Below are positions 1 through 64,000 of a DNA stretch of 64,000 nt, one piece after another. Under the pieces are notes generated by a model. That model had not been told where the DNA came from and did not search any database. It saw only the letters and a list, made by a program, of their open reading frames with translations. Within the stretch, counting starts at the first letter, position 1; the number at the start of each line of letters is the position of its first letter. This stretch comes from Candidatus Nomurabacteria bacterium (GTDB lineage Bacteria; Patescibacteriota; Minisyncoccia; Phycocordibacterales; UBA9973). The stretch is from positions 179,020 through 243,019 of the forward strand of contig CAWJHU010000001.1 in assembly GCA_963842815.1 (NCBI GenBank). Reading direction: 5' to 3'. Position numbers and translations under genes: made by a program.

Positions 1-1293
1 GTTGGGGGTCAGACCCGATAAATTAAATTTAATGTTTCCATAGAGATTGGAATAATCATTCATATCAAAATTCTGTTCACTTCCCGGAACCAGAGTCCAA
101 AATGGCACCGAACCCCCGTAGTTTGAAAGTTCTTGATATTCAAAATAAGTTTCAACTGATTTGTTTGTTGTTCCGTCCGTATTTACGTTCGGAGAACAGT
201 AATAACCGTTTAAAACAGCGGAATCAGAGCCTATGGTCGTAGCGGGATTTGTTTGTACTGTCGTATCGTAGCAATTGGTACGAAAACTTTTTACTATACT
301 GCTTCCGCCATAGGCTATATTCAGTGAATTTGAAATTATGGCGCAATAATAATATGTAGTGTTCGGGCTCAAGCCGGTTATTTTTGTGGAGAAAGGTTGT
401 GAAGATGTGGCCCCCAGTGATGCTCCATTATCGTCTGTTTTTATATCTCCCGTTGCCATCATATTCGTGCCATAAATATCATTGCAGTAAATCGGTGAAA
501 TTTTTGCCTTGGAATATCTGAAATATGCTGTGAGCGGAAGTGTTGATGTTGACGAATCAACATAACCTCCAATACCATGCAGAACTGCTGTGGTTTGAGT
601 AATGTCTTTAGCGTCTGAGGTGGAGACAGAAATTTCCGTATCGCACGTGCCGGTTGCGGGGTTGTAAACTTTTGGATAGGGACAAGCTACCGAATTGACG
701 CATTTATTGGCAAATGAATTGTAAATCTGTGAAGAAGGACAGCTTGGCGGAGTAATGCAAGCATTAACCGCAGAACTATAAACCTGTGGAGAGGTGCAAG
801 CCAACGGAAGAACACAAGTATTAACAGCAGGACTATAGACTTTTGGAGAAGCGCAGACCAGAGGAGTAACACAAGTACCGGTTGCAGAACTATATACCTC
901 CGGAGAAGGACAGGAAATATCAATGGATGCTGTGGCTACCGCCCAATCGTTTTCACCAAGACCATTAAAACAATAAATTTTAAAAGTCATCGGAGAAGTT
1001 ATAGAGGGGACAGCTTCGCTTTTTGATGTTGGGGGTGGTGAAATGTTGCCGAAAGAACCACTTATAAAACCATTGGGCAATTCCGACGAAAGAGTACAAA
1101 CCGTAATCGGGTTTGTGTCAGTTAATGACCATGCCAAGGTGGAAGAGCCTTTGTAGGGTACAGATGTTGGGTTGGCGGAAAAAGTTATAGTCGGGGGTGT
1201 TGCCGAAACATTCTGCGCGAAAAATATTCCCATTGCCAGAATAAATATTGCTACCCCGTATGAAATCTTTTCTGTTTTTTTTATGTTCGTCAT
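1..1293 (-). CDS. Secreted cysteine-repeat / Fn3-like surface protein, N-terminal portion (C-terminus runs past window start)
   Basis: ATG at 1293..1291 on the minus strand, then signal peptide MTNIKKTEKISYGVAIFILAMGIFFAQNVSA. My translation of the segments I checked is open to position 1. It shows tandem ~18-aa CxSPxVYSxAxxxC repeats (CPSPEVYSSATGTCVTP / CASPKVYSPAVNTCVLP / CTSPQVYSSAVNACITP / CPSSQIYNSFANKCV) and Fn3-like segments (LSPNTTYYYC...SFRT). It is absent from the ORF track because it is truncated by the window edge. Confidence 0.55.
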   Translation of the reverse strand, partial: MTNIKKTEKISYGVAIFILAMGIFFAQNVSATPPTITFSANPTSVPYKGSSTLAWSLTDTNPITVCTLSSELPNGFISGSFGNISPPPTSKSEAVPSITSPMTFKIYCFNGLGENDWAVATASIDISCPSPEVYSSATGTCVTPLVCASPKVYSPAVNTCVLPLACTSPQVYSSAVNACITPPSCPSSQIYNSFANKCVNSVACPYPKVYNPATGTCDTEISVSTSDAKDITQTTAVLHGIGGYVDSSTSTLPLTAYFRYSKAKISPIYCNDIYGTNMMATGDIKTDDNGASLGATSSQPFSTKITGLSPNTTYYYCAIISNSLNIAYGGSSIVKSFRTNCYDTTVQTNPATTIGSDSAVLNGYYCSPNVNTDGTTNKSVETYFEYQELSNYGGSVPFWTLVPGSEQNFDMNDYSNLYGNIKFNLSGLTPN

Positions 1294-1344
1294 AATTTTC
1301 TACTTTATAACTTTACAAACTTACTTTATGAACTTGATGACTAT

Positions 1345-4278
1345 TTAATAAATTCCGATTGTTTTTTCAAATAAACCTTCCGAAACAACATCGATTGAAC
1401 TTGCTCCTAGGGAGTCAAATTGATTGCCAGGAGTTTCATTAGCCCCTCCTGCTGGGACTAAGTCCCAAAGTTTTAATCTTTCTGGTCCCGTTAGTATTTT
1501 TTTATTTGTAGCATCCCCGGCATCCGATGAAAAATAGACAAAACTTAAGAAACCTGGACCAAGAACACTGTATTTATTAACAGGAGTATGGGTAGCAGGA
1601 TAGCCACTATTCCATGGGTCTGGCAAAGCGGTTCCCGCTTTTATAAAATTATTATAATCGTAAATTATAGGCAACGATGATGGATAAGTCATTCTTTCAA
1701 CGGAATTAACATCAAAATTATCCCAGTTAGCTGGAGGATTGCCAATTCCATTTAAGTCTACATGGGGAAATTTTAATGGCCCCCAAGTTCCACTCGCATT
1801 TATCCCGCCATATGTAAACGTGCCTATCGTTCCTGCTTCCATCCCCCCCAATCCCGGTTCCCACACAGGGCGGCTTATGACAGTCCAAGTTCCTGCCCCC
1901 GTTAAACTTTTCCAAGTTCCTACGCCATTTCCTATGGCCTTCCAAGTAGCAGTTCCTTCCCCTCCTGTTCCCGTAATGGCTGTCCAAGTTCCCGAATAAA
2001 TTCCGTTACCCCAATCCCCATTGCGCGGATTTTCAAGTTGCGCTTCGCAGCCGTTGGGTCCTTTTAGAAGAGTGTTGTACACATAATTTTTTTCATCAAC
2101 TATTTGTTTTGTTAAATTATCAACGCTGGCGATATCGGCTCCATTAACCATTTCCGCAGACAATCTTCCGAATGCGTCTATTTGAGGTTTTAAAAGACTT
2201 TCATATTCATCTCCTTTGGCCGGATAGCTATCATTCAAATCGTCCACTTGTTTTTTTATATACTCAAGAGTGTTTACAACACGCTTCAATGAAATTATTT
2301 TATCTTCATTGTCTTTTATCATTTGATTGTACCCCGTCAATTGATTAAAGTCATTAGTTGCTTCCTTGGCGACATCGGGCAAATAATCCGGACTAGAAAA
2401 ATACGTTTTATCCATAATATCAATATATCTACCTAATATTATATTCATAATATTAATGACTCCTTCTTGGCTTGATATGTTGTCATTCGTATTTGATGTT
2501 GTGTCCATAAAATTGGGCATATAACCTGTTAAAGAAGCAAACTCACGAGAATAATAACCTCTCATATAAAAACCAGCCATTTTGTCACCTTGGGTCCCTC
2601 CTCCCATTAAACTACTTAGAAATCCGCCAACAACAGGGATATTACTAACGATGTTGCTGACAACACCACCAATCGTACTCCCAGTGCTGCTATCGCCCCT
2701 ATCTGCGCTTTTCATTGATGATGTAACGTTTGTTAAAGTTGTTTGCGCGTCTTGTTCCCACCCCGGATGTGGTCCCGGGATGCAATAATCCAATTGATAG
2801 ATTGCCGGAATTAATCCGTAGGCATTGGTAACTCCCGTGCTAGGGTCAGTCGCGTAAGGCTTATCATCTGTTGTGGAATTTAGCTCTTTATTTTGCTGTA
2901 TGAGCTTATCGGAATAAGTTCTCTGTTCATCCACCAGAGCCTGGGTAAGGTCGGTGCGAATATCAAAATCCGGATTGGCCGCCAGCCAAGAACTTGTCAG
3001 TTGAGATGGCGTATAATCTTTTTCCGTTTGAGTTTGATATGCAACGCCTGAATCCACTGTACTGGTAGTGTATAAGGTTCCATCCGCTCCTTCTTCACTC
3101 GCATTAGCAAAACCTTTTTCCATAATAGTGGAAGAAAATTTAGACAAAAGCGCGTCTGTGATGGCGGCAATGGCGTCATTTAAATCCTGCACATTAAAAT
3201 AACTGGTACTCTGATAACTCATTACGTTTTGAGCCGCATAGGCCACCATAGAACCCGGCGTAACGTATTGCCAAGTTCCGCCTCCCTCTACACAAGGGTC
3301 TGGTTTTCCTGCCGCCAAAGCGGTATTTTTTTGTTGTAATGTAACACCTATGGTGCAACGATAATCTCCCAAAAATCCCTGAGCCTGTTGCAGAGTGTCA
3401 TGAAATTGTTGGGCAGTTGATTGAACTGTTCCCGCTAGTCTTTGTTGCAGTTCATTATCAGCCATCAATTGAAAACCAAGAGGATTATTAGCTGGAACTT
3501 GAGTCATAGCTGTCCAAGCATTCCATCCGCCCTGGCTAAAATCCGCCTTAAAAGTTTCACCGGAATATTCCGGAGTTGTTTGTTGAACAAGTTGGTCTAA
3601 AGAATATCTTACATTGTCTTGAAATTTATTATTGAAAGCGGCTGCCGTATTTTGCAACCAACCTTTACTGAATGGACCCACTCCTTTTATTTCCAGACCG
3701 AATTGCAATACTTCATTTTTAGCGATGTCTCCGAAAAATTTGCTCGGATTTTGCACAAAAGCCGGACTGCCATTGAAACCTTTCTTAATCCAGCTGACCG
3801 TGCTTTGTGTTAATTTTTGCAAAAGCATTTTAATCATCAGCCGTCCAATGCTGGCTATGCAAGTAGCATCATCAGAATTTGCTTTATCAGCCGCAGCATT
3901 AGCAGCCGAAGAATTGGCTATTTTCTGTAATAAATCGTTAGCATTTGGGCTATTGGTTTCAATGGAGGTAGCCGTACTTGCTGCTGAACTGGCTGTTTTA
4001 CCTAAACTTCCCGTTATTTCCCCGGGAGCGACAGGGTTGCCGTTGCTATCAACACCTGAACTAAACAAATTTCCAACCCCGCTAAACAAATTATTTATTG
4101 AACTATTTATTACATTCTTACATTGTGGCAGAGCAGCGATAGCCGGACCAAGTCCGGTTGCATACCCTGTCATGCTTTGCGCTTCAGCTTTTTTAGGAAT
4201 CAAACCCAAAGGCATCAGTATTGTGCTTACAATCAATAGAAATGAAATTATTGAATTATTAAGATATTTTTTACCCAT
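1345..4278 (-). CDS. Large secreted protein (977 aa), unknown function, Gly/Thr/Trp-rich C-terminal region (GTW repeats)
   Basis: Long ORF with N-terminal signal peptide MGKKYLNNSIISFLLIVSTILMPLGLIPKKAEA. It is tightly linked on the same strand to neighbouring secreted/membrane ORFs. I recognise no catalytic motif. Confidence 0.7.
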   Translation of the reverse strand: MGKKYLNNSIISFLLIVSTILMPLGLIPKKAEAQSMTGYATGLGPAIAALPQCKNVINSSINNLFSGVGNLFSSGVDSNGNPVAPGEITGSLGKTASSAASTATSIETNSPNANDLLQKIANSSAANAAADKANSDDATCIASIGRLMIKMLLQKLTQSTVSWIKKGFNGSPAFVQNPSKFFGDIAKNEVLQFGLEIKGVGPFSKGWLQNTAAAFNNKFQDNVRYSLDQLVQQTTPEYSGETFKADFSQGGWNAWTAMTQVPANNPLGFQLMADNELQQRLAGTVQSTAQQFHDTLQQAQGFLGDYRCTIGVTLQQKNTALAAGKPDPCVEGGGTWQYVTPGSMVAYAAQNVMSYQSTSYFNVQDLNDAIAAITDALLSKFSSTIMEKGFANASEEGADGTLYTTSTVDSGVAYQTQTEKDYTPSQLTSSWLAANPDFDIRTDLTQALVDEQRTYSDKLIQQNKELNSTTDDKPYATDPSTGVTNAYGLIPAIYQLDYCIPGPHPGWEQDAQTTLTNVTSSMKSADRGDSSTGSTIGGVVSNIVSNIPVVGGFLSSLMGGGTQGDKMAGFYMRGYYSREFASLTGYMPNFMDTTSNTNDNISSQEGVINIMNIILGRYIDIMDKTYFSSPDYLPDVAKEATNDFNQLTGYNQMIKDNEDKIISLKRVVNTLEYIKKQVDDLNDSYPAKGDEYESLLKPQIDAFGRLSAEMVNGADIASVDNLTKQIVDEKNYVYNTLLKGPNGCEAQLENPRNGDWGNGIYSGTWTAITGTGGEGTATWKAIGNGVGTWKSLTGAGTWTVISRPVWEPGLGGMEAGTIGTFTYGGINASGTWGPLKFPHVDLNGIGNPPANWDNFDVNSVERMTYPSSLPIIYDYNNFIKAGTALPDPWNSGYPATHTPVNKYSVLGPGFLSFVYFSSDAGDATNKKILTGPERLKLWDLVPAGGANETPGNQFDSLGASSIDVVSEGLFEKTIGIY

Positions 4279-4292
4279 TTTACTTTATTGTA

Positions 4293-4976
4293 TCATTGTT
4301 TTGATAGAAAAGTCTCTAAATCTCCCACTGCCGTGACTAAATCATTGCTATATTTTTGATATTCGGAAAGTCCGGAAAGCCCAACGATGGGGTCACTTGA
4401 AATTTCCCCCAAATTTGAAACACTGATGCCGGTGTTGTTGGCGCTATTGGCTATGCGCAAATGATAATCCGCCAAACTTTGCGGAACGCTCATATCCATT
4501 ATTTTTTTAGCAAAATCTTCATAGGCGTTTCCAATTGCCGACAATTTGCTGTATTTATCGGCATTGTCTGCCGTTCCGCTTGCAGGACTTGCAGCAAGTC
4601 CGTTGCTTACAATGCTTAATTCATCCCCCAACCCGCTGTTTGCCTGATAGTTTTTAAATAAATTTTTCACATCCTCGTAGTATTTTTGTTTGGAAGCAGA
4701 ATCATCAGTGGTGCTCATTTTTACATCCGCTGCCGAGTAGCGGTCAATCAAATTTGGATTCACTATATTTTGTCCGAGAGAATTGGAAAAACTATTTATG
4801 GCATCGCTGTCGCTTTGTCCGGAAGATTTCAATGCCATATAGCTAGCAAAAAATTGCTGAGCGAATTTATCCGTCTCGGTCATATTTTGTTCTTCTGCGC
4901 TGGCGCTTTCGGATATATTCAATTCTTTCTTTTTATTTTCTATATAGGTGGCATCCGGAGTATTATTGAAAGTCAT
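4293..4976 (-). CDS. Hypothetical protein (227 aa); probably the C-terminal part of a ~330-aa membrane-anchored protein whose N-terminus is ORF 4963..5274 (frame break in an A7/T7 homopolymer at 4976..4982)
   Basis: The ORF overlaps the upstream ORF by 14 nt in a different frame. Removing one base from the T7 run (plus strand 4976..4982) fuses ...WGTGPEQK to MTFNNTPD.... Confidence 0.5.
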   Translation of the reverse strand: MTFNNTPDATYIENKKKELNISESASAEEQNMTETDKFAQQFFASYMALKSSGQSDSDAINSFSNSLGQNIVNPNLIDRYSAADVKMSTTDDSASKQKYYEDVKNLFKNYQANSGLGDELSIVSNGLAASPASGTADNADKYSKLSAIGNAYEDFAKKIMDMSVPQSLADYHLRIANSANNTGISVSNLGEISSDPIVGLSGLSEYQKYSNDLVTAVGDLETFLSKQ

Positions 4977-5274
4977 TTTTTTGTTCGGGTCCAGTACCCC
5001 AAAGAGCTTCTTCCCAATCCGGTATGCCGTCGCCGTCGGTATCCTTTTGAATCAAATCCGCAACGGATTGATTTTCCACCTGAAGAGCGGTTGCGTTTTT
5101 ATTTCCCGTAATGGAAAAACTTTCTCCCCGAGAGGACATAAAGAAAATCACAAAAATAATTATTCCCAGAACAAAAATCATGCCCGTTATTATTGCAAAC
5201 TTTTTGCTCGGCAAATATTTTTTATATTCTTCTTTTATTATTTTTTTTGCTGTTTTTTTGAAAAATTCTTTCAT
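4963..5274 (-). CDS. Small membrane-anchored protein with DTDGDGIPDWEE calcium-binding-like motif (likely N-terminal part of fused gene with 4293..4976)
   Basis: N-terminal basic stretch, then TM helix AIITGMIFVLGIIIFVIFF, then a DxDxDG motif. Confidence 0.5.
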   Translation of the reverse strand: MKEFFKKTAKKIIKEEYKKYLPSKKFAIITGMIFVLGIIIFVIFFMSSRGESFSITGNKNATALQVENQSVADLIQKDTDGDGIPDWEEALWGTGPEQKNDFQ

Positions 5275-5279
5275 ATTTT

Positions 5280-5681
5280 TTATCTGGATGTTCCAAAAAG
5301 ATTTATTGTGTCTAGACTGACAGTTTCAACACATACCGAAGGAGGACAAGGCCTCGTGCAAGTTATCATTGATTGCCCTTCATATTTGCCTAGGATTAAC
5401 CCGCCCATTTTTGGGGTAGTTCTGGTTTTAGAAGTTATATAAGAGGGAATAAAATAATTAATCGGGGTGCTCGTCTGGGAGCCAAGGGGTAAGATTGAAA
5501 TTGAGGTACCAAACATAGGGCATGTGTAGCCAGCATCCTTAAGTGCCTCTATTGGGATAGCGGTTGTTTCAATTACTCTCCCGCCAAAAAACTTTCCCAA
5601 GGAAAAAGAAGCGGAAACTACCCTAGTACTGGCAAATACCAGAAAAACGATTAGCAAAATAAAAATTATGCCTTTTTTCAC
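5280..5681 (-). CDS. Small secreted protein (133 aa), unknown function
   Basis: Signal peptide MKKGIIFILLIVFLVFASTRVVSA. First gene of a same-strand cluster of secreted/membrane proteins. Confidence 0.5.
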   Translation of the reverse strand: MKKGIIFILLIVFLVFASTRVVSASFSLGKFFGGRVIETTAIPIEALKDAGYTCPMFGTSISILPLGSQTSTPINYFIPSYITSKTRTTPKMGGLILGKYEGQSMITCTRPCPPSVCVETVSLDTINLFGTSR

Positions 5682-5713
5682 ATATATATTATAACAATAT
5701 TAAAAGATAGGTG

Positions 5714-6580
5714 CTACTCTTTTTTGTTGATATCTGCGTCTTTTACAAGATAAATCCAATCCATAAGCGAAAGTTCTTCCGCTCTTTTGTTTTTAAGGGT
5801 ATTTTCAGAGGATTTTTTTAGAAAAATTTGTGAATTTTTCAAATTTGACGACAGTTTTTTCCTTTTGTGGGCAAATCCGGCGCGAACTATCTCCCAAAAT
5901 TGTTTTTCATCTATTTTATTTTCGGTAAAAAGTTTTCTGGAAATATTTTTTATGGCAATTACAGCTGAATCCACTTTTGGAGCCGGTGAAAAATATCTTG
6001 CCGGCACCTTCATAATCATTTAGGTTCTCCATATGCTTTTACGGAGATTGAAAGAATACTTTCTTTTTTATCCCGAGCCATTATTCTTTGGGCCACTTCG
6101 TTTTGCACCATCAGAATCATTCTTTCCGGCTGGTTTTTTTCCGTCAGAAATTTTTTCAATATGGCGCCGGTAATGTTGTAAGGAATATTGGCGATAATTT
6201 TATAAAAACATGGCATGAAGTTTTTTTCATGGTCTGGCCGGGATAGGGACCCGGGGATCCGAGGACCTGAAAAAAATTTGCAGGCCATGTTTTTAATATC
6301 AGCGTTCAAAATATCTTCATTCATTAAAATTAATTTTTTATTTTTGATTTCCTCGGAAAATTTTTCTTGAAGCAGTTGAAAAAGATCTCGATCTTTTTCA
6401 ACTGCAATTACGCATCCGGCTTTTTCCAAAAGTTTTTCCGTGAGTACCCCTTTCCCTGGTCCGATTTCCAAAATAATATCTTCGCTCGAAATTTCTCCGG
6501 CTTCAACAATTTTATTGAGCGCAGGAATCTGATTTCAAAAAATTTTGCCCCAATGATTTTTTTGCTTTATGTATCATATG
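5714..6580 (-). CDS. ksgA: 16S rRNA (adenine1518/1519-N6)-dimethyltransferase KsgA/RsmA; two single-base frame breaks at homopolymers plus an in-frame 42-bp palindromic insertion
   Basis: Translations give [14 protein letters not shown] (frame C), then [44 protein letters not shown]..., then (third frame) [23 protein letters not shown]. These are the KsgA motifs GQNFL, EIGPG, NxPYNI and PPKVDS. The breaks are at an A-run near 6537..6546 and an A3 run at ~6019..6021. The inserted peptide [14 protein letters not shown] lies between the conserved D and the NIPYNI motif. Confidence 0.75.
6229..6270. repeat. 42-bp palindromic mini-element copy A (ATGGTCTGGCCGGGATAGGGACCCGGGGATCCGAGGACCTGA), in-frame inside ksgA, flanked by T-run/A-run
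   Basis: Near-identical to 8290..8331 (one G/A difference). It has internal inverted symmetry (GGTC...GACC, CCGGG..CCCGG), is GC-rich in an AT-rich genome, and its length is a multiple of 3. Confidence 0.8.
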
Positions 6581-8585
6581 TAAATTGTTTTTATTCCACC
6601 CTTCTCTCCTTCCTTTTCTAATAAATCTCCCGGAATATCGGAAATAAATTCGGAAGGAGTATTTATTTGGCGCGAACCGAAAATGGTGCGGAAATTCGCG
6701 AAAGATAAAAATAATTTTTCTTTGGCGCGAGTAAGGGCGACATAAAAAAGCCGGCGTTCTTCTTCTCTATCTTCGGCAGTTTTTATTTCACCGTCTCTTT
6801 CGTGCGGGAAAAGTCCGTCTTCCAGGCCGGTGATGAAAACATATTTAAATTCAAGTCCTTTTGAAGCATGCACAGTCATTAATTTCACCGCATTTTTTCG
6901 TCTTTTTTATTTTCCGTAATCATTAGCGAGTCTTGGTCTGAGGCCAGAGATGCATCTTCCAAAAGTTTTTCAATTCCCATTCCATCCTTTAAATTATCAT
7001 ATTTTAAGGCCAAAGTGGCCAATTCCTTTATGTTTTCCAATCTTTCCATATCTTCTTCCGTTCCCGCTTTAAGTTCATCTTCAATGCCGGATTTTTTTAC
7101 CGTGAATTTTATAACATCGGATGCTTTTTTATTTTTTATTTTTTCTTTTATTTCTTCCAGTGTTTTGTAAAAATTATCAATTTTTATTTTTATTTTTATC
7201 GGCAAACTTTCTTTTTCTCCGGCAAAAATTTTAGCAAAGTCACTTTCCCTATTCCCCGTGCCGGGAAATTTATAATTCTTTTTATATCCGAAAGACTTTC
7301 CGGATTAAGGCCGCGCGAAGATAAGCAAGAGTGTCTTTAATTTCTTTTCTCTCAAAAAATTTAACACCCAAAACTTGATATGGAATATTGTATTGAAGCA
7401 TTGCTTCTTCCAGCGCGCGCGATTGAAAATTTGCGCGGTACAAAATTGCAATTTCAGACATCGACTCATTCGATCCTATCTAGTATTTCCAAAATTTTGT
7501 CGCGACAAATCCGCTTCGTCGTTTTCGTCTAGCGCTTCATAAAAACCATTTTTTCGCCATTTTATTTTTGGTAAATAAATTTTTATCCGGCCTGATATTT
7601 ATTTTTCTTTGATTATTTCATTGGCCGCTTCCAAAATATTTTGCGTGGAACGGTAATTTTCTTCCAATAAAATTATTTTCGCTTTCGGATAATCTTTTTC
7701 AAAACTCAAAATATTTTTTAAATTTGCTCCGCGCCAGGAATAAATATTTTGGTCGGCGTCTCCCACCACGCAGATATTTTTATTATTTTCCGGAAAGCAA
7801 GTTTGGACATCAAATATTGCACTTCATTGGTGTCTTGATATTCATCAATGTGAATATATTCCCATTTTTCCTGATAAATTTTTCTGATTTCTTTATTTTC
7901 TTTCAGTAATTTTGTCGCTTTCAAAAGCAAATCATCAAAATCCAAAGAATTTTCTTTCGTTTTTTTTTTTTCATACAAACTCCACACTTGCGCCACGATT
8001 TTACCCAAGTAATCCGTTGCTTTTTCTGCATAATCTGCAAGATGGGTAAATTTCCCTTTTTCCCGGCTGATTATATTTTTTATTTTTTTCGGGTCGTATT
8101 GTTTCGGGTCCAATCCAAGTTCTTTCATGGCTTCTTTTATCAAGGTCGTTGAATCTGATTCATCTAAAATAGTAAAATGTTTGGTCAGCCCCAACAATTC
8201 GCGCATTTTCTTTGATTATATAAACTCCCAGAGAATGAAAAGTGCTAATAAAAGGCCTACTAACAACTTCGCCGGTAATACTTTTTTGAATGGTCTGGCC
8301 GGGATAGGGACCCGGGAATCCGAGGACCTGAGAAAAAGCATTACCGGCGAAGTTTGTTTTTATTGCCGAATTAATTCTTTCTTGCATTTCCTTGGCGGCT
8401 TTATTAGTAAAAGTAACAGCTAAAATTTTCTCCGGCGCCACCCCGTTTTTTATCAGATTTAGTATTCTGTGCGTGATTGTTTTAGTTTTCCCCGCCCCCG
8501 CTCCCGCCACAATCAAAAGCGGTCCCTCCATATGCATGGCCGCTTCCCTTTGTTTGTTATTGAGTTCCGATAAATGGTCTGACAT
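6574..8585 (-). CDS. uvrD: UvrD/PcrA-family ATP-dependent DNA helicase, ~670 aa, split into at least 4 frames by single-base homopolymer indels; carries in-frame 42-bp palindromic insertion
   Basis: The N-terminal fragment has Walker [11 protein letters not shown] and TFTNKAA. The middle has DEYQDTN and [39 protein letters not shown] (translated by me from 7230..7480). The C-terminal fragment has [24 protein letters not shown] and [15 protein letters not shown]. Removing one G from the G4 run at ~8178..8181 restores [18 protein letters not shown]. The inserted peptide [14 protein letters not shown] precedes ISTFHSLGV. Confidence 0.75.
8290..8331. repeat. 42-bp palindromic mini-element copy B (ATGGTCTGGCCGGGATAGGGACCCGGGAATCCGAGGACCTGA), in-frame inside uvrD
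   Basis: Same as copy A, with the same TTTTT...AAAAA flanks. It is translated in a different frame from copy A. Confidence 0.8.
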
Positions 8586-8639
8586 TCATCCAATATAACA
8601 TAAAAACTCATTTTGTTATTGATATTACTAGATTTATCT

Positions 8640-8880
8640 AAAATTCATCTCTAGGCTGGAGGAAGCTAGACTTTCTCCGGTTATCCACACCCCGATTGAC
8701 TTGAGTGAGGAAGTGAGCTACCCTTAATGTAGCCCTGGACAGGAAGTATGGAATAAATTGGCTGAACGGGCGAAACGACAGTAACCATCGTGAGAACCTT
8801 ATCCGCCATATGGCGGGTGCAGTACAATTCAGGTCGTCCTGTAATTCTACCCTTATATACTAATGTTTTTTTTGGGGTAA
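8640..8880 (+). ncRNA. Candidate structured cis-regulatory leader RNA (possible c-di-AMP/ydaO-type riboswitch) upstream of LysM-M23 peptidase
   Basis: A ~350-nt non-coding gap follows the uvrD start. It is unusually GC-balanced and contains the hairpins CCGCCATATGGCGG and the segment ACGGGCGAAACGACAGUAACCAUCGUGAGAACC, which resembles the 3' conserved core of the ydaO riboswitch as I recall it. The downstream cell-wall hydrolase is a typical ydaO target. Confidence 0.3.
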
Positions 8881-8968
8881 GGAGGAAATCTCGCGGTAAT
8901 TAATTTGTTTTATAAAACCTCAATTTAAAATATACAGCTTTATTCTGGCCTTTTCCCTGTTATCTGGG

Positions 8969-10018
8969 GTGTTTTTTGCGCCCTTTACAGCAAAAGCCGG
9001 TTTTTTCTCTGCCCTTCTAGGAAACGAAGCCTCGGCTGATGCAACAGCAACAGATTCTTCCACCAAAAATTGCCAAACGATGAATCTTCTTCAAGCAAAT
9101 GTCTCTTCTGCCCCGATTTTACAAGACAAAGACAACACGGACAATGACGGAGGGGTTAAAAGCGACACAAATGTTAACATTTCTGGGAACGCTCTTTCCC
9201 CCGCAACCAGCCACGTCGGAGCATCGGACAATTTAAACACCGGAGATTCACCCACCGACCAAATAAGTGTTTACGTGGTAAGGAAAGGCGATTCTATTAC
9301 TTGGATAGCGCAGACTTTCGGAGTTTCTGTTGATACCATCTATTGGGCCAATAATATGAAAAAAGGAGACAAGCTTGTCGAGGGAGACACGCTTTTTATT
9401 TTGCCGGTTTCCGGGGTTAAGGTGACAGTTGCTAAGGGAGATACATTAAAAAGCATAGCCAAAAAGTATAACGTGGATGTTTCCGATATAGCCGGCTATA
9501 ATGGAATTCCTGAAAATGCAAAATTGGCAGTTGGAGATGAACTCATTATTCCTGATGGGGAAATGGCGGATGAAGGTTCGGCTGTATCAGTCCCGAAAAC
9601 AAATTCTGGCAGTTATATAAGAACCCCTATTGTTTATATTCCGGGATACTTTATTAACCCTGTTCCTGATTATAAATATAGAAGTCAGGGTCTTCATGAC
9701 CACGGAGAGGCTATTGATTTAGCGGCAAATAAAGGATCATCCATATTGGCTTCAGCCGCCGGAACAATTATTTTTGCCCGCAACGGTTATAACGGAGGCT
9801 ACGGCAACATGGTTATCATTGACCATCCGAACGGAACACAAACTCTCTATGGTCATATGTCAAAAATTTTAATTCATACCGGCGATGATGTTTATCAGGG
9901 ACAATTAATCGGCTTAGTTGGTTCTACTGGCCACTCAACCGGACCTCATTTGCATTTCAGAGTAATGGGAGCAAGAAATCCCGGAGGAGATACCCCTATG
10001 TCCTGGGCAACTCAATAG
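8969..10018 (+). CDS. LysM-domain (x2) M23 family metallopeptidase (cell-wall hydrolase)
   Basis: There are two LysM-like segments (VVRKGDSITWIAQTFGVSVDTIYWANN and VTVAKGDTLKSIAKKYNVDVSDIAGYNGI). The M23 motifs are HDHGEAIDLA ... GSTGHSTGPHLHF. The hydrophobic N-terminus suggests a signal peptide. The true start may lie upstream of the GTG at 8969. Confidence 0.8.
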   Translation: MFFAPFTAKAGFFSALLGNEASADATATDSSTKNCQTMNLLQANVSSAPILQDKDNTDNDGGVKSDTNVNISGNALSPATSHVGASDNLNTGDSPTDQISVYVVRKGDSITWIAQTFGVSVDTIYWANNMKKGDKLVEGDTLFILPVSGVKVTVAKGDTLKSIAKKYNVDVSDIAGYNGIPENAKLAVGDELIIPDGEMADEGSAVSVPKTNSGSYIRTPIVYIPGYFINPVPDYKYRSQGLHDHGEAIDLAANKGSSILASAAGTIIFARNGYNGGYGNMVIIDHPNGTQTLYGHMSKILIHTGDDVYQGQLIGLVGSTGHSTGPHLHFRVMGARNPGGDTPMSWATQ

Positions 10019-10061
10019 AGAAAAAAGAATATTAATGCTTTTTAGAAAATTTCAAAAACAA

Positions 10062-10140
10062 TGTTTTTAAGGGGTTTCGAGCGCGACGGCGCGAGAATTT
10101 CAGGATTTTTTAAGCTTCAAAAAATCCGTACCGGCAAAAA
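10062..10140. repeat. Intergenic repeat copy 1 (79 bp) with GC-rich 17-mer core GAGCGCGACGGCGCGAG, embedded in a ~110-nt long hairpin (arms 10047..10068 / 10136..10157)
   Basis: Near-exact duplicate at 15426..15504. The 17-mer recurs (reverse orientation) at 22186..22202 inside another long hairpin. Internal hairpin GGATTTTTTAAG/CTTCAAAAAATCC. Confidence 0.8.
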
Positions 10141-10157
10141 TATTGTTTTTGAAATTT

Positions 10158-10883
10158 TTATACTCCTGCCAATTTTATTGCACTGTATAAAACAGTGACC
10201 CCCAATATTGTAGCAACTGTGGTCCACATTGTGGGGTGATTATGATGGCTTTCAGGCAGTAAATCCGAGGCTCCAATATACAGAAAAAACCCACTAAATA
10301 TGGCTAAAATCACGCCTAGAGTGGCTTCAGAAACCGAAAAAAACAAAGTAGAAGTTATTCCCAAAACCGGAGCAATGGCATCAACAGAGAGCCATTTGAA
10401 TGCCTGTTTTTGTGTACCAGAATTTTTTAAAATCATATTTACCGTATTTATTCCGTCGGAAAAATCATGTACCAAGACGGCAACAGCTACAATGGCGCCG
10501 ACGGCGCTTGATACTTGAAAAGCCAAGCCGATGGCAACGCCATCCAAAAAACTGTGTATAGACAAACTTCCGGCCCCGAGCAACCCCCTCCTATTAGGAG
10601 GACAATTTTCGCTGTTGTGGTCGGAATGCGAATGAAAGAAAAAAAGTCTGTCCAAAAGCATGTAAACAATAAAACCAAGAGCCACAATGGAAGTAATAAA
10701 AGCGATATCATAACTTTGTTTCCCTAGGCTCAATGCCTCCGGCAATAAATCAAAAAAGGCTACGCCGATAACTGCTCCGGCCGAAAAACCTAAAATCAAA
10801 TGTAACTTATCTTTAAAACGCAAAGCAAAAATTCCGCCTAAAAAAGTGGAAACCAATGTCGCTATGCTTATCAAAATAATCAT
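10158..10883 (-). CDS. ZIP family metal (zinc) transporter, ZupT-like
   Basis: Multi-TM protein with a His-rich loop HSHSDHNSENCPP and the HDFSDG / HNHP motifs typical of ZIP transporters. Confidence 0.65.
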   Translation of the reverse strand: MIILISIATLVSTFLGGIFALRFKDKLHLILGFSAGAVIGVAFFDLLPEALSLGKQSYDIAFITSIVALGFIVYMLLDRLFFFHSHSDHNSENCPPNRRGLLGAGSLSIHSFLDGVAIGLAFQVSSAVGAIVAVAVLVHDFSDGINTVNMILKNSGTQKQAFKWLSVDAIAPVLGITSTLFFSVSEATLGVILAIFSGFFLYIGASDLLPESHHNHPTMWTTVATILGVTVLYSAIKLAGV

Positions 10884-10884
10884 G

Positions 10885-10955
10885 TGCGGGATGGGAGAAT
10901 CGAACTCCCAACCTCAGTTTGGAAAACTGACGTTTTACCATTAAACTAATCCCGC
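10885..10955 (-). tRNA. tRNA-Gly (anticodon TCC)
   Basis: Cloverleaf on the reverse complement. Acceptor GCGGGAT/ATCCCGC, D-stem GTTT/AAAC, anticodon stem TCAGT/ACTGA with loop TTTCCAA, T-arm GGGAG-TTCGATT-CTCCC. Confidence 0.75.
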
Positions 10956-10979
10956 AAACATTTATTTTTTGTCGAAGAG

Positions 10980-11050
10980 TCGGGCTGCTGGGAATTGAAC
11001 CCAGTCTAAACGCTCCCAAAGCGCTTGTACTACCGGTATACTACAGCCCG
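10980..11050 (-). tRNA. tRNA-Pro (anticodon TGG)
   Basis: Reverse complement CGGGCTG..., anticodon stem AGCGC/GCGTT with loop TTTGGGA, T-arm CTGGG-TTCAATT-CCCAG, acceptor closes with CAGCCCG + A. Confidence 0.7.
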
Positions 11051-11064
11051 ATTAGATAAAAGTA

Positions 11065-11475
11065 TCATAAAATTATATCTTCCACAACTTTTATCCTCGC
11101 TTTTTTGTTTTTTATATCTAAAAAAACCACTAATAAATCAACCTGCCATTCCTTTTCTTCGTTCACTTTTTCACTTAAAAGATAAGTTTGAATTGTCCGT
11201 GACATTCTTTTCAATTTCCATGGATGCATATTGTCTTCCGGATGGTAATTGTCCATCGTTTCACGATTAACATCATCCAAGGTTTCACGCGAAACACTTT
11301 TTACCTCAACAAAGTGCAACTTCCCTTCTTTTTCAGCCACGATATCTATTTCTCCCCATTTTTTAGTATAATTACGGCTCAGTATTGAAAAACCATGTTT
11401 CATGAGAAACCTTACGGCGGTGTTCTCGCCAATTTCCCCTATCTTTTGTGTTTCTGAAGTAAAAACCTTTGGCAT
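11065..11475 (-). CDS. yraN: YraN/UPF0102 family endonuclease
   Basis: GEIGENTAVRFLMKHGFSILSRNYTKKWGEIDIVAEKEGKLHFVEVKS matches the UPF0102 GEIDII...FVEVK signature. Confidence 0.7.
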   Translation of the reverse strand: MPKVFTSETQKIGEIGENTAVRFLMKHGFSILSRNYTKKWGEIDIVAEKEGKLHFVEVKSVSRETLDDVNRETMDNYHPEDNMHPWKLKRMSRTIQTYLLSEKVNEEKEWQVDLLVVFLDIKNKKARIKVVEDIIL

Positions 11476-11726
11476 TTTCTCTTTGTTTCATGTAAAACAC
11501 TCAAAATAGTGTTTCACGTGAAGGAAATTACTTAATTTTATGTCTTTTAATATAATATCCTTATTTTGTAACGTATTTTTGATAAATTGGCCATAAAAGA
11601 CAACATTTCAATGTGTCCTTTATGAACATTACCAACATAGTTATCCACAGTTTTTAATAAAATCCTTATGAATAAAGGAGAAACTAAAAGACACATAGTT
11701 GATAACTAAACTTATCCTTTTTTATG

Positions 11727-11798
11727 TGCACCCGGAGGGATTCGAACCCCCAACAACTGCTTCGAAGGCAGGGATGATATCCATTTCACCACGGGTGC
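11727..11798 (-). tRNA. tRNA-Arg (anticodon TCG)
   Basis: Reverse complement GCACCCG-TG-GTGA..TCAT-C-CCTGC-CTTCGAA-GCAGT-...GGGGG-TTCGAAT-CCCTC-CGGGTGC-A. There is one mismatch in the anticodon stem. Confidence 0.6.
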
Positions 11799-11909
11799 AA
11801 GGCTGTTTATTATACTATAATTTTTTTTAATTAACAAAATTGCAATATTTTTACTAAAATATTATAATTGACTGACTTATTATTAATAAAACAAGTATAA
11901 CAAATAATA

Positions 11910-11980
11910 GCGGTTATGGTTTAGTGGTAGAACACGTCCTTGCCAAGGATGAGACGGGAGTTCGATTCTCCCTAGCCGCA
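11910..11980 (+). tRNA. tRNA-Gly (anticodon GCC)
   Basis: GCGGTTA...anticodon stem CGTCC/GGATG with loop TTGCCAA; T-arm GGGAG-TTCGATT-CTCCC; acceptor TAGCCGC + A. Confidence 0.75.
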
Positions 11981-12112
11981 CAAAAAAGTTTTTATGATTA
12001 ATTCAAAAACTTAATATCTAAAATCCCTAAAGAGGTTTCATATGTAACGGACACGCTTGAAAAAGCTGGTTTTGAAGCATACCTGGTTGGCGGATGTGTT
12101 AGGGATATTTTA

Positions 12113-13569
12113 ATGGACAGAGAGCCAAAAGATTGGGACGTAACCACTAACGCCAAACCGGAACAAATCATCAAACTTTTCCCAAAAACGGTCTATGAGA
12201 ATGAATTTGGAACCGTAATGGTTATTCAGGAAGATGTTCCTTATGAAACATTACGTCAAATAGAGGTTACGCCATATAGAATTGAGACAAAATATAGTGA
12301 TTTTAGACACCCAGACGAAGTAAAATTCAGCGACAAATTAGAAGATGACCTTAAAAGACGTGATTTTACTATAAATGCCATGGCCTTTAGAAATACAAAA
12401 GGCAATTCTAGTATAACGGACATGTTTGATGGATTAAAGGACATCAAAGATAAAATGTTAAAGGCAGTAGGGAACCCGGATGATCGTTTTAAAGAAGATG
12501 CTCTCCGAATGTTGCGAGCTGTGCGCATAGCTTTACAGCTTGGTTTTTCTGTGTCCTATGAAAGCAGTGAAAGTATTTTAAAAAATGCAAATTTAATAAA
12601 AAAAATTTCACCGGAAAGAATTCGCGATGAATTTACAAAAATAATTTTATCGGAAAATCCGTCTGTAGGAATTGTAATGCTGCAAAAATTGGATTGCTGA
12701 AAAATATAATTCCAGAATTGGAAGAGGGGATTGATTGTGAGCAAGGAGGGGAGCATATTTACGATGTTTTTAACCATTTGCTTCATGCCTTGCAACATTC
12801 GGCGGACAAGAATTGGCCTTTAGAAGTAAGGCTCGCAGCGCTTTTTCACGATATTGGGAAACCAAAATCTAAACGACTTGCTCCGCAGGAAAATGCTCTC
12901 CGTCATTCGCATTCCATCCTGGAAGGGCAAGATATTTCTGGCCGCAGCGAAGATTCCTCCGAGCATCTTCCTGCTACGCGAAAACAATTTACATTTTACG
13001 GTCATGAAGTTGTTAGTACAAAAATGGCAAAAAAAATAATGGAGCGATTAAAATTTTCCAAAAAAGAGATTGAATTAGTGGAAAAATTAGTTCGCAATCA
13101 TATGTTTTTTTCCGATACGGAATTAATTACGCTTTCCGCGGTGCGAAGAATTATTACCAAAGTTGGCAAGGAAAATATTTGGCTCCTGATGGATGTCCGT
13201 GAGTGCGATAGAGTGGGAATGAAGAAAAAAGAAACGCCCTATCGTCTGCGAAAATATTTTGCCATGATAGAAGAGGCATTGCACGATCCGATTTCTGTCG
13301 GACAGCTGAAAATTAATGGAGAATTTATGATAAAAGAGCTGGGAATTGTCCCCGGACCAAGAATGGGGTGGATTTTACATGCGCTTTTAGAAGAAGTATT
13401 GGATGATCCGAAAAAAAATACCAAAGAACATCTTTCAGAATTAGTTAAATCATTAAATGTACTTCCTGATGATGCCTTAAGGACATTGGGCGAGCGCGGA
13501 AAAGAAAAAAAAGAAGAGCTGGAAGAAAAAGAAATAGAAAAATTACATACAAAACATGGAGTGAGGTAA
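12113..13569 (+). CDS. cca: CCA-adding tRNA nucleotidyltransferase with HD domain. The true start is probably upstream (~12040) and there is one frame break at 12691..12692 (GG vs expected GGG)
   Basis: The head domain is (Y)LVGGCVRDILMDREPKDWDVTT...RRDFTINAMA. The HD domain is LAALFHDIGKPKS...FYGHEVV. Adding one G gives the continuous ...IVMLQKLGLLKNIIPELEE. Confidence 0.75.
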
Positions 13570-13590
13570 AAAATATGTTAAGATAAAAAT

Positions 13591-14499
13591 ATGAAGATTG
13601 GAATTTTTGATTCGGGGGTGGGAGGGCTGATTATTGCCAAGGCAATAAGAAAAGCGATGCCGGAATATGATTACGTTTATTTGGGAGACACAAAAAGAGT
13701 GCCCTATGGCAATCGTTCACACCAGGCTGTATTTGAGTTTACCAAAGAGGCGATGAATTATTTATTTAAGAAAGAAAATTGCGCCATTGTTATCATTGCT
13801 TGCAACACCGTTTCAGCCAGAGCGCTCCGAAGAATCCAACAGGAATATTTGATTGATTACAACAATACCCGCAGATTGATGGGGGAGTCTGTTGAAAGAA
13901 AAATACTTGGAGTTTTAATTCCTACAGCCGAGGAATGCGCCAAATATGGAAGAGTGGGAATTTTAGGAACTTCCGGAACCATAAACTCAAATACTTTTCC
14001 GAAAGAGGTCAAAAAAAAGAATTCATTACTTTTTCACGGCTCGCACTCGAACCTGAATGTGGTTCACGAACCTAATATTGCGTATGCCGAAAAAAGTAAG
14101 AATTCTTTTTCTAGAACAAAAGTTTTTCAAAACTCTGCGCCTATGCTGGTGCCTTTGATTGAAGAAGGGGAGAAAGTTTTGGCCAAGGAATTTCTTAAAA
14201 AATATTTAAAACCATTTTTAAATAAAAAATTGGATGCAGTTGCTCTTGGTTGCACTCATTATCCATTTTATAAGAACGAAATTAAAAAAATTCTCGGCAA
14301 AAAAGTAAAAGTAATTTCTCAGGATGAAATTGTTCCCAAAAAACTGAAAGATTATTTTGTCCAGCATCCGGAACTTGTAAAAAGATTGGCCCAAAATGGC
14401 AAAGCCAAAATTCTTGTTACCGATATAACTCCCAATATAATAAAACTGTCTAAAAAATGGTTCGGTAAAAATGCAAGGCCGGAATTAATTGAAATATAA
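13591..14499 (+). CDS. murI: Glutamate racemase MurI (with ~30-aa internal insertion)
   Basis: MKIGIFDSGVGGL, IIACNTVS and ALGCTHYP motifs. Extra segment NSLLFHGSHSNLNVVHEPNIAYAEKSKNSFS before PMLVPLIEEG. Confidence 0.8.
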   Translation: MKIGIFDSGVGGLIIAKAIRKAMPEYDYVYLGDTKRVPYGNRSHQAVFEFTKEAMNYLFKKENCAIVIIACNTVSARALRRIQQEYLIDYNNTRRLMGESVERKILGVLIPTAEECAKYGRVGILGTSGTINSNTFPKEVKKKNSLLFHGSHSNLNVVHEPNIAYAEKSKNSFSRTKVFQNSAPMLVPLIEEGEKVLAKEFLKKYLKPFLNKKLDAVALGCTHYPFYKNEIKKILGKKVKVISQDEIVPKKLKDYFVQHPELVKRLAQNGKAKILVTDITPNIIKLSKKWFGKNARPELIEI

Positions 14500-14507
14500 A
14501 ATAAAAT

Positions 14508-14591
14508 GCCGTGGTGGCGAAATTGGTAGACGCGCTAGTTTCAGGTACTAGTGGAAGCAATTCCTTGGGAGTTCGAGTCTCCCCCACGGCA
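14508..14591 (+). tRNA. tRNA-Leu (anticodon CAG), long variable arm
   Basis: GCCGTGG..., anticodon stem CTAGT/ACTAG with loop TTCAGGT, long variable arm, T-arm GGGAG-TTCGAGT-CTCCC. Confidence 0.75.
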
Positions 14592-14601
14592 CAAAAAATT
14601 T

Positions 14602-15369
14602 TTACATCTCCAGCCAAATCGGGCAATGGTCGGAACCGTAATAATCGGACATTATGCCTGTACTTTTTATTTTAGGAACAATTTCAGAACTGGCGAAAAA
14701 ATAGTCAAAACGCCAGCCGACATTTCTATCCCTGGCAAAAGTTTTCATGTCCCAATAGGTGTAGGCGCCGATTTTATCCGGATAAAATTTTCTGAAAACA
14801 TCTATAAAATTATTTTTAATTACTTTATCAATCCAAGCGCGTTCAATGGGTAGGAAGCCGGTATTTTCTTCGTTTGCTTTCGGACGAGCCAAATCTATTT
14901 CTTTATGAGAAGTATTTACATCTCCGCAAAAAATAACGTGTTCGCCATTCTTTCGCAATCTCAGGATAAATTTTAAAAAGGCGTCATAAAATTCAAGTTT
15001 GTATTTCAGGCGCGCCGGACCTTGTCCGCCGTTCGGGAAATAAGCAGTGATTATAGTGAAATTTTTATATTTAGCGCCCACCAGTCTGCCTTCATCGTCA
15101 AACTTTTTGATGCCCATGCCATAAAAAACTTCCTTCGGTTTCTCTTTGGAATAAATTGCCACTCCGCTGTAGCCTTTTCTTAATTTGGAAGAAGAAAAAT
15201 AAGAATAATACCCGGGCACATTTCGTGTTTCTTCTGTAAGTTGTTCCGGCTCCGCTTTTGTTTCCTGCAGACACAAAATATCCGGCTTCCCTTCGGCGAA
15301 CAGGGGATTAAAAAATCCTTGTTTGGCGGTGGCTCTTAACCCATTTGTGTTCCACGAAACTATTTTCAT
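14602..15369 (-). CDS. xth: Exodeoxyribonuclease III (AP endonuclease)
   Basis: MKIVSWNTNGLRA...LCLQETK...WDYF...GSDHCP, the Xth/APE1 EEP-family signature. Confidence 0.85.
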   Translation of the reverse strand: MKIVSWNTNGLRATAKQGFFNPLFAEGKPDILCLQETKAEPEQLTEETRNVPGYYSYFSSSKLRKGYSGVAIYSKEKPKEVFYGMGIKKFDDEGRLVGAKYKNFTIITAYFPNGGQGPARLKYKLEFYDAFLKFILRLRKNGEHVIFCGDVNTSHKEIDLARPKANEENTGFLPIERAWIDKVIKNNFIDVFRKFYPDKIGAYTYWDMKTFARDRNVGWRFDYFFASSEIVPKIKSTGIMSDYYGSDHCPIWLEM

Positions 15370-15425
15370 ATATTATTATGATAGCATAAAGTTTCACGGA
15401 TTTATTAGTAAAAAATAGGAAAATA

Positions 15426-15504
15426 TCTTTTTAAGGGGTTTCGAGCGCGACGGCGCGAGAATTTCAGGATTTTTTAAGCTTCAAAAAATCCGTACCGGCA
15501 AAAA
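15426..15504. repeat. Intergenic repeat copy 2 (79 bp) with 17-mer core, inside a long hairpin
   Basis: Near-identical to 10062..10140. Flanking arms AAAATATCTTTTT / AAAAAGATGTTTT are inverted. Confidence 0.8.
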
Positions 15505-15519
15505 GATGTTTTTTATTTT

Positions 15520-16434
15520 TTACTTTCTGCTGTGAAACTTTTTATGCACATCCAATAATTGTTTGTCGGTAACGTGCGTGTAGATTTGAGTGGTGGCAAT
15601 ATTTGAATGCCCTAGCATCATTTGTACACTCCTGATATCTGCGCCATTTTGCAATAAGTCGGTAGCGAAGCAATGTCTGATAATATGCGGAGTAACTTTT
15701 TTTGAAATGCCGGCCCTGATGGCATATTGCTTTACGATTCTCTCAATGGATCTCTTGGTCAATGGGCCGGTTTCTTTTTCAGAAGTTTCCTTTCCTACTT
15801 TTACAAAAAGGGCGTCGTCCATATCTTTTCGCAACGTCAGATATTTTTTAATAGCATTTTTCGCTTCTTGGGATATAAAAACTACGCGAACTTTTCCGCC
15901 TTTTCCGCGAATGGAAAATTGTTCAGAATGGAGATCAATATCATTAGTTAAACTGCAAAGTTCCGAAACGCGGAGACCGGTAGAAAAAAGAAGTTCCAAG
16001 ATAGCTTTATCTCGGAGTGATTTTATATCATTTCCTTTGGGAGCATCCAACAAACGGTGGAGTTCTGTTTGAGAAATTAAATCCAGAGATCTTTCGCTAA
16101 TCTTAGCCAATTCTATCCGCTCGGCGGACATAGTTTCTATTTCTTGCCGTGCCAGATATTTTAAAAATGCCCTGATGGCTATCAGGTAATAATTTTGAGT
16201 TTTCTTAGTTAAAGTTTCGCCGGTTGCCCTATTGTTGCCGGTGGATTGGCGGTTGAGCCAAAGGCGGAATTCTCGCACCACATTGTCGTTTATTTTTGCC
16301 GGATTATCATTTTTTATAAAATCTAAAAAGCGAGTGAGATAATGGTCGTAGTTTCTGACAGTATTGAGCGCTCGGCCTCTTTCTATTTCCACATATTCCA
16401 AAAATTGAGTTTTGAGCTGTTTTAAAGATGCCAT
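15520..16434 (-). CDS. xerD: Tyrosine recombinase XerC/XerD
   Basis: Phage-integrase N-terminal SAM-like domain plus C-terminal R..HxxR..Y motifs (RHCFATDLLQNGADIRSVQMMLGHSNIATTQIYTHV). Confidence 0.8.
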   Translation of the reverse strand: MASLKQLKTQFLEYVEIERGRALNTVRNYDHYLTRFLDFIKNDNPAKINDNVVREFRLWLNRQSTGNNRATGETLTKKTQNYYLIAIRAFLKYLARQEIETMSAERIELAKISERSLDLISQTELHRLLDAPKGNDIKSLRDKAILELLFSTGLRVSELCSLTNDIDLHSEQFSIRGKGGKVRVVFISQEAKNAIKKYLTLRKDMDDALFVKVGKETSEKETGPLTKRSIERIVKQYAIRAGISKKVTPHIIRHCFATDLLQNGADIRSVQMMLGHSNIATTQIYTHVTDKQLLDVHKKFHSRK

Positions 16435-16503
16435 AGTTTAAGTATACCAAATATTGTGCGACATCGCTGTTTTATCTTGCAAATTCAACGACTTTATGCT
16501 AAG

Positions 16504-16776
16504 ATGAAGCCCATGTTAACTACCAAGAAAAAGCAAACAGTTATAAAGAAAAACCAAGTTCACGAGAAAGATACAGGCTCTTCCGAGGTGCAGGTGGCTG
16601 TTTTGTCTACCCAAATAGAGGAGTTAGCCAAGCATTTAAAGAAACACAAAAAAGACAATAGTTCTCGCCGGGGACTCATTAAAATGGTGGCTGACAGACG
16701 CACTCATTTGAAATATTTGGAACGCAAAAACAAGCCCCGCTATAATGCACTCATGAAGAAGATGAATCTCTCCTAG
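16504..16776 (+). CDS. rpsO: 30S ribosomal protein S15
   Basis: ...DTGSSEVQVAVLSTQIEELAKHLKKHKKDNSSRRGLIKMVADRRTHLKYL is the classic S15 sequence. The start is chosen at the internal ATG (16504 or 16513) rather than the track's 16456. Confidence 0.8.
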   Translation: MKPMLTTKKKQTVIKKNQVHEKDTGSSEVQVAVLSTQIEELAKHLKKHKKDNSSRRGLIKMVADRRTHLKYLERKNKPRYNALMKKMNLS

Positions 16777-16796
16777 TTTTTTGCTATACTTAATCT

Positions 16797-17303
16797 ATGA
16801 CAGTTATAAAAAATAAGGAGCAGAGAGTAGGAGTTTTTATTGATACGCAAAATCTATATCATTCGGCTCGCAATTTATACAACGCGCGGGTAAATTTCGG
16901 CGCAGTTCTGAAAGAAGCGGTAGCGGGCAGAAAACTTGTCCGGGCGGTGGCTTATGTCATTACTTCCGAAGCGGGTGATGAGAAAAATTTTTTTGAAGCG
17001 CTGGAAAAACTTGGCATTGAAACAAAAACAAAAGATTTGCAAGTTTACGGTGGCTTTAAAAAAGGCGATTGGGATGTCGGCTTGGCAGTGGATGCCATTA
17101 AGTTTGCGCCCAAATTGGATGCTGTCGTGCTTGTCGCCGGTGACGGCGATTATGTGCCTATGGTTGAATATATTCAGAACATAGGTACGCAAGTGGAAGC
17201 TATTTCTTTCGGCAAATCAACTTCCGGCAAACTTCGCGAAGCGGTGGATGATTTTATTGACCTTTCTTTGAATCCGAAGAAATATTTAATAGGGGTGAGG
17301 TAA
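16797..17303 (+). CDS. NYN-domain (LabA-like, PIN-like nuclease fold) protein, paralog 1 of 3 in window
   Basis: VGVFIDTQNLY ... VLVAGDGDYVPMV matches the NYN/LabA fold signature. Confidence 0.65.
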   Translation: MTVIKNKEQRVGVFIDTQNLYHSARNLYNARVNFGAVLKEAVAGRKLVRAVAYVITSEAGDEKNFFEALEKLGIETKTKDLQVYGGFKKGDWDVGLAVDAIKFAPKLDAVVLVAGDGDYVPMVEYIQNIGTQVEAISFGKSTSGKLREAVDDFIDLSLNPKKYLIGVR

Positions 17304-17338
17304 ACCTAGGTACTAAATTTAATGTGTGGGTAAATGTA

Positions 17339-17367
17339 TTGACATTGTCATTACATTAATATATGCT
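17339..17367 (+). promoter_or_regulatory. Sigma70 promoter (TTGACA-17-TATGCT) with operator-like palindrome TGACATTGTCA for the dinJ-yafQ pair
   Basis: -35 at 17339..17344, -10 at 17362..17367. The palindrome overlaps the -35 and spacer. The ATG at 17376 implies a leaderless or short-leader mRNA. Confidence 0.5.
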
Positions 17368-17375
17368 TGTATTAT

Positions 17376-17651
17376 ATGAATACAACAATACAAATTAGAA
17401 TAGATTCACCTACTAAATTAAAAGCCCAAAAAGCATTTAAGAATATGGGACTAGATTTATCTTCTGGAATTAAATATCTTTTAACTCAAGTAAGCAACTC
17501 AAATAGTCTTTCTTATATTTGTGATTTTGGATATTTACATAAATATACTCCAGAAATGTTGAAACAATTCCAAAAAGAGGAGAAGTTAGCTTTAAAAAAG
17601 AAACCACGTTTTTCTTCAGTTAAGGAAATGTTTGATGATTTAGAAAAATAA
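17376..17651 (+). CDS. dinJ: Type II antitoxin, RelB/DinJ family
   Basis: IQIRIDSPTKLKAQKAFKNMGLDLSSGIKYLLTQV fits a ribbon-helix-helix DinJ-like N-terminus. It is 1 nt from the toxin gene. Confidence 0.7.
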   Translation: MNTTIQIRIDSPTKLKAQKAFKNMGLDLSSGIKYLLTQVSNSNSLSYICDFGYLHKYTPEMLKQFQKEEKLALKKKPRFSSVKEMFDDLEK

Positions 17652-17927
17652 ATGCTAATTCCCGAATACTTAAATTCTTTTAGAAAATCTTATAAAAATT
17701 TCCGTCGGGGTGGAAGAATATCTCGTGCTGATGTGGAGGATATTGTTTTAATGATTACTCAGGGAGAAATTCTCCCAATAAGATGCAAAGATCATAAACT
17801 AACAGGAGAATATGAAGGATATAGAGAGTGTCACATAAAAAAAGATATTTTAATTATTTACAAAATAGATAAATTACGCTCCTTATTAATCTTGAGAAAT
17901 ATAGGCACCCATTCAGAACTTTTTTAA
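17652..17927 (+). CDS. yafQ: Type II toxin, YafQ/RelE family mRNA interferase
   Basis: DHKLTGEYEGYRECHIKKDILIIYKIDK...LRNIGTHSELF is the YafQ signature. Confidence 0.75.
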   Translation: MLIPEYLNSFRKSYKNFRRGGRISRADVEDIVLMITQGEILPIRCKDHKLTGEYEGYRECHIKKDILIIYKIDKLRSLLILRNIGTHSELF

Positions 17928-17947
17928 GAGTATTGAACTAATTAGAA

Positions 17948-18241
17948 TTATTGATTTTCATCAATCTTTAAAAGCAAAGATTCTTCTTCTTTTAAGATAC
18001 TGTCTAAAGAAATTTTATTTTTAGTTTTAAAAGCTTTACTTTTTTCCATTATGTTCTTAGTTAAAACATCAAATATAGATGGGTCTTTAGTTAATATTTC
18101 TGCCATGTCTTTTAATTGGTTATCGCTGAGACTAACTAAAAATCGAAGCCATATTTCCTTTTGACTAGACGAAACATTTGATGCCCTAAGCAAATTTCCA
18201 ATAGGATGAGGTATTTTTTTGTGCTCTGTGTTAATAATCAT
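17948..18241 (-). CDS. Hypothetical protein (97 aa)
   Basis: ORF only. Confidence 0.35.
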   Translation of the reverse strand: MIINTEHKKIPHPIGNLLRASNVSSSQKEIWLRFLVSLSDNQLKDMAEILTKDPSIFDVLTKNIMEKSKAFKTKNKISLDSILKEEESLLLKIDENQ

Positions 18242-18260
18242 GATTGTTTATTATACAAGA

Positions 18261-18911
18261 TTATTGTTCAAAATTCGGAGGGATGACCACCCCTTTGGTT
18301 TCTTCATATGGTTTTCCAACAACTTTTGTTAATTCACCATTATTTACTAAAACAACCTTTGTGGCTCCGTCTGAAAAATGCATTATAAAAGATGTATAAG
18401 AATTCTTATCATCTTCTGCTAACGGAACACCTGGCGTCACTTCTACACTATCTATAAATTTGCCATCACTAAATTGTTGACTAAAATCTATTAAACTTCT
18501 TTTTATTTCAATATCATATGCTTTTCCTATTTGCATATCTTTTATCCCTGGTGTTGCACTCAAAAGTTCAAAGCTTCCGGTTGTTTCATTAAAGAAAATA
18601 CCCTCAGGTAACTGTTCTTTTGAACCATGTTGGTTTAACTCTCCACCTAAGATTTTCGCTATTTTTATTTTTAATTTATGCTGACCTTCATAAAAAAATT
18701 CCTGAAAATCTTTTTTAACTTCGGGAGTATTTCTATGTTGTTGAGCAATTGCTTCTTGTGCAGTAAAAGAAGTTATTACTAAAAGAAGCCCACCTATGGT
18801 TTTCGCAGTCGAAGAGTGCATCTTTTTTAAGAAAGCTGATTCTTTATTTTTTACATTATTTTCAGAGTTTTCTGGAGATTCTATGTTGTTTTTTCTTTCA
18901 AAGGAAAACAT
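18261..18911 (-). CDS. Hypothetical secreted/membrane-anchored protein (216 aa)
   Basis: Hydrophobic segment TIGGLLLVITSFTAQEAIA after a basic N-terminus. Confidence 0.45.
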   Translation of the reverse strand: MFSFERKNNIESPENSENNVKNKESAFLKKMHSSTAKTIGGLLLVITSFTAQEAIAQQHRNTPEVKKDFQEFFYEGQHKLKIKIAKILGGELNQHGSKEQLPEGIFFNETTGSFELLSATPGIKDMQIGKAYDIEIKRSLIDFSQQFSDGKFIDSVEVTPGVPLAEDDKNSYTSFIMHFSDGATKVVLVNNGELTKVVGKPYEETKGVVIPPNFEQ

Positions 18912-19132
18912 GGTAAAACTATATCATAAGTTAAAAAAATATGGAAGATCAGGTGTTTATATTTTTAAAATAACAAAAAGCCCTTATGAATTCAGGTCCA
19001 TATTTTTGCTTTTTTGTTTGAATAATGTTAAGGTGGTAGTAGTTTATTAGTTAATCCGTTCGCCTTTAGATAGAGATAGTGTCTCACTTTATGGTGAAAC
19101 AATACTTTATTCTGAAGGAGAACTAAAAAAAT

Positions 19133-21246
19133 ATGAAGAAAAAAGAGTATTCAGTCGAGATTGGCGGCAAAACATTGACCGCTGTTTTCTCCGATTTAGC
19201 AGAGCAAGCGCATGGTTCGGTAATTTTAAAATATGGCGAGACGATTGTGCTCGCTACTGCCTGTATGTCTAAGGACAAGCAAGAAGGGCTCGGATTTTTC
19301 AATTTAACGGTGGATTATATGGAAAAGTTTTACGCGGCCGGGAAAATTTTAGGATCTCGATTTATGCATAGGGAAGGCAAACCGTCGGAAGACGCGATAC
19401 TGGCTTGCCGGGTCATAGACAGGACTCTGCGTCCGCTTTTTGACCAGTCTATTCGTCATGCGGTGCAAGTGATTACCACAGTTATCTCTTTAGATGTGGA
19501 TGATCCTACAATATTGGCCATTAATGCTGCTTCTCTAGCCTTGGCTGTGTCCGATATTCCTTGGGCAGGACCGATAGGGGCTGTGCGCATTGGGAAATAT
19601 AACGATGAAAATCTAAAAATAAATCCTGCACAGGCTTTAAGGCAAGATGACACAAAGTATAAATTTGACCTGACTATCTGCGGGAAGGGCGGGAATATAA
19701 ATATGATTGAGGCATCAGCTCATCAAATAAAGGAAGAAGAATTGGAAGAAGCATTCAAAGTAGCAAGTGAAGAAATAACTAAATTGGAGAATTTTCAGAA
19801 GAAAATAGTGGCTGAAATAGGTATTCCGAAAAGAGTGATAGAAAAAGAGAAAATTGGAGACGAATCAGTAAAATTATTCAAAGAAAATATTTTGCCCAAG
19901 ATGGAAGGCGCTTTGTTTGCCGGAGTGGGAAAAAAGAAAATAGATGAATTGCATAATGTCTGGAACAAAATGGTGGCAGAGAAATATTCGGATAGAAAAG
20001 ATTTTGCTTTGGAAGACAATCTTTTTGATGATACAGAAAATGATATGTTGCATGAAAAAGCTGTAAATGAAAATAAACGTGCGGACGGACGAGCCATGGA
20101 TGAACTTCGTGATTTGTATGTTCAAGCCGGAGGAATTTCTTCTATCTTGCATGGTTCAGCGGAATTTTTTATCGCGGAGGAACGCATGTGCTTTCCGTGC
20201 TTACTCTCGCCGGTCCTGAAGAAAAACTTTTGGTTGATGGCATGGAAAATAAAGAAGAAAAAAGATTTATGCATCATTATAATTTTCCGCCTTATTCTTC
20301 CGGAGAAGTGGGCAGAATCGGTACGACTAATCGCCGGGAAATAGGACACGGGGCTCTTGCTGAAAAAGCGCTGACCATGGTCTTGCCAAGTGTGGAAAAA
20401 TTTCCTTACACCATGCGCCTAGTTTCCGAATCAATGGCTTCCAACGGTTCCACTTCCCAGGCTTCCATCTGCGCCTCCTCGGTTGCCCTGATGGACGGAG
20501 GAGTGCCCATTAAAGCGCCGGTGGCCGGTATTGCCATGGGATTGATGTATGAGAATGATAATAAATATAAAATTTTGACCGACATCCAAGGTCCGGAAGA
20601 CCATCATGGCGATATGGATTTCAAAGTTGCCGGCACCAGGGAAGGTGTCACAGCTATCCAGTTGGATGTAAAGGTGGAAGGAGTGCCGATAAAAATATTG
20701 GGTGAGGCCATGAAACAGTCCCAGAAAGCGCGACTCCAAATTTTAGACACGATTGAAAAAGAAATTCCTGCGCCGAGAAAAGAAATTTCTCCAAATGCGC
20801 CGAAAATTTTAGTTATAAAAATCAAACCGGATCAAATCGGCATGGTTATAGGTAGCGGAGGAAAAGTCATTAAAGAAATAAAAGAAAAAACCGGAGCCGA
20901 AATAACCATTGAAGATGATGGAACAGTGTATTTAACCGGCAAAGACGACAAAGCCCAAAAGGCCAAAGCTGTCATAGAAGAAATGACCCACGAATTCAAG
21001 GTGGGAGAAATTTTGAAAGGCGAAGTGGTAAAATTAGCGGATTTTGGAGTCTTTGTCCGACTGAATCCTTTTACCGACGGAATGGTGCACATCTCCGAGA
21101 TGGCTCCGTTTCGCGTAGAACGAGTTAGCGATATAATAAGAGAAGGAACGATCGTGCCGGTGAAGGTTATAAAAATTGATGAAGAAAGAGGGAAAATTAG
21201 CTTGTCCATCAAGGAAGCAGATAAAAATTTCTTTAGAAAACCATAA
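19133..21246 (+). CDS. pnp: Polyribonucleotide nucleotidyltransferase (PNPase); single frame break in T6 run at 20165..20170 (T7 restores frame)
   Basis: RNase PH domains, then HGSA(E/I)FF-YRGGTHVLSVLTLAGPEE after adding one T, then KH (MVIGSGGKVIKEI) and S1 (GEVVKLADFGVFVRL) domains. Total ~705 aa. Confidence 0.85.
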
Positions 21247-21255
21247 AAATTTTCA

Positions 21256-22125
21256 ATGGATGAAAATAAATTAAAAAGTAAAAATGTGGAAACCTATGCG
21301 GAAGATATGGCCAAGGCCATTGGGGGCAATAAAGAAGGATTGATAAAAAAAATAATCCACGAAGAAGAAGAACACGAAGCCCAAAAGAAAAATTTATCTC
21401 CTAAATCTCAAAAAAATAGAATATTTATGCTCATCGGCATTATTCTCATAATTTTTGCTTTGGCTATTTTAATTTTTTTGGCATTTTTTAATAAAAAAAT
21501 TAACACTGTTTCCATTGCGCCCCAAATGGCTTCCCTTATTTTTACCGATCAGACCGATTTCAAAGCAATTGATGGATTTAACGAAAATAAAATAACGGAA
21601 ACCATTTTAAACCAAGTTAATAACACTAAAATAAAAATTGGCGGAATTGACGGAATTTATCTGACTGAAAATAATAAAGTTGTAGGGTTTAAAGAATTCA
21701 ACTCGCTCATAAAAAGCAGTCTGACTCCCGACCAGGTTAACTTAATTGGTGATAATTTTTTGCTTGGCGATTTTTACAGCGGATTGAAGCAAACTTCGCC
21801 CACAGCCGGGGATTTATTTATGCTTCTCAAAGTAAATTCTTTTTCCAGTGTATTTCCGATGATGCAAACTTGGGAAAATAAAATGCTTTATGATTTAGGC
21901 GGATTTTTCGGAGTAAATATAACTCCTGACACAAATTATTTATTCACAAAAAGTTTTGAGGACGGCATCGTGGCCAACAAAAACGCGCGAATGCTCAAAG
22001 ATAACAGCGGAAATATCGTATTGATGTATGTATTTGCCGATGATAATTCTATAATCATTTCCAATTCCACGAATGCGGTGAATGAAGTAATTTTGCGATT
22101 GAATTCCAGCAAGATAAAAAAGTAA
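21256..22125 (+). CDS. Hypothetical membrane protein (289 aa)
   Basis: Single TM FMLIGIILIIFALAILIFLAFF after a charged N-terminus. Confidence 0.5.
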   Translation: MDENKLKSKNVETYAEDMAKAIGGNKEGLIKKIIHEEEEHEAQKKNLSPKSQKNRIFMLIGIILIIFALAILIFLAFFNKKINTVSIAPQMASLIFTDQTDFKAIDGFNENKITETILNQVNNTKIKIGGIDGIYLTENNKVVGFKEFNSLIKSSLTPDQVNLIGDNFLLGDFYSGLKQTSPTAGDLFMLLKVNSFSSVFPMMQTWENKMLYDLGGFFGVNITPDTNYLFTKSFEDGIVANKNARMLKDNSGNIVLMYVFADDNSIIISNSTNAVNEVILRLNSSKIKK

Positions 22126-22232
22126 GCAGGCAGAAAACACAAAATTTTAGAGCCCGAGTATTTTTCTGCTGAAAAATCTCTCAAGACTCGCGCCGTCGCG
22201 CTCCGTAGTCTCTAAAATCTTGTGTTTCCTGC
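22126..22232. terminator. Long (~107 nt) imperfect palindrome / hairpin containing the 17-mer CTCGCGCCGTCGCGCTC (22186..22202), third member of the repeat family
   Basis: Arms GCAGGCAGAAAACACAAAATTTTAGAG / CTCTAAAATCTTGTGTTTCCTGCC. It lies between two plus-strand genes. Confidence 0.6.
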
Positions 22233-22285
22233 CTTTTTAAATATAGAATATTTGCTTTTTTTAATGAAAATGCTAGGCTTTAGGG

Positions 22286-22642
22286 ATGTTAGATAAGAAA
22301 AAAATAAAAGAAAAATTGGAAAGTGAAAGAGATGTTCTTTTGGGACAGCTTCGCGATATCGCAAAATTAAATCCGGAAACGAATGAATGGGAGGCGACCC
22401 CGGAAGAATTGAATTCCAGAGAATCGGACCAAAATGATATGGCGGACAGATTTGAGGATTTTGAGGAAAGAAGCATTATGATTAAAGCTTTGGAACCAAG
22501 GCTGAATAATATTTTGAGCGCGCTGAAGGGATTGAATAGGGAATCTTTCGGCAAATGTGAAGTGTGCAAAAAAGAAATTGAGATGGACAGGTTGGAAGCA
22601 AATCCGGCAGCTAAAACCTGCAAGAAGCATTTAAATAGTTAA
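22286..22642 (+). CDS. DksA/TraR-family C4 zinc-finger protein
   Basis: C-terminal CEVCKKEIEMDRLEANPAAKTCKKH four-Cys finger typical of DksA/TraR. Confidence 0.65.
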   Translation: MLDKKKIKEKLESERDVLLGQLRDIAKLNPETNEWEATPEELNSRESDQNDMADRFEDFEERSIMIKALEPRLNNILSALKGLNRESFGKCEVCKKEIEMDRLEANPAAKTCKKHLNS

Positions 22643-22656
22643 AAAATAAAAAATTA

Positions 22657-24231
22657 ATGTCTTTCGCAAGAGTTTATTCGGCACAAGTAAACCTCCTTTC
22701 CGGACAAATCGTAACGATTGAGGTGGATTTATCGCGCGGATTGCACACTTTTAATGTGGTTGGCCTGCCGGATAATGCCGTAAATGAATCCAAAGACAGA
22801 GTCAGTTCGGCTATCAAAAATTCCGGTTTCAAATCTCCCAAAGCCAAAAATCAAAAAATAATCGTTTCTCTTTCTCCGGCGGACCTCAAAAAAGAAGGGC
22901 CGTTTTTTGATTTGGCCATCGCTCTCGCTTATATGTTGGCCTCGGAGGATTTGAAATTTAATCCGGAGAAAAAGATTTTTCTGGGCGAACTCGGGTTGGA
23001 TGGAACGTTGCGCCGGATTCGGGGCGCCTTGCCTTTGGTGCAGGAAGCAAAACGGGCCGGTTATGAAGAAATTTATTTGCCGAAGGAAAATGCCGTTGAA
23101 GCGGCGCTGGTAGAGGGTATAAAAATTTTTGGCGCGGATAGTTTAAAAGAAGTAGTAGAGCATATTGATGAAACGAAACCTGTTCGTGGCACAGAAGAAA
23201 AAAACAAGGAAGATAAAAGAATAAAAGCTCAACCCAAAACGCAGATAATTTACAAAAGAGAAAAAATGAATTCGGATTTTTCCGATATCAAAGGGCAAGA
23301 AGGCGCGAAACGCGGACTTGAAATAGCGGCTGCCGGCGGGCACAATATCGCCATGTACGGTCCGCCGGGCACCGGCAAGACGATGTTGGCCCGGGCTTTC
23401 TCCCAGCTCTTGCCGGATTTGTCCCTGGAAGAAGTTTTGGAAATTACCAGCATTCATTCCGTGGCCGGAGTGTCCCACGGCGAACTCGTGTCTCTTCCTC
23501 CATTTCGTTCTCCGCATCATACTTCTTCCTATGTTTCCATTATCGGCGGAGGAACTTATCCGAAACCCGGGGAAGTGACCTTGGCCCATAAAGGCGTGCT
23601 GTTTCTGGATGAATTTCCCGAATTTGAAAAAAGAGTAATAGAATCTTTGCGTCAACCGCTGGAAGACAATATGGTTTCCATTTCCCGCGCCAAAGGCACT
23701 GCCTCTTTTCCTTCCAATTTTATCTTGGTAGCAGCCATGAATCCTTGTCCCTGCGGAAATGCCGGAAGCAAACAGAAAGCTTGCATCTGTCGGCCGTCGG
23801 ATTTGGACAGATATAAAAGAAAATTATCCGGACCGATAATGGACCGCATAGATTTGTGGGTTTCCGTCGGTAATGTGGATTATAAAAAGCTGGGAGAAGA
23901 CGGAGATAAAAATAAAAGCGAGCAAAGCGATAAAATAAAATATAGAGTAACCAATGCGCGCAAGATTCAAGAAAAAAGATTTGAAAAATTTGGTAGAAAT
24001 ATAAAAACAAACAGTGAAATGAATGTGAAAGATTTGTCCAATATGATAAAACTGAAAGAAGACGTCAGAAATTTGTTGGATGACAGCGCCGAACGTCTGG
24101 CTCTCTCCGCCCGGGCCTATCATCGAGTCATCAAAATCGCCCGCACCATCGCCGACCTTGAAAATTCGGAAGAAATTAATTCAAATCATATTCTGGAGGC
24201 AATACAATATAGACCAAAGGTGAATTCTTAG
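22657..24231 (+). CDS. comM: YifB/ComM family Mg-chelatase-like AAA+ ATPase
   Basis: N-terminal Lon-protease-like domain plus AAA core GPPGTGKTMLA ... VLFLDEFPEF ... MNPCPCG. Confidence 0.85.
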   Translation: MSFARVYSAQVNLLSGQIVTIEVDLSRGLHTFNVVGLPDNAVNESKDRVSSAIKNSGFKSPKAKNQKIIVSLSPADLKKEGPFFDLAIALAYMLASEDLKFNPEKKIFLGELGLDGTLRRIRGALPLVQEAKRAGYEEIYLPKENAVEAALVEGIKIFGADSLKEVVEHIDETKPVRGTEEKNKEDKRIKAQPKTQIIYKREKMNSDFSDIKGQEGAKRGLEIAAAGGHNIAMYGPPGTGKTMLARAFSQLLPDLSLEEVLEITSIHSVAGVSHGELVSLPPFRSPHHTSSYVSIIGGGTYPKPGEVTLAHKGVLFLDEFPEFEKRVIESLRQPLEDNMVSISRAKGTASFPSNFILVAAMNPCPCGNAGSKQKACICRPSDLDRYKRKLSGPIMDRIDLWVSVGNVDYKKLGEDGDKNKSEQSDKIKYRVTNARKIQEKRFEKFGRNIKTNSEMNVKDLSNMIKLKEDVRNLLDDSAERLALSARAYHRVIKIARTIADLENSEEINSNHILEAIQYRPKVNS

Positions 24232-24248
24232 TTATCCACAGGTGGGGT

Positions 24249-24277
24249 GTTGACAGTGAACGCTCGTTCACTTATAC
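24249..24277 (+). promoter_or_regulatory. Sigma70 promoter TTGACA-17-TATACT with an embedded LexA (Cheo-type) SOS box GAACgctcGTTC at 24257..24268
   Basis: The perfect inverted repeat GTGAACGCTCGTTCAC sits between the -35 and -10 boxes, immediately upstream of the small ORF + lexA. Confidence 0.7.
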
Positions 24278-24328
24278 TATTTACATAGGTTAGTCGGGAC
24301 CTTTTATAAAAATAAATAGTATAAATAT

Positions 24329-24523
24329 ATGTCACAAAAACAATATCTTAAAACCATAGAAAGAGAAATTAATAGAATCAATAAAATTATTGATTTGAAA
24401 ATAGTCCGCGGGGAAGAGTATTTTAGAGAAGCCAGAGACCACAAACTTCTCCTGAAAAAATTGCGTTTTCAAAACAGGCAGAACTTTTTTAGGCGCTTGT
24501 TTCCCAAATTTCTTTCACTCTAA
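24329..24523 (+). CDS. Small basic protein (64 aa) co-transcribed upstream of lexA, unknown function
   Basis: The ORF is 5 nt upstream of lexA and sits downstream of the SOS-box promoter. Confidence 0.4.
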   Translation: MSQKQYLKTIEREINRINKIIDLKIVRGEEYFREARDHKLLLKKLRFQNRQNFFRRLFPKFLSL

Positions 24524-24528
24524 ATTAA

Positions 24529-25095
24529 ATGACAAACCAGTATCAAGCAAAATTAGAAACTTTCTACGAAAAAAATAAAAGGATGCCCACCTATTCCGAA
24601 ATGATGGAACTTTTCAGTTTCAAATCCAAAAATGCCATTTTTAAAATCGTAGAAAAACTCGTGGAAGCGGGGATTGTCGCCAAGGACCACTTGGGCAGGC
24701 TCGTACCGACTAAAACTTTTAGCGAAATACCAAAGTTGGGTTTTGTCACTGCCGGACTTCCCGCCAGTGTGGAAGAAGAATTGACTGATACGGTGAACTT
24801 GGATGACTTTTTAATAAAAAATAAACCGTTGACCTATATGTTGGAAGTAGACGGCGATTCAATGATAGACGCGCATATAGAAAAAGGGGATATGGTGCTG
24901 GTGGAGAAGACCAGCCAGGCTAAAGACGGACAAATCGTCATTGCCGAAGTGGATGGGGAATTCACCATGAAATATTTTCACAAAGATGGCCCTAAGGCCT
25001 GGCTGGAACCGGCCAATAAAAATTATAAACCAATCTACCCGACCCAGAGCTTGAATGTGATAGCAGTATTAAAAGCAGTGGTTAGGAAATACTAG
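24529..25095 (+). CDS. lexA: LexA repressor (S24 peptidase)
   Basis: N-terminal wHTH. The C-terminal S24 region is MLEVDGDSMIDAHIEKGDMVLVEK ... (Ser-Lys dyad context). Confidence 0.8.
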   Translation: MTNQYQAKLETFYEKNKRMPTYSEMMELFSFKSKNAIFKIVEKLVEAGIVAKDHLGRLVPTKTFSEIPKLGFVTAGLPASVEEELTDTVNLDDFLIKNKPLTYMLEVDGDSMIDAHIEKGDMVLVEKTSQAKDGQIVIAEVDGEFTMKYFHKDGPKAWLEPANKNYKPIYPTQSLNVIAVLKAVVRKY

Positions 25096-25119
25096 ACTAA
25101 TTTGTGTTAAAATTAGTTA

Positions 25120-26262
25120 ATGGCAGATAAAGATACATTGGGTATTAATTTCAATAAAATATTGCGGATGATGAGTTTGAATAATTTCGCAATGGCATTT
25201 GTGTCTGTTTTCATACCGATTTTTTTATTAAAGCTTGGGTATTCTTTTCAAATGGTTATGTTGTGGATGATCATACAACATATTTCACTCCTAGCCACCG
25301 CTTTTATTACAGTATATGTCTCCAATCACATTGGATTGGTTCATTTATTTCATGTCAGATTTATTCTTCTTTTAACGTATTTTTCTCTTTTATTGTTTTG
25401 GTTGGAAGGTTCCCCAATACTTTTTTATTTTATTCCGATATTAATCGGCGCCGAGGGGGCATTTTATTGGATGCCACTCAATATACTTTTTGTTCGAAAC
25501 ACAGAAGAAGGTAATATGGGCAGTTCTATAAGTAAATTTTTTACTATTCCTAAAATATTAGCCATATTGAGTCCCGTAATTGGAGCACTTATCATAGTAC
25601 ATTTTGGTTTTACCGCATTATTTTCTTTTGCGATGATTTTGTTGTTTTTGGTATTTATACCAATACTGTCACTGCGATCTGAAAAAACTAGATTCATATT
25701 TTCATGGGAAAGAGCTGTGGAAATATTTAATAATAATAAAAAGTATTTTATTCCTGAAGTTATAGATAATATAGCGGAAGATGCGATGGTTATTTGGTCG
25801 ATTTTCATTTATTTTAAATTGGCAAGCACCTTGCAAGTAGGGATTATAGGGGGGATTGTGTCATGTGCATCATTATTTTTTACCCTAACATTAGGGAAAT
25901 TGACTGACAACTGGAATAAACATAAGCTTTTGAAAATTGGGGCAATCCTTCTAAGTCTGATGTGGGTAGTGAACTTTATTATAGGAGGATCTGTCCCAAA
26001 TAAGTGGTTGTTTTATATCGGAACAATTTTGGTAACATTATCCTTAAATGTGTTTCTTGTCCCGTATAGTTCGCTTTTGTTCAATAAAGCTAGAAAAGAC
26101 GATGCTCAATTTATAATTTTGCGTGAGATTCCAGTAGTTCTTGGAAGAATCATTTTATATGGAACGGCGATACTTTTATATAATAAACTACCAATCCTAT
26201 TCTTATTGATAGGAGTAATATTTATATATTTTTGGTTTTTGGACAGTAAAAAATTAGTATAA
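25120..26262 (+). CDS. MFS-type membrane transporter (380 aa, ~10-12 TM)
   Basis: Highly hydrophobic multi-TM ORF. Confidence 0.55.
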   Translation: MADKDTLGINFNKILRMMSLNNFAMAFVSVFIPIFLLKLGYSFQMVMLWMIIQHISLLATAFITVYVSNHIGLVHLFHVRFILLLTYFSLLLFWLEGSPILFYFIPILIGAEGAFYWMPLNILFVRNTEEGNMGSSISKFFTIPKILAILSPVIGALIIVHFGFTALFSFAMILLFLVFIPILSLRSEKTRFIFSWERAVEIFNNNKKYFIPEVIDNIAEDAMVIWSIFIYFKLASTLQVGIIGGIVSCASLFFTLTLGKLTDNWNKHKLLKIGAILLSLMWVVNFIIGGSVPNKWLFYIGTILVTLSLNVFLVPYSSLLFNKARKDDAQFIILREIPVVLGRIILYGTAILLYNKLPILFLLIGVIFIYFWFLDSKKLV

Positions 26263-26264
26263 AC

Positions 26265-26296
26265 TAAAAAATCCCCCAGAAGGGGATTTTTTAGTT
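26265..26296. terminator. Bidirectional rho-independent terminator AAAAAATCCCCCAGAAGGGGATTTTTT
   Basis: GC stem flanked by an A-run and a T-run between convergent genes. Confidence 0.7.
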
Positions 26297-26318
26297 TCTT
26301 TAATCTCGAGATAAAAGA

Positions 26319-26591
26319 TTAGGCAACTGCATCCTTCAAGGCTTTTGCAGCTCGGAATTTTGGAACTTTCTTGGCAGCCACTTTGACTTGCTCTCCGGTC
26401 TTTGGGTTGCGAGCCATTCGGGCAGCGCGTCCTTTTACGGAAAAGATTCCGAAACCAGCGATCGATACCTCTCCGCCTTTCTTCATGGTGCTGATGATGT
26501 TTTCAAAAACTCCATCCACGATTTCCTCGGCTTGTACTTTTGTACCGCCAAGTTTACCGTGTACCCATTCAGCTAATGCTTGTTTATTCAT
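26319..26591 (-). CDS. hup: DNA-binding protein HU
   Basis: MNKQALAEWV...GFGIFSVKGRAARMARNPKTGEQVKVAAKKVPKF is the HU/IHF signature. Confidence 0.9.
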   Translation of the reverse strand: MNKQALAEWVHGKLGGTKVQAEEIVDGVFENIISTMKKGGEVSIAGFGIFSVKGRAARMARNPKTGEQVKVAAKKVPKFRAAKALKDAVA

Positions 26592-26711
26592 ATTTAATAA
26601 GGTTATTTTTATTAATCTTCGACCTTGCCCCGCCGAAGGCGGTGGCCGTTTGTTTAATAATTACTACCAATACATTATATATCAAGGGTTTTTTAAGGCA
26701 AGCCTTGTATT

Positions 26712-28241
26712 TTATCTAGCGTATTCAATGATTCTGGTCTCCCGAATCATCGTGACCTTGATTTCTCCTGGATATTTCAATTCTTGTTCTATTTTAACGG
26801 CAATATCGTGCGCCATTATCTTGGCTTCGGCATCAGAAACTTTTTCCGGAGTGACAAATATGCGGATTTCACGGCCGGCTTGCAAAGCGTAGGATTTTTC
26901 TACCCCAGGAAAAGCGTTTACCAGCGCTTCCAGCTCCTGCAATCTCTTCAAATAATTTTCCACTGAATCTCGGCGAGCTCCCGGACGTCCGCCGGAAATG
27001 GCATCGGCTGTCTGAACGATAACCGCTTCTATGGTTTCATAAGGATAATCTTCATGGTGCGATTTCATGGCGGTAATAATGCGTTCATCTGCTCCGAATT
27101 TTTGCAGAATTCGCATACCTATTTCAATATGTGTACCTTGCACTTCATGGTCCAACGCTTTTCCTATGTCGTGTACCAATGCGCCTGCCTTAGCTATGGC
27201 CACATCTGCTCCAAGCTCTTCAGCCATCATCCCGGCAATGTGCGCCATCTCAATGGAATGCTGAAGAACGTTTTGTCCGTAGCTTGTGCGGAAATATAAT
27301 CGTCCGATGATGGCAATAATACGCGGGTCAAAATTAAATATTCCGCATTCATACACCGCCTGCTCGCCTTTTTCTTTGATTATTTTGTTTATTTCTTCTT
27401 TGGCTTTTTCCACCAGCTCTTCAATCTTGGCCGGCTGAATGCGTCCGTCCAGAATCAAATTTTCAAGCGCCAAACGGGCCACCTGGCGTCTGATAGGGTC
27501 AAAGGAAGAAATGATAATGGAACCCGGAGTGTCGTCCACAATGAGTTCCACGCCCGAAGCTCGTTCAAAAGCCCTTATATTTCGGCCTTCTTTTCCGATA
27601 ATTTTGCCTTTAATTTCATTGTTTGGAATGTTTACAATGGTGGTCATCAATTCTGACGCTGTACTTGAAGCCAAACGCTGAATGGAAGTGGCCAAAATAT
27701 CTTTAGCCCTATTGTCCAATTTTTCTTCATTATTATTTTCAAGTTTTTGGATTCTGATTAAAAGGTCTTCTTCGTATTTTTTTTCAATATCTCGCATCAG
27801 TACTTCCTTGGCCTCTTCTTCGGTCAATTTTGAAACTTTTTCCAATTCAACCCTTTTTTCTGCCTCTATGCCGGACACTTTTTCCTGAATCTTTTTTATC
27901 TCTTCCACTTTGAGTTTTATGTTTTCAGCTTCTTTGTTTATTTCAACCTGCCGAACATCCAAAAACTCATCTTTTTTGATAAGCCTTTTTTCTGTTTCTT
28001 TAAATTCTTCCTCTTTTTTCTTTTCTTCTTCCTTTAATTCCGCCAGCCTTTTTTCTACCTTATTTTTCGCTTCGTCCGTAATCTTTTGCGCTTCTTCTTT
28101 GGCGCCGACCATCATTTGTTTGATGTCTATTTCTATGGATTTTCTTTTCCCCAGGGCGACAATGACTCGGAGATAATATCCGATGCCCGCGCCCAAAAGG
28201 AGTACTGCTACTCCGATTAGAATTATTATTAATGTGCTCAT
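26712..28241 (-). CDS. rny: Ribonuclease Y
   Basis: N-terminal TM, coiled coil, KH domain (KGKIIGKEGRNIRAFE) and HD domain (LVHDIGK...). Confidence 0.85.
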   Translation of the reverse strand: MSTLIIILIGVAVLLLGAGIGYYLRVIVALGKRKSIEIDIKQMMVGAKEEAQKITDEAKNKVEKRLAELKEEEKKKEEEFKETEKRLIKKDEFLDVRQVEINKEAENIKLKVEEIKKIQEKVSGIEAEKRVELEKVSKLTEEEAKEVLMRDIEKKYEEDLLIRIQKLENNNEEKLDNRAKDILATSIQRLASSTASELMTTIVNIPNNEIKGKIIGKEGRNIRAFERASGVELIVDDTPGSIIISSFDPIRRQVARLALENLILDGRIQPAKIEELVEKAKEEINKIIKEKGEQAVYECGIFNFDPRIIAIIGRLYFRTSYGQNVLQHSIEMAHIAGMMAEELGADVAIAKAGALVHDIGKALDHEVQGTHIEIGMRILQKFGADERIITAMKSHHEDYPYETIEAVIVQTADAISGGRPGARRDSVENYLKRLQELEALVNAFPGVEKSYALQAGREIRIFVTPEKVSDAEAKIMAHDIAVKIEQELKYPGEIKVTMIRETRIIEYAR

Positions 28242-28539
28242 AAGCCTTTTCTCGGCCTATAAAAACAAACCACTATATTTGCATTAGATTTCTCTACTGG
28301 CAATTTTTGCAAAGATTTGAAAATTTCCCTTTAAAAACTTCATAAATATATGGAATATTCCTATAAACCGATCGAAAATAAATTTGTAAATTTCAACGAG
28401 TGAAGTATAACAAATTGTACTTATTTTGTCTATGAGTTGCTTTTTTTCATGAAATGTGTAATAATACTGGAGAGTTTAAAATAAAATGTTCTTCTAACAA
28501 ACTAATTTTTTCACTTTTTATTTTTCGGAGGGTTGCCAC

Positions 28540-28761
28540 GTGGAAAAAATGAAAGAAAGAATTCAAGGACTGCTAAACGGAGGAAACTTTACAGGAGCAG
28601 GGAGTTTGTTGTCGAGGGAAGGAGGAATTCTACCTCCAAATGTTTTTAATGATTTCAACAGAAGAATTAAAAACAATTCTATATGCTCCGGAGCAAGAGG
28701 AGGAAATGCTACCGGCAGTAGAACAATTCCCAGCAAAAGAGCACAGCAGGGAAGAAGATAA
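28540..28761 (+). CDS. Small Gly-rich basic protein (73 aa), GTG start with GGAGGG SD 7 nt upstream; followed by strong terminator
   Basis: SD 28527..28532. Terminator CCCCCACCAA...TTGGTGAGGG + T-run at ~28779..28815. Confidence 0.4.
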   Translation: MEKMKERIQGLLNGGNFTGAGSLLSREGGILPPNVFNDFNRRIKNNSICSGARGGNATGSRTIPSKRAQQGRR

Positions 28762-28825
28762 ATAATGTAAAATACAAAACCCCCACCAACTATTATTGGT
28801 GAGGGTTTTATTTTTTTATATTAGT

Positions 28826-29425
28826 TTAAGCTTTTGGCAGAGGGGCTTTTGATTTAGTGACTATTTCGTCAATAATGCCGTATTTTTTAGCTTCTTCTGC
28901 ATTCATAAAGAAATCTCTTTCCACGTCTTTTTCTATCTGAGCCAGAGGCTTGCCGGTATTTTTCGCCAAAATTTTATTTAAATTGTCTTTCGTTTTCAAA
29001 ATATGTTTAGCGGTGATGGCGATGTCCGTCGCTTGGCCTTCTACTCCGCCCAACGGCTGATGAATCATAATTTCCGCGTTTGGTAAAATAAATCTCTTTC
29101 CTTTTTTACCCGCGGACAAAATAATGGCTGCGCCGGAAGCGGCAACGCCTACGCAGAAAGTGGAAATGTCGGGGCGGACATGATTCATCGTGTCTACGAT
29201 GGCCAAGGTGGAAGTGACAGAACCGCCGGGAGAATTTATATAAAGAGAAATATCTTTTTTTGAATCTTCTGATTCTAAAAATAAAAGCTGGGCGATGACA
29301 ATGTTTGCCACGTTGTCGTCAATGGGTCCGGCCAGAAAAACAATTCTTTCCCGCAAAAGCCGGGAATAAATATCATAAGCTCGTTCGCCAAATTGTGATT
29401 TTTCAATAACGGTTGGAATTAACAT
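28826..29425 (-). CDS. clpP: ATP-dependent Clp protease proteolytic subunit
   Basis: [21 protein letters not shown]...INSPGGSVT...MIHQPLGG is the ClpP catalytic-triad context. Confidence 0.9.
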
Positions 29426-29442
29426 ATGGCTTTATTATAACA

Positions 29443-30537
29443 CTATTTTTGTTCTTCCAAAAACTTAAAGACGGCTTCGTTGGTGAGAACATTTTCGGCA
29501 TGCATAGTGGCTCGTTCGGGGTCGGCGTCTTTGTAATGTTCCAAAATATGAGCCACTTCGCTGGCCACTTGTTCTTTGTTTGCGGAAATTTTTTCCACTT
29601 CGGCAATTTTATTTAAAATAAGGGCAAGCTTGGCTTTCTTTTCGGCGTCGGTGCGGAACTCTTTTCTCAAATCCGGAACAGTTTTGTTAAGATGTTTTAG
29701 ATAATCCTCAAATTTCAAACCCATTTGGGTGATGTCGGATTCCATACGATATAAAATTTTATCCAATTCCACCTCAATCAAAATTTCCGGCAGTTCCACT
29801 TTCAGCTCATCAATTATTTTTTCCACGATTTTCAGTCTGGTTTTTTCTTTCAGTTGATTTTCTTTTTCCAGTTTTATATTTTCTTTCAGTTTTGTTTTGA
29901 AATCAGCCACATCTTTAAAGGGCCCCAGTGCTTGCACGAATTCGTCATTAAAATCAGGTAATTCAGGTTTCACCTCATCCCCCGCCTTCTCCGAAGGAGA
30001 AGGGGCCTCTCCCTTTTGGGGAGAGGTTTGGAGAGGAGTTGAATCTTTCACGTGAATTTTTGGCGCGCGTGATTTTCGGATATCCATAATGGTATCTTCC
30101 ACTTCTTTTTCCGTTACCTCCGTGTTTTTGTCCTTCTCTGCCAGTCCGGAAATTATTTTTTTGGCGATTTGCTTATAGTCGGGGAGTTTCATCTCCGGCA
30201 AGGTGGCGGTTTTGATTTTGAAACCGAGTGGATTTTTGCGAGCCAATTTAGTAATGGAAATTTCCGGACGGCTGATGGCGTCGATTTTATTTTCCTCCAA
30301 GATTTTCGGATAGTGTTCGCTCAAAGCAAGCTCAGCCATCTCTCCCAAAATTTGAGCCTCGGGAACTTTAGCCAGCAAAACATTTTCCGGAATTTTTCCT
30401 TTGCGAAAACCGTCTATTTCCAAATTCTCCCCGATTTTTTTCAGGGCTTTGTTGAAATATTTTTCAAAAACATCAGCTTCCAATTCTCCCTCAATTTCCA
30501 CTTCGCTTTTGGGCAGTTTGTTGATTTTTATTTGCAT
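29443..30537 (-). CDS. tig: Trigger factor (short form, 364 aa)
   Basis: N-terminal MQIKINKLPKSEVEIEGELEAD ribosome-binding domain and PPIase-like middle region. Confidence 0.7.
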   Translation of the reverse strand: MQIKINKLPKSEVEIEGELEADVFEKYFNKALKKIGENLEIDGFRKGKIPENVLLAKVPEAQILGEMAELALSEHYPKILEENKIDAISRPEISITKLARKNPLGFKIKTATLPEMKLPDYKQIAKKIISGLAEKDKNTEVTEKEVEDTIMDIRKSRAPKIHVKDSTPLQTSPQKGEAPSPSEKAGDEVKPELPDFNDEFVQALGPFKDVADFKTKLKENIKLEKENQLKEKTRLKIVEKIIDELKVELPEILIEVELDKILYRMESDITQMGLKFEDYLKHLNKTVPDLRKEFRTDAEKKAKLALILNKIAEVEKISANKEQVASEVAHILEHYKDADPERATMHAENVLTNEAVFKFLEEQK

Positions 30538-30600
30538 CCTCCTACTTTATACTAAAAAGTAATATTTTTCAAATATAATAAAAACTTTATTTTTCTATTT

Positions 30601-30768
30601 TTATTTAGCAGTTTGGTTTAGTGAATTAGAAGTTTGATTAACATTCTGGGTATTTTTCATTTCTTGTATTTTCATGAAAAATAGATAAATTCCGCCGATT
30701 ATCAGAATTATAATAATGACTATTGAGCCGAAAAGTGCGCCGTTTGATTTTTTCTCTTCTGGTTCCAT
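30601..30768 (-). CDS. Small single-TM protein (~55 aa from MEPEEKK...)
   Basis: TM FGSIVIIIILIIGGIYLFF. Extended -10 TGCTATAAT close upstream. Confidence 0.3.
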   Translation of the reverse strand: MEPEEKKSNGALFGSIVIIIILIIGGIYLFFMKIQEMKNTQNVNQTSNSLNQTAK

Positions 30769-30909
30769 AACCCAATCATTATAGCAAAAAGAATGCAATT
30801 AATAAAGGGTTATTGCTTTTTAATTTAAAATTGATATAGTCATTTACAGTCAATAAATTATAGAAAGTCGAAGATCTATAATCCTTTATTATTAATTTTT
30901 TAAAAATTT

Positions 30910-32940
30910 ATGTTATCAATTTCGTTTGTTATTTCTATTCTTGCTTTGCTTTTTGCCGGTTATCTGGTTTTTTGGATTAAAAAACAGGATATGGGAACAG
31001 CCAAAATGCAGGAAATATATGAGGCCATTAAAAAGGGGGCCAATGCATTTTTAAAAAGGCAATATAAGACAATTGGGATAATGGTGGTTATTTTAGCTTT
31101 AATACTTTTCGGAGTTTACGCTTTGAATGGCAAGCCGACTTCCGGCCTGCAAGTCAGCCTCGCTTTTATTTTGGGCGCTTTTTGTTCTTGTCTTTCCGGC
31201 CTTGTGGGAATGTGGATTTCTGTCCGCTCAAATATCCGCACAGCTTCCGCCGCTCAAACAAGTTTCAGTAAAGCTCTAACTATTGCCCTCCGCGCCGGAG
31301 CAGTTTCCGGCATTACCATCGTTTCCATGAGCTTAATTGGCATCACCGGACTTTATCATATTTATGGTCTCTTGGGTTATACAGCTATAGAAATTCCAGC
31401 TTTGCTCGTTGGTTTCGGATTCGGAGCCAGCTTAGTGGCTTTGTTTGCCCAGCTCGGTGGAGGAATTTATACCAAAGCGGCAGATGTCGGAGCGGACCTT
31501 GTCGGTAAAGTTGAAAAAAATATTCCGGAAGATGACCCGAGAAATCCGGCCGTTATCGCAGACTTGGTTGGAGATAATGTCGGAGATTGCGCTGGCCGTG
31601 GAGCGGACCTTTTTGAATCAACAGCCGCAGAAAATATCGGAGCGATGATTTTGGGTGTGGCCCTTTTCCCTCATTTTGGAATCAATGGAATTATTTTCCC
31701 GTTGGTCATCAGAGGCTTCGGATTATTGGCAGCTATGGTTGGAGTTTTATCAGCTAGGGCCAAAGAAACAGACGAACCATTGAAAGCTTTGAACAAAGGA
31801 TATTTCATAACCTGCGGTTTGGCCACTATCGCTTTTTATTTTGTAACTATGCACATGTTGGGCAATGTTTTATACTTTTTCGCCGGACTAGTCGGCATAG
31901 CAGCCAGCATTGCTTTCGTTTTTATCACTCAATATTATACGGAACACAAATATAGGCCGGTGCAATCAATTGCCAACGCTTCAAAAACCGGACACGCCAC
32001 AAATATAATTGCCGGACTTTCTGTCGGATTTGAATGCACTGCTGCTACGGTAATAACAATTTCCGCCGCTTTGCTTGGGTCATTTAAATTAGGAGCAATG
32101 ACCGGTTTTGTATCAGGCGGACTTTATGGAACAGCTGTTGCCACTATGGGAATGCTGGCTACCGCCGCTTATGTTTTAGCTATGGATACATTCGGACCGA
32201 TTACCGACAACGCCGGAGGAATTGTTGAAATGTCCGGAGCTTCGGAACAGGTGCGCGCAAGAACAGACAAACTTGATGCTGCCGGAAATACAACCAAAGC
32301 TTTGACCAAAGGTTATGCCATGGGAAGCGCCGCGCTGGCTGCCTTTTTGCTTTTCTCCGCATATTTACAGGAAGCGGGAATCACAACTGTGGATTTGGCA
32401 AAAGTGGAAGTCTTCGTGGCCGCTTTGATAGGAGCAATGTTAATCTTTTTCTTTTCCGGTTTAACTATGAGAGCGGTAGGAAAAGCAGCCGGAAAAATTG
32501 TGGAAGAAGTCAGACGCCAATTCAAAGCTGACCCTGGGCTAATGGCCGGAACCAGCAAGCCGGATTATGCAGCTTGCGTGGATATCACCACCAAAGCAGC
32601 TTTGCGAGAAATGGTTTTGCCGGGAGTGCTTGCCGTGCTGGTCCCAATACTCGTTGGAGTCACCATGAAAGCCGAAGCGGAAGCCGGGCTGATTATGGTT
32701 GGCACCATTGCCGGAATTCTATTGGCTACTCTGATGAACAATGCCGGAGGAGCTTGGGATAATGCCAAGAAATATATTGAAATGGGAAATTTGGGCGGCA
32801 AAGGCAGTGATGCGCACAAGGCAGCTGTTACCGGCGACACCGTCGGCGACCCATTCAAAGATACAGCCGGTCCATCGCTTCACGTATTGGTAAAATTGCT
32901 TGGAACTCTTTCTCTCGCCCTAGTTGCGTTGTTTATGTAG
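30910..32940 (+). CDS. hppA: Membrane-bound proton/sodium-translocating pyrophosphatase
   Basis: 676 aa, ~16 TM, with the DxxGDNVGD and GDTxGD motifs (VIADLVGDNVGDCAGRGADLFES ... VTGDTVGDPFKDTAGPS). Confidence 0.9.
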   Translation: MLSISFVISILALLFAGYLVFWIKKQDMGTAKMQEIYEAIKKGANAFLKRQYKTIGIMVVILALILFGVYALNGKPTSGLQVSLAFILGAFCSCLSGLVGMWISVRSNIRTASAAQTSFSKALTIALRAGAVSGITIVSMSLIGITGLYHIYGLLGYTAIEIPALLVGFGFGASLVALFAQLGGGIYTKAADVGADLVGKVEKNIPEDDPRNPAVIADLVGDNVGDCAGRGADLFESTAAENIGAMILGVALFPHFGINGIIFPLVIRGFGLLAAMVGVLSARAKETDEPLKALNKGYFITCGLATIAFYFVTMHMLGNVLYFFAGLVGIAASIAFVFITQYYTEHKYRPVQSIANASKTGHATNIIAGLSVGFECTAATVITISAALLGSFKLGAMTGFVSGGLYGTAVATMGMLATAAYVLAMDTFGPITDNAGGIVEMSGASEQVRARTDKLDAAGNTTKALTKGYAMGSAALAAFLLFSAYLQEAGITTVDLAKVEVFVAALIGAMLIFFFSGLTMRAVGKAAGKIVEEVRRQFKADPGLMAGTSKPDYAACVDITTKAALREMVLPGVLAVLVPILVGVTMKAEAEAGLIMVGTIAGILLATLMNNAGGAWDNAKKYIEMGNLGGKGSDAHKAAVTGDTVGDPFKDTAGPSLHVLVKLLGTLSLALVALFM

Positions 32941-33041
32941 GAGTTTTTAAAAGTGGAGCAAACATATTGACTTATTATAATATATTATGTATTATATAAA
33001 GTAAATAATGTTGTTTAATAATTTAATAAGGAGATCTTAAT

Positions 33042-33494
33042 ATGATTAATAGTGAAAAAGAGTTAAAAAGTAAAGAGGCTGATTTCGAATTAATACATTT
33101 GACTCAGACAGTACACTCTGTGCATGATGTTCAAATGGCCTGCAAGTGTGAAGCATCAGAGGTAATAAAAACCTTAATCTTTATTGGAAATAATCCAATC
33201 GTTGTGGTTTTGCCTGGAGATAAAAGGGCAAACATTGCAAAGATTGAAGAATTCACCGGAGAACGAGGTTTGCGAATGGCTAAACCAGCAGAAGTGCTAG
33301 CGCTAACTGGTTACGGAGTAGGATCAGTATCACCGTTTGGAATTAATCCTACAATCAAACAAATTGCAGATAATTCTATACTTACACTTTCATCTCTGTT
33401 TCTTGGAAGTGGAAAAAGTGATGTTCTTATAAAAATTAGCCAGACTGAATTTAGTAAGTCATTTCGAGGTACTTTTGCATCGATCTCAGACTAA
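33042..33494 (+). CDS. ybaK: YbaK/ProX-type aminoacyl-tRNA deacylase (trans-editing domain)
   Basis: TLIFIGNNPIVVVLPGDKRANIAKIE...TGYGVGSVSPFG matches the YbaK family. Confidence 0.65.
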   Translation: MINSEKELKSKEADFELIHLTQTVHSVHDVQMACKCEASEVIKTLIFIGNNPIVVVLPGDKRANIAKIEEFTGERGLRMAKPAEVLALTGYGVGSVSPFGINPTIKQIADNSILTLSSLFLGSGKSDVLIKISQTEFSKSFRGTFASISD

Positions 33495-33520
33495 AACAAT
33501 CAATATCTAGAAAGGAGATA

Positions 33521-33781
33521 TTAAATGAAAATCTTGTTTATAAACACAGCAGATACTTCTCGGCATGTTTCGATAGCATAAATTGTTTCTGTAACTACGC
33601 CCTCAATAACATTTTCAACTGCTACTACCCCATACTCAACCTCTTCTTCGTCAGTTGCCTGACAAATTTCAGTATGATTAGGGTAAGGGATAAATTCAAC
33701 ACCTTCTTTTCCACTGAAAAACTTTTCAGCAGCCATAAAACCGAAGGTGGTTTTTCCGGGTCCTAAATAACCTATTTTCAT
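33521..33781 (-). CDS. Prephenate dehydratase N-terminal domain-like small protein (86 aa; truncated pheA relic or stand-alone domain)
   Basis: MKIGYLGPGKTTFGFMAAEKFF...GVVAVENVIEGVVTETIYAI matches the PDT N-terminal region. There is no room for the rest of PDT. It has its own AAGGAG SD. Confidence 0.4.
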   Translation of the reverse strand: MKIGYLGPGKTTFGFMAAEKFFSGKEGVEFIPYPNHTEICQATDEEEVEYGVVAVENVIEGVVTETIYAIETCREVSAVFINKIFI

Positions 33782-33792
33782 AAGAATCTCCT

Positions 33793-35025
33793 TTATTCCA
33801 CTTTCACTCGATGGTGTTGTTTTTTCCCATGGCGAATCATACAGACGCCACCAGAAAAAGAGCTTTCATTTATCACCGCATTAATTGTAGTGATTTTTTT
33901 GTCATTGACATATGCTCCGCCTTGTTCAATCAATCTTCGAGCAGCATTTTTTGAAGGCGCAAGCTTGATTTCAACAAGCAAATCAGCTACAGGAATTCCT
34001 GCACTGACTCTTTCTTTACTAACCGTTGTAGTTGGAAGTCCTGCGTCATCTCCTGTTTCCTGAGAAAAAGTAGCTCTGGCAGTTTTTTGGGCTTTTTTCG
34101 CTTCTTCTTCACCATGGCAAAGAAGGGTCGTTTCAAAAGCAAGCTTTTCTTTTGCTTGGCGAATAGCGGCACCCTCAAGTCGTCCGAGCTCTTTAATTTC
34201 TTCTGTCGGAAGGAAGGTAAATAACAACAGAAATCGAACAACATCGCGGTCATCGCAGTTAATCCAATACTGATAGAAATCATACGGGGAGGTTTTATTG
34301 GCATCAAGCCAAATTGCCCCGGCTTCAGTTTTACCCATCTTCTGGCCTCTGGCGGTTGTAATAAGCGGGAAGGTTAAAGCAAAAACTGCTTGCCTTCTCA
34401 TTTTTTTTGCAAGATCAACACCAGCGAGAATATTTCCCCACTGGTCGTCGCCTCCCATTTGTAATATACAACCGTAGCGGTCAAATAAAACGAGAAAATC
34501 ATAGGCTTGCAAAAGCTGATAATTGAATTCAATGAATGAGAGTCCTTGTTCTTGTTCAAGACGTTTTCTATAACCCTCATTTTTAATCATCTCATTGACT
34601 TTGAAATATTTACCAACGTCCCTGAGAAATTCAATGTAATTGAGTCCGACAATCCAGTCGGCATTATCAACCAACAAGCCCTTCTCGCCATCCAGGGTAA
34701 GATAGCGGTTAAACTGTAAAGATAATTTAGCCATATTGCTGGCAACATCTTCCCGAGAAAGTATTTTTCTTAATTCTGTCTTTCCGCTAGGGTCTCCAAT
34801 CAAACCAGTGCCACCACCAATAATTGCTATTGGTTTGTGGCCGAGTCGTTGAAGGTGAGCCATTGCCATAATAGGCACCAAGCTACCAACGTGGAAGCTT
34901 TCAGCTGTTGGGTCAAACCCAACATAGTAAGTAATTTTGGATTTAGAAAACAAATCGCTCAAACCTTTTTCGTCTGAACATTGTTGCATAAATCCTCTTT
35001 CCTTGAGAATCTCCAATGTGTTCAT
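33793..35025 (-). CDS. tyrS: Tyrosine--tRNA ligase
   Basis: YVGFDPTAESFHVGSLVPI (HIGH region), KMGKT (KMSKS) and a C-terminal S4 domain. Confidence 0.9.
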   Translation of the reverse strand: MNTLEILKERGFMQQCSDEKGLSDLFSKSKITYYVGFDPTAESFHVGSLVPIMAMAHLQRLGHKPIAIIGGGTGLIGDPSGKTELRKILSREDVASNMAKLSLQFNRYLTLDGEKGLLVDNADWIVGLNYIEFLRDVGKYFKVNEMIKNEGYRKRLEQEQGLSFIEFNYQLLQAYDFLVLFDRYGCILQMGGDDQWGNILAGVDLAKKMRRQAVFALTFPLITTARGQKMGKTEAGAIWLDANKTSPYDFYQYWINCDDRDVVRFLLLFTFLPTEEIKELGRLEGAAIRQAKEKLAFETTLLCHGEEEAKKAQKTARATFSQETGDDAGLPTTTVSKERVSAGIPVADLLVEIKLAPSKNAARRLIEQGGAYVNDKKITTINAVINESSFSGGVCMIRHGKKQHHRVKVE

Positions 35026-35290
35026 ATAATCTCCTTTATACTACATTGTTTGTGAAAAGTAAATCATTTATTAGGTTTTTTCGTTGCATTCTCTATATTA
35101 TTGTCAACGAACATACACAAATTTTATTCTACTTAAAAAATCAAGATTGTCAAGTTTTGCGAGTAACGTGCACACATACGGCGGTTTCTTCTATAATAAA
35201 AAATAAGCATATATGTGATTACAACAATCAAAGAAAATGGAGATTTACCTATTTTGAGTATAAAATTTTAATAAATGATATACTTTTTAT

Positions 35291-35851
35291 ATGGCAAATA
35301 ATTTAATTGAGGTTGAAATAAAATTTCAGATACAGGATTTATCTATTTTGGAGGAAAAAATTAAAACTGTTGGAGGCAGAGAACTATTTAAGAATGTTTT
35401 TCAAAAAACAATTAGAATGGACACTTCAGAAGAATCATTGAAAAAGAAAGGAATATTTTTGCGTGTGCGTGATGGGGAAAAGAAAATAATTACCGTAAAA
35501 TCTAAATTGCCAAATTCTGATGAAAATTATAAAGAACGACAAGAATTGGAAATTGAAGTCAGTGATATTGAACTGGCGGGAAAAATTTTAGTTGCTCTTG
35601 GTTTTACTTATAAAAGAATTATGGAAAAATACAGAACGGAATATAAATTATCAGGAACGATATTAACCTTGGATCGTTTGCCTTTTGGAAACTATTTGGA
35701 GATTGAAGGAGAAAAGGATGCAATAGAAAAGGTAATTAAAATATTGGGGTTAGAAAAAGAAACAAGATTAGTCCACAACTATTGGCACTTGTTTGAGGAT
35801 TATAAAAAAGCTAATAATTTGACCGGGGAAAATATAGTTTTTAATAAATAA
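35291..35851 (+). CDS. CYTH-domain protein (class IV adenylate cyclase / triphosphate tunnel metalloenzyme family)
   Basis: EVEIKFQI...ExE signature of the CYTH fold. Confidence 0.6.
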   Translation: MANNLIEVEIKFQIQDLSILEEKIKTVGGRELFKNVFQKTIRMDTSEESLKKKGIFLRVRDGEKKIITVKSKLPNSDENYKERQELEIEVSDIELAGKILVALGFTYKRIMEKYRTEYKLSGTILTLDRLPFGNYLEIEGEKDAIEKVIKILGLEKETRLVHNYWHLFEDYKKANNLTGENIVFNK

Positions 35852-35863
35852 AAAATATCTTCT

Positions 35864-37024
35864 TTATTCCTCTTTCACTTCCACTTTGTCGCCGTCGGTG
35901 GAAGCGACTGCTTTGCCATCGCCTTTGATGTCTATTCTCCAACCGGTGAGCTTGGCGGCGAGACGCACATTTTGTCCGCCCTTGCCGATAGCCAGAGAGA
36001 GCTGGTCGTCAGCGACTTCTATCACCGCTTTATGTTCTTTTTCATCCAGTTCTATGGAAATGACTTTGGCTGGGGAAAGGGAATTAGAAACAAATTGTTT
36101 TGGGTCTTCGGACCAAGGAATGATATCTATCTTTTCGCCCAAAAGTTCTTGAGTAATGGTATTGACCCGAGTGCCTTTTTGCCCGACACAAGAACCGACT
36201 GGGTCAATGTGTTCATCGTTGGAATGTACGGCTATTTTGGAACGGGCGCCCGCTTCGCGCGCTACTGATTTTATTTCCACCGTTCCATTTTCCACTTCCG
36301 GCGCTTCCATGGCAAAAAGTTTTTCTATAAATTTAGGATGAGTGCGGGAAAGGCGGAGGTTGATGCCTCTAGGCGAATCTTCCACCGAATATAAATAAGC
36401 TCGCACCCGCTGGCCTCTCTGGAAAAATTCTCCCGGAATCTGTTCTTCGGCAGGCAAAATGCCCGTGGCGCGATTGAAATCCACATAAACATTTCCTCTT
36501 TCTATTTTCTGCACGAGGCCGGAAACTATTTCTCCTTCTTTGGTGCCATATTCGTCAAGGACGGAAGTGCGTTCAGCTTCGCGGATTCTCTGAATGATGA
36601 CCTGCTTGGCGGTCTGGGCGGCGATGCGTCCATAATCTTCTTTGGCTTCCAATGGGAAAACAACTTCATCGTTCAATTGCACACCTTTTTTTATTTTTTT
36701 TGCGTCTTCCAGCATAATATGATGCTCGCTGTTGAAGCGAACGCGTTCATCGCCTTCTTCTTTGACCGAATATTCTTCCTCCGCATCATTTCCTTCATCC
36801 ATTCTGGCGATAGTATCGTCCACCACTATTTTTATTTGAAAAAAGTCTGTCTTGCCGGTTTCCAAATCAAACTTAGCGCGAATGATTTGTCCTTTCTTGC
36901 CGTAATCTTTTTTATAGGCGGCGGCCATGGCCTGCTCTATGGCATCCAGTATTTTTTCTTTTGGAATTTTCTTTTCTTCCTCCAACTGCTCCAATGCCGA
37001 CTTGAATGTTTTTATATCTAACAT
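35864..37024 (-). CDS. nusA: Transcription termination/antitermination factor NusA
   Basis: N-terminal domain, S1, tandem KH (IGKGGQNVRLAAKLTGWRIDIK). Confidence 0.85.
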   Translation of the reverse strand: MLDIKTFKSALEQLEEEKKIPKEKILDAIEQAMAAAYKKDYGKKGQIIRAKFDLETGKTDFFQIKIVVDDTIARMDEGNDAEEEYSVKEEGDERVRFNSEHHIMLEDAKKIKKGVQLNDEVVFPLEAKEDYGRIAAQTAKQVIIQRIREAERTSVLDEYGTKEGEIVSGLVQKIERGNVYVDFNRATGILPAEEQIPGEFFQRGQRVRAYLYSVEDSPRGINLRLSRTHPKFIEKLFAMEAPEVENGTVEIKSVAREAGARSKIAVHSNDEHIDPVGSCVGQKGTRVNTITQELLGEKIDIIPWSEDPKQFVSNSLSPAKVISIELDEKEHKAVIEVADDQLSLAIGKGGQNVRLAAKLTGWRIDIKGDGKAVASTDGDKVEVKEE

Positions 37025-37169
37025 AGCTGATTTATAGTGAGCTAAGCGAACATATAAATCGCTACCCTGTAAAACAAAAATCATTTTGATTTTTCCTTGC
37101 CTTTGGCAAGGGTTTTACTGGGGTTTTAAAATTATACTCGTTTCACTCGTTAATTTAATAAACAAATCA

Positions 37170-37448
37170 TTACCCTGTTAAATACGATTTGAGCCTATTT
37201 CTTAAAAACTGTTTACCTAAATATGTTTTTAAATATTTTTCACGATGCATTGCATCATGTTTATTTAAACAAACTTCAGAATAAATCAATTCTAAGGGTC
37301 GGCGTTGTTTAGTAGAACTTACTTGACCATTACAATGTTGCTCAAATCGTGATTTCAAATCTTCTGTATATCCGACATAGAAATCCTTATCTTTATCAGA
37401 CCTTAGAACATATATGTAGTAAAACTTTTTTACTTGATTTGAAATCAT
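37170..37448 (-). CDS. GIY-YIG nuclease-domain protein (92 aa)
   Basis: YIYVLRSDKDKDFYVGYTEDLKSRFEQH matches the GIY-YIG motif. The ORF is bounded by the short inverted repeat CCCTGTTAA / TTAACAGGG. Confidence 0.7.
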   Translation of the reverse strand: MISNQVKKFYYIYVLRSDKDKDFYVGYTEDLKSRFEQHCNGQVSSTKQRRPLELIYSEVCLNKHDAMHREKYLKTYLGKQFLRNRLKSYLTG

Positions 37449-37743
37449 TTAACAGGGTTAATAAAATTATATTCACTCCGTTCATTAATTTTAATTAAAA
37501 AGCCCTGTTGCGACAGGACTTGTACAATGCATAGATTAGCATAATGTGTGGTTAAATGCAAGGCATCATAAACCCCCTCCCAGCCTCTCCCTTATCAGGG
37601 CGAAGAGAAGGAAAGAAAAAATTCCCCCTGACAAAAGGGTTAGGGGTTATACCCCATAATATAAAGCTAGAATGGAGCTCAGGGATAAAAGAAGCCAGGG
37701 TGTTTTAGGTTGCAATTTTTTTAATTAATAGTAAAGTATATTT

Positions 37744-38418
37744 ATGGATTCTCTCAAGAAAGTAATCGTATTGTTTTCCGGAGGAAAAGATTCTTCGGCT
37801 GCTGTTGTTGAAATGATACGTGCTGGATATAGAATTAAGTTATTTACCTATTCAGAATTTCCAGGATTAGTTGGTCCAAATGGCGATTCCCCCTCTAGTA
37901 TTAGGTATAAAGAATTGCTAAATTCTTTTCCGCAATATATTGACACTGATCGGGTAATTAGAATAAATTCGTATCTAGTTAGAAAATTAGCAATAGAAAA
38001 AACAAACAGCACTCACATAGTTTATCCAATAGCACTTGCGCTTGCAATACACGTAGATGCAATTTTATATTGCTTAGAGAACGATATTTATGATATTGCT
38101 TCTGGAAATTCTGGATATCAAGCAAAAGAGGATAGATATATTGAACAACAAAGCAACTTCTGTGAACTTATGAGAGCTTTTTTAGCGGAATATGGCATTA
38201 CATACCATACACCAGTCATAAAAAAATCAAAAAAAGAAATAATGGATATTTTGGAACAATGTAGCATTAGTTCAAACTCGCTTGAAGGTAAATCTGTATT
38301 CGGTGCTGTCCCATTTGAAGTAGATAAAGCATTGGATTTTTGGGAAGAATCTATTCCTATATGTAGAAAATATATTGCAAACTTTAGTCATATAGAAAAA
38401 AAAGAAAAAAATAATTAG
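37744..38418 (+). CDS. PP-loop (N-type ATP pyrophosphatase) superfamily protein, QueC/ExsB-like but lacking C-terminal Zn cluster
   Basis: VIVLFSGGKDSSAAVV carries the SGGxDS PP-loop. 224 aa. Confidence 0.55.
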   Translation: MDSLKKVIVLFSGGKDSSAAVVEMIRAGYRIKLFTYSEFPGLVGPNGDSPSSIRYKELLNSFPQYIDTDRVIRINSYLVRKLAIEKTNSTHIVYPIALALAIHVDAILYCLENDIYDIASGNSGYQAKEDRYIEQQSNFCELMRAFLAEYGITYHTPVIKKSKKEIMDILEQCSISSNSLEGKSVFGAVPFEVDKALDFWEESIPICRKYIANFSHIEKKEKNN

Positions 38419-38420
38419 AA

Positions 38421-38882
38421 ATGATGATTTCAGAAAAAAATTATTTAGTTATAAGCAAGAAATTATTAGATACTGCGCGCAAAGATGGCATAGAGCGAAA
38501 ATCAGTAAAACTTGTAATAAAGAAAAAAAATACTGTGCTTATGTTAAAGCGAGCAAAAAATGACCACTTCCCGGATTTATACGAGTTGCCTGGAGGTAGT
38601 CTTAATGAAAATGAAGATATTTTTACAGGAGCTAAAAGAGAACTATACGAAGAAACGGGGTTTCTAATACAAGATTTTATTTCTCAGCTTAAAAACATTG
38701 ATTTTAATTCAATCTCTAACCAAAAAAAATGTCGCCAATATACATTTATTGTTTTACCTATTGGAAAAGACATAATTTTAAATCCAAATGAACATAGTGA
38801 ATATAAATGGGTATCTAGCGCCGAACTGGAAAATTTATATATATTTCCTAAAATTAGAATAATGATTAAAAAAATTCTTTGA
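38421..38882 (+). CDS. NUDIX hydrolase
   Basis: Nudix box GGSLNENEDIFTGAKRELYEETGF (GX5EX7REUXEEXGU). The start is 3 nt after the upstream gene. Confidence 0.75.
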   Translation: MMISEKNYLVISKKLLDTARKDGIERKSVKLVIKKKNTVLMLKRAKNDHFPDLYELPGGSLNENEDIFTGAKRELYEETGFLIQDFISQLKNIDFNSISNQKKCRQYTFIVLPIGKDIILNPNEHSEYKWVSSAELENLYIFPKIRIMIKKIL

Positions 38883-38963
38883 AAATAAATTGCTATTGCA
38901 ATTAATTATAGCAGTCATATAAAAAAGAAAACCTGTGACAGAGTGTTGCATATGCCACAGGTC

Positions 38964-39422
38964 TCACGAACAATATTTTCTACGATGATACTCTCCATGA
39001 AGTAGTTCGTTTACATCATTAAAAGAAACGGTTGTGATTTGTATTTCAAATGACACTCCGTTTTTATATGCAATGAATTGCAGAAGTCGTAGCACTTTCC
39101 CATTAATGCTGGGACATTCTTTTGGTTTTTTGATGTAATCATGATCAAGAAAACCGGAAAATGTTTGTGAAATTTTTTCAAGAACTGCATACGCCTCATC
39201 AATTGATTCCACAAGAATGCGTATGCCATACACATCATCAATGGAGAAAATATTCTTTGTATTTTTCAGACACATCTTTTTCCTTAATATCTCTGAATCT
39301 TTTATGCGGGAAATGATGAACAGATTTTTTACAACAGCACCCACGATACTTTTTACTTCTTCCGCAAGCATATCAATCGTACAACCTATATGCTGTTTAT
39401 ATATTGATATATTATTACACAT
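38964..39422 (-). CDS. Small RelA/SpoT-domain nucleotidyltransferase-like protein (152 aa), possible small alarmone synthetase / toxSAS-like, catalytic completeness uncertain
   Basis: SRIKDSEIL, DVYGIRILVESIDEAYAVL, DYIKKPKE, FEIQITT, HGEYHRRKY are collinear with RelA_SpoT domain motifs (RxKxxxS, D-x-G-x-R, DYIxxPK, EIQIRT, HxxYK). Confidence 0.45.
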   Translation of the reverse strand: MCNNISIYKQHIGCTIDMLAEEVKSIVGAVVKNLFIISRIKDSEILRKKMCLKNTKNIFSIDDVYGIRILVESIDEAYAVLEKISQTFSGFLDHDYIKKPKECPSINGKVLRLLQFIAYKNGVSFEIQITTVSFNDVNELLHGEYHRRKYCS

Positions 39423-39522
39423 GGCTACAGTTGCCTCCTTTCTGTTGTGAATGTGTATACACAGAGAAAATTATTCTCTCTGTTCTCCGTATATTACTCT
39501 AAATTGTTTTAATCATTTTGTC

Positions 39523-39603
39523 AAACTTGCCAAGCGGAACTTATTTCTACAAGCTCCAAACAGGAGCCAATGTAGAAACAAAAAAGATGCTTTTAGTTAA
39601 ATA
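39523..39603 (+). pseudogene. 3' remnant of a fourth CTD-cassette gene (encodes ...[27 protein letters not shown])
   Basis: ~80 nt nearly identical to the 3' ends of 40348..41256 and 44047..44955. It is followed by the same terminator type as after 42271..43152. Confidence 0.7.
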
Positions 39604-39665
39604 AAATACAAACCAAACCCGTAAGTTTGGTTTTTTATTTTTCTTTTATGATAAAATATAAAAAT

Positions 39666-40040
39666 ATGGAAAAAGATTTTGATAAATGGAACGAATTAAA
39701 GAAAAAAATAGATGTTCGTAATTCAGTATATGTGTCTGAAAGGGATATATGGTTTTGTTCCGTTGGTTTAAATATTGGAAGCGAACAAAGCGGCAAACAT
39801 GAACTTTTTGAACGTCCGGTTTTAGTTGTTAAAGAAGTTACATCAAATACATTTATTGGCATACCTTTAACTTCAAACAGAAAGAAAGGCTCCTGGTACG
39901 TGGAAATAAAATCTACTGACTCCTCCGCTATTATTTCCCAAATAAAATTATTTGATACAAGACGGCTTGCCCGTAAAATAGGGGTTATTTCAATTGAAGA
40001 ATTTGAAATTATAAAAAAGAAATTAAAAGATTATATATAA
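39666..40040 (+). CDS. PemK/MazF-family endoribonuclease toxin-like protein (no adjacent antitoxin seen)
   Basis: SGKHELFERPVLVVKEVTSNTFIGIPLTS matches the MazF/PemK fold signature. It occupies the slot held by an NYN gene after cassette 2. Confidence 0.55.
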   Translation: MEKDFDKWNELKKKIDVRNSVYVSERDIWFCSVGLNIGSEQSGKHELFERPVLVVKEVTSNTFIGIPLTSNRKKGSWYVEIKSTDSSAIISQIKLFDTRRLARKIGVISIEEFEIIKKKLKDYI

Positions 40041-40177
40041 ACAACGAAACCCCCGTAAGGGGGTTTCTCGGAGGCCGAAGCCAAAGTTGTCTACAATATA
40101 GCAAAATCAATATTGAAAGTCAAGCAAAAATATGAAGGCCATTAATTTTGGAAGATTGGGTACATAAAAGGCCACAA

Positions 40178-40347
40178 AATAAGGCTAGAATTGGGGTTGG
40201 GGATAAAGGGGGCTAAAGGGCTTGACATTTGGGTTGATTAGGTGTATTATAATACACAGATAAAGGTTTGTCAATTTTCTTCGAAAAATAAAACAGCTTT
40301 GGCGGATATCCCGCACAAGGCATCACATTTAACTTATAGGAGGCGTT
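40178..40347 (+). promoter_or_regulatory. Repeated promoter + 5' leader module, copy 1 (-35 TTGACA 40222..40227, -10 TATTAT 40245..40250, AGGAGG 40338..40343)
   Basis: ~170-bp block near-identical to 42099..42270 and 43863..44046. The untranslated leader between the -10 and the SD is conserved over ~95 nt. Confidence 0.75.
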
Positions 40348-41256
40348 ATGAAAACGTCATTAAGTATATTAGTTCTTTTGGTAATTTTTGCAGTCGTATT
40401 CTTTACTTCTGCTTTCTCGCAACAACAGATTCAAAACAATGTAGTTAGCAGTAATTGGGGTTTCAATGGTGGGTATTATAATAACCTTGATGCCCAATAT
40501 ACTAAATTTTTACGGGACGCCGATGGCGGAGCTGAATTTTGGATGTCTGGCGGAACGTTCTCGTTTGCACCTAGAATAATGGGTACAGACATGTGGTTTT
40601 TAGGGACTTTTTCTTCTCCATGGCTTCTCGGCGATTCGCTTTCCCTTGAAGTTCAACTTCAATGGAAAGCAGGTGATATCAAGCGCGTTTCTGTTCACAT
40701 AGGTCTTACGGATACATCCATAGGCTCATATTACCCGGGGGAATACAAAATAATTACCTTAGATTCATCCAGGCAAAGACTTTCTTGGGATATGTCTGAA
40801 TTAAAAAAAGCAGGATGGCGGTCAATATCCCAAATGGATTTAGCCTTTGACGCAATCACAACGGATTCTTGCAATGTGGTGTTGCGGATGAGAGGAATGA
40901 ATATGGTTTCCACTGACAGTCTCAGTAGAAAAACCGATATTGCTTTTAATCTCATTTCCACCGGAGTCAAAGAAGTTTCTGCTCAAACTCCAAAAGGGTT
41001 TGCTCTGGAACAGAATTATCCCAATCCGTTCAATCCTTCAACGAAAATTTCTTACTCATTAAAAAACACAGAAAAAGTTTATCTTTCAGTGTTCAATACA
41101 TTGGGTCAAGAAATTGCCGTTTTGGTAAATGACACTCAGAATGCCGGATCTCATGAAGTTATGTTTTCCGCATCTAATTTACCAAGTGGAACATATTTCT
41201 ACCGCCTGCAAACAGGAGCCAATGTAGAAACAAAAAAGATGCTTCTCATAAAATGA
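40348..41256 (+). CDS. Secreted protein with T9SS/Por-type C-terminal sorting-domain-like tail, cassette paralog 1
   Basis: Signal peptide MKTSLSILVLLVIFAVVFFTSAFSQ. C-terminal LEQNYPNPFNPSTKISYSL...VFNTLGQEIAVLV...[13 protein letters not shown]...KKMLLIK. Confidence 0.75.
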   Translation: MKTSLSILVLLVIFAVVFFTSAFSQQQIQNNVVSSNWGFNGGYYNNLDAQYTKFLRDADGGAEFWMSGGTFSFAPRIMGTDMWFLGTFSSPWLLGDSLSLEVQLQWKAGDIKRVSVHIGLTDTSIGSYYPGEYKIITLDSSRQRLSWDMSELKKAGWRSISQMDLAFDAITTDSCNVVLRMRGMNMVSTDSLSRKTDIAFNLISTGVKEVSAQTPKGFALEQNYPNPFNPSTKISYSLKNTEKVYLSVFNTLGQEIAVLVNDTQNAGSHEVMFSASNLPSGTYFYRLQTGANVETKKMLLIK

Positions 41257-41282
41257 GAAGACATCTAGAATTACAGTGCCCG

Positions 41283-41316
41283 ACCTTACAAAGGTTTGGG
41301 CATTTTTTTTTATTTA
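41283..41316. terminator. Bidirectional terminator hairpin GCCCGACC...GGTTTGGGC + T-run
   Basis: Between convergent genes. Confidence 0.55.
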
Positions 41317-41326
41317 ATAACTAAAT

Positions 41327-41896
41327 TCAAAAAATAAATTGTTGCAAATCTGTACTGCCAAATACTCTTTGATAATCACAATCTTTTATTAAACCAACTG
41401 AAGTAGAGTTTGAAAACCCAACATATTCAACTTTTTTCCCTTTTGATTGAACATATTTAATTGCTGGTATTAAATCTGTATCCGAGCTAACAATTATTGC
41501 TGTGTCATATTTATTTTCAATTCCATCAATTACCAAATCAATAGCTATTTTTACATCAACTCCTTTTTCTCTTATTTGATGGTCATAAACAATTTTTCCT
41601 CTCTCTATAACAAAACCGTCATTTTCAAGTATTGATAAAAATTTTTGTTGATTAGCCACCATTTCTGAAGATTTTTTGGTATGGTTATAGTTTCTTACAA
41701 TTCCCACATAATACCCCTTACCGCATAAATTTCTATTGGAAGCCAGAAAAAGAGCAAACTCTTTATAATTAAATGCTCTTCCGGCAGGTATAATTTTAGG
41801 TATTATTGATTCATCTTTTGAATTTTTAGATTCCTTGAAAAGAGCTTTATATGTATTGCCTCCATCTATATAAATTTTTACTCTCTCTGGTGTCAT
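41327..41896 (-). CDS. NYN-domain (LabA-like) protein, paralog 2
   Basis: KIYIDGGNTY ... IIVSSDTDLIPAI. Confidence 0.65.
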   Translation of the reverse strand: MTPERVKIYIDGGNTYKALFKESKNSKDESIIPKIIPAGRAFNYKEFALFLASNRNLCGKGYYVGIVRNYNHTKKSSEMVANQQKFLSILENDGFVIERGKIVYDHQIREKGVDVKIAIDLVIDGIENKYDTAIIVSSDTDLIPAIKYVQSKGKKVEYVGFSNSTSVGLIKDCDYQRVFGSTDLQQFIF

Positions 41897-42098
41897 GCGG
41901 AATATTATATCATATATAAAAACAAAACTGCCCTTGTCTTGCGACAGTGGCAGTGAGCTTAGTGATAGTAGTATATCACAGGTAGCAAGAAAAAGTCAAG
42001 TTATAATACAAAAAAATAATTTTGTCAATTTTTTCGTAAATCTCGGCAGAGAAGACAAAAAATAAACAAATATTTAGCAATTTTCAAATCTTCCCACT

Positions 42099-42270
42099 AA
42101 AATAAGGCTAAAATAGGGGCTGGGGATAAAGGGGGCTAAAGGGCTTGACATTTGGGTTGATTAGGTGTATTATAATACACAGATAAAGGTTTGTCAATTT
42201 TCTTCGAAAAATAAAACAGCTTTGGCGGATATCCCGCACAAGGCATCACATTTAACTTATAGGAGGCGTT
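42099..42270 (+). promoter_or_regulatory. Repeated promoter + leader module, copy 2
   Basis: See copy 1. Confidence 0.75.
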
Positions 42271-43152
42271 ATGAAAACGCTCGTAAATATATTTGTTCTT
42301 TTAATAGTTGTTTCTTTGTCTGCTTTATCTCAGCAGAAGATTCAAACTGAGAATGGATGGAATTTCGCTGGAGCTTATGGTTACCTGGATTCTACTCAGA
42401 CTAGGTCCTACGAAACCTCTACAGGCAGTCAAGTATTTAAGTCTTATGGAGAAACGGGAGGGGACTTGGTTTTCCAAACAACTTGGTCTAAAGATTTTAA
42501 GAATTTATTAATGCCTGATACAATTTCCATAGATTTGGAATTTCTAAAAGGAGTTAATAATAGGAAAACCACTTGTATTTTCCTGGCGGTGCAAGAATCA
42601 CCCATTGGACTTTATTATTTTCTTGGAAAGTATCAACCAGTTTCCTCTAGTGGAGAATGGCAAAGGTTCTCTTGGGATATGTCTCTAGCGAAGATTTACA
42701 ACATGAAATCACTTTACCGAGTCTATCTCATTCTTGCTACAGAAACAGCAGATTCCATCACTTACACTGGAATGGAAGTAGAGTTAAAAAACTTGATTGG
42801 TATTGATAGTCTGGGAGTAAAGACTTACATCGACCTTGGTGCTATTGCCACCGGAGTCGATGGAGTTTCTGAAGTAAAACAAGTTCCTTCTGGATTTGTT
42901 TTGGAACAAAACTATCCTAACCCTTTCAATCCTGATACAAGGATTTCTTACTCACTGAAAAATGCAGGAAAAGTTCATCTTTCTGTATTTAACATGTTGG
43001 GTCAAGAAGTTGCAGTTCTAGTGAATGGCACTCAAAACATAGGAGCTCATGAGGCCACGTTTAATGCCTCAAACTTACCAAGTGGTGTTTACTTGTGTAG
43101 GCTTGCGGTTGATAACAATGTCATTACAAAAAAGATGCTTTTGCTAAAATAA
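42271..43152 (+). CDS. Secreted protein with Por-type CTD-like tail, cassette paralog 2 (divergent N-terminal domain)
   Basis: Signal peptide MKTLVNIFVLLIVVSLSALSQ. CTD LEQNYPNPFNPDTRISYSL...VFNMLGQEVAVLV...FNASNLPSGVYLCRL...KKMLLLK. Confidence 0.75.
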   Translation: MKTLVNIFVLLIVVSLSALSQQKIQTENGWNFAGAYGYLDSTQTRSYETSTGSQVFKSYGETGGDLVFQTTWSKDFKNLLMPDTISIDLEFLKGVNNRKTTCIFLAVQESPIGLYYFLGKYQPVSSSGEWQRFSWDMSLAKIYNMKSLYRVYLILATETADSITYTGMEVELKNLIGIDSLGVKTYIDLGAIATGVDGVSEVKQVPSGFVLEQNYPNPFNPDTRISYSLKNAGKVHLSVFNMLGQEVAVLVNGTQNIGAHEATFNASNLPSGVYLCRLAVDNNVITKKMLLLK

Positions 43153-43221
43153 TATTTAAATACTAAACATAAACCAAACCTGCAAGTTTGGTTTTTTATT
43201 TTTCCGTGATAAAATTTATAA

Positions 43222-43737
43222 ATGAATAAAGAAAATAATCTTGCTTTTATTGATGGACAAAATTTACACATAGGAATAATGCAAAATGATTGGAAGATTG
43301 ACCATAATAAATTTAGAATATATTTAAAAGATAAGTATCATGTATCAGAAGCTTATTATGTTTTAGGCTTTATTTCAGAAAAAGAACAAGATTTATATAA
43401 CAATCTTCAAAAGGCAGGGTTTATAGTTATATTTAAAGAACACAATCCTAAGCTTTTAGCTAAGAAAAAAGGAAATGTGGACACCGACATTGTTTTTGAA
43501 GCAATGAAAAATCTTATTGATAACAAAAATTTTGATAAAATAGTTTTGGTTTCTGGCGATGGAGATTATAAAAAATTAGTTGATTACTTAATTACAAAAA
43601 ATAAATTTAAAAAAATACTTTTTCCAATCAAGAAGTTCGCGTCATCTTTATACGATGATCTGGGTTCAGAATTTTTTGATTATTTAGAAAACCTTAAAAC
43701 ATACATAGAATGGCATAAAAAAGAAAAGGGCTCCTAA
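43222..43737 (+). CDS. NYN-domain (LabA-like) protein, paralog 3
   Basis: LAFIDGQNL ... VDTDIVFEAM ... LVSGDGDY. Confidence 0.65.
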   Translation: MNKENNLAFIDGQNLHIGIMQNDWKIDHNKFRIYLKDKYHVSEAYYVLGFISEKEQDLYNNLQKAGFIVIFKEHNPKLLAKKKGNVDTDIVFEAMKNLIDNKNFDKIVLVSGDGDYKKLVDYLITKNKFKKILFPIKKFASSLYDDLGSEFFDYLENLKTYIEWHKKEKGS

Positions 43738-43862
43738 GGCACAAACACCTTTCGGATCCCTTTTCGTATAAATATGCCTTGATTGTATCATGTATCTCGC
43801 ATCTATGCAAGGGATTTTGTCTATTTTATAGGACTTTTGCTCCTTAAGCCAATATCCCCCAC

Positions 43863-44046
43863 AAAATAAGGCTAAAAAGGGGGTTGTGGATAGATTGGGG
43901 ATAACTTAGGCTAAGGGGACTTGACATTTGGGTTGATTAGGTGTATCATAATACACAGATAAAGGTTTGTCAATTTTCTTCGAAAAATAAAACAGCTTTG
44001 GCGGATATCCCGCACAAGGCATCACATTTAACTTATAGGAGGCGTT
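43863..44046 (+). promoter_or_regulatory. Repeated promoter + leader module, copy 3
   Basis: See copy 1. Confidence 0.75.
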
Positions 44047-44955
44047 ATGAAAACGTCATTAAGTATATTAGTTCTTTTGGTAATTTTTGCAGTCGTATTC
44101 TTTACTTCTGCTTTCTCGCAACAACAGATTCAAAACAATGTAGTTAGCGGTAATTGGGGTTTCAATGGTGGGTATTATAATAACCTTGATGCCCAATATA
44201 CTAAATTTTTCCGGGACGCCGATGGCGGAGCTGAATTTTGGATGTCTGGCGGAACGGTTTCATTTTCGCCTACAACAATGGGTACAGACATGTGGTTTTT
44301 GGGGACTTTTTCTTCTCCATGGCTTCTCGGCGATTCGCTTTCCCTTGAAGTTCAACTTCAATGGAAAGCAGGCGATATCAAACGAGTTTCTGTCCACATA
44401 GGTCTTACGGATACATCCATAGGCTCATATTACCCGGGGGAATACAAAATAATTACCTTAGATTCATCCAGGCAAAGACTTTCTTGGGATATGTCTGAAA
44501 TAAAAAAAGCAGGATGGCGGTCAATATCCCAAATGGATTTGGCCTTTAAGGCAAATACAGTGGATTCTTGCAATGTAGTGTTGCGAATGAGAGGAATGAA
44601 TATGGTTTCCACTGACAGTCTCAGTAGAAAAACCGATATTGCTTTTAATCTCATTTCCACCGGAGTCAAAGAAGTTTCTGCTCAAACTCCAAAAGGGTTT
44701 GCTCTGGAACAGAATTATCCCAATCCTTTTAATCCTTCAACGACTATAAGATTCTCTGTTCCCCAAACGGAACAGGTGAGTTTGAAAGTTTATAATTCAT
44801 TAGGGCAAGAAGTTCAAACCCTGGTGAATGAAGTGAAAGGAAAAGGAAATTATGAAGCGACGTTTAATGCTTCTAACTTGCCTTCCGGAACATATTTCTA
44901 CAGACTCCAAGCAGGAGTCAATGTAGAAACAAAGAAAATGATGTTAGTAAAGTAA
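44047..44955 (+). CDS. Secreted protein with Por-type CTD-like tail, cassette paralog 3 (N-terminal ~230 aa near-identical to paralog 1; CTD of a different subtype)
   Basis: Mosaic structure. The body equals paralog 1 and the tail is LEQNYPNPFNPSTTIRFSV...VYNSLGQEVQTLV...[16 protein letters not shown]...KKMMLVK. Confidence 0.75.
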   Translation: MKTSLSILVLLVIFAVVFFTSAFSQQQIQNNVVSGNWGFNGGYYNNLDAQYTKFFRDADGGAEFWMSGGTVSFSPTTMGTDMWFLGTFSSPWLLGDSLSLEVQLQWKAGDIKRVSVHIGLTDTSIGSYYPGEYKIITLDSSRQRLSWDMSEIKKAGWRSISQMDLAFKANTVDSCNVVLRMRGMNMVSTDSLSRKTDIAFNLISTGVKEVSAQTPKGFALEQNYPNPFNPSTTIRFSVPQTEQVSLKVYNSLGQEVQTLVNEVKGKGNYEATFNASNLPSGTYFYRLQAGVNVETKKMMLVK

Positions 44956-44961
44956 AATTTA

Positions 44962-45000
44962 GGGTCTGGAACAATTTATTGTTTCGGACCCTTTTTCGTT
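44962..45000 (+). terminator. Rho-independent terminator GGGTCTGGAACAA...TTGTTTCGGACCC + TTTTT
   Basis: Hairpin + U-tract after the cassette 3 stop. Confidence 0.6.
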
Positions 45001-45054
45001 TCCAGACTTATCAACAGTCTTATTAATTTTTTCAATTTGTGGTGTATAATATAA

Positions 45055-47040
45055 ATGTATTTACTAATTAAAACTAGTTTTAAAAATATGCATACATATA
45101 AAAAATTTTTAATAATCTTTATTTTTACATTTGGAATATTATTGGCGCGGAATGCCTCAGCTACTGCTCCGGATGCTTTTATTTCCGCCGGTTCTTCTGG
45201 CACTGGAACAAATGTCCAAATAACTATCCCGAGCGGGAGTAGAACCACAATCTCTTGGGGGACAAACAATGGAACTAACTGCGCTGCTGATGACACGGAC
45301 CATTCATCTCCCGAAGCGATTAGTTTATATAATGCTTTTTCTGCGGTAGTAGGAAATTTGTGGGCCGGGTCTTATTTAACACCTTATTTGACTAGCACCG
45401 CTTACTATAGTGTGCATTGTTACAATTATTATAATGAAAAAAGTGCCATAGTAACAGCTACGATTTTAATTGGCACAAATGGTTCTTGTTCGTCAACTCC
45501 CTATGGTTGTTCTGCGGGGACAAGTGCTAATAATGCGGAGAGTACCACTTCTTGGACTTGGACTTGCGTCGGTTTGGGCGCGGGAACGAATGCTTCTTGT
45601 TCACAAACAAAACCCACTGGCACCCTAACTGCTGCTAATTGTACAATCCCTGATGGCTCAAATAGTTGCAATTCAACAGTTAATTGGACACAAACCCCCA
45701 ATATAGCTTCTTTTGCTACTATTTATGCTGAATCTCCAAACTGGACTGGTCTTACTTCACTCTCTGTTCCTCCTCCTTCTTCCCCAGATGGAAGTTCAGG
45801 TTCTTTTTCAGCTTCTATCCCATATAATTATGAAAAATTTTATCTTTATGCCCTTAATGGTAGTACTATTCTTTCTACAACTACTGTTACGGCCAATTGT
45901 GCCTCAGCTTCTTCTTGGAGTACCAGTAGCAATACCTGCGTGCCCAAACCCGTCCTAGCTCTTTCAGCTTATCCCGCCACTGTTTATCTCCCAGTAGGGG
46001 CACTCGCGCAATCGGCATCAACAATAACAACAACAGCTGGGAGTAGTGTTACCGGCATTAATTATGCGCAACCTATGACAGACTCTGACAATGGTAAATG
46101 CCTTTTGACTACAAAGTTGCTTGATAGGAGCGATGGGAACAAAGACCTTTCCATTGATACAACTAAGGCAACAAACAGTGACTGTAAGCCTGGATACGTA
46201 AATGTAACCGCAACAGGAAATAATGGAGCAGTTTCTAGTTCAACAACCGTAACTGTCAACATAATGTCCGGCACACTCACACCAAATAATTCATATTGCA
46301 CTATTTCCGAAGGGAAAAGCAGTTGCAATGTGGGCCTGACTTGGAAGGTGACGAATCCCACGGTTCCCGGTCCAATTTCTGCCGTCACTTCTTCCATAAA
46401 AGACGATGGGACCGCTAATAACAATACTCCTGTTTATTACAATGATGATGCGGACAGTAGGTCAGTTGTTGTTCCATACAGCAATACTCTTAAGCCGGAT
46501 GTTCATGGCAGAGATTTTTATCTTTATAACAATGGCTATCCTCTTGCCCAGACTTCTGTTACGGCTAGTTGTGTCTCGGGTCTCAACTGGGACGGAAGCA
46601 AGTGTGCCTTGTCTGTTCCAGTCCTTCCCATTCCCGCTTCTCCTTCCATTGACGCTACCACCGGAGCCTGTGGAGGAAAAATCAATTTGGTTTGGGAGGC
46701 TGTCTCTGGAGCGGCCAGCTACAATGTATATCGCGACAACTTAAGTACTAAATTGGCCGCCGCCGGAAACAGCGCGCATGATTCGTCAAATCCATATGTT
46801 GATACCGGACTTGCGCTCGGCTCCAACCATACCTATGGCATTTCCGCTTCAAATACGAGCGGAACTTCTGCTGTGTCTTGGACTAACAACGGTATTATGG
46901 CTTCAGGCGCTTGCACTCAATTATCCGGAACGCTTTCCGCGGATTCTCCTTCTTCACCGTTGAATTCTCTTCTTTGCATCATTCCCACCGGACAGAGCAG
47001 TTGTTCCGTGAACCTAAGCTGGGACACTGAATTCCCTTAA
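45055..47040 (+). CDS. Large secreted surface protein (661 aa) built from repeated 4-Cys modules and Ig/Fn3-like segments; adjacent to T4P genes
   Basis: Signal peptide ...FLIIFIFTFGILLARNASA. Module GSCSSTPYGCSAGTSANNAESTTSWTWTCVGLGAGTNASCSQTKP. Many C-x-I-P / S-S-C-N motifs. Confidence 0.65.
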   Translation: MYLLIKTSFKNMHTYKKFLIIFIFTFGILLARNASATAPDAFISAGSSGTGTNVQITIPSGSRTTISWGTNNGTNCAADDTDHSSPEAISLYNAFSAVVGNLWAGSYLTPYLTSTAYYSVHCYNYYNEKSAIVTATILIGTNGSCSSTPYGCSAGTSANNAESTTSWTWTCVGLGAGTNASCSQTKPTGTLTAANCTIPDGSNSCNSTVNWTQTPNIASFATIYAESPNWTGLTSLSVPPPSSPDGSSGSFSASIPYNYEKFYLYALNGSTILSTTTVTANCASASSWSTSSNTCVPKPVLALSAYPATVYLPVGALAQSASTITTTAGSSVTGINYAQPMTDSDNGKCLLTTKLLDRSDGNKDLSIDTTKATNSDCKPGYVNVTATGNNGAVSSSTTVTVNIMSGTLTPNNSYCTISEGKSSCNVGLTWKVTNPTVPGPISAVTSSIKDDGTANNNTPVYYNDDADSRSVVVPYSNTLKPDVHGRDFYLYNNGYPLAQTSVTASCVSGLNWDGSKCALSVPVLPIPASPSIDATTGACGGKINLVWEAVSGAASYNVYRDNLSTKLAAAGNSAHDSSNPYVDTGLALGSNHTYGISASNTSGTSAVSWTNNGIMASGACTQLSGTLSADSPSSPLNSLLCIIPTGQSSCSVNLSWDTEFP

Positions 47041-47073
47041 AGTATCTATCCTATTAATTTTTTAAAATTACAA

Positions 47074-48648
47074 ATGATTAATAAAATAAAAAAACAAAAT
47101 ATGAATAAAAAATTTTTAGCGATATTTATTTTTGCGGTCGGAATTCTTTTTGCCAATAACGCTTTGGCAACTAACGGCGCCTGTGGTCCGGCTAATGGAA
47201 CGAACTCCTGCCTTGCCCCTACCAGCTATCTTTGTTCTGCCGGGACAGCTTCAGCAGTTTCCGGAAATGGTTCCTCATGGACTTGGGTTTGCACGGGTAA
47301 TAACTATGGAACCAATGCGTCGTGTTCAGCAAATGTAGTATGTCCAGTCAACGGCACTTGCTCATCCCCGGCTACTCACTATACTTGCGCTGCAGGCACA
47401 AGCACCAGTAATGCGGAAACTTCCAGTTCTTATACCTGGTCCTGCCAGAGTTCCAACGGTGGAACCACTGTATCCTGTACGGAAAGCAAACCGGCAGTCA
47501 ATGGCGCTTGCGGTTCGGCCAACGGACAAAGTTTTTCTTCTACTCCGTCTTCAAATCTTTGCAGTGCGGGTACAGCAACCGGCGTGACAAGCGGAACTAA
47601 TTGGACTTGGTCTTGCCAGGGTTCCAATTATGGAACCAATGCGTCCTGTACGGCGTACAAAACTACTTCCGCCATTACCAGCTCTATTACCGATGCCGGA
47701 GCTGTTTCCACTATTTCTACCAAAACAGTCTACACTGGAAATTCGGGTACCAGCAAATCAGTTGTTATCCCGTATATCAATAGTAATGATACTACCCATA
47801 GCCGAACATTTTATCTTTATAATAATTCCATTCTTCTCAATCAAAAAACTATCACGGCAAGCTGTAGTTCAACTGATTATTGGGATACTGTTTCCAAAAC
47901 ATGCCAGCCAAATACCAATAATAACGGATCCTGTTCAGCCACTCATTATAATTGTATTAAGGGGACAAGCGCTAATAACATAGAAGGAACTGACGCCTAC
48001 ACTTGGATTTGCGAAGGCGGTTCTGGCGGAACTGATGCGTATTGTTCCGAAAACAAAACCGCTCCTTCCGGCACGCTGTCCGTTACTTCCTGCACTATTC
48101 CAAATAACGCATCCACTTGCTCTGCAAAAGTTTCCTGGACCACCGCCAATTTAATTTCTGGCGCCGCCACGGCGGTAACCAGAGACAATCCCGCGAACAC
48201 TACTGTTTCTTCAGCAACCTCCGGCACCAATGTAAGCAATACTGTTAATTATGGGACGAGTAATTTTTACCTTTATCATAATGGAACAGAACTTGCTCAA
48301 GCCACCATTACCGCAAACTGTGTTTCAGGCAATTGGAATAACAGCAGCGGAAAATGCGTAGTTGCTTCTCCTCTTTCTCCGACTGCCGGCATTTTAGTCA
48401 GTCCTTCATCCATAGCCTCGGGCGGAAGCGCAACCGTTACTTGGACTTCAAGCAATACAAACTCTTGCACGGGTACCGGCTTTGATACGGGCGGAGCCAC
48501 TTCCGGCAGTGTTACGGTTAGTCCAACGGCAACCACCACCTATTCAATCGTTTGCGACAATGGAACAGTTCAGGCGTCCGATCAGGCGACGATAACCATA
48601 ACGGGGACAGGCACAGGGACTAAAAAACCGGGATATAAAGAAAATTAA
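47074..48648 (+). CDS. Secreted surface protein (524 aa) with at least 4 tandem ~50-aa 4-Cys modules (CxAGT...WTWxC...NASC) and C-terminal Ig-like domain
   Basis: Signal peptide MNKKFLAIFIFAVGILFANNALA. Repeats spelled out in the translation. Confidence 0.65.
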   Translation: MINKIKKQNMNKKFLAIFIFAVGILFANNALATNGACGPANGTNSCLAPTSYLCSAGTASAVSGNGSSWTWVCTGNNYGTNASCSANVVCPVNGTCSSPATHYTCAAGTSTSNAETSSSYTWSCQSSNGGTTVSCTESKPAVNGACGSANGQSFSSTPSSNLCSAGTATGVTSGTNWTWSCQGSNYGTNASCTAYKTTSAITSSITDAGAVSTISTKTVYTGNSGTSKSVVIPYINSNDTTHSRTFYLYNNSILLNQKTITASCSSTDYWDTVSKTCQPNTNNNGSCSATHYNCIKGTSANNIEGTDAYTWICEGGSGGTDAYCSENKTAPSGTLSVTSCTIPNNASTCSAKVSWTTANLISGAATAVTRDNPANTTVSSATSGTNVSNTVNYGTSNFYLYHNGTELAQATITANCVSGNWNNSSGKCVVASPLSPTAGILVSPSSIASGGSATVTWTSSNTNSCTGTGFDTGGATSGSVTVSPTATTTYSIVCDNGTVQASDQATITITGTGTGTKKPGYKEN

Positions 48649-48711
48649 ATTATTAATTAATAATTGGCAAAAAAATCTCCCATTTGGGGGATTTTTTGCT
48701 ATAATATTAAT

Positions 48712-50460
48712 ATGCAGATTGATAAAGAGCAGTTGAAAAAAGTTATTTTGGAATCGGGAATTATCTCACGCTCCGAACTGGATGAAGCAATTGAAAAAGC
48801 CGAAGCAAAAAAACAAAAGCTCAGCAATATTTTGTTGTCCGACGGAAAAATATCCGAAACCGATTTGAAGCGGATGGAAGCTTTTGTTTTGGAGATACCT
48901 TTTGTCAATTTAGTTAATAAAAAAATAGATTATGCCACCCTTTCTCTTATCCCCGAGCCCATTGCCAGGAATCACAATATTATTGCCTATAAAAAAAGCG
49001 AAACGGGATTGGAAGTGGCCATGCTGGATGTTGATGATTTGCCCATAATTGATTTTATCAAAAAACGCGCGGAAGAAAAAATTTTACCCCGATTGACTGA
49101 TGCAGATTCCATCAAGTTTGCCCTTACCCAGTACAGAAAAAGTTTGCAAGCGGATTTTGACAGTATTATTAAAAAAGAATCCGCTTCGCTTAAAACCGAT
49201 TCCAAAAACGAACCCGAAAAAACGGCGGAAGAATTGAAGGCCCTGGCGGAAGATTTGCCGGTCATTAAAATAGTGGATTCTTTGATTTCCCATGCCATTT
49301 TACAAAATACTTCCGACATTCATATTGAACCCGGAGAAAATGACTTGACCATAAGATACAGAATAGACGGCATCTTGCATGATGCCATGATTTTGGATAA
49401 AAGCGCCGCGCCCGGCATAACCACCCGCATAAAAGTGCTGGCCAATTTGAAACTGGATGAAAAAAGATTGCCCCAGGACGGCAGATTTAAAATAGAACAG
49501 AACGGAGAAAGAGTTTCTTTCCGTGTTTCCACCTTGCCCACTTTTTACGGCGAAAAAACTGTGGTCAGAATTCTGAAAGAAAACGCCCACGGCTTTTCTC
49601 TGGAGACGCTCGGTTTCCACGGCGAAGGATTGGAGCGAATTCATGATTCTTTGAAACAGAGAATCGGCATGGTACTGGCCACCGGGCCCACCGGAAGCGG
49701 AAAAACAACCACTCTTTATACCATGCTGGAAATTTTAAACAGGCCGGAAGTAAATATTTCTACAGTGGAAGACCCCATTGAATATCAAATGCCCAGAGTG
49801 AATCAAACCCAGGTAAAACCGGAAATTGGTCTCACTTTTGCCAATGGACTTCGCTCTCTTCTACGCCAGGACCCGGACATAATCATGGTTGGAGAAATTC
49901 GTGATGGCGAGACGGCTGGGTTGGCGGTAAATGCCTCGCTTACCGGGCATCTTGTTTTGTCCACCATCCATACCAACTCCGCTTCCGGAGCAATTCCGAG
50001 ATTGATAGATATGGGTGTTCTGCCGTTTTTGATAATTTCAACGGTGAAGACCATTATTGCCCAAAGATTGGTGCGAAGGCTTGTATCCAGCAAAGAAAAA
50101 TATTTCTTGTCGGCGGATGAGCTGAAAAATCTGGCAAAACTTGTTGACCTGGACCGAATGCTTCTGATGCTGAAGAATGAAAAAATTATCGGACCGGAAG
50201 ATACCTGGAAAACGGTCCCTTTCTATAAGCCGGTAAAAAATAACGAGTCTCCGGACGGCTATTCGGACCGCATCGGCATTCATGAAGTGCTGAAAGTGAC
50301 GGCTTCCATAAAGGAAATGATTATCCGCGGAAGTTCCCAGGATGAAATAGAAGTTCAGGCGAAAAAAGAGGGGATGATGACCATTTTGGAAGACGGAATT
50401 TTCCAATCGGTTTTAGGGAATACAAGTTTGGAGGAAGTGTTCAGGGTAGTTTCGGAGTAG
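48712..50460 (+). CDS. pilB: Type IV pilus assembly ATPase PilB (GspE family)
   Basis: T2SSE N-terminal domain, Walker A GPTGSGKTTTLY, Asp box, His box. ATG 48712 chosen (MQIDKEQ...). Confidence 0.85.
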   Translation: MQIDKEQLKKVILESGIISRSELDEAIEKAEAKKQKLSNILLSDGKISETDLKRMEAFVLEIPFVNLVNKKIDYATLSLIPEPIARNHNIIAYKKSETGLEVAMLDVDDLPIIDFIKKRAEEKILPRLTDADSIKFALTQYRKSLQADFDSIIKKESASLKTDSKNEPEKTAEELKALAEDLPVIKIVDSLISHAILQNTSDIHIEPGENDLTIRYRIDGILHDAMILDKSAAPGITTRIKVLANLKLDEKRLPQDGRFKIEQNGERVSFRVSTLPTFYGEKTVVRILKENAHGFSLETLGFHGEGLERIHDSLKQRIGMVLATGPTGSGKTTTLYTMLEILNRPEVNISTVEDPIEYQMPRVNQTQVKPEIGLTFANGLRSLLRQDPDIIMVGEIRDGETAGLAVNASLTGHLVLSTIHTNSASGAIPRLIDMGVLPFLIISTVKTIIAQRLVRRLVSSKEKYFLSADELKNLAKLVDLDRMLLMLKNEKIIGPEDTWKTVPFYKPVKNNESPDGYSDRIGIHEVLKVTASIKEMIIRGSSQDEIEVQAKKEGMMTILEDGIFQSVLGNTSLEEVFRVVSE

Positions 50461-50480
50461 CTTCGGAAATTTGAAACAAT

Positions 50481-51698
50481 ATGTTATTTTTATATAAAGC
50501 AAAATCAAAAAGCGGAGAAATTTTTGAAGGAACGATGGAATCAACGGACCGTTTTTCTCTTTCCCGGGAATTGAAATCCCGAGGAAATATTCCCATTTCC
50601 ATAACGGAGAAAAAAGACAATGCTTTTGATTTTTCAAAAATATGGGGGCGGTTTTTTTTAAAAGTAAAAATTGAGGAGCAAATTATTTTCACTAAAAATT
50701 TAAGCGGGATGCTCCGGGCCGGACTTTCTCTCTACAGAGCCTTGTCCGTTTTGAAAAAACAAACGAAAAATAAAGAATTCAACAAAGTTTTAACTTCGCT
50801 TTCCAATGAAATAAATGCCGGCGGGACGCTTTCTTCGGGGTTGGAAAAATTTCCGGATGTTTTTTCAAAACTTTTCGTTTCCATGTCCCGGGCCGGCGAG
50901 GAATCCGGCAATCTTTCCGATGCGCTTTCGGAAGTCGGTTCCAATTTGGAAAAAGCGCATTCGCTCACCAAAAAAATAAAAGGAGCGCTCATTTATCCGG
51001 GAGTAATTCTTTCGGCCATGGTTCTGATAGGGGTTTTGATGTTCGCCTTTGTGGTGCCCACCCTGGCCGGCACCTTTAAAGAACTCGGAGTGGACCTGCC
51101 GGCCTCCACGAAATTCATAATTTTCCTGGGAAACTTTTTTTCCCAATATTTAATTTTATCCTTTGCTCTCATTATCGGGTCTGTTCTGGGAATAGTTTCA
51201 CTTTTGCGGGCCGATTTTATGACTAAATATGTTGATTTTATAATTATCAGACTACCCATTGTGGGGAAAATATCCAAAGAATTGAACACTGCCCGCACCA
51301 CCCGCACCATGTCTTCGCTCTTGCTGTCCGGTGTTTCCATTACTCGGGCCATAGAAATAACCGGAGATGTGGTGCAAAATATTTATTATAAAAAAGTTTT
51401 ACAGCAAGCCAAAGAAGAAATAGAAAAAGGGGCGCCCTTTTCCAAAGCTTTTGAAGAACATCCGAATCTTTTTCCCATAATGATGACGGAGATGATTCAG
51501 GTGGGAGAAGAAACCGGGAAATTGTCGGACATGCTGGTTCAGGTTGCTTCTTTTTATGAGGAGGAAATAGAAAATAAAACCAAAAATCTTTCCATAGTTA
51601 TTGAACCGGTGCTGATGATTTTTATCGGCGCCGCTGTGGGCTTTTTCGCCATCTCCATGATTTCGCCTTTGTACTCGGTGATGGACAATATAAAATAA
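50481..51698 (+). CDS. pilC: Type IV pilus assembly platform protein PilC (GspF family)
   Basis: Two T2SS-F repeats, 3 TM helices, 405 aa. Confidence 0.8.
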   Translation: MLFLYKAKSKSGEIFEGTMESTDRFSLSRELKSRGNIPISITEKKDNAFDFSKIWGRFFLKVKIEEQIIFTKNLSGMLRAGLSLYRALSVLKKQTKNKEFNKVLTSLSNEINAGGTLSSGLEKFPDVFSKLFVSMSRAGEESGNLSDALSEVGSNLEKAHSLTKKIKGALIYPGVILSAMVLIGVLMFAFVVPTLAGTFKELGVDLPASTKFIIFLGNFFSQYLILSFALIIGSVLGIVSLLRADFMTKYVDFIIIRLPIVGKISKELNTARTTRTMSSLLLSGVSITRAIEITGDVVQNIYYKKVLQQAKEEIEKGAPFSKAFEEHPNLFPIMMTEMIQVGEETGKLSDMLVQVASFYEEEIENKTKNLSIVIEPVLMIFIGAAVGFFAISMISPLYSVMDNIK

Positions 51699-51741
51699 TT
51701 TCCCGCCTGCATTAGCTATGCTAAAAGCATTGCGGACAGGT

Positions 51742-53172
51742 TTAATTTTTCACTTCCTGCCAGGAGAGGATTTGATAGTTATCGGAAGTCAGAGGGAAAC
51801 TCGGCGGAGGAGCGTAAAGCATATTGGCATCATAGGAAATATTTCTGGTTGTATAACCGGTTCCATCTGTGTAGGCAAAGCCATATCTGTCGTGGGAAGC
51901 AATCATTCCATAAAGAGAAATAGTGGAACGATTTTGATAAACGCAGTTGTCTCCCGAATAATAAGGTCTTCCCACCTGGTCGTTCTGGGCGATGAGAGCA
52001 GCGTCTATTTTTAAATTATTATCACTTGCCATTCCCACTAGCACTCCTCCTTGTCCGATTAATCCTATGGAATCCGTGCCGTCATAATTGCTGTAGGAAA
52101 GGTCATCATTCACTATAATATTTTTAAATTTTGACATGTCCGTAGGCACCGGCAAATCGGCAGCGGTGATTGTCAGACGGGCGCCATTTATTTGGCCGTC
52201 AACCACCACATGGTCCTCTATAAAAATTATTCCATTGGGAGGGAAAGCATAATTTCCCTGAAGTGTTTGCGTGCCGACGCTCCAGCTTACACTTGTTCCG
52301 GAACAATTTCCCAAATTGGCCCAGGAATTTATTTTGTATAAATCAAAAGTGCCGTCTGTTTTTAAAACTATATGATAGCCGACATATCCGGTTCCGGCTA
52401 CGTCTCTGTAAAATCCGCTTGACTGGGCGCTGGATTTCAGGGTGGCCAAATCCGTGGTAAAACCCGAGAAATCAATAGTAGGCTGGCTTATTAAACGTCC
52501 AGCTTGAAAAACATCCGTCCGGGAAGGCAAAGTTGCCGGGGGAGATGGGTCGGCCGGCGAGATGCAAGTATGAACGCCGTAGGAATTTCCGGTGCAAGCA
52601 TCGCTATCGGTATCCGTATAACTGGTTACACCGCTGGTAATAATATTATGAGCCAATCCGTCAAAACGAATGCCTCCATTTGAACTGATAGGTCCGAAAA
52701 TTTCCGTACCCTGGCCGAAGCGCATATTGGAATTTCCAGCAAAAGCGTATTTGGCGATGGATGGCTTGGCCACTTTGCTTTCTATTTTTCTTAAGGCCGA
52801 AGAGTCTGCCAAAGTAAGGCCGGTGGATTTTATTTTAACTAAAGTTGACCCGGTGGTTGGAGCCGTGATGTCCAGGGAAAATTGTCCGATAGTCGTTCCA
52901 TTTTTATCTTTCATCAAATGCACATAGAGTCCCGCTATTCCTGTTCCATCTTTGAAATCCGTCGGAGCATGGGCTAAATGCCAGCGATAATAATCTATTC
53001 CGGCTTCGGCTGTTTGGAAGGATTGTTCCCGATAAAAAGTTTCTCGTCCGCTTTTTATGGAGATGGCTGCCCAGCCGGCCAGGGCCGCAATTATGCAGAT
53101 GGCCACCGCGCCGAAAACCAGCACATAGATTATGAGAATTCCCTTATTTTTTTGGCTGTTTCTTTTCTTCAT
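51742..53172 (-). CDS. Large pilin-like / pilus-associated protein with N-terminal hydrophobic anchor (476 aa)
   Basis: N-terminal KNKGILIIYVLVFGAVAICIIAALA. Co-oriented with two prepilin genes. Confidence 0.45.
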   Translation of the reverse strand: MKKRNSQKNKGILIIYVLVFGAVAICIIAALAGWAAISIKSGRETFYREQSFQTAEAGIDYYRWHLAHAPTDFKDGTGIAGLYVHLMKDKNGTTIGQFSLDITAPTTGSTLVKIKSTGLTLADSSALRKIESKVAKPSIAKYAFAGNSNMRFGQGTEIFGPISSNGGIRFDGLAHNIITSGVTSYTDTDSDACTGNSYGVHTCISPADPSPPATLPSRTDVFQAGRLISQPTIDFSGFTTDLATLKSSAQSSGFYRDVAGTGYVGYHIVLKTDGTFDLYKINSWANLGNCSGTSVSWSVGTQTLQGNYAFPPNGIIFIEDHVVVDGQINGARLTITAADLPVPTDMSKFKNIIVNDDLSYSNYDGTDSIGLIGQGGVLVGMASDNNLKIDAALIAQNDQVGRPYYSGDNCVYQNRSTISLYGMIASHDRYGFAYTDGTGYTTRNISYDANMLYAPPPSFPLTSDNYQILSWQEVKN

Positions 53173-53789
53173 AAATTATCTTTCAAATTTCTTATGGAAA
53201 CCTGGGTGGTCATGGTTTCCGGCGAAGGCGGTTTGTTGGGGTCTTTATCTGTGACAATTGTTATTTTTATAAGGCGAACAACCGGGATGTTTATCGGAGA
53301 AGAAAGAGGAGAAGTATTCCCGTCGTAATTTTCATCGTAGTAATTAAAAATTGCGCTGTTGGTAACATAGGGAACAATGACGCTTATAATTTCATTGGAA
53401 GAATTATAGGAGAGTGGACTGCCGGTTGGTTTTACCACTCCTTTCTTGAGAGAGCCGTTATCAAGAAAATATCTTACCCTTTCTCTTAGCCCATCGTTGT
53501 TTATGTCCGAATAAAAAGAAAAGGTTGTGGCGTTTGCTTGATTGATGGTATAAGCTCCGGTGTCGGCCGGTCCGGCTGTTCGTATTTCCGCTGTCATTGT
53601 TTTCAGAGCCGTTCTCCCGGCGTCAATATCTCCCAAACCATTTGAAATAAATGTACTATATTGAAAAATATTTTTTGCAAAAAGAGTAGCTGCGATCATC
53701 ACCAATATTAAAATTGAAATGGAAAAAAGAATTTCAATAAGGGTAAACCCGAAATTTTTTCTTATTTTATTTTTTTTATCAGTTTTCAT
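53169..53789 (-). CDS. Type IV prepilin-like protein (N-terminal cleavage/methylation motif GFTLIEIL)
   Basis: KNFGFTLIEILFSISILILVMIAA is a class III signal peptide. Confidence 0.8.
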   Translation of the reverse strand: MKTDKKNKIRKNFGFTLIEILFSISILILVMIAATLFAKNIFQYSTFISNGLGDIDAGRTALKTMTAEIRTAGPADTGAYTINQANATTFSFYSDINNDGLRERVRYFLDNGSLKKGVVKPTGSPLSYNSSNEIISVIVPYVTNSAIFNYYDENYDGNTSPLSSPINIPVVRLIKITIVTDKDPNKPPSPETMTTQVSIRNLKDNL

Positions 53790-53792
53790 AAT

Positions 53793-55133
53793 TTATTGGG
53801 GCGTCAGGGTTATGCTTTTTTGTTGCCAGCCCGGAGAAGAAGAGGAAAGACTGATGGAACTGGTGGAAGTTTGATAGCCTGTTTTTGAAACAGTCAGGGT
53901 ATAATTTCCCGTGCCCAGCCCGTTCCAAAATGCTTGGCCCGGAGCCGAACATCCCGTGGAAGAGGTAGTTTTGGTTTGGTCAAAACCGGATTTTTGCAGG
54001 CGAATAGTTGTTCCATCGGCTATGGCTGCCCCGGTGGAAGTTTTTACGGAAACCAAAAGCGCTCTGTTTGAATGTGCCACCGTCATAAATTGAACTGATT
54101 TATTTTCACCCGGATTAATAGGAAACGAACTGACGGGCATCGTTCCGGCTACATCATAGGTGCTTCCGGAAGGGGAAATTGAATAGGAATCCCATTCCAA
54201 ATTGGGAATAGTTTTTTGGCCCGTGCTATCCGTGGTAAATGTTTGAGAATATTTTAATACCGAAGGCGTGCCTATTAATTTTGCTCCCGATAGGGTAAAT
54301 GGAATACTTGGCAAGACAAGGCAAGTATTATCCACGCTTGAAACATTTAAAGAACCAAGAGTGTCTATGGCAAAAGTAATTTGAGTAACTTGCCTGGTTG
54401 CGACGGTTGAATCCGGCTTGACCGGACTTGAACCGGCTACTCCGCCAACCGGATATGTTTGATCTTGAGAATATCCAGATTTTGTTACCGTAATATTGTA
54501 AGCTTTCGTTCCCGGAATAGCGTCAATTATTTTTAGCCATCCGTCATTGTCCGTTATTTCATCTATTATGGTATCCGGATTTGTATTGGTGTTCACAATG
54601 TGAACGGAAGCCTGTGGAACCGGAGCCCCTGCGGCATTAAAAGCTCTGATAAACAATGCTCCGTTGCTGGAAACGCTTTCAAGGGCGCGCGGAGCAACCA
54701 AAGTTGTAAAATTTAACATTGAAGAATATTTGCAATTTGAACAGGAAATATCCAAGTCCACCATTTTATAGTCAGCCGGGGAAAGGTCGTTCGGGGTTCC
54801 GCCGAGAGTTCCGTCAAAGGGGTCGTCAATGCTTCTGATGGACGTTAAAATGGTAAAAGAATAATTGTCTCTTGTAATGTTTTCGGTTCTGGCGATTTTT
54901 CCGGCTGGCAATCCGCCCAGAATCCCCACGTCGTCGTAGGATAAATTGCGGATAATTTCAAATTTTTCATTGGCGATGGAGGTGGCGACAATTTTTGCCC
55001 GAGATACCGAGACGCCGTCCATCAGCACTCCGAAAGATTTAAAGGCAGCCAGCGCCACCAGAAGAAATACCGCAGTGCCCACCAGGGTTTCAACCAAAGT
55101 AAACCCTCTTTTTTGTTTTTTAGAAAAATTCAT
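53793..55133 (-). CDS. Large type IV prepilin-like (minor pilin / pseudopilin) protein (446 aa)
   Basis: KRGFTLVETLVGTAVFLLVALAAF prepilin motif. Confidence 0.75.
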   Translation of the reverse strand: MNFSKKQKRGFTLVETLVGTAVFLLVALAAFKSFGVLMDGVSVSRAKIVATSIANEKFEIIRNLSYDDVGILGGLPAGKIARTENITRDNYSFTILTSIRSIDDPFDGTLGGTPNDLSPADYKMVDLDISCSNCKYSSMLNFTTLVAPRALESVSSNGALFIRAFNAAGAPVPQASVHIVNTNTNPDTIIDEITDNDGWLKIIDAIPGTKAYNITVTKSGYSQDQTYPVGGVAGSSPVKPDSTVATRQVTQITFAIDTLGSLNVSSVDNTCLVLPSIPFTLSGAKLIGTPSVLKYSQTFTTDSTGQKTIPNLEWDSYSISPSGSTYDVAGTMPVSSFPINPGENKSVQFMTVAHSNRALLVSVKTSTGAAIADGTTIRLQKSGFDQTKTTSSTGCSAPGQAFWNGLGTGNYTLTVSKTGYQTSTSSISLSSSSPGWQQKSITLTPQ

Positions 55134-55175
55134 AGCCGATTATATTTTAGCAAATTATGATATACTTTACTATGT

Positions 55176-55940
55176 ATGAAAAGAAGCAAAATAATTATAG
55201 GCAATTGGAAAATGAACCCGCTTTCTTTAAAAGAAGCGGAAAAATTGTTTACCGGCACGGCAAAATCCGCCTCTTCCATAAAAACAGCGAAAATCGTGAT
55301 TTGTCCGCCGTCTTTATATTTGGAAAAGTTGAAAAAATTATCCAGAAAGATATCTTTGGGCGGGCAGAATGTTTTTTGGGGAGATGTGGGCGCCCAAACC
55401 GGAGAAATATCCGGAGAAATGCTTTACGATATCGGAGCAAGATACGTGATAGTGGGTCATTCTGAACGTCGCGCCAGAGGAGAAAATAATAATGAGGTGA
55501 ATAAAAAAGTGAAAGCCTCAATCGGTACTGGACTGGTACCTATTCTCTGCCTGGGAGAGAGTGTTCGAGATGAAAATCACGAATATCTGAATTTTATAAA
55601 AATGCAGATAGAAGAATGTTTGAACGGAGTTCCCAAAGATTCCATTTCAAAAGTTATTGTTGCCTATGAACCGGTCTGGGCCATCGGCAAAGGAGCCCAC
55701 CCAGCAACCTCGGAAGAATTTCGGGAGATAAATATCTTTATCAGAAAAATTTTAAGCGATAAATTCGGTGTGAAAGCGGTTGGAAACATTAAAATAATCT
55801 ACGGCGGGTCGGTGGATGAAAAAAATACGGAGGAATTTATCAAAGAAGGCCAGGCCGACGGTTTTTTGGTGGGCAGAGTAAGCCTGAATCCGAAAAAGTT
55901 TGCGGAGATTATAAAAATATGCGAAGCATTGAGCAAATAA
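55176..55940 (+). CDS. tpiA: Triosephosphate isomerase
   Basis: IIGNWKMN ... VIVGHSERR ... YEPVWAIGKG ... IYGGSV. Confidence 0.9.
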   Translation: MKRSKIIIGNWKMNPLSLKEAEKLFTGTAKSASSIKTAKIVICPPSLYLEKLKKLSRKISLGGQNVFWGDVGAQTGEISGEMLYDIGARYVIVGHSERRARGENNNEVNKKVKASIGTGLVPILCLGESVRDENHEYLNFIKMQIEECLNGVPKDSISKVIVAYEPVWAIGKGAHPATSEEFREINIFIRKILSDKFGVKAVGNIKIIYGGSVDEKNTEEFIKEGQADGFLVGRVSLNPKKFAEIIKICEALSK

Positions 55941-56983
55941 AAAATTTAAAAGGGAAAATTGCCTTGGTTAGAGTGGATTTCAATGTGCCCATTAAAAATG
56001 GGCGAGTTTTGGATGATTTCAGAATCAGAAAAGCCCTGCCGACAGTTAAATTTCTAGAAAAAAAAGGCGCGAAAATAATTTTGATTACGCATTTGGGAGA
56101 AGACGGCAGTAAAAGTCTTGAACCGGTTATCAAACATTTCTTTAAAATTTTCAAATGCTCAAAATCGCAGGTTGGTTTTTTGCCGAATATCAGAAAATTC
56201 CCCGGGGAAATGAAAAATGACCCGAATTTCGCCAAAAAACTTTCAAAATTGGGCGACATTTATGTAAATGAAGCTTTTTCGGTTTCCCATCGCGCCCATG
56301 CTTCGATAGTTGAGTTGCCAAAATATCTGCCTAGCTATGCAGGTTTACAATTTGAACAGGAAATAAAAAATTTGTCTCAAGTTTTTAAAAAACCAAAACG
56401 CCCCTTTCTTTTTATTTTGGGAGGAGCCAAATTTTCCACTAAAATGCCTTTGATAAAAAAATATTTGAGATTGGCAGACCAGGTTTTTATCGGCGGAGCT
56501 TTAGCGAACGATTTTCTGAAAGCCAAAGGCTGTGAAATAGGGCAGTCTCTCACAGATAATACGAATTATAATTTTAAAGAAATTCTTAAAAACAAAAAAT
56601 TGGTTTTGCCGATAGATGTTCTTGTGAAATCGGGCAATAAATTAATGAACAAAGAAGCAAATAAAGTTAAAAAAGACGAAATTATTTTGGATATGGGGAA
56701 TAAAACGGTGAAAATTCTGGAACAATTGGTTAAAAAATCAAAACTCATTCTTTGGAATGGACCATTGGGCAAATATGAATCCGGAGGGGCAAAAGCAACT
56801 GAAAAAATATTAAAATCAGTGGCAAAAGCAAAAACAGAAAGTATCATTGGCGGAGGAGATATTGTTTCTATGGTATCAAAAATGAAAATGGAGAAAAAAT
56901 TCTCTTTTGTTTCCACCGGCGGCGGGGCCACCTTGGATTTTCTGGCGAATGGTACCTTGCCGGGAATTAAAGCGCTGAAATAA
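55919..56983 (+). CDS. pgk: Phosphoglycerate kinase (compact, 354 aa)
   Basis: VRVDFNVP ... ITHLG ... GGAKFSTK ... GGGA. Confidence 0.8.
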   Translation: MRSIEQIKNLKGKIALVRVDFNVPIKNGRVLDDFRIRKALPTVKFLEKKGAKIILITHLGEDGSKSLEPVIKHFFKIFKCSKSQVGFLPNIRKFPGEMKNDPNFAKKLSKLGDIYVNEAFSVSHRAHASIVELPKYLPSYAGLQFEQEIKNLSQVFKKPKRPFLFILGGAKFSTKMPLIKKYLRLADQVFIGGALANDFLKAKGCEIGQSLTDNTNYNFKEILKNKKLVLPIDVLVKSGNKLMNKEANKVKKDEIILDMGNKTVKILEQLVKKSKLILWNGPLGKYESGGAKATEKILKSVAKAKTESIIGGGDIVSMVSKMKMEKKFSFVSTGGGATLDFLANGTLPGIKALK

Positions 56984-57371
56984 TTTTTTTTGCTGTTTCT
57001 TTTATTTCTCCGTCTTTAGGTTTTCTTCCGGGCCAAAGGGGCAGAGCGTCTCCTTTAAGTCTTGGTATAACGTGTATGTGCAAATGAAAAATTACTTGTC
57101 CGGCATCTTTGTCGTTGTTCATCGTTACGTTCACTCCGTCCGCGCCGATTTTTTTTAAAGCAATACTTACCTTTTGAGCGATTTTCATAATGTAGGCAAG
57201 CGTATTTTCATCCACATCGTAAATATTATTGAAATGTTTTTTCGGCACAATCAAAGTATGGCCCAAATTAACCGGATTAATATCCAAAAAAGCGAGAGCT
57301 ATCTCGTCTTCATAAATTTTTTCTGAAGGTATTTCACCCTTTGCGATTTTGCAAAAAATACAGTTTTCCAT
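56967..57371 (-). CDS. HIT-family (histidine triad) hydrolase
   Basis: CIFCKIAKGEIPSEKIYED ... HLHIHVIPR. Confidence 0.85.
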   Translation of the reverse strand: MENCIFCKIAKGEIPSEKIYEDEIALAFLDINPVNLGHTLIVPKKHFNNIYDVDENTLAYIMKIAQKVSIALKKIGADGVNVTMNNDKDAGQVIFHLHIHVIPRLKGDALPLWPGRKPKDGEIKETAKKIISAL

Positions 57372-57407
57372 TCTGATATTGTATCAAATTATGCTAAAAT
57401 TTGCTCT

Positions 57408-59153
57408 ATGCAGAGATATGATGAACTGTTGCGGACAATTTTAGGGAAAAGAGGTATAAAAACTCCGGAGGAAGCGGAGATTTTTTTGAATCCGGATTTT
57501 GAAAGGGATTTGCACGACCCATTCAAGATGAAAGATATGGAAAAAGCTTGCGTGAAGCTTTTTGAGGCCATAGACAGCAAAGAAAAAATCGTTATTTATG
57601 CGGATTACGATTGCGACGGCATTCCCGGGGCGGTTATTTTGGAAGATTTATTCAAAAAAATCGGTTTTACGAATTATGAAATTTATATTCCCGGAAGAAA
57701 TTCCGAAGGCTACGGGCTTAATCCTTCTGCCATAAAACAATTTGCAAAAGATAAGGTAAAACTTTTAATAACTGTTGACCTGGGGATTACGGCAGTGGCT
57801 GAAGTGGCCCAAGCGGAAGTTGAGGGAATTGAAGTGATTATTACCGACCATCACCTGCCGAAACAGAAAGTTCAGGGTGTAAAAAATTCTCCCGCCTTCG
57901 CCCTCGGAGACAAAAAGACAGGGGACCCACGGCTCCTTAATTTTTTACACCCCGAACTTTCTTTACCGAAAGCTTATGCAATATTAAATCCGAAGGTGGA
58001 TAATTATCCTGAAAAAATGTTATGTGGAGCAGGAGTAGTTTTTAAATTTGTGCAAGGATTTGTAAAAAAATACGGCGAATTTTATAAAATAAATATCGGT
58101 TGGGAAAAATGGCTTATGGATATGGCGGGGTTGGCCACTCTTTCCGACCTGGTTCCTCTTTTGGGAGAGAACAGAGCCATCGCTTATTTTGGGATGAAAG
58201 TTTTAAGAAAATCTTCCCGTCCCGGCCTGCAAAAACTTCTAGCCAAAATGAATATTGACCAAAAATATCTGACCGAAGATGATATCGGTTTTATGGTGGT
58301 GCCCAGACTGAATGCCGCTTCCCGGATGGATGACCCCATGAAGGCCTATGAACTTCTTTCCACAAGCGATGAGGTGAAAGCGGGAGTAATTGCCGGCCAC
58401 TTATCAAAAATAAATGATGATAGAAAAATAATGGTTGCCGGCATTATGCGGGAAGTGAATAAAAAATTTGAAAAACGCAAAATGGGAGAAGTTATCGTGA
58501 TAGGCAATCCGCAGTGGCGGGTGGGGGTTCTCGGGCTGGTGGCCGCCAAAATATCGGAAGAACACAAAAAACCCGTTTTCGTTTGGGGAAAAGATGAAAA
58601 TGACCTTATCAAGGGTTCCTGTCGTTCCGATGGATCGGTGTCCGTTGTGGAACTTATGACCGAAACAAGTGAATTTTTTGCGGAATTCGGCGGACACGAA
58701 TTTGCCGGCGGTTTTACGGTGCACAACGACAAAATTCATTTTTTAGAAGAAGCCCTTTCTCTTTCTTATAATAAAGTGAAGCGCGATAAAACGGAAAGTG
58801 AAATAGTTTATGATATTAAATCCGATTTAGGCGTAGTAAATATGAAAAATTGGAAAGAAATGGAAAAACTTGCCCCCTTCGGTCTGGCTAATCCCAAGCC
58901 AATTTTTCTTTTTGAAGGAGCAAAAATAGAAAATATTAAAAAATTCGGGAAAAACGGTTCCGGAGAACATTTGGAAATTACTTTTTCCGATGCAAGCAAA
59001 AATAAAGTTAAGGCAATTTCTTTTTTCTCAAATAATGAATCTTTTAAAGTTCCTTTATCGGAAAATTTAAAAGTAAATCTTTTGGCCACCTTTGATTTGT
59101 CTAGGTTTAGGGGCAAAGTTGAGTTAAGATTAAGAGTGGAAGACATTTATTAA
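57408..59153 (+). CDS. recJ: Single-stranded-DNA-specific exonuclease RecJ
   Basis: DHH motifs (IYADYDCDG, ITDHH) and a DHHA1 region (GGHEFAGG). Confidence 0.85.
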   Translation: MQRYDELLRTILGKRGIKTPEEAEIFLNPDFERDLHDPFKMKDMEKACVKLFEAIDSKEKIVIYADYDCDGIPGAVILEDLFKKIGFTNYEIYIPGRNSEGYGLNPSAIKQFAKDKVKLLITVDLGITAVAEVAQAEVEGIEVIITDHHLPKQKVQGVKNSPAFALGDKKTGDPRLLNFLHPELSLPKAYAILNPKVDNYPEKMLCGAGVVFKFVQGFVKKYGEFYKINIGWEKWLMDMAGLATLSDLVPLLGENRAIAYFGMKVLRKSSRPGLQKLLAKMNIDQKYLTEDDIGFMVVPRLNAASRMDDPMKAYELLSTSDEVKAGVIAGHLSKINDDRKIMVAGIMREVNKKFEKRKMGEVIVIGNPQWRVGVLGLVAAKISEEHKKPVFVWGKDENDLIKGSCRSDGSVSVVELMTETSEFFAEFGGHEFAGGFTVHNDKIHFLEEALSLSYNKVKRDKTESEIVYDIKSDLGVVNMKNWKEMEKLAPFGLANPKPIFLFEGAKIENIKKFGKNGSGEHLEITFSDASKNKVKAISFFSNNESFKVPLSENLKVNLLATFDLSRFRGKVELRLRVEDIY

Positions 59154-59161
59154 TAAAGATT

Positions 59162-59632
59162 ATGGAAAAAGCAAGAACAATAATTTATACGGATGGAGCG
59201 GCAAGAGGGAATCCCGGCAAGGCAGGTTGGGGCGCTATTTTAATTGACGGAAAAAAAGTTTTTGAAATTGGCGGAGCATCAAAGCATGCGACAAATAATC
59301 AAATGGAGCTTACCGGGCCCATTGAGGCGCTGAAACATATTAAAAAAACGGAAAAAAATGTCTCCATAGAAATTTTTTCCGATTCAAAATACGTTATTTT
59401 GGGAATTACCGAATGGATTTTCAATTGGCAGAAAAATAATTGGAGAAATGCTGCCAAAAAGACGGTTTTAAATAAGGAACTTTGGGAAGAACTTTATGAA
59501 CTTTCAAAATTATTTAAAATCAAATGGATTTATGTGGAAGGGCATAGTGGCCATAAATGGAACGAAAGAGCGGATGAAATAGCCACCAATTTTGCGGATG
59601 GCGTTGCGATGAAACTTAAAAAAGAAAAATAA
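59162..59632 (+). CDS. rnhA: Ribonuclease HI
   Basis: IYTDGAARGNPGKAGWGAIL ... MELTGPIEAL ... SDSKYV ... GHSGHKWNERADEIA. Confidence 0.85.
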   Translation: MEKARTIIYTDGAARGNPGKAGWGAILIDGKKVFEIGGASKHATNNQMELTGPIEALKHIKKTEKNVSIEIFSDSKYVILGITEWIFNWQKNNWRNAAKKTVLNKELWEELYELSKLFKIKWIYVEGHSGHKWNERADEIATNFADGVAMKLKKEK

Positions 59633-59639
59633 TTTTTAA

Positions 59640-61115
59640 ATGCAAGAGAAAATCTTTTATGCATCTTGTTTTGGTTTTGTTCTAGGAGTGCTATTGCGCT
59701 CTTTTGTTTTTATAAATGCATATTTTGCCATTCTGCTGGGATTTATCTCTTTAACTTTGTTCTTATTTTTTATTTTTATTTCAAAAAACAAGTGGGGTGT
59801 TATTGTTTCTATTTTTATTTTCACATTTTCCTTCGGCATTTTCAGATTTCAAATGGTGGATGTTCCTGCGCCGATTATTTTTGAATCCAATGTGAACCAA
59901 AAGGTTTCTTTCTCTGGAGAAATCGTAGATGAACCAAGTATTGGAGAAAATAATCAAAAATTTACCGTGGAAATACAAAATGGCAAAGATAAAACAAAAA
60001 TTTTAACGACCGCAGATATTAATATTGATTTAAAATATGGCGACCGGATAAATTTAATAGGAACTTTGGGAAAACCGGACAATTTTATGACCGACCAGGG
60101 CATTGAATTTGACTATGTGAATTATTTGCGCAAAGACGGAGTGTTTTACGTGATGCGTTATCCGAAAATTGAAATTGTATCTCGGGGGAATGGAAATTTT
60201 ATAAAAAATGCGCTGTTTTATGCCAAAGAAATATTTTTAGCCAAAATGAATTTGGCTATCAGAGAACCCGAATCATTGCTCATGGGCGGGCTTATTCTGG
60301 GGGAAAAAGCTTCCTTTGACCATTCTTTAGCCCAGAGTTTTATAAATACGGGCACCATACACATCGTGGCGCTTTCCGGCTACAACGTAACCATTGTGGC
60401 CGAATGGATTATGAAACTACTTTCCTCTTTCCCAAAAAATATCGGCATCGGGGCTGGAATAATTTCTATTCTGCTTTTTGTCCTGATGACCGGCGGGTCT
60501 TCCACGGCGATCCGGGCAGGCATAATGGCGACTTTGGCTTTATCGGCCCGTCTTATCGGCAGAAATTATGACGTAGCGCGGGCGCTGATTCTGGCCGGGG
60601 TTGCGATGATTTTAATAAATCCATTTGTTCTGGCTTTTGATGTTTCTTTCCAGCTTTCTTTTATTGCCACAGTAGCTGTAATATTTTTTTCACCCAAAAT
60701 TGAAAAGTATTTTTTATGGATTACGCCCCGTTTGGGTTTGCGAGATATCGTATGTGTGACTTGTGCTGCTTATATTTTTGTCATGCCCTTTATTCTTTAT
60801 AAAATGGGGAATCTATCCTTGGTCGCGTTGCCGACCAATGTTTTAATTTTACCCATTATTCCGCTCACTATGATTTTCGGTTTTTTAACCGGATTCGCGG
60901 GACTTGTTTGGTATATGTTTTCTGTTCCGTTTGGTTTTATTTCATATTTAATGCTTCATTATGAATTGGCTGTCATAAATTTTTTCTCCAACGTTCCATT
61001 TGCCTCGTTGTCTATTCCAAATTTTCCATTTTTTCTGGTGTTGTTAATTTATATCTATTTTATTTACAAACTTTTTGGCAGAAGTATAAAAAGTTTTTTT
61101 ATTGCGCCTCAATAA
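59640..61115 (+). CDS. comEC: ComEC/Rec2 DNA-uptake channel, N-terminal (DUF4131) + competence domain part only
   Basis: Multi-TM. The competence-domain segment is LLMGGLILGEKASFDHSLAQSFINTGTIHIVALSGYNVTIVA. No MBL domain in this ORF. Confidence 0.75.
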   Translation: MQEKIFYASCFGFVLGVLLRSFVFINAYFAILLGFISLTLFLFFIFISKNKWGVIVSIFIFTFSFGIFRFQMVDVPAPIIFESNVNQKVSFSGEIVDEPSIGENNQKFTVEIQNGKDKTKILTTADINIDLKYGDRINLIGTLGKPDNFMTDQGIEFDYVNYLRKDGVFYVMRYPKIEIVSRGNGNFIKNALFYAKEIFLAKMNLAIREPESLLMGGLILGEKASFDHSLAQSFINTGTIHIVALSGYNVTIVAEWIMKLLSSFPKNIGIGAGIISILLFVLMTGGSSTAIRAGIMATLALSARLIGRNYDVARALILAGVAMILINPFVLAFDVSFQLSFIATVAVIFFSPKIEKYFLWITPRLGLRDIVCVTCAAYIFVMPFILYKMGNLSLVALPTNVLILPIIPLTMIFGFLTGFAGLVWYMFSVPFGFISYLMLHYELAVINFFSNVPFASLSIPNFPFFLVLLIYIYFIYKLFGRSIKSFFIAPQ

Positions 61116-61692
61116 AATTTTTCTCAATATTTTCCCAATTTATATTCTCAAAAAAAGCATCTATATATTTTTTCTTTTCTGAGGTTGGGTAGTCATAAAT
61201 ATAAGCATGTTCCCACATATCAATACCTAGAATCCAACTGAGCCCATTTAATTGCCCCATGTGCTGTTCATCTATCCAGGCAGGAATAATTTGTTTTGTT
61301 TCTTTGTCCCAATACAACACTGCCCAACCAATACCGCGGGTCATCGCTAAATTTTTGAACATGGGCAGCCATTTTTCAAAATCAGGCACATATTTTTCTA
61401 TGGCTTTTTTAAATTGAGAATTTACCGGCAGCGGTTTTGCTCCTCCTTCCAAAAATTTGAAGTAATATTCATGATTTCTCATGCCGTTGAACTCAAAACC
61501 CAATCTTCTTTGCAATTCGCCTATAACATAAGCATTTTTTTCAGGGTCGGCCATATATTCTGCCATTTTTTCAAAGATAAGATTGGAATGTTTTACGTAG
61601 CCAGCATAAAGTTTCAAATGTTCCTCCACATTCTTTTCCGAGATACCTTTCAGCTTGGGAATATTAAAAGTTTTTTGTTTAAACATATCCAT
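61099..61692 (-). CDS. sodA: Fe/Mn superoxide dismutase
   Basis: LPYAYDALEP-type N-terminus analogue (FNIPKLKGISE...HLKLYAGYV) and C-terminal GIDMWEHAYIYDY. Confidence 0.8.
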   Translation of the reverse strand: MDMFKQKTFNIPKLKGISEKNVEEHLKLYAGYVKHSNLIFEKMAEYMADPEKNAYVIGELQRRLGFEFNGMRNHEYYFKFLEGGAKPLPVNSQFKKAIEKYVPDFEKWLPMFKNLAMTRGIGWAVLYWDKETKQIIPAWIDEQHMGQLNGLSWILGIDMWEHAYIYDYPTSEKKKYIDAFFENINWENIEKNFIEAQ

Positions 61693-61765
61693 AATAACTT
61701 TTATTGTATTACTTATCGGATGAAAATGCTATGAAGTAGCGTATTTCACGTGCTAGTATTACTAA

Positions 61766-62635
61766 ATGTTTGAAAATTGTAAAAAATATTGGTTGACTCT
61801 CTTTGCTTTTTTGCTTTTGGTAGGAAATATTTTTATTTTTTATCTTGATTGGCAAAATTCTCACAGGGTTCTTACTTTTGCCATGCTGGATGTGGGGCAA
61901 GGGGATGGGCTTTTTATTGAATCTCCGACCGGGACGCAAATATTAGTTGACGGCGGTCCTCCCAAAAAAATTTTAAGCCAGCTTGCCCGAGTAATGTCTC
62001 CTTTTGACAGGGAAATAGACGCGCTCATTATCAGCAATCCGGATGCGGACCATATCGGCGGATTTTTGGATGTTTTAAAAATTTATAAAGTGGGTGAAGT
62101 GTTTGAGGCCGGAGCCTTGACCGATTCCAAGACATATCAAAACCTGAGAGATGAAATGAAAAAAGAAAATATTCCCGATTTTCTGGCAAAAAGAGGAATG
62201 AGATTGGACCTAGGCGGGGGAGTAATGCTTGATATTTTATTTCCGGACCGGGATGTTTCTTCCTGGGCGACCAACGACGGTTCCGTGGTGGCAAAACTTT
62301 CCTATGGCAATACTTCCGTGATGTTGACAGGCGACGCCACTTTCAAAACAGAAAAAATAATTCTTGGAGAAAATTCAGCGGCACAACTTCACAGCACAAT
62401 TTTAAAAGTAGGGCACCATGGTTCCCGCACTTCTTCTTCGCCGGAATTTGTGAAAGCTGTTTCTCCGACCTATGCTCTTATCTCGGATGGCAAGGATAAT
62501 AAATACGGCCATCCGCACCAAGAAACGCTGGATACTCTGGCTTTATTCGGTGCAAAAATTTTCAGGACTGATTTGCTGGGCACTATTGTTATGAAATCCG
62601 ATGGCGTAAATCCCTTGTTTTATTTCCAAAAGTAA
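61766..62635 (+). CDS. ComEC C-terminal metallo-beta-lactamase-fold domain encoded as a separate membrane-anchored protein
   Basis: N-terminal TM, then AMLDVGQGDGLFIESPTGTQILVDGG ... ISNPDADHIGG ... LKVGHHGSRTSSS ... GHPH. Confidence 0.7.
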   Translation: MFENCKKYWLTLFAFLLLVGNIFIFYLDWQNSHRVLTFAMLDVGQGDGLFIESPTGTQILVDGGPPKKILSQLARVMSPFDREIDALIISNPDADHIGGFLDVLKIYKVGEVFEAGALTDSKTYQNLRDEMKKENIPDFLAKRGMRLDLGGGVMLDILFPDRDVSSWATNDGSVVAKLSYGNTSVMLTGDATFKTEKIILGENSAAQLHSTILKVGHHGSRTSSSPEFVKAVSPTYALISDGKDNKYGHPHQETLDTLALFGAKIFRTDLLGTIVMKSDGVNPLFYFQK

Positions 62636-62653
62636 TAGTGCTACAATAAAACT

Positions 62654-63841
62654 ATGAAAGACAAACAAATAGAAAAGTTAATAAAAGCCGAAGAAAAAAG
62701 ACAAAAAAAAGTCATTAATCTGATACCCTCGGAAAATTATGTTTCCAAAGATGTTTTAACTGCCCTAGGCTCAATTTTTGATAATAAATATGCCGAAGGA
62801 TACCCTTTTGCCCGATATTACGGGGGGCAAGTGAATGTGGATAAACTGGAAACTCTCTGCCAGGAACGCGCCCTGAAACTTTTTAAATTAAAACCCGACC
62901 TATGGCATGTGAATGTGCAGCCGCTTTCCGGTTCGCCCGCAAATTTATCCGTATATCTAGCGCTTGCCCCCCGAGGGGGCAAGATTATGGGTTTACCTCT
63001 TTCTTCCGGAGGACATCTTACTCACGGACAAAAAGTTTCCATCACAGGAAAAGTTTGGGAACAGTTACCCATCGTTCTAAATTTAAAAACCGAGTTGATT
63101 GATTACGTAAAAATGAAAGAAGATGCAATGCGGGAAAAACCTTCTGTTATTGTCGTTGGTTTTACCGCTTACCCTCGCGTTGTTGATTTTAAAAAATGTC
63201 GCGAAGTGGCTGACGCCTGCGGCGCTTTTCTGATGGTAGATATGTCGCATTTTGCCGGATTGGTTGCGGGAGGAGTTTATCCGACGCCCTTTGAATATGC
63301 CGATGTTGTTACCACCACCACACACAAAACTTTAAGAGGCCCCCGCAGTGCCATGATTTTTTGCAGAAAAGATAAAAAAGTAGGAGATAAAAATATTTCT
63401 AGCCTGATTGATAAGGCGATTTTTCCGGGATTACAGGGCGGTCCGCATTTGGGGCAGATTGCCGGGGTGGCAGTGATGCTGAAAGAAGATGCTACTCCAG
63501 CTTTTAAAAAATACGCCAAGCAAATTATAAAAAATGCCAAAGTTTTTGCCGATGAATTGCAAAAACTTGGCTGGCGCATTGTTTCCGGTGGTACAGATTC
63601 CCATTTAATTTTAATGGATACCTGGATGGATGGAAAGGGCATTTCGGGCAAAGAAGCGGAAGCGAAACTTGAAAAAGCGGGTATTATTTGCAACAAAAAC
63701 ACCATTCCGGGAGAAACTCGTTCTCCATTTGACCCCAGTGGCATACGTATGGGCACTCCGGCCGAAACGACTCGGGGCAGAAAAGAAAAAGATTTCATCA
63801 AAATTGCCAGACAAATGGATAAAGTTTTGAGAGGAAAATAA
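62654..63841 (+). CDS. glyA: Serine hydroxymethyltransferase
   Basis: INLIPSENYVS ... SGGHLTHG ... TTTTHKTLRGPR. Confidence 0.9.
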   Translation: MKDKQIEKLIKAEEKRQKKVINLIPSENYVSKDVLTALGSIFDNKYAEGYPFARYYGGQVNVDKLETLCQERALKLFKLKPDLWHVNVQPLSGSPANLSVYLALAPRGGKIMGLPLSSGGHLTHGQKVSITGKVWEQLPIVLNLKTELIDYVKMKEDAMREKPSVIVVGFTAYPRVVDFKKCREVADACGAFLMVDMSHFAGLVAGGVYPTPFEYADVVTTTTHKTLRGPRSAMIFCRKDKKVGDKNISSLIDKAIFPGLQGGPHLGQIAGVAVMLKEDATPAFKKYAKQIIKNAKVFADELQKLGWRIVSGGTDSHLILMDTWMDGKGISGKEAEAKLEKAGIICNKNTIPGETRSPFDPSGIRMGTPAETTRGRKEKDFIKIARQMDKVLRGK

Positions 63842-63845
63842 TTTA

Positions 63846-64000
63846 TGGCAAGAAAAGGCAAACTCATAGTCATTGACGGCACAGATGGAAGCGGGAAGGC
63901 GACCCAGGTTGCACTTTTGGCGAAGAGATTAAAAAATGAAGGTAAAACAATAAAAATAGTTGATTTTCCGGAATATTATAAAAATTTTTTCGGTGCATTT
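63846..64000 (+). CDS. tmk: Thymidylate kinase (5' part; continues past window end)
   Basis: MARKGKLIVIDGTDGSGKATQ P-loop. Confidence 0.8.

Follow-up and report, generated by a model that had tools for sequence, protein, structure and literature searches.

The stretch of DNA analyzed here (the window, 64,000 nucleotides of a Candidatus Nomurabacteria genome) carries the same short GC-rich sequence within ksgA and within uvrD. This raises the question of what kind of DNA can enter two unrelated housekeeping genes and be translated in both. An earlier note on the sequence had described a 42-bp palindromic mini-element inserted in frame. The copies in the window, their flanks, orthologs with filled and empty sites, and matches in other assemblies were compared, and the 42-nt sequence, core A, is described below as the tip of a longer hairpin cassette.

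Core A in ksgA and uvrD

The reported repeat was recovered exactly at both positions (Table 1). The two copies are identical at 41 of 42 positions (R at position 28), and 100 dinucleotide shuffles contained no exact 42-mer match, with a chance expectation of none. Both copies are flanked by a T-run on one side and an A-run on the other, as had been noted, and the description of a repeated, GC-rich mini-element in an AT-rich genome holds. On the minus strand, core A reads as 14 residues within ksgA and, in a different frame, as 14 residues within uvrD, which confirms the claimed in-frame insertion with differing frames. Five of the six reading frames of core A contain no stop codon, partly because of its high GC content.

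The view of ksgA and uvrD as two conserved host genes stood insofar as the cassette itself is locally in frame, but neither gene is an intact ORF in the window, as frame changes occur elsewhere in both. An alternative genetic code was rejected as the cause, since the breaks are frame changes and not in-frame UGA codons. Orthologous copies of the uvrD core A were present in L002 and L006/L019, and L006 encodes an intact UvrD of 734 aa bearing the element. The database protein P0009 is a UvrD-KsgA fusion at the shared core and represents a chimeric gene call.

Table 1. Positions of core A, hairpin arms, further cassettes and host genes in the window.
Feature	Position	Strand	Remarks
Core A copy 1	6229..6270	+	GC-rich 42-nt loop; read on the minus strand inside ksgA
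Core A copy 2	8290..8331	+	Read on the minus strand as (S)+13 residues inside uvrD
ksgA arm, N-terminal side	6271..6295	-	Encodes KNMACKFF; stands in the position of the native linker of 12 residues that follows the conserved DIL motif
ksgA arm, C-terminal side	6203..6228	-	Encodes EKNFMPCF; imperfect reverse-complement copy of the other arm
uvrD arm, N-terminal side	8332..8358	-	Encodes NFAGNAFS
uvrD arm, C-terminal side	8262..8289	-	Encodes 10 residues; reverse complement of the other arm
ksgA (rsmA)	5714..6577	-	Host of copy 1; two frame changes, near 6512 and 6015
uvrD/pcrA	6574..8585	-	Host of copy 2; eight frame changes
Intergenic cassette, core family E	10046..10158		From the repeat search
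Cassette in CCA-adding enzyme/HD gene	12870..12985	+	In frame; yet another core
Cassette in Asp/Glu-racemase gene	14009..14115	+	In frame
Cassette in recJ	57849..57978	+	In frame just after the DHH motif; different GC-rich core, locus-specific arms of ~24-40 nt; Pfam DHH, DHHA1, RecJ_OB

A conserved loop on locus-specific arms

Each core A copy in the window forms the loop of a hairpin of about 95 bases (6203-6295 and 8262-8358), with inverted arms of 14-27 nt (22-32 nt as delimited by the repeat search) that are specific to the locus. In the repeat search, 6203-6234 and 6264-6295 were 78% complementary in ksgA, and 8265-8286 and 8333-8354 were 95% complementary in uvrD. Folded alone, the 42-mer reached -14.7 and -15.0 kcal/mol, no better than shuffled sequences (z -0.9 and +0.2, respectively). 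Including the flanks lowered the fold energy to -39 to -49 kcal/mol (z -5.4 to -8.9), an effect of the inverted arms that belong to each copy. The internal palindrome described earlier is thus only weak, and the hairpin capacity comes mainly from the arms outside the core.

Locus-specific arms were present in all 16 copies examined and in every copy of every examined core family (A, B, D, E, and G), with lengths varying from about 14 to 40 nt. The arm complementarity score averaged 18.3 within a copy (minimum 14) and 6.8 between arms of different copies. The copies share only GGTC...GACC with the T-run and A-run, while the long inverted repeats differ at every locus. The bracketing by a T-run and an A-run was seen in all cores read, belonging to families A and E and to the cassette in the Asp/Glu-racemase gene. 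Most copies read ...T5-6 GA/ATGGTC...GGACC/TGA A5..., in which GA/TGA is a possible direct repeat of 2-3 nt that may belong to the element.

Substitutions in the stems were compensated. The uvrD arms of the window and of L006 differ at three positions by substitutions compensated on both arms, and the inner stem of the core changed from CCGGG/CCCGG to CTGGG/CCCAG in L024. A nested hairpin was found within core A of L004 and in the protein P0006.

Filled and empty sites

The earlier note had placed the length difference to orthologs at about 14 aa; alignment gave larger values, with close orthologs that have an empty site being shorter by 22 aa in KsgA and 25 aa in UvrD. At the DNA level, the empty and filled relatives compared were about 75-80% identical. 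UvrD relatives with an empty site (75-80% identity) read ...EIKKNAKGQNAEPF..., and carriers have 14 aa, the core, and another 9-12 aa; the 14 residues ahead of the core are found in all carriers and equal the whole loop length of the empty-site relatives. The linker of 22 empty-site KsgA proteins measured 7-15 aa with a mode of 12. Among 52 KsgA carriers of core A, exactly 12 residues lie between DIL and the core in 45, and 8 aa follow the core in 36, for a net gain of 22 aa. The 12 residues before the core thus match the modal length of the entire linker in the empty-site relatives, and the arm on the C-terminal side together with core A accounts for the net gain.

Compared with solved structures, carrier proteins are longer by 18-31 aa at the site, with 28 aa in NifS, 31 aa in TsaD, and 29 aa in UvrD. 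As this extra length relative to distant solved homologs approximates the whole hairpin, both arms could be foreign at some sites. The gaps in these alignments lie between conserved blocks. In the AlphaFold2 model of the KsgA carrier P0123, residues 101-120 form a coil with a pLDDT of 57-58 between a helix (92-100) and a strand (124-128), which agrees with the loop placement suggested earlier. The model points to cassettes sitting in surface loops where the fold would tolerate an insert.

Turnover at the ksgA site

The KsgA site was surveyed in 121 sequences with a query that itself bore core A in reverse orientation, which biases the counts. The site held core A in reverse orientation in 42 sequences (and in 8 more with internal deletions), core A in forward orientation in 14, one of at least five unrelated cores, or no cassette, and about 80% of the surveyed relatives carry some cassette. 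Forward and reverse carriers have the identical 12/14/8 partition. The core of L025 matches the ksgA copy of the window at 42/42 positions in the opposite orientation relative to the gene. Examples of internally deleted cores are SxPRKKSPDH and SGYPASQRHH. In ksgA of L022, which carries another core family, the invariant QDIL codons form the left arm, and 14 nt that are exactly reverse-complementary to them form the right arm.

Between orthologous sites the core is 93-100% identical, and the flanking coding DNA 74-83%. In an old, vertically inherited neutral insert, such identity would need gene conversion or selection at the nucleotide level. In orthologs from related genomes, both the segment and its DNA recur unchanged in place, the opposite of the shared segments with unrelated DNA that the earlier note had named as a refutation; other orthologs at that site have the core inverted or have unrelated cores. 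Hot-spot sites are reused by several core families.

Cassettes with other cores were also found in the window (Table 1). The cassette in the CCA-adding enzyme/HD gene occupies the same site that holds core A in L001 and L004, and a 72-nt stretch of the cassette in the Asp/Glu-racemase gene recurs at a different place in L001 with 93% identity. The family E core of the intergenic cassette was seen twice more, at 15411-15521 between different arms and at 22123-22239 in inverted orientation, and L022, which is syntenic to the intergenic cassette, has no spacer at that position. The loci L022 and L001 derive from Hainich and New Zealand aquifer samples. Inverted repeats at 48810-48890 and 50748-50871 flank apparently native sequence.

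Occurrence of core A in relatives

Core A was verified in DNA at 10 sites in independent Nomurabacteria/Paceibacteria assemblies, 8 of them in long ORFs and 2 in non-coding or uncertain positions. The intragenic sites lie in ksgA, uvrD, uvrB, uvrC, tsaD, truB, a CCA/HD enzyme, and a cysteine desulfurase gene. At all 8 the ORF is continuous and free of stops, five reading frames are used, and no copy lies in the single frame of the core that contains stops. A conserved loop at the protein level was rejected, as the same nucleotides are read in five frames. All core A loci with a taxonomic label or recognisable relatives were Nomurabacteria-like.

Exact core matches were found at 3 loci of the genome collection and at 14 of 18 metagenome loci. 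The number of exact copies per genome is low, with 1-2, and a blastn-short search for diverged copies gave one copy per locus. The conserved part comprises only about 42-55 nt, that is, a loop of 37-42 nt, or about 55 nt with the T- and A-runs. The core occurs in dozens of database proteins; a peptide census queried with the five core translations shows that it is rare overall, as words were shared by only 251 candidate clusters, of which 3 had E<=10.

A 20-nt core sequence had no match in viral contigs, which gives no sign of a phage vector. A Pfam scan of ten window ORFs revealed neither a transposase nor another mobilising gene, and no parent IS element was found. Rfam models gave only tRNAs over the whole window at the gathering score, and at E<=1 the region 5600-8700 gave only chance-level matches, the best being RUF6-5 with 30 bits against a cut-off of 70. 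A CRISPR repeat was rejected, as the copies are solitary. An intrinsic terminator was rejected as well, as the T-run lies ahead of the hairpin and the A-run after it on both strands.

Origin of the cassettes

The comparisons show directly how the cassettes are built and distributed, how they behave with respect to reading frame, that sites may be empty or filled, that cores are flipped and swapped, and that their nucleotides are conserved. On balance we favor core A as one family of small, non-autonomous, selfish translated elements of Nomurabacteria/Paceibacteria (Patescibacteria) resembling Rickettsia palindromic elements (RPEs), with arms and loop inversions produced by template switching. 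In each cassette, two locus-specific inverted arms form a long stem that is capped by the conserved GC-rich core (about 37-42 nt) with its T-run and A-run on either side. In host genomes with almost no intergenic space, copies would survive in tolerant surface loops of housekeeping proteins, in frame and stop-free, and would be translated as a disordered loop rich in Gly, Pro, Arg, and Ser, presumably without benefit to the host.

Once a core has arrived at a new site, replication may lead the nascent strand to fold back there through pairing of the T-run with the A-run. The folded-back strand would then copy its own upstream flank, a template-switch mutation by which native coding sequence reappears as its reverse complement beyond the core. 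Such switching would explain why arms are specific to each locus, why the net gain is about 66-75 nt, why double substitutions in the arms are coordinated, and how a loop can be inverted in place. The creation of stems, the repair of pairings, and the inversion of loops are documented outcomes of template switching (PMC8794818). Its hallmarks were found in L022 ksgA, where one arm is the reverse complement of adjacent native sequence, and in the compensated changes of the uvrD arms (window/L006) and the L024 inner stem, as well as in loop inversions that leave the length unchanged. In ksgA and uvrD the arm on the N-terminal side is as long as the native linker, with 12 and 14 aa respectively; NifS and TsaD are ambiguous. 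All 16 copies are armed, although armless young copies would be expected if arms came later, so that arms may already form during insertion. The high identity of the core relative to its flanks, the low number of exact copies per genome, and the lack of a mobilising gene among the ORFs scanned also count against the favored reading.

Instead of a selfish element, the hairpin could be a functional nucleic-acid signal under selection, for instance an mRNA site for binding or processing, of the RNase III or stability type, or a DNA cruciform acted on by a chromosome-handling protein, embedded in genes owing to the scarcity of intergenic space. We regard this as unlikely. Such a signal would fit the conservation of core nucleotides whatever their frame or orientation, including the flipped copy of L025, the pairing kept by double changes in arms and inner stem, and the high share of KsgA relatives with some cassette at the site. 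It is at odds with the replacement of unrelated cores by one another at one site, the 22 close relatives with an empty site, the internally deleted cores, the presence of just 1-2 exact copies per genome, the absence of a matching Rfam family, and the order of T-run and A-run, which is the opposite of an intrinsic terminator. The host genes are mostly DNA-repair and RNA-modification enzymes, a bias that suits a signal but may merely mirror the gene content of a tiny genome. A dedicated, undescribed insertion mechanism, to which we give a lower probability again, would make the arms an inverted target duplication during integration rather than later replication errors; synthesis could start at a nick, primed by a hairpin or by folding back, and the core might be copied from a template elsewhere in the genome. 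The arms in every copy of five families, the T-run and A-run around the cores read, the hot-spot sites shared by several families, and the nested hairpins of L004 and P0006 are consistent with it. However, no candidate enzyme was found among the window ORFs scanned against Pfam, the arm length is variable, inverted repeats also flank apparently native sequence, and a deletion of 9 codons in L022 was apparently followed by renewal of the arms, as expected of a recurrent process more than of a single event.

Removal or bypass of the cassette at the RNA level, by intron-like splicing or by ribosome hopping as in yeast mitochondrial byp elements, is very improbable. The very stable stem (-39 to -49 kcal/mol) places the two flanks of the insert next to each other, and there is a precedent in Magnusiomyces mitochondrial genes, in which GC-rich hairpin inserts are bypassed in translation. 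Yet neither frame nor freedom from stops is needed in a removed insert, and both were found at 8 of 8 intragenic sites (the chance of multiples of three alone being about (1/3)^8), no copy uses the stop-containing frame, and intron and ribozyme models gave no match. An adapter, vector polylinker, or chimeric-read artefact is hardly credible. It is suggested by CCCGGGGATCC within the core, which resembles the SmaI-BamHI part of the pUC polylinker, by the many frameshifts in the window, and by the layout of flank, core, and reverse flank, which superficially resembles a fold-back chimera. Vector or adapter contamination and fold-back chimeras were rejected, as independent assemblies produced by several projects (NCBI, JGI, and ENA) have this core at identical codon positions, natural variants exist (GGGAATCC, GGGGAACC, and GGGTAACC), the frame is always kept, and dozens of database proteins carry the core; the earlier premise of a real element is thereby upheld.

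Implications

In the literature, no report of such cassettes was found for Nomurabacteria/Paceibacteria, and the architecture of a conserved loop on locus-specific arms is unreported. Most known cases of selfish DNA lying in frame within proteins come from Rickettsia, and a case from the Candidate Phyla Radiation would extend the phenomenon to a very large and poorly understood group. With the cassettes, one could follow in nature how template switching builds, repairs, and flips long hairpins in coding DNA, and they show how disordered loops are added to essential enzymes such as KsgA, UvrB, UvrC, UvrD, RecJ, TsaD, and TruB. In practical terms, they cause length variation, chimeric gene calls (as in P0009), and possible misassemblies in metagenome-assembled genomes. 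There is a small chance that the interchangeable GC-rich loop cassette, with an inverted instead of a direct target duplication and nucleotide constraint in essential genes, is an undescribed kind of element. If so, either transposition or repair would be working here by a new mechanism, or coding sequence would be concealing a nucleic-acid signal.

Comparison with known elements

Bacterial MITEs (Correia, ERIC, RU, and others) are likewise small, non-autonomous, hairpin-forming, and occasionally intragenic with in-frame fusions. In MITEs the terminal inverted repeats are conserved and the target site is duplicated directly, whereas the inverted repeats described here are unconserved between copies, which speaks against MITEs. 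No clear direct duplication is seen, with just the 2-3 nt GA/TGA, perhaps part of the element, flanking the core in most copies, and no parent IS was found among the ORFs scanned. REP/REPIN elements, mobilised by RAYT, are also GC-rich bacterial repeats that form long hairpins. In REPINs the arms are conserved, the loop is variable, and the elements are extragenic and of high copy number, in contrast to the conserved loop, variable arms, and mostly intragenic position of the cassettes; no RAYT transposase was seen among the ten window ORFs compared with Pfam, and the cassettes do not belong to REP/REPIN. Nor do they belong to self-splicing or endonuclease-spliced introns or ribozymes, given the lack of an Rfam match at the gathering score and the frame that is always kept.

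Fungal mitochondrial GC clusters, double-hairpin elements, and byp elements are short, GC-rich, palindromic mobile elements of very AT-rich genomes. They can land in protein-coding genes as the cassettes do, but they are organellar and some are bypassed instead of read. To our knowledge, locus-specific inverted arms are unreported for all three.

Template-switch hairpins (Mönttinen & Löytynoja 2022, PMC8794818; Löytynoja & Goldman 2017, PMC5453318) share with the cassettes the adjacent reverse-complement copies, the one-step compensation of several bases, and the loop inversion that keeps length. They have been described for RNA genes, microRNAs, and human mutation clusters, and not for mobile cores in bacterial protein-coding genes.

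The closest precedent for in-frame insertion are the RPEs (Ogata et al. 2000; PMC10969869), to which the earlier note had already drawn a parallel that is supported here. Both are short, repeated, palindrome-forming DNA in frame in unrelated housekeeping genes of a reduced genome, both add a peptide at positions tolerated by the fold (here with read-through judged from the ORFs), and in both several families coexist. RPEs are about 100-150 bp long and conserved end to end, whereas only the loop of 37-42 nt is conserved here and the stem is locus-specific; unlike in RPEs, the cores flip and exchange at one site, and the host phylum is Patescibacteria. With their occurrence in several unrelated genes, the preserved stop-free frame, and the apparently tolerant loop positions, the cassettes would belong to an RPE-like functional class, set apart from RPE-1 to RPE-10 by the conserved part of about 42-55 nt and by the Nomurabacteria-like host.

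Results

As the earlier note had reported, the 42-nt GC-rich core A was found twice in the window, which is AT-rich (GC 31-45%). The two copies were 41/42 identical, each had a T-run on one side and an A-run on the other, and dinucleotide shuffling yielded a matching 42-mer in 0 of 100 cases. The minus-strand reading frames continue across the core, which encodes 14 residues in the ksgA homolog and (S) plus 13 residues in the uvrD/pcrA homolog. Short palindromic restriction-type sites (GGCC, CCGG, CCCGGG, GGATCC, GGWCC) were concentrated in the core but are rare elsewhere in the AT-rich genome.

The hosts, described earlier as conserved genes, were recognized as homologs, but neither was an intact ORF in the window, with two frame changes in ksgA and eight in uvrD, while about ten large adjoining ORFs (~500-977 aa) were intact. 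Some of the frame changes lay at A-runs and one at a GCGC repeat, and the translations were still very similar to homologs. The CCA-enzyme gene also shifts frame, and a further gene is split. Either these genes have decayed recently or the local sequence contains assembly or indel errors.

Coordinates of core A copies, hairpins, other cassettes and further features in the window
Feature	Position	Strand	Host or context	Details
Split homolog of the 314-aa gene of locus L022	4293-5274			103-aa and 227-aa ORFs
Frame changes	5714-8585		ksgA, uvrD	ten over 2.9 kb
Hairpin, ksgA copy with flanks	6203-6295		ksgA homolog	-39 to -44 kcal/mol; z about -5.4
Core A copy 1	6229-6270	+	ksgA homolog	ATGGTCTGGCCGGGATAGGGACCCGGG(G/A)ATCCGAGGACCTGA
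Hairpin, uvrD copy with flanks	8262-8358		uvrD/pcrA homolog	-48 to -49 kcal/mol; z -7.4 to -8.9
Core A copy 2	8290-8331	+	uvrD/pcrA homolog	ATGGTCTGGCCGGGATAGGGACCCGGG(G/A)ATCCGAGGACCTGA
Spacer core family, copy 1 of 3	10046-10158			arms different each time
Skew and gene-orientation change	~10.9-12.1 kb			four-tRNA cluster between; fifth tRNA at 14.5 kb
Frame shift	near 12691		CCA-enzyme gene	gene within 12113-13569
Cassette, other core, own arms	12870-12985		CCA enzyme, in frame	core A at same site in loci L001, L004
Cassette, other core, own arms	14009-14115		Asp/Glu racemase gene, in frame
Spacer core family, copy 2 of 3	15411-15521			arms different each time
Spacer core family, copy 3 of 3	22123-22239			inverted; arms different each time
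Triplicated unit	39.5-45.0 kb			about 1.8-1.9 kb; 64-99% identity
Inverted repeats, no distinct GC-rich core	48810-48890, 50748-50871		ordinary-looking coding sequence	12-22 nt
Cassette, other core, own arms	57849-57978		recJ, in frame

Folded alone, the 42-mer reached -14.7 and -15.0 kcal/mol with z of -0.9 and +0.2 against shuffles, which is no significant hairpin. The hairpin capacity previously placed inside the 42-mer thus lies mainly in its locus-specific flanks. The stems were inverted repeats of 22-32 nt, unlike each other in the ksgA and uvrD copies, and core A is therefore the loop of a ~95-nt hairpin with a stem of local sequence, together termed a cassette. Arms were present on every core A copy examined, and the complementarity score of a copy's own two arms averaged 18.3 (minimum 14) against 6.8 for arms from different copies, with high cross-scores only at orthologous sites.

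Compared with empty-site relatives, the insertions exceeded the 14 aa first proposed. The site was empty and read ...ERIVAEIKKNAKGQNAEPFVSTFHS in UvrD relatives of 643-644 aa that were 75-80% identical, whereas carriers had 14 residues, the core and 9-12 residues before PF(V/I)STFHS, a gain of 22 to 25 aa; the excess over PcrA was 29 aa. For KsgA the comparison covered 120 relatives, whose identity was about 62-75% by BLASTP and 63-78% when aligned with MAFFT. The segment from DIL to YKIIANIPY spanned 7-15 aa in the 22 empty proteins (mode 12), and core A carriers had exactly 12 aa ahead of the core in 45 of 52 proteins and 8 aa behind it in 36 of 52, which against the 12-aa empty linker gives a net gain of 22 aa (66 nt). 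The excess of a KsgA carrier over B. subtilis KsgA was 18 aa, while NifS and TsaD exceeded distant solved homologs by 28 and 31 aa, respectively, near the length of a whole hairpin. An AlphaFold2 model of the KsgA carrier P0123 (mean pLDDT 87) predicted the core and C-terminal arm as low-confidence coil (pLDDT 57-58) between native helix 92-100 and strand 124-128, consistent with the loop location suggested earlier.

A one-genome-per-species scan located core A in three contigs from two Candidatus Nomurabacteria MAGs, and a metagenome scan returned 18 loci, namely 14 true copies and four chance matches in GC-rich DNA. Collapsing near-identical contigs left 10 DNA-verified sites, with hosts assigned by ORF reading, Pfam and solved-structure matches: ksgA, uvrD, a CCA-adding/HD enzyme, a NifS/IscS-type cysteine desulfurase, uvrC, tsaD, truB and uvrB, as well as one site without a long ORF (L011) and one intergenic site (L021). 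All eight intragenic copies kept a continuous ORF, using five different reading frames of the core, and locus L006 encoded an intact 734-aa UvrD with core A. An artefact origin was ruled out by independent assemblies from NCBI, JGI and ENA. Core A had no match in viral contigs, and no transposase was seen among the ten window ORFs scanned against Pfam.

At orthologous sites, identity was 93-100% in the core, 67-90% in the arms and 74-83% in flanking coding DNA. The window's ksgA core matched that of locus L025 at 42/42 positions, though flipped relative to the gene. Since a single nucleotide sequence serves five reading frames, the conserved entity is DNA or RNA and not the peptide. When uvrD of the window was compared with that of L006, three arm positions showed substitutions matched on both arms, and the inner stem of the core at locus L024 had changed from CCGGG/CCCGG to CTGGG/CCCAG.

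DNA was read at four further ksgA loci: L023 was empty, L024 carried core A in reverse orientation (17-18 nt arms), L025 carried it forward (25-nt arms), and L022 held a different core. In the filled loci the N-terminal-side arm occupied the place of the native linker and the C-terminal-side arm was its reverse complement. This was clearest in L022, where the left arm was the invariant QDIL codons (GCAGGACATTCTTG) and the right arm their perfect reverse complement. Among 121 KsgA sequences, a census biased to the reverse core A carried by the query, 42 had core A in reverse, 8 in reverse with internal deletions and 14 forward (14-residue reading), while 29 had other core families (D, G, H, I, K), 6 were unclassified and 22 were empty. 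Forward and reverse carriers shared the 12/14/8 layout and similar arms, so inversion of the loop in place is the simplest account.

The uvrD site likewise held other cores at the core A position (proteins P0003 and P0005), and a second hot spot followed ...ATKILEI(L/M)D. At this hot spot, L006 (codons 361-452, after ...ATKVLEIMD) carried two adjoining cassettes of different families, each with its own 16-24 nt arms, with a joint fold of -119 kcal/mol and about 60 aa added. Other families also recurred across genes, SQADGPRVSAPRARGDSDP in UvrD and UvrC and TLGRSDGDGQRKFSAENFRGE in KsgA and UvrD, and their arms were locus-specific at the DNA level too. In locus L004 (218-285, minus strand) and protein P0006, the ATCCG segment of core A was replaced by a nested 29-nt hairpin (GTTGAAATCTGCCCCGGGACAGATTTCAAC), which is an insertion or template-switch event within core A itself. 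A 2305-nt JGI contig encoded a 569-aa product (P0009) that begins as UvrD and ends as KsgA, the N-terminal portion of the one and the C-terminal portion of the other meeting precisely at a family-D core common to both. Either recombination between two cassette copies has produced a real deletion, or the assembly has collapsed at the repeat. In the window, the two core A copies lie 2061 nt apart as direct repeats, and the same could happen to them.

Exact inverted 12-mers spaced 25-110 nt formed 8 clusters in the window compared to 0.57 in block shuffles. Judging by the two inverted-repeat regions without a GC-rich core, inverted duplication of local sequence may be generally frequent in this genome. 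GC skew near 12 kb was negative leftward and positive rightward, and this is also where gene orientation changes from the minus to the plus strand, a pattern that on sequence grounds looks like a replication origin or terminus. The triplicated unit encoded a ~300-aa protein with a Por_Secre_tail C-terminal sorting domain, interspersed with NYN-domain proteins and a PemK/MazF-like toxin.

Discussion

The cassettes combine a conserved GC-rich loop between a T-run and an A-run with inverted arms peculiar to each locus; in the clearest cases one arm is native coding sequence. They reside in protein loops with the frame preserved; loops have been inverted, and cores have been exchanged, received nested insertions (L004, P0006) or decayed internally. 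The arms would stem from replication template switching: a nascent strand would fold back at the core, the T-run pairing with the A-run, and go on to copy its own upstream flank. Later rounds of switching could mend mismatches on both arms together and might invert the loop; stem creation, paired-arm repair and loop inversion are documented outcomes of template-switch mutations (PMC8794818).

All copies examined have arms and the core outconserves its surroundings, which keeps alive both a dedicated insertion mechanism producing inverted target duplications and a selected nucleic-acid function of the core. It is unlikely that the cassette is removed or bypassed at the level of RNA, as every intragenic copy preserves the frame and none uses the sole stop-containing one. 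The cassette system makes the template-switch evolution of intragenic hairpins directly testable. To specialists in mobile DNA or in CPR genomics, the arms, the flipped cores and the hot spots shared by several families would come as a surprise.

A full-text literature search on Patescibacteria, Parcubacteria and the Candidate Phyla Radiation found no such elements. The cassette is classed here with the known palindromic mini-elements that insert in frame, set apart by its conserved loop and by arms that differ from locus to locus, and it is not claimed as a new mechanism. The earlier reading of an in-frame element in a loop, resembling Rickettsia palindromic elements, holds, but its size, hairpin source and host-gene state were wrong or incomplete. 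Rickettsia palindromic elements comprise several families found in frame in housekeeping genes (PMC10969869). The cassettes behave alike in these respects, whereas Rickettsia elements are conserved end to end and the cassettes only in the loop, with locus-specific arms. MITEs are likewise conserved end to end, with shared terminal inverted repeats and direct target duplications, an architecture unlike that of the cassettes. In REPINs the arms are conserved and the loops variable, the reverse of the arrangement found here.

What the first reader, a model, noticed from the sequence alone, without database searches (positions are those of the whole stretch)
8600..8968. Long structured leader upstream of a LysM-M23 cell-wall hydrolase: candidate riboswitch
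A ~370-nt gap with no ORF has atypically balanced GC and perfect hairpins (CCGCCATATGGCGG). The stretch ACGGGCGAAACGACAGUAACCAUCGUGAGAACC resembles, as I recall it, the conserved 3' core of ydaO/kimA c-di-AMP riboswitches, which frequently control cell-wall hydrolases. A GGAGG SD follows at 8881.
Basis: partly seen in the sequence, partly recalled or inferred. Interest (0 to 1): 0.5.

Follow-up and report, generated by a model that had tools for sequence, protein, structure and literature searches.

The report
Uncatalogued structured leader before LysM-M23 hydrolase

Summary
The sequence features are real, but 8600-8968 is composite. It holds the promoter of the divergent uvrD-like gene, then a TTATCCACA (DnaA-box-like) site in helical phase with a TTGACT-17-TACCCT promoter. 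A transcribed leader follows, about 8731-8911.

No Rfam 15 family matches this leader. That includes ydaO/RF00379 and the M23 and lysM motifs. It holds for the window and for 22 orthologous loci.

The leader is nonetheless strongly conserved. A covariance model built without the window hits 8728-8920 (109.5 bits). It hits once per locus in 87 loci. An M23 homologue lies directly downstream in 84; the other three contigs have under 165 nt downstream.

Covariation supports a closing helix around a three-way junction. The GGAGG "SD" is paired in the junction core. CCGCCATATGGCGG is an optional insert. The 45-nt 5' segment is conserved without Watson-Crick structure.

Translation most likely starts at AUA 8912: AUA/AUU/AUC in 73 of 73 long leaders, AUG in all 8 relatives lacking the junction domain.

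Best reading: a new orphan cis-regulatory leader controlling initiation at a weak start codon. The effector is unknown.

The parts
8592..8619 (-). Promoter-like site of the divergent uvrD/pcrA-like gene (ATAACA-16-TATATT with TG). Its -10 ends 6 nt before the ATG at 8585, which is leaderless-type geometry. It lies inside the flagged interval but is not part of the LysM-M23 element.
   Evidence: scan; ORF 8160-8585, minus strand; UvrD-helicase Pfam, 1.2e-34.
8654..8682 (+). 12-bp hairpin GGCUGGAGGAAG/CUUUCUCCGGUU directly upstream of the TTATCCACA box. Its sequence is not conserved. Analogous hairpins abut the box in L037, L029 and L022. Role unknown, and it probably lies outside the transcript.
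   Evidence: fold; sequences read by eye.
8681..8689 (+). TTATCCACA, a perfect match to the DnaA-box consensus. It is conserved as TTWTCCMCA and starts exactly 15 or 25 nt (one helical turn apart) before the -35 hexamer.
   Evidence: Of 55 composite box+promoter sites in 514 kb, 54 are LysM-M23 promoters.
8696..8724 (+). Promoter of the LysM-M23 gene: -35 TTGACT (8696-8701), 17-nt spacer, -10 TACCCT (8719-8724). The inferred transcription start is near 8731.
   Evidence: the same hexamers in nearly all of 47 loci scored, with a 17-nt spacer in most and 16 nt in five.
8731..8776 (+). 5' segment of the leader. It is purine-rich, conserved in sequence (YCUGRANAGRRGUAYGG...UGRCYGAA...) and shared with the short leader class. 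No Watson-Crick consensus structure is found.
   Evidence: RNAalifold energy 0.0 for this segment; short class.
8777..8781 (+). H_O 5' strand GACAG. It pairs with UUGUU at 8905-8909. Support is only tentative.
   Evidence: RNAalifold; 88.7% of cells paired, few double changes.
8782..8787 (+). Near-invariant UAACCA linker. ACC could pair with the GGU of the H_B loop as a pseudoknot. Both sides are invariant, so this cannot be tested by covariation.
   Evidence: invariant columns; helix 2: the 3 core pairs are almost invariant (one never varies, two vary on one side in 1-3 sequences); the 4th pair is not supported.
8788..8795 (+). H_A 5' strand UCGUGAGA. It pairs with UCUCGCGG at 8889-8896. The GUG at 8790 is not a start codon, because it is GCG, GUA or GUU in many homologues.
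   Evidence: 94.8% paired; GC, GU, AU and UA seen at 73/337; UG, UA and CG at 72/338.
8797..8799 (+). H_A2 5' strand CCU (CCUU in the consensus). It pairs with AGG at 8883-8885.
   Evidence: C-G replaced by U-A in 8 sequences.
8801..8818 (+). It replaces UGUU of the consensus. Other genomes carry different stem sequences at the same site.
   Evidence: 8 clear cases: CCGCC/GGCGG, UCGCC/GGCGA, CCGCU/AGCGG, CCGUCC../..GGACGG.
8819..8842 (+). H_B hairpin: GCAG 8819-8822 pairs with CUGU 8839-8842. The loop carries the near-invariant GGUCGUC (8832-8838; GGUC invariant in the 32-sequence seed A3).
   Evidence: 92-97% paired; CAG/CUG becomes GAG/CUC and CAA/UUG.
8845..8882 (+). H_C hairpin: UUCUACCCU 8845-8853 pairs with GGGGUAAGG 8874-8882, with an 18-20-nt U-rich loop. 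The first two G of the 'SD' belong to this helix.
   Evidence: 9 of 10 pairs show double changes; UUCUA/UAGAA becomes UUCCA/UGGGA; loop length classes.
8883..8885 (+). It is followed by the AAA junction at 8886-8888.
   Evidence: The consensus here is AAAAGG, and the GG is missing in several homologues.
8889..8896 (+). H_A 3' strand UCUCGCGG.
8905..8909 (+). H_O 3' strand UUGUU. It lies inside the highly conserved U(U/A)G-NNN-UUAUAAAA block and ends 2 nt before the start codon.
8912..8914 (+). Most probable start codon, AUA. An in-frame TAA lies at 8897-8899, and no ATG, GTG or TTG lies in between.
   Evidence: ATA 68, ATT 4, ATC 1 of 73; ATG at the homologous position in the 8 short-leader loci; homologues start MRPQFKIYS.. 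and MRTLPKIYS...
8912..10018 (+). LysM-M23 peptidoglycan hydrolase gene. The N-terminus (I/M)KPQFKIYSFILAFSLLSGVFFAPFTAKA reads as a signal peptide.
   Evidence: Peptidase_M23 8.4e-31, LysM 1.2e-22.

Best explanation
The flagged gap contains a promoter module followed by a member of an uncatalogued family of cis-acting leader RNAs. The family is specific to the LysM-M23 cell-wall hydrolase gene of Paceibacteria/Nomurabacteria-type Patescibacteria.

Transcription. It starts near 8731 from TTGACT-17-TACCCT. The -10 is weak. An upstream TTATCCACA site, held in helical phase, probably serves as an activator site. DnaA is the obvious candidate.

RNA architecture.
- A 45-nt conserved purine-rich segment comes first and has no detectable Watson-Crick structure.
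- A compact domain follows. The stacked helices H_O, H_A and H_A2 close a three-way junction carrying hairpins H_B and H_C. H_B has the GGUCGUC loop.
- In some genomes, including this one, an extra dispensable hairpin sits in the junction.
- The GGAGG that looks like an SD is paired in the junction core.
- The 3' strand of the closing helices runs to 2-3 nt before the start codon.
- That start codon is AUA (8912), a weak non-canonical initiator.

Proposed mechanism. The folded domain sets how often ribosomes initiate at this weak codon. It holds positions -33 to -3 in helices and leaves AUA and the first 20 coding nucleotides open. An effector that recognises the invariant junction and loop nucleotides would shift this balance. 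The effector could be a small ligand or an RNA-binding protein, and its identity is unknown. The result would tune production of a potentially autolytic enzyme.

Shown here:
- conservation and covariation of the helices;
- one copy per locus, with exclusive association with the gene;
- the AUH-versus-AUG correlation with presence of the junction domain;
- absence from Rfam.

Inferred: the transcription start, translation from AUA, translational control, the existence of an effector, and DnaA as the factor that binds the box.
For: Conservation
- The leader is found at 68-82% nucleotide identity upstream of orthologues whose proteins are 45-65% identical.
- Model R1, built without the window, hits 8728-8920 at 109.5 bits. 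It hits once per locus in 87 loci. The window holds no second copy.
- 84 of 87 hits have an M23 homologue immediately downstream. The other three contigs have little sequence downstream: two under 150 nt, one 163 nt.
- 42 of these loci were fetched by an RNA motif alone from metagenomes.

Structure
- 90% of cells are paired, against 39-53% when partners are slid.
- In the 24-pair core (H_A, H_B, H_C), 17 pairs show double changes. In the 37-pair structure with H_O, H_A2 and the candidate pseudoknot, 24 do.
- 0 of 500 shuffles reach any measure in either count.
- RNAalifold recovers H_O, H_A, H_A2, H_B and H_C independently.
- The window's own MFE for 8731-8935 contains H_A, the optional hairpin, H_B and H_C.
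- Variable-length hairpins are confined to loops and the junction.

Start codon
- AUA/AUU/AUC occurs in 73 of 73 unique long leaders.
- 47 of the 73 have no in-frame ATG, GTG or TTG between that codon and the nearest upstream in-frame stop. In 25 the stop lies within 4 codons upstream.
- No upstream ORF is conserved.
- The 8 loci lacking the junction domain have AUG at the homologous codon. In a rough NJ tree, 7 of them cluster with L019 and L037 inside the long-leader clade and L025 falls elsewhere within it, which suggests secondary loss.

Accessibility
- Over 73 sequences the mean unpaired probability is 0.10-0.18 at -33..-27 and -22..-16.
- It is 0.26-0.44 at -10..-3, and 0.6-0.8 at the start codon through +18.

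Promoter
-.
Against: - No effector is identified and no alternative (switching) structure was found. The element could be constitutive.
- The 5' segment is strongly conserved yet unexplained.
- H_O rests mostly on A-U and G-U pairs with little covariation.
- The A4 alignment was fitted to the model structure, so pair counts lean towards it. The plain MAFFT alignment of 32 close sequences gives 89% paired but only weak covariation statistics.
- Translation from AUA is inferred from homology and reading-frame logic, not observed.
- The transcription start is inferred from promoter geometry only.
- Restriction to one orthologous gene in one lineage is as typical of protein-bound leaders as of metabolite riboswitches.
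Confidence: 0.55

Rival explanations
1. It is a divergent ydaO/kimA-class c-di-AMP riboswitch. c-di-AMP binding would fold the aptamer and shut off the hydrolase gene.
For: - The stretch GACAGUAACCAUCGUGAG (8777-8794) resembles the ydaO 3' core as recalled (GACAGCUAACCUCGUAAG). This is a recollection, not a test.
- ydaO riboswitches commonly precede lysM and cell-wall hydrolase genes. Weinberg et al. 2017 (PMC5737381) state this association.
- The gene here is LysM-M23.
Against: - RF00379 is not reported at E<=10 on 8500-9100.
- It is not reported at E<=1 in 22 orthologous loci, nor at gathering score in the window.
- Only one three-way junction is present, and the 5' half has no Watson-Crick structure. 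From published crystal structures, ydaO has a pseudo-two-fold fold with two junctions.
- The look-alike stretch uses its strands differently here.
- Four other lysM and M23 leader motifs found upstream of the same gene classes did not bind c-di-AMP.
Confidence: 0.04
2. It is a constitutive initiation element, not a sensor. The junction domain recruits or positions the ribosome so that the weak AUA codon can be used. The genome has almost no SD sequences and mostly leaderless-type genes. The helix ending at -3 could occupy the chamber normally filled by the SD/anti-SD duplex.
For: - The coupling is perfect. All 73 unique long leaders have AUA, AUU or AUC. All 8 loci that lost the domain have AUG.
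- Only 9 of 36 long ORFs in the window have any SD-like tetramer within 22 nt upstream of their first in-frame ATG, taken as the start without checking. Many have a TAnnAT box 5-8 nt before that ATG.
- AUA and the downstream nucleotides are open in the ensemble.
- No alternative structure was found.
Against: - No complementarity to rRNA and no ribosome contact was tested.
- A structured -33..-3 region would normally hinder 30S binding, not help it.
- No bacterial precedent is known to me.
- The conserved 5' segment is also present in the short class, which uses AUG. This argues that at least that part has another, probably regulatory, role.
Confidence: 0.15
3. It is an operator for an RNA-binding protein and not a metabolite aptamer. 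The protein could be, for example, a KH-domain or CsrA-like regulator of cell-envelope genes. It would bind the purine-rich 5' segment and the junction, and repress or activate translation.
For: - The element is restricted to a single orthologous gene in one lineage.
- A 45-nt conserved segment lacks Watson-Crick structure. It is shared by leader classes that differ downstream.
- An AAGGA-type motif lies in the junction.
Against: - No candidate protein is linked by gene neighbourhood. The neighbours are uvrD-like, ZIP and tRNA genes.
- The multi-helix junction with invariant unpaired nucleotides and tolerated peripheral inserts is equally typical of ligand aptamers.
Confidence: 0.2
4. The roughly 120-nt junction domain is an intervening sequence, either an intron or a translational-bypass gap. 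It would be removed or skipped so that the upstream AUC-GUG-AGA-ACC joins the coding region.
For: - The 5' strand of H_A (AUC GUG AGA ACC UUU) is nearly identical to the first codons of the short class (AUC AUG AGA ACU UUA). The motif A(G/A)A(A)CCU flanks the domain.
- Introns are frequent in Patescibacteria (title and abstract of PMC13011429).
Against: - GUG at 8790 is GCG, GUA, GUU or CAA in about a third of homologues. It covaries with its pairing partner, so it is constrained as a helix and not as a start codon.
- No conserved in-frame start exists upstream of it.
- No group I or group II intron family is detected, and the size is far too small for either.
- Take-off and landing codons are not consistently matched (reading).
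Confidence: 0.02
5. Conservation is at the DNA level only, from overlapping protein-binding sites for the two divergent genes. On this reading the RNA folds are incidental.
For: - The upstream third of the flagged interval is indeed DNA signal: the box, -35 and -10.
- The conserved GTTTTATAAAAC block around the start codon is palindromic as DNA.
Against: - Compensatory double changes occur in 17 of the 24 core helix pairs, and in 24 of 37 once H_O, H_A2 and the candidate pseudoknot are added.
- Hairpins of different sequence are inserted only at loop positions.
- The divergent gene differs between loci while the leader stays. A uvrD-like gene is found upstream in only 28 of 80 loci.
Confidence: 0.02

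Closest known systems
[quoted passage not shown] 2017, NAR 45:10811, PMC5737381)
   Same: - They are orphan, probably cis-regulatory structured RNAs in the 5' UTRs of lysM or M23 peptidase genes.
- One of them (lysM-TM7) comes from a Patescibacteria lineage.
- They were suspected of c-di-AMP signalling because of the genes they precede.
   Different: - None of their Rfam models matches the window or 22 orthologous loci, so this is a separate family.
- This one is longer, with a three-way junction plus a conserved unstructured 5' segment.
- It is tied to a non-AUG start codon.
- Those motifs did not bind c-di-AMP. An M23 RNA possibly bound something in yeast extract.
ydaO/kimA c-di-AMP riboswitch (Rfam RF00379)
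   Same: - It is a leader of a cell-wall hydrolase gene.
- It has a complex fold with highly conserved unpaired nucleotides.
- There is a short local sequence resemblance (GACAG.UAACC.UCGU.AG).
   Different: - There is no covariance-model match.
- It has one junction instead of the pseudo-symmetric pair.
- No terminator-type expression platform is present.
- The look-alike stretch supplies 5' strands of helices that close downstream.
infC-type regulation through a weak AUU start codon discriminated by IF3 (E. coli; from established knowledge)
   Same: The gene starts at an AUH codon whose third position mismatches the initiator tRNA. Output would therefore be intrinsically low and sensitive to the initiation machinery.
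   Different: - infC has an ordinary SD and no large structured domain.
- Here the AUH codon is coupled to a roughly 135-nt junction domain ending 2-3 nt upstream.
- IF3 involvement is untested.
DnaA-box-controlled promoters (dnaA, nrd and sda-type regulation; from established knowledge)
   Same: A perfect TTATCCACA 9-mer is held at a fixed helical phase upstream of the -35 of a promoter with a poor -10.
   Different: - There is a single box and no oriC context.
- The target is a cell-wall hydrolase gene. In this window a second target is a LexA-like operon.
- Binding by DnaA is not shown.
Structure-bridged or structure-dependent initiation regions (phage T4 gene 38 hairpin between SD and AUG; dicistrovirus IGR IRES acting on bacterial ribosomes, Colussi et al. 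2015; from memory)
   Same: A folded RNA immediately 5' of the initiation codon could determine start-site use, including at a non-AUG codon.
   Different: No evidence here of ribosome contact. The resemblance is functional speculation only.

Membership tests
ydaO/kimA c-di-AMP riboswitch (RF00379) | Match to the Rfam covariance model at or near the gathering score | tested here: not met
   There is no RF00379 match in the window at gathering score. There is none in 8500-9100 at E<=10. There is none in 22 orthologous loci at E<=1.
ydaO/kimA c-di-AMP riboswitch (RF00379) | Pseudo-two-fold architecture with two three-helix junctions and a pseudoknot forming two ligand pockets (from published crystal structures, recalled) | tested here: not met
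   Only one three-way junction is supported. The 5' 45 nt have no consensus Watson-Crick structure.
ydaO/kimA c-di-AMP riboswitch (RF00379) | Conserved 3' core sequence (..CCGACAGCUAACCUCGUAAGCG..) | tested here: inconclusive
   A similar string, GACAGUAACCAUCGUGAG, is at 8777-8794 and is highly conserved. The comparison rests on a remembered consensus, and the strands pair differently here.
ydaO/kimA c-di-AMP riboswitch (RF00379) | Binds c-di-AMP | not testable with these tools
   This needs in-line probing or ITC.
ydaO/kimA c-di-AMP riboswitch (RF00379) | Located 5' of cell-wall hydrolase, osmolyte or K+ transport genes | tested here: met
   The downstream gene has LysM and Peptidase_M23 domains. 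84 of 87 family members precede an M23 homologue.
M23 / lysM-TM7 / lysM-Actino / lysM-Prevotella motifs (Rfam) | Match to the family covariance model | tested here: not met
   No such match appears.
M23 / lysM-TM7 / lysM-Actino / lysM-Prevotella motifs (Rfam) | Position in the 5' UTR of lysM or M23 genes | tested here: met
.
Riboswitch (generic) | Conserved multi-helix aptamer with covarying stems and invariant junction and loop nucleotides | tested here: met
   90% paired against 39-53% in slid controls, 17 of 24 core pairs (24 of 37 in the extended structure) with double changes, and 0 of 500 shuffles. Invariant GUAACC.UCG and GGUCGU appear. Inserts are confined to loops.
Riboswitch (generic) | Expression platform that couples folding to a terminator or to the ribosome-binding region | tested here: inconclusive
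   No terminator lies in the leader. The closing helices occupy -33..-3 relative to AUA. No mutually exclusive alternative fold was identified.
Riboswitch (generic) | Direct binding of a small ligand | not testable with these tools
   No ligand can be inferred. The neighbourhood offers only a convergent ZIP zinc transporter gene.
DnaA box / DnaA-regulated promoter | 9-mer matching TTATNCACA | tested here: met
   TTATCCACA is at 8681-8689. TTATCCACA or TTTTCCACA (a few TT[AT]TCCCCA) was found in 43 of the 47 loci scored.
DnaA box / DnaA-regulated promoter | Fixed position relative to the core promoter | tested here: met
   The box starts 15 or 25 nt before the -35 in nearly all loci. The composite site is almost exclusive to this gene.
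DnaA box / DnaA-regulated promoter | Bound by DnaA | not testable with these tools
   This needs EMSA or ChIP. Another factor with a similar site cannot be excluded.
Sigma-70-type promoter | -35 and -10 hexamers with 16-18 nt spacing, conserved in orthologous loci | tested here: met
   The promoter is TTGACT-17-TACCCT at 8696-8724. The simple scan missed it because the -10 is weak.
Non-AUG (AUH) initiation | No canonical start codon available in frame, with AUA, AUU or AUC conserved at the position homologous to AUG of relatives | tested here: met
   with the N-terminal alignment. Actual initiation is not observed.

The most novel reading that the evidence does not exclude
The junction domain is a bacterial internal initiation element. 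It would be a folded RNA that docks on the ribosome and places a non-AUG codon (AUA) in the P site. The lineage has largely abandoned Shine-Dalgarno pairing and relies on leaderless-type mRNAs. On this reading the domain and the AUH codon are one functional unit. That would explain why every lineage that deleted the domain switched to AUG. The conserved 5' segment and the DnaA-box promoter would add cell-cycle control on top.
Probability: 0.12. Interest if true: 0.9.

Novelty: new variant of a known kind. Interest (0 to 1): 0.62.

Why it matters
Patescibacteria are a very large, mostly uncultivated part of bacterial diversity. Almost nothing is known about how they regulate genes.

This locus offers a well-supported regulatory RNA family with about 85 distinct examples. 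It controls the one conserved LysM-M23 peptidoglycan hydrolase that these cells probably need to divide. It joins the small set of orphan leaders upstream of lysM and M23 genes whose ligands remain unknown.

Two features make it directly testable.
- The natural experiment: the long leader goes with AUA, and the leader lacking the junction domain goes with AUG.
- A promoter carrying a perfect DnaA-type box, which hints that wall cleavage is coupled to replication.

If the RNA proves to enable, and not merely throttle, initiation at AUA, it would be a new mode of bacterial translation initiation.

It also corrects gene models. Public annotations start this protein 20-57 codons too late and so remove its signal peptide.

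Tried and rejected
- **Rfam.** Searches at permissive thresholds on the window and 22 loci gave nothing in the leader.
- **Thermodynamic significance of 8640-8885.** It is not significant, z = -0.99, because the stretch includes promoter DNA.
- **Terminator or attenuator.** The scan reports none between the promoter and the start codon; its single hit (8955-8969) lies in the coding region.
- **tRNA-like or tmRNA-like fold.** ARAGORN finds none.
- **Hammerhead core.** The CUGANGA...GAAA resemblance in CUGAAGAG..CGAAA is rejected, because the window has CUGGACA and homologues vary at essential positions.
- **Leader peptide or upstream ORF, termination-reinitiation at AUAA, and a UUG start with +1 slip on UUUU.** None of these ORFs is conserved, and UUG is UAG in about 11 homologues.
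- **GUG 8790 or an upstream AUG as the start, intron, or gene-60-like bypass.** The start is not conserved.
- **Internal promoter at TAATTT/TAGTTT before AUA.** The TAnnnT box is not conserved.
- **Watson-Crick structure for the 5' segment.**
  - Manual trials of UUCU/AGAA, GGU/ACC, AUGG/CCAU and CUG/CAG pairings each failed on covariation.
  - RNAalifold gives none.
  - A mutual-information scan gave only H_A2 as a new helix.
- **Pseudoknots ACC/GGU and UGAC/GUC.** ACC/GGU is near-invariant on both sides, so covariation cannot test it; UGAC/GUC was drafted but never counted.
- **Second copies or other target genes.** None were found.
- **Literature search for a prior description.** None was found in the held library.
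Full report
**1. What is in the sequence**

The region between the start of a minus-strand UvrD-helicase gene and the first listed start of a plus-strand ORF has no ORF of 60 aa or more.
- The helicase ATG is at 8585 (Pfam UvrD-helicase 1.2e-34).
- The plus-strand ORF is listed from GTG 8969.
- The ORF encodes two or three LysM domains and a Peptidase_M23 domain.

G+C peaks at 0.49 in 8650-8799, against about 0.30-0.40 nearby. The hairpin CCGCCATATGGCGG (8803-8816), the string ACGGGCGAAACGACAGTAACCATCGTGAGAACC (8767-8798) and GGAGG (8881-8885) are all present. On its own the stretch 8640-8885 does not fold better than shuffles, with z = -0.99.

**2.

Rfam 15 at gathering thresholds finds only five tRNAs in the 64-kb window. 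With permissive filters at E<=10, 8500-9100 gives four noise matches on the minus strand. There is no ydaO (RF00379) and none of the lysM or M23 motifs.

I repeated the permissive scan on two more sets.
- 11 orthologous loci, covering long and short leaders.
- 11 more distant loci.

Nothing matched any leader. Membership in the ydaO family is therefore tested and not met.

**3. Relatives**

The protein has thousands of homologues. The closest are named Patescibacteria, Paceibacteria, Nomurabacteria or Minisyncoccia. A genome scan with an alignment of 29 of them returned 80 loci.

The window's upstream region (8680-8968) is found directly upstream of the orthologue in about 50 of them.
- Nucleotide identity is 68-82%, with nhmmer E-values down to 1e-49.
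- The proteins are only 45-65% identical.

A metagenome scan with the 17-mer RGTAACCATCGYRAGAA returned 120 stretches. 44 carry GGTC[GA]T within 140 nt downstream. Reading them shows 42 with the rest of the element and two chance matches, L183 and L194.

**4. The upstream third is DNA signal, not leader**

In nearly all of the 47 loci scored the same three elements recur.
- A -35 hexamer, TTGACT or a near variant.
- A spacer of 17 nt in most loci and 16 nt in five.
- A -10 hexamer of the TAYCCT, TAYCAT or TATTCT type.

In the window these are 8696-8701 and 8719-8724. The pattern TTGACT-N16-18-TAYNNT occurs only 4 times in 64 kb.

The 9-mer TTATCCACA or TTTTCCACA starts exactly 15 or 25 nt before the -35, one helical turn apart. 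In the window it is at 8681-8689 and is a perfect DnaA-box consensus.

The composite site of box, -35 and -10 was counted across 514 kb of loci plus the window.
- It occurs 55 times.
- 54 of these are LysM-M23 promoters.
- The other is at window 24232, upstream of an operon with a Peptidase_S24 (LexA-like) protein. That promoter also carries a GAAC-N4-GTTC palindrome between -35 and -10.

Box-like sequences, in either orientation, also lie near the promoters of more distant orthologues that have a different leader.

The transcription start is inferred at about 8731.

**5. The RNA**

From about 8731 to the start codon, homologues share several invariant blocks: GACAGUAACCAUCG, GGUCGUCCUG and AUCUCGCG, plus UUAUAAAAC around the start codon.

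I built a covariance model (R1) from 32 compact homologues, excluding the window, with three helices.
- It hits the window once, at 8728-8920 (109.5 bits, E=5.7e-23).
- It hits each other locus once, giving 87 hits.
- 84 hits have an M23 homologue immediately downstream. The other three contigs have little sequence downstream: two under 150 nt, one 163 nt.
- An HMM of the 5' part finds no further copies.

Helix statistics on the 87-sequence alignment are as follows.

| Measure | 24-pair core, H_A/H_B/H_C | 37-pair extended structure |
|---|---|---|
| Cells forming standard pairs | 90.3% | 89.8% |
| Same, with 3' partners slid by 1-3 columns | 39-53% | 40-50% |
| Pairs with double (compensatory) changes | 17 of 24 | 24 of 37 |
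| Shuffles reaching any measure | 0 of 500 | 0 of 500 |

That alignment is fitted to the model, so these numbers lean towards the structure. Three independent observations point the same way.
- RNAalifold on gap-stripped alignments recovers the same helices.
- The window's own MFE for 8731-8935 contains them.
- The plain MAFFT seed alignment is 89% paired against 40-53% when slid, although with little variation.

**6. Anatomy in window coordinates**

| Element | 5' strand | 3' strand | Note |
|---|---|---|---|
| H_O | GACAG 8777-8781 | UUGUU 8905-8909 | Tentative |
| H_A | UCGUGAGA 8788-8795 | UCUCGCGG 8889-8896 | Best long-range helix; GC, GU, AU, UA and UG, UA, CG exchanges |
| H_A2 | CCU 8797-8799 | AGG 8883-8885 | Found by a mutual-information scan; C-G to U-A in 8 sequences |
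| H_B | GCAG 8819-8822 | CUGU 8839-8842 | Near-invariant GGUCGUC in the loop |
| H_C | 8845-8853 | 8874-8882 | UUCUA/UAGAA exchanged for UUCCA/UGGGA |

H_A2, H_B and H_C meet in a tight three-way junction. In most homologues it reads AAAGG, and in several the GG is absent.

- Eight clear cases carry different stem sequences.
- Most homologues have only UGUU at that position.
- Similar G+C-rich mini-hairpins are inserted in the H_B or H_C loops of other genomes.

The first 45 nt (8731-8776) are conserved in sequence. They have no consensus Watson-Crick structure, and none of my manual pairings survived covariation.

An ACC/GGU pseudoknot (8784-8786 with 8832-8834) is possible. Both sides are near-invariant, so it cannot be tested.

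**7. The start codon**

In the protein's frame a TAA lies at 8897-8899. No ATG, GTG or TTG follows before 8969. Yet the translation from 8912 is (I)KPQFKIYSFILAFSLLSGVFFAPFTAKA, which has the form of a signal peptide. It aligns with homologues that begin MRPQFKIYS.. or MRTLPKIYS...

A LysM-M23 enzyme must be exported. The downstream starts at 8969, or the annotated 312-aa form, would remove the signal.

Across 73 unique long leaders the codon at this position is ATA 68 times, ATT 4 times and ATC once.
- 47 of the 73 have no in-frame ATG, GTG or TTG between that codon and the nearest upstream in-frame stop. In 25 that stop lies within 4 codons upstream.
- No upstream ORF is conserved in any frame.

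The GUG at 8790 is not a start. It is GCG, GUA, GUU or CAA in many homologues and covaries with its partner in H_A.

**8. A natural experiment**

Eight loci carry a short leader: L006, L021, L025, L028, L032, L033, L034 and L039.
- They keep the same box and promoter.
- Their leader is about 65 nt, and its 3' part is homologous to the long class. GAUGGUACCAUCAUGAGAA corresponds to GACAGUAACCAUCGUGAGAA.
- They have no junction domain.
- All eight start with ATG.

A rough neighbour-joining tree of the C-terminal 260 residues places seven of them in one cluster with L019 and L037 inside the long-leader clade. L025 falls elsewhere within that clade. This suggests secondary deletion of the domain between the short repeats A(G/A)A(A)CCU.

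Presence of the junction domain and use of an AUH start are thus perfectly correlated: 73 of 73 against 0 of 8.

**9. Context for mechanism**

The genome rarely uses SD sequences.
- Only 9 of 36 ORFs of 200 aa or more have an SD-like tetramer within 22 nt upstream of their first in-frame ATG, which I took as the start without checking.
- Many have TGCTAnnAT-type boxes ending 5-8 nt before that ATG, which is leaderless-type geometry.

In the thermodynamic ensemble of 73 leaders, accessibility relative to AUA is as follows.

| Positions relative to AUA | Mean unpaired probability |
|---|---|
| -33..-27 and -22..-16 | 0.10-0.18 |
| -10..-3 | 0.26-0.44 |
| AUA through +18 | 0.6-0.8 |

The scan reports no terminator between the promoter and the start codon. 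Its one hit, at 8955-8969, lies in the coding region.

I therefore favour control of translation initiation at a weak start codon by the folded domain, with an unknown effector. The rivals are:
- a constitutive ribosome-positioning element;
- a protein operator;
- an RNA-processing or stability element, which I did not assess;
- an intron or bypass, rejected on the non-conserved upstream start;
- DNA-level conservation only, rejected on covariation.

**10. Comparison with known systems**

[quoted passage not shown] They are orphan leaders of the same gene classes. They were suspected of c-di-AMP signalling, but none bound c-di-AMP (PMC5737381). None of their models matches here.

I found no description of this RNA in the searchable literature.

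I classify it as a new family of a known kind, the orphan cis-regulatory leader. Its unusual feature is strict coupling to non-AUG initiation.

**11. Limits**

- No experiment-level evidence exists for the transcript ends, the start site or any effector.
- The covariation counts are not event-based.
- The 5' segment remains unexplained.

Noticed in passing
window 6221-6276 and 8282-8337: A 56-nt G+C-rich element (..ATGGTCTGGCCGGGATAGGGACCCGGG.ATCCGAGGACCTGA..) occurs twice at 93% identity. Each copy lies inside a minus-strand coding ORF: the KsgA-like rRNA dimethylase and the UvrD-like helicase. The second copy is flanked by the inverted repeat ACTTCGCCGGTAAT/ATTACCGGCGAAGT. It looks like a small insertion element tolerated in frame.
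   Followed up: partly
window 6574-8585, minus strand: The UvrD/PcrA-like helicase gene is split into at least five consecutive ORFs in different frames. This could be frameshifts, a pseudogene or assembly errors.
   Followed up: no
whole window: Most long ORFs lack an SD-like sequence. Many have a TGCTAnnAT-type -10 box ending 5-8 nt before the first in-frame ATG (not verified as the true start). This suggests that leaderless mRNAs dominate in this genome.
   Followed up: partly
window 24232-24280: A second TTATCCACA box sits 9 nt before TTGACA. A GAAC-N4-GTTC palindrome (GTGAACGCTCGTTCAC) lies between -35 and -10. The site is upstream of a 64-aa ORF and a Peptidase_S24 (LexA-like) gene at 24529-25095. 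Other TTATCCACA copies are at 11641 and 62836 (minus strand).
   Followed up: partly
window 10158-10883 (minus strand); loci L001-L060 at about 3600-4500: A ZIP-family zinc transporter gene lies convergent to the LysM-M23 gene. M23 peptidases are zinc enzymes. The arrangement is kept in 45 of the first 60 loci and in none of L061-L080. Two ZIP paralogue types are seen, at 75-90% and 26-31% identity.
   Followed up: partly
loci L061-L079, about 330 nt upstream of the match: More distant orthologues (Kaiserbacteria, Zambryskibacteria and Taylorbacteria-type) have a different, longer leader.
- It has a conserved hairpin, AUGGCUCAACAGAGCCAU.
- In several it opens with GUACCUCUGAAUGGCAGA, which resembles the short-class 5' end.
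- Box-like TTATCCACA or GTCCACA sequences lie near the promoter.
- There is no Rfam match.
   Followed up: partly
L169, L179, L133, L191, L031 and window 8803-8816: Nearly the same G+C-rich mini-hairpin (CCGCCAGCUGGCGG type) is inserted at different tolerated positions of the leader in different genomes. The positions are the junction, the H_B loop and the H_C loop. It behaves as if it were a small mobile palindrome.
   Followed up: no
window 10056-10179 and 15420-15543: A 124-nt direct repeat at 84% identity, with one copy just downstream of the LysM-M23 gene.
   Followed up: no
window about 37600-45000: Tandem gene units of about 1.8-1.9 kb, with copies 64-99% identical. Unlike most genes here, each has an AGGAGG before its ATG and TTATCCCCA boxes nearby.
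   Followed up: no
window 8969 and the public annotation of this protein (P0001, 312 aa): Gene callers start this protein and many homologues at scattered internal codons, because no canonical start precedes the signal peptide. The public models are therefore N-terminally truncated.
   Followed up: yes

What the first reader, a model, noticed from the sequence alone, without database searches (positions are those of the whole stretch)
10047..22232. Family of ~110-nt intergenic long hairpins sharing a GC-rich 17-mer (GAGCGCGACGGCGCGAG)
Copies at 10062..10140 and 15426..15504 are near-identical over 79 bp. Each is embedded in a longer inverted-repeat stem (AAATTTCAAAAACAAT...ATTGTTTTTGAAATTT; AAAATATCTTTTT...AAAAAGATGTTTT). 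A third long palindrome at 22126..22232 carries the same 17-mer in reverse orientation but otherwise different arms. All three lie in intergenic gaps at gene ends. The 17-mer is strikingly GC-rich for this genome. The family could be a MITE-like element, a protein-binding site, or a small structured RNA.
Basis: seen in the sequence. Interest (0 to 1): 0.5.

Follow-up and report, generated by a model that had tools for sequence, protein, structure and literature searches.

The report
Mobile structured hairpin repeats of Patescibacteria
The three GC-rich hairpins are copies of a previously uncatalogued, mobile, non-coding repeat that is spread across the ultra-small Patescibacteria (CPR) bacteria: a conserved, structure-constrained ~57-nt three-way-junction core sits on top of a long A/T-rich stem that differs at every locus.

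Summary
The 17-mer occurs three times exactly, against 0.04 expected by chance. Copies 1 and 2 share a 77-nt identical block. All three copies sit in ~110-nt hairpins that abut stop codons.

The 17-mer is only the commonest form of one hairpin (P2) in a conserved three-way-junction core. About 75 further copies, carrying the exact 17-mer or variants of it, were found in Nomurabacteria, Paceibacterota, Adlerbacteria, Saccharibacteria and other CPR MAGs. Covariation is strong in all helices, and the outer stem always pairs but differs at every locus.

No Rfam family, phage record or plasmid record matches.

Comparison with relatives shows presence/absence polymorphism. The closest relative lacks copy 3 but carries copies at two sites that are empty in the window. 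One 10-14-nt spacer was filled independently several times.

The same element sits in frame inside mnmA in other genomes. Three unrelated cores with the same architecture sit in frame inside ksgA, pcrA, murI and recJ in this window.

Best reading: a non-autonomous mobile palindromic element, comparable to Rickettsia RPEs and mitochondrial GC clusters. Its single-stranded fold is under selection. The mobilising enzyme and the origin of the locus-specific arms are unknown.

The parts
10046..10158 (+). Copy 1 (subtype A). The outer stem is 10046-10068/10136-10158, the conserved core is 10064-10140 and the P2 17-mer is 10079-10095. It lies between the convergent M23-peptidase and ZIP genes, and its 3' arm ends on the ZIP stop codon.
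   Evidence: (89.4 bits, E 5e-27)
15411..15521 (+). Copy 2 (subtype A). The core 15428-15504 is identical to copy 1, and the 17-mer is 15443-15459. The outer stem has a different sequence. It lies between the xerC stop and the xth start, antisense to both genes.
   Evidence: (91.5 bits); Logan contigs break inside it
22123..22239 (-). Copy 3 (subtype B). The outer stem is 22123-22152/22210-22239, the 57-nt core is 22153-22209 and the 17-mer is 22187-22203. It starts directly after the stop codon of ORF 21256-22125. It is absent at the orthologous site of the closest relative, L148.
   Evidence: (84.5 bits)
6203..6295 (.). Hairpin element with the same architecture but an unrelated core (family 2). 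It is read in frame inside ksgA/rsmA. An orthologous insertion in relative L228 has arms that changed on both sides yet still pair.
8262..8358 (.). Second family-2 element, in frame inside pcrA/uvrD. It shares the 56-nt core with 6221-6276 and has different arms.
14009..14115 (.). Family-4 hairpin element, in frame inside murI.
57849..57978 (.). Family-3 hairpin element, in frame inside recJ. A relative of this core fills the dksA|comM spacer in L150 and L165.

Best explanation
The three hairpins are copies of a non-autonomous, mobile palindromic repeat family confined, as far as seen, to Patescibacteria (CPR).

Anatomy. Each copy has a conserved ~57-67-nt core carried on a long outer stem.
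- The core folds, in the strand that reads GAGCGCGACGGCGCGAG, into a three-way junction.
- P2 consists of a covarying lower helix, a tandem G.A/G.A internal loop, a covarying upper helix and a GACG or GUCG loop. The 17-mer is its commonest version.
- P3 is an A/U-rich hairpin with an ANCA or AAGCUUC loop.
- The junction carries conserved UU..AG and CG(U/G)(A/G)C.
- The outer stem (P1) is 12-31 bp, nearly perfect and A/T-rich. Its sequence is specific to each locus.

Shown.
- The fold is under selection, and on one strand.
- Copies are gained and lost at orthologous sites.
- They land overwhelmingly next to stop codons, and occasionally in frame inside genes.
- Orthologous arms persist and co-evolve so that pairing is kept.
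- In mnmA the stem includes native conserved codons, so the palindrome incorporates flanking host sequence.
- The core can lie in either orientation within homologous arms.

Inferred.
- The core is the recognition module for an unidentified mobilising activity acting on single-stranded DNA or RNA.
- The palindrome is maintained or extended by intrastrand template switching or by selection.
- At gene ends the long hairpin, in some copies with A/T runs at its ends, probably acts as a transcription stop or an RNase III-type processing site. That would explain why it is tolerated.
For: Widespread family: a genome-contig scan found about 65 CPR loci with the same architecture, while hits in high-GC genomes lack it.

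Structure:
- 87.8% of cells are paired, against 35-57% when the partner is slid.
- 207 double-change cells are seen, against 64 in shuffles; 0 of 500 shuffles reach the observed value.
- Variants lacking the 17-mer keep P2 through compensatory changes: GGCU/AGCC, GUGU/ACAC, UUGGC/GCCAA.

Strand:
- The outer stems hold 45 G.U against 12 A.C.
- The sense strand folds more stably in 67 of 70 copies.

Mobility:
- L148 has 12 nt where the window has copy 3.
- L148 has ~100-120-nt elements where the window has 14 nt and 7 nt.
- The dksA|comM spacer is filled in L148, L154 and L161 with different arms and P2 variants, is filled with another core family in L150 and L165, and is empty in more than 10 relatives.

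Coding insertions: the element sits in mnmA in L070, L126 and L230, where homologs without it have 13-19 aa. Families 2-4 sit in frame in ksgA, pcrA, murI and recJ.

Arm co-evolution: window versus L228 and L150 versus L165.

Position: 47 of 70 copies have a stop codon within 30 nt of a hairpin end.

Not catalogued or linked to an IS: no Rfam hit, no phage, plasmid or IMG/VR match, and no transposase among the 36 window ORFs scanned.
Against: - No mobilising gene was identified.
- No target-site duplication is visible.
- The relatives used for the empty/filled comparison are only ~70-88% identical in DNA, so insertion boundaries and the origin of the arms cannot be read exactly.
- The 67-nt subtype-A core is identical in many species, loops included. 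That fits a host-selected function as well as it fits recent spread.
- The orientation bias relative to genes (24 antisense against 7 sense between co-directional genes) is not explained by simple selfish insertion.
- The evidence on net insertion size conflicts. At intergenic sites the whole hairpin is extra. In the coding cases the net gain is roughly the core (mnmA) or the core plus about one arm (ksgA).
- A T5 run follows only 31% of stems, so a terminator role is not general.
Confidence: 0.72

Rival explanations
1. This is a host-functional cis-acting RNA module rather than selfish DNA. It would be a CPR-wide 'punctuation' element at gene ends. Its long dsRNA stem and conserved three-way junction would recruit a conserved protein, such as RNase III, a K-turn/G.A-binding protein or a termination factor, to end, process or stabilise transcripts. 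Copies would arise by duplication and be retained by selection.
For: The core is conserved nucleotide for nucleotide across phylum-level CPR lineages, with covariation and conserved tandem G.A motifs typical of RNA. In 47 of 70 copies a gene stop lies within 30 nt of a hairpin end. Stems average 21 bp, which is RNase III substrate length. In L142 several of the spacers between housekeeping genes carry one.
Against: The constrained strand is usually antisense to the gene whose 3' end it follows (38 against 19), so most mRNAs would carry the non-selected strand. Copies are absent from orthologous spacers in close relatives and differ between them. The same element lies in frame within mnmA, and analogous elements lie within ksgA, pcrA, murI and recJ, where no 3'-end role is possible. 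Several unrelated cores share the architecture.
Confidence: 0.2
2. This is an independently transcribed small structured RNA gene present in several paralogous copies.
For: The strand-specific structural constraint and the three-way junction.
Against: The hairpin fills the whole spacer between stop and start codons (distances -16 to +60 nt), which leaves no promoter. The promoter scan shows no enrichment. Copies occur inside ORFs. No Rfam family matches.
Confidence: 0.05
3. The pattern is due to chance similarity or to an assembly artefact, such as foldback chimeras creating palindromes.
For: The source assembly has homopolymer indel errors. Short-read contigs break inside the repeat.
Against: Expectation is 0.04 against 3 observed. 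The same architecture appears in more than 90 copies from many independent assemblies and sequencing projects. An independent Logan contig is identical across copy 3.
Confidence: 0.01

Closest known systems
Rickettsia palindromic elements (RPEs; Ogata et al. 2000, recalled from my own knowledge)
   Same: Hairpin-forming repeats of about 100-150 nt in a small, A/T-rich genome. They are non-coding and occur in several families. They are found in intergenic spacers and are inserted in frame into housekeeping genes, which remain open. No transposase is associated.
   Different: RPE copies are alike along their whole length. Here only the apical core is shared, and the stem is unique to each locus. 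The elements here are distributed across many CPR phyla. Sequence relatedness to RPEs was not tested.
Mitochondrial GC clusters (e.g. GC42), double-hairpin elements and repetitive hairpin-forming elements (PMC4478555 and references therein)
   Same: Short GC-rich, structure-constrained mobile hairpins in A/T-rich compact genomes. The constraint falls on stems rather than on sequence. They show presence/absence polymorphism, and their mechanism is unknown. The core here is also a double hairpin (P2 + P3).
   Different: Those elements are organellar, are 30-60 nt long and have a short AG/TAG target duplication. They have no long locus-specific outer stem.
Bacterial MITE/REP-type repeats (Correia/NEMIS, ERIC, BOX, REP/BIME; REP classes in PMC3733652)
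   Same: Multi-copy intergenic palindromes at gene ends that are co-transcribed with neighbouring genes. Correia and ERIC elements are RNase substrates (my own knowledge).
   Different: MITEs have family-wide terminal inverted repeats and direct target duplications. REPs are 20-40 nt with a GTAG/CGTC tag and a RAYT gene. None of these features is seen here.
Coding palindromes in Nematomorpha mitochondrial genes (PMC6649704)
   Same: Perfect inverted repeats are maintained inside functional protein-coding sequence, and both arms are translated. This compares with the arms in ksgA, pcrA, murI, recJ and mnmA, and with the 16-bp palindrome encoding [11 protein letters not shown] at 6372-6405.
   Different: Those palindromes have no conserved apical core and are not known to be mobile.

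Membership tests
Classical MITE | Terminal inverted repeats shared by all copies of the family | tested here: not met
   Outer arms differ completely between copies 1, 2 and 3 and among about 70 other copies. Only the innermost ~5-10 bp are shared within sub-groups.
Classical MITE | Direct target-site duplication flanking the insertion | tested here: inconclusive
   None is visible at three empty/filled sites, but the relatives are only ~70-88% identical.
Classical MITE | Presence/absence polymorphism at orthologous sites | tested here: met
   Window versus L148 at three sites. The dksA|comM spacer is filled in 5 or more relatives and empty in 10 or more.
Classical MITE | Cognate autonomous IS with matching ends | tested here: inconclusive
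   No transposase domain was found among the 36 ORFs of the window or L142 that were scanned. Whole genomes were not searched.
REP/BIME with RAYT | 20-40-nt imperfect palindrome with a GTAG or CGTC tetranucleotide at its foot | tested here: not met
   The unit is 57-67 nt with two hairpins. GACG lies in the P2 loop, not at a stem foot.
Rickettsia palindromic elements | Hairpin repeats inserted in frame in protein-coding genes as well as in spacers | tested here: met
   Family 1 lies in mnmA of L070, L126 and L230. Families 2-4 lie in ksgA, pcrA, murI and recJ of the window.
Rickettsia palindromic elements | Sequence homology to RPE-1 to RPE-8 consensus sequences | not tested
   No RPE sequences were available in the tools used.
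Any Rfam 15 RNA family | Covariance-model match | tested here: not met
   The window at gathering threshold gives only 5 tRNAs. Five element-bearing loci at E<=1 give nothing on the element.
Intrinsic (rho-independent) terminator | G+C-rich stem of 5-12 bp, small loop, U-tract directly after the stem | tested here: inconclusive
   The stems are long and A/T-rich with a 57-nt 'loop'. A T5 run lies at the 3' end in 22 of 71 copies, against a 6.7% background. The consensus scan does not call them.
Integron attC site | Conserved R''/R' boxes at the base of the hairpin, a variable apex, cassette arrays and an IntI integrase | tested here: not met
   The conservation pattern is the opposite: the apex is conserved and the base is variable. 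Copies are dispersed singly and in both orientations.

The most novel reading that the evidence does not exclude
The conserved three-way-junction core is the handle of a so far unknown mobilisation mechanism that works on single-stranded nucleic acid. On or after insertion, the mechanism builds a locus-specific palindrome out of the flanking host sequence, by inverted copying or template-switch conversion. Such a mechanism would explain four things: why every copy has its own perfect arms, why in mnmA the stem runs into native conserved codons, why the net gain in genes is about the core (ksgA about the core plus one arm), and why the core can flip. Several unrelated cores (families 1-4) would use the same machinery across the CPR.
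Probability: 0.2. Interest if true: 0.85.

Novelty: new variant of a known kind. Interest (0 to 1): 0.66.

Why it matters
Patescibacteria have some of the smallest and most compact bacterial genomes, and they are usually described as poor in repeats. A family of structured mobile hairpins would change that picture if it crosses CPR phyla, occupies the spacers after stop codons and even sits inside essential genes such as ksgA, pcrA, murI, recJ and mnmA.

There are practical consequences:
- The repeats break short-read assemblies, as seen here.
- They add 20-35 residues to conserved proteins.
- They can be mistaken for terminators or sRNAs.

There are also conceptual ones. The inverse conservation pattern, with a conserved apex and locus-specific stem, together with the strand-specific structural constraint, points to a recognition event on single-stranded DNA or RNA for which no enzyme is known. 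The covariance model built here gives a direct handle for searching for that enzyme by co-occurrence across genomes.

Tried and rejected
- Rfam at gathering threshold and at E<=1 gave no family.
- The literature holds no paper with the 17-mer and none linking RPE- or MITE-type elements to CPR.
- The IMG/VR hits to the 17-mer are chance or unrelated. They score ~20 bits, against 60-98 bits for true copies. A scan with the subtype-A P3/junction sequence found nothing.
- Phage and plasmid collections gave no match.
- Hammerhead and other ribozyme cores, K-turns, attC sites, REP/RAYT, IS200/IS605 ends, tRNA-like structures and retron ncRNA were considered by eye. All were dropped because their defining motifs or partner genes are absent.
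- A pseudoknot between the P2 loop ACG and the junction CGU was considered. It was dropped because subtype B changes the junction without a compensating change.
- I tested whether the arms are pre-existing terminator hairpins. Ordinary terminators in the window have 5-8-bp stems, and the empty sites at the dksA|comM spacer contain no palindrome. Some empty sites elsewhere do carry coreless hairpins (L150, L168), so the idea is not fully excluded.
- I tested whether the arms are hypermutable. This was rejected, because the orthologous arms of L150 and L165 are nearly identical.
- The marginal model hit at 4556-4620 (E 0.04) lacks P2 and is not counted as a copy.
- The consensus promoter/terminator scan was uninformative.
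- Exact-protein look-ups for strain-level variants returned only the same sample.
Full report
OBSERVATION. The 17-mer GAGCGCGACGGCGCGAG is exact at 10079 (+), 15443 (+) and 22187 (-). Dinucleotide-preserving shuffles give 0.04 matches even when three mismatches are allowed. Each copy lies in a hairpin of about 110 nt with long arms. Predicted energies lie 3.4-8.3 SD below shuffles. All three copies are intergenic, and one end of each hairpin touches a stop codon: ZIP at 10158, xerC at 15520 and the ORF ending at 22125. An independent Logan assembly of run ERR10755942 is identical to the window across copy 3. Other Logan contigs break inside copy 2, as expected for a repeat.

WHAT THE UNIT IS.
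- About 65 loci are low-GC Patescibacteria MAGs: Nomurabacteria, Paceibacterota, Adlerbacteria, Saccharibacteria, Magasanikbacteria, Zambryskibacteria and Parcubacteria.
- The rest are chance hits inside genes of high-GC genomes.
- Only the CPR hits show the architecture: a nearly perfect outer stem (median 21 bp) enclosing a core of 57-67 nt.

A 44-sequence alignment and a hand-drawn three-way junction give 87.8% paired cells, against 35-57% when the 3' partners are slid. They also give 207 cells with changes on both sides, against 64 in shuffles; 0 of 500 shuffles reach the observed value.

A covariance model built from this alignment finds exactly the three copies in the window (84-92 bits), plus one marginal hit that I do not accept. 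It also finds further copies in the CPR loci that lack the 17-mer. In these, P2 keeps its design: a lower helix, a tandem G.A/G.A internal loop, an upper helix and a GACG or GUCG loop. The helices are rewritten by compensatory changes, for example GCGC/GCGC to GGCU/AGCC or GUGU/ACAC, and UUC/GAA to UGC/GCA, CGC/GCG or UUGGC/GCCAA. The 17-mer is therefore the commonest allele of one helix, not the functional unit. Chance 17-mers in viral or high-GC DNA score only about 20 bits.

WHICH STRAND. In the outer stems, non-Watson-Crick positions are G.U in the 17-mer-sense strand 45 times and A.C 12 times (binomial p about 1e-5, not corrected for relatedness). The sense strand folds more stably than its complement in 67 of 70 copies. 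The conserved tandem G.A loops are also a single-strand feature. The constraint therefore acts on a single-stranded form of the sense strand, either RNA or ssDNA.

CONTEXT. In element-sense coordinates the neighbouring gene pairs are (-,-) 24, (+,-) 19, (-,+) 11 and (+,+) 7. In 47 of 70 copies a stop codon lies within 30 nt of a hairpin end. This happens twice as often at the 3' end, where the gene is antisense to the core, as at the 5' end: 38 against 19. Many copies fill the whole spacer between two genes, which leaves no room for a promoter. This argues against an independent sRNA gene. It also means that most read-through mRNAs carry the non-constrained strand. I cannot explain this bias. 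Only 31% of copies have a T5 run at the stem end, against a 6.7% background, so a terminator role is possible for some copies but is not general.

MOBILITY. A metagenome scan with the neighbouring ComM protein gave 80 related loci at 56-92% protein identity. The model finds only 13 copies in these 590 kb.
- The closest relative, L148, has 12 nt where the window has copy 3.
- Conversely, L148 has elements where the window has 14 nt (between dksA-like and comM) and 7 nt (near 26702-26710).
- The dksA|comM spacer is filled by family-1 elements with three different arm sets and three different P2 variants in L148, L154 and L161.
- The same spacer is filled by an element with a different core in L150 and L165. 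That core is related to the window's 57849-57978.
- It is empty (2-30 nt) in more than ten relatives, including the window.

These are repeated independent gains at one site directly after a stop codon. L148 and L164 carry elements at another shared site with homologous arms but with the core in opposite orientation. This is what recombination between the arms would produce. The orthologous arms of L150 and L165 are almost identical, so the arms are not hypermutable.

CODING INSERTIONS. In other CPR genomes the same family lies in frame in mnmA. The antisense strand is translated as ..SPDIFLLKNSSRLAPSRSVAS... Homologs without the core have 13-19 residues where the filled genes have about 38, so the net gain is about the size of the core alone. 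The stem in L230 and L070 includes the native, conserved codons S-Q-(S/N)-K-N, which means the opposite arm has been made complementary to host sequence. L229 keeps the distal arms and one proximal arm but has no core.

In the window itself, three unrelated cores with the same architecture lie in frame in ksgA (6203-6295), pcrA (8262-8358), murI (14009-14115) and recJ (57849-57978). These cores also occur in other CPR loci. The ksgA insertion is shared with a relative that is 77% identical. There the arms differ at several positions on both sides yet still pair.

At intergenic sites, by contrast, the whole hairpin is extra sequence relative to the empty sites. The origin of the arms is therefore unresolved. 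Part may arrive with the element, and part is clearly built from flanking sequence.

WHAT IT IS NOT. No Rfam 15 family matches. Phage records, plasmid records and IMG/VR give no match. No transposase domain occurs among the scanned ORFs of the window, which is an ordinary CPR chromosomal stretch with RNase Y, ClpP, trigger factor, NusA, TyrRS, PilB/C, ComEC and RecJ. None occurs in L142 either, where several of the spacers between housekeeping genes carry a copy. No paper in the searchable library contains the 17-mer or links RPE- or MITE-type repeats with CPR.

INTERPRETATION. The best-supported reading (about 0.7) is a non-autonomous mobile palindromic element. In behaviour it is closest to Rickettsia RPEs and to mitochondrial GC clusters and double-hairpin elements (PMC4478555). 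The arms behave like the coding palindromes described in PMC6649704. It differs from all of these in having a conserved, structure-constrained apical three-way junction on a locus-specific stem, and in being shared across CPR phyla.
- Shown: family, fold, strand, gain and loss, stop-codon proximity, in-frame residence and arm co-evolution.
- Inferred: that the core is the recognition module of an unknown mobilising activity, that template switching builds or maintains the palindrome, and that copies at gene ends act as transcript ends or RNase III sites.

The main rival (about 0.2) is a host-selected RNA punctuation element. The two readings are not mutually exclusive.

CAVEATS. Relatedness among copies inflates the simple statistics. 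The relatives used for the empty/filled comparison are diverged. The source assembly carries homopolymer indels, which may affect the A/T runs in the arms.

Noticed in passing
window 6016, ~6500, 8160-8206, 12694-12700, 20160-20190: ksgA, pcrA, cca and pnp are each split by a frameshift. For ksgA and pnp I read the shift at a homopolymer (A3 where A4 is needed, T6 where T7 is needed), which points to sequencing or assembly indel errors rather than pseudogenes. The pcrA and cca sites were not inspected. The public annotation also carries the truncated 151-aa KsgA.
   Followed up: partly
window 6203-6295, 8262-8358, 14009-14115, 57849-57978: Three further hairpin-element families share the architecture (A/T arms, GC-richer core) but have unrelated cores. 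All four copies lie in frame inside housekeeping genes (ksgA, pcrA, murI, recJ). Their cores recur in other CPR loci.
   Followed up: partly
window 6372-6405: A perfect 16+16-bp palindrome with a 2-nt centre encodes the conserved KsgA motif [11 protein letters not shown]. It is a coreless coding palindrome.
   Followed up: no
L150 ~3455-3490; L168 ~3645-3685; L159 ~6965-6995: Coreless perfect hairpins occupy intergenic sites that carry core-bearing elements in other relatives. In L150 the 5' arm includes the last codons and the stop codon of the upstream gene. They could be excision remnants or target hairpins.
   Followed up: no
L048 46-169 and L060 1906-2029: Two family-1 copies carry an extra ~35-nt module (GATTCTGCGGAATCATGTCGCG...CGCGAC) inserted in the P3 loop. 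This is either a nested insertion or a modular extension.
   Followed up: no
window 40218-44951: A ~1.8-1.9-kb unit is repeated three times in tandem. It encodes paralogous proteins with a Por_Secre_tail C-terminal sorting domain, and the upstream regions are nearly identical.
   Followed up: no
L003, L005, L011, L019, L020, L024 (IMG/VR marine viral contigs): Low-GC viral contigs share a GC-rich island ...GGATCAGGTCATTAGCGGAGC-17mer-TGCAGCGTGCATCCTGGTCCGGGCC followed by CAAGCT-type tandem repeats. The family-1 model does not recognise it beyond the 17-mer itself.
   Followed up: partly
window 10885-14591: Five tRNA genes lie on both strands around 11-12 kb, where gene orientation and cumulative GC skew switch sign. 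This may be close to a replication origin or terminus.
   Followed up: no
L126/P0125 and other MnmA homologs, residues ~125-165: A second variable insertion site lies in mnmA, after GHYA. It carries different hairpin-family-derived peptides in different genomes, for example SHGSHSILNMAD, which resembles the murI insert FHGSHSNLNVV.
   Followed up: no
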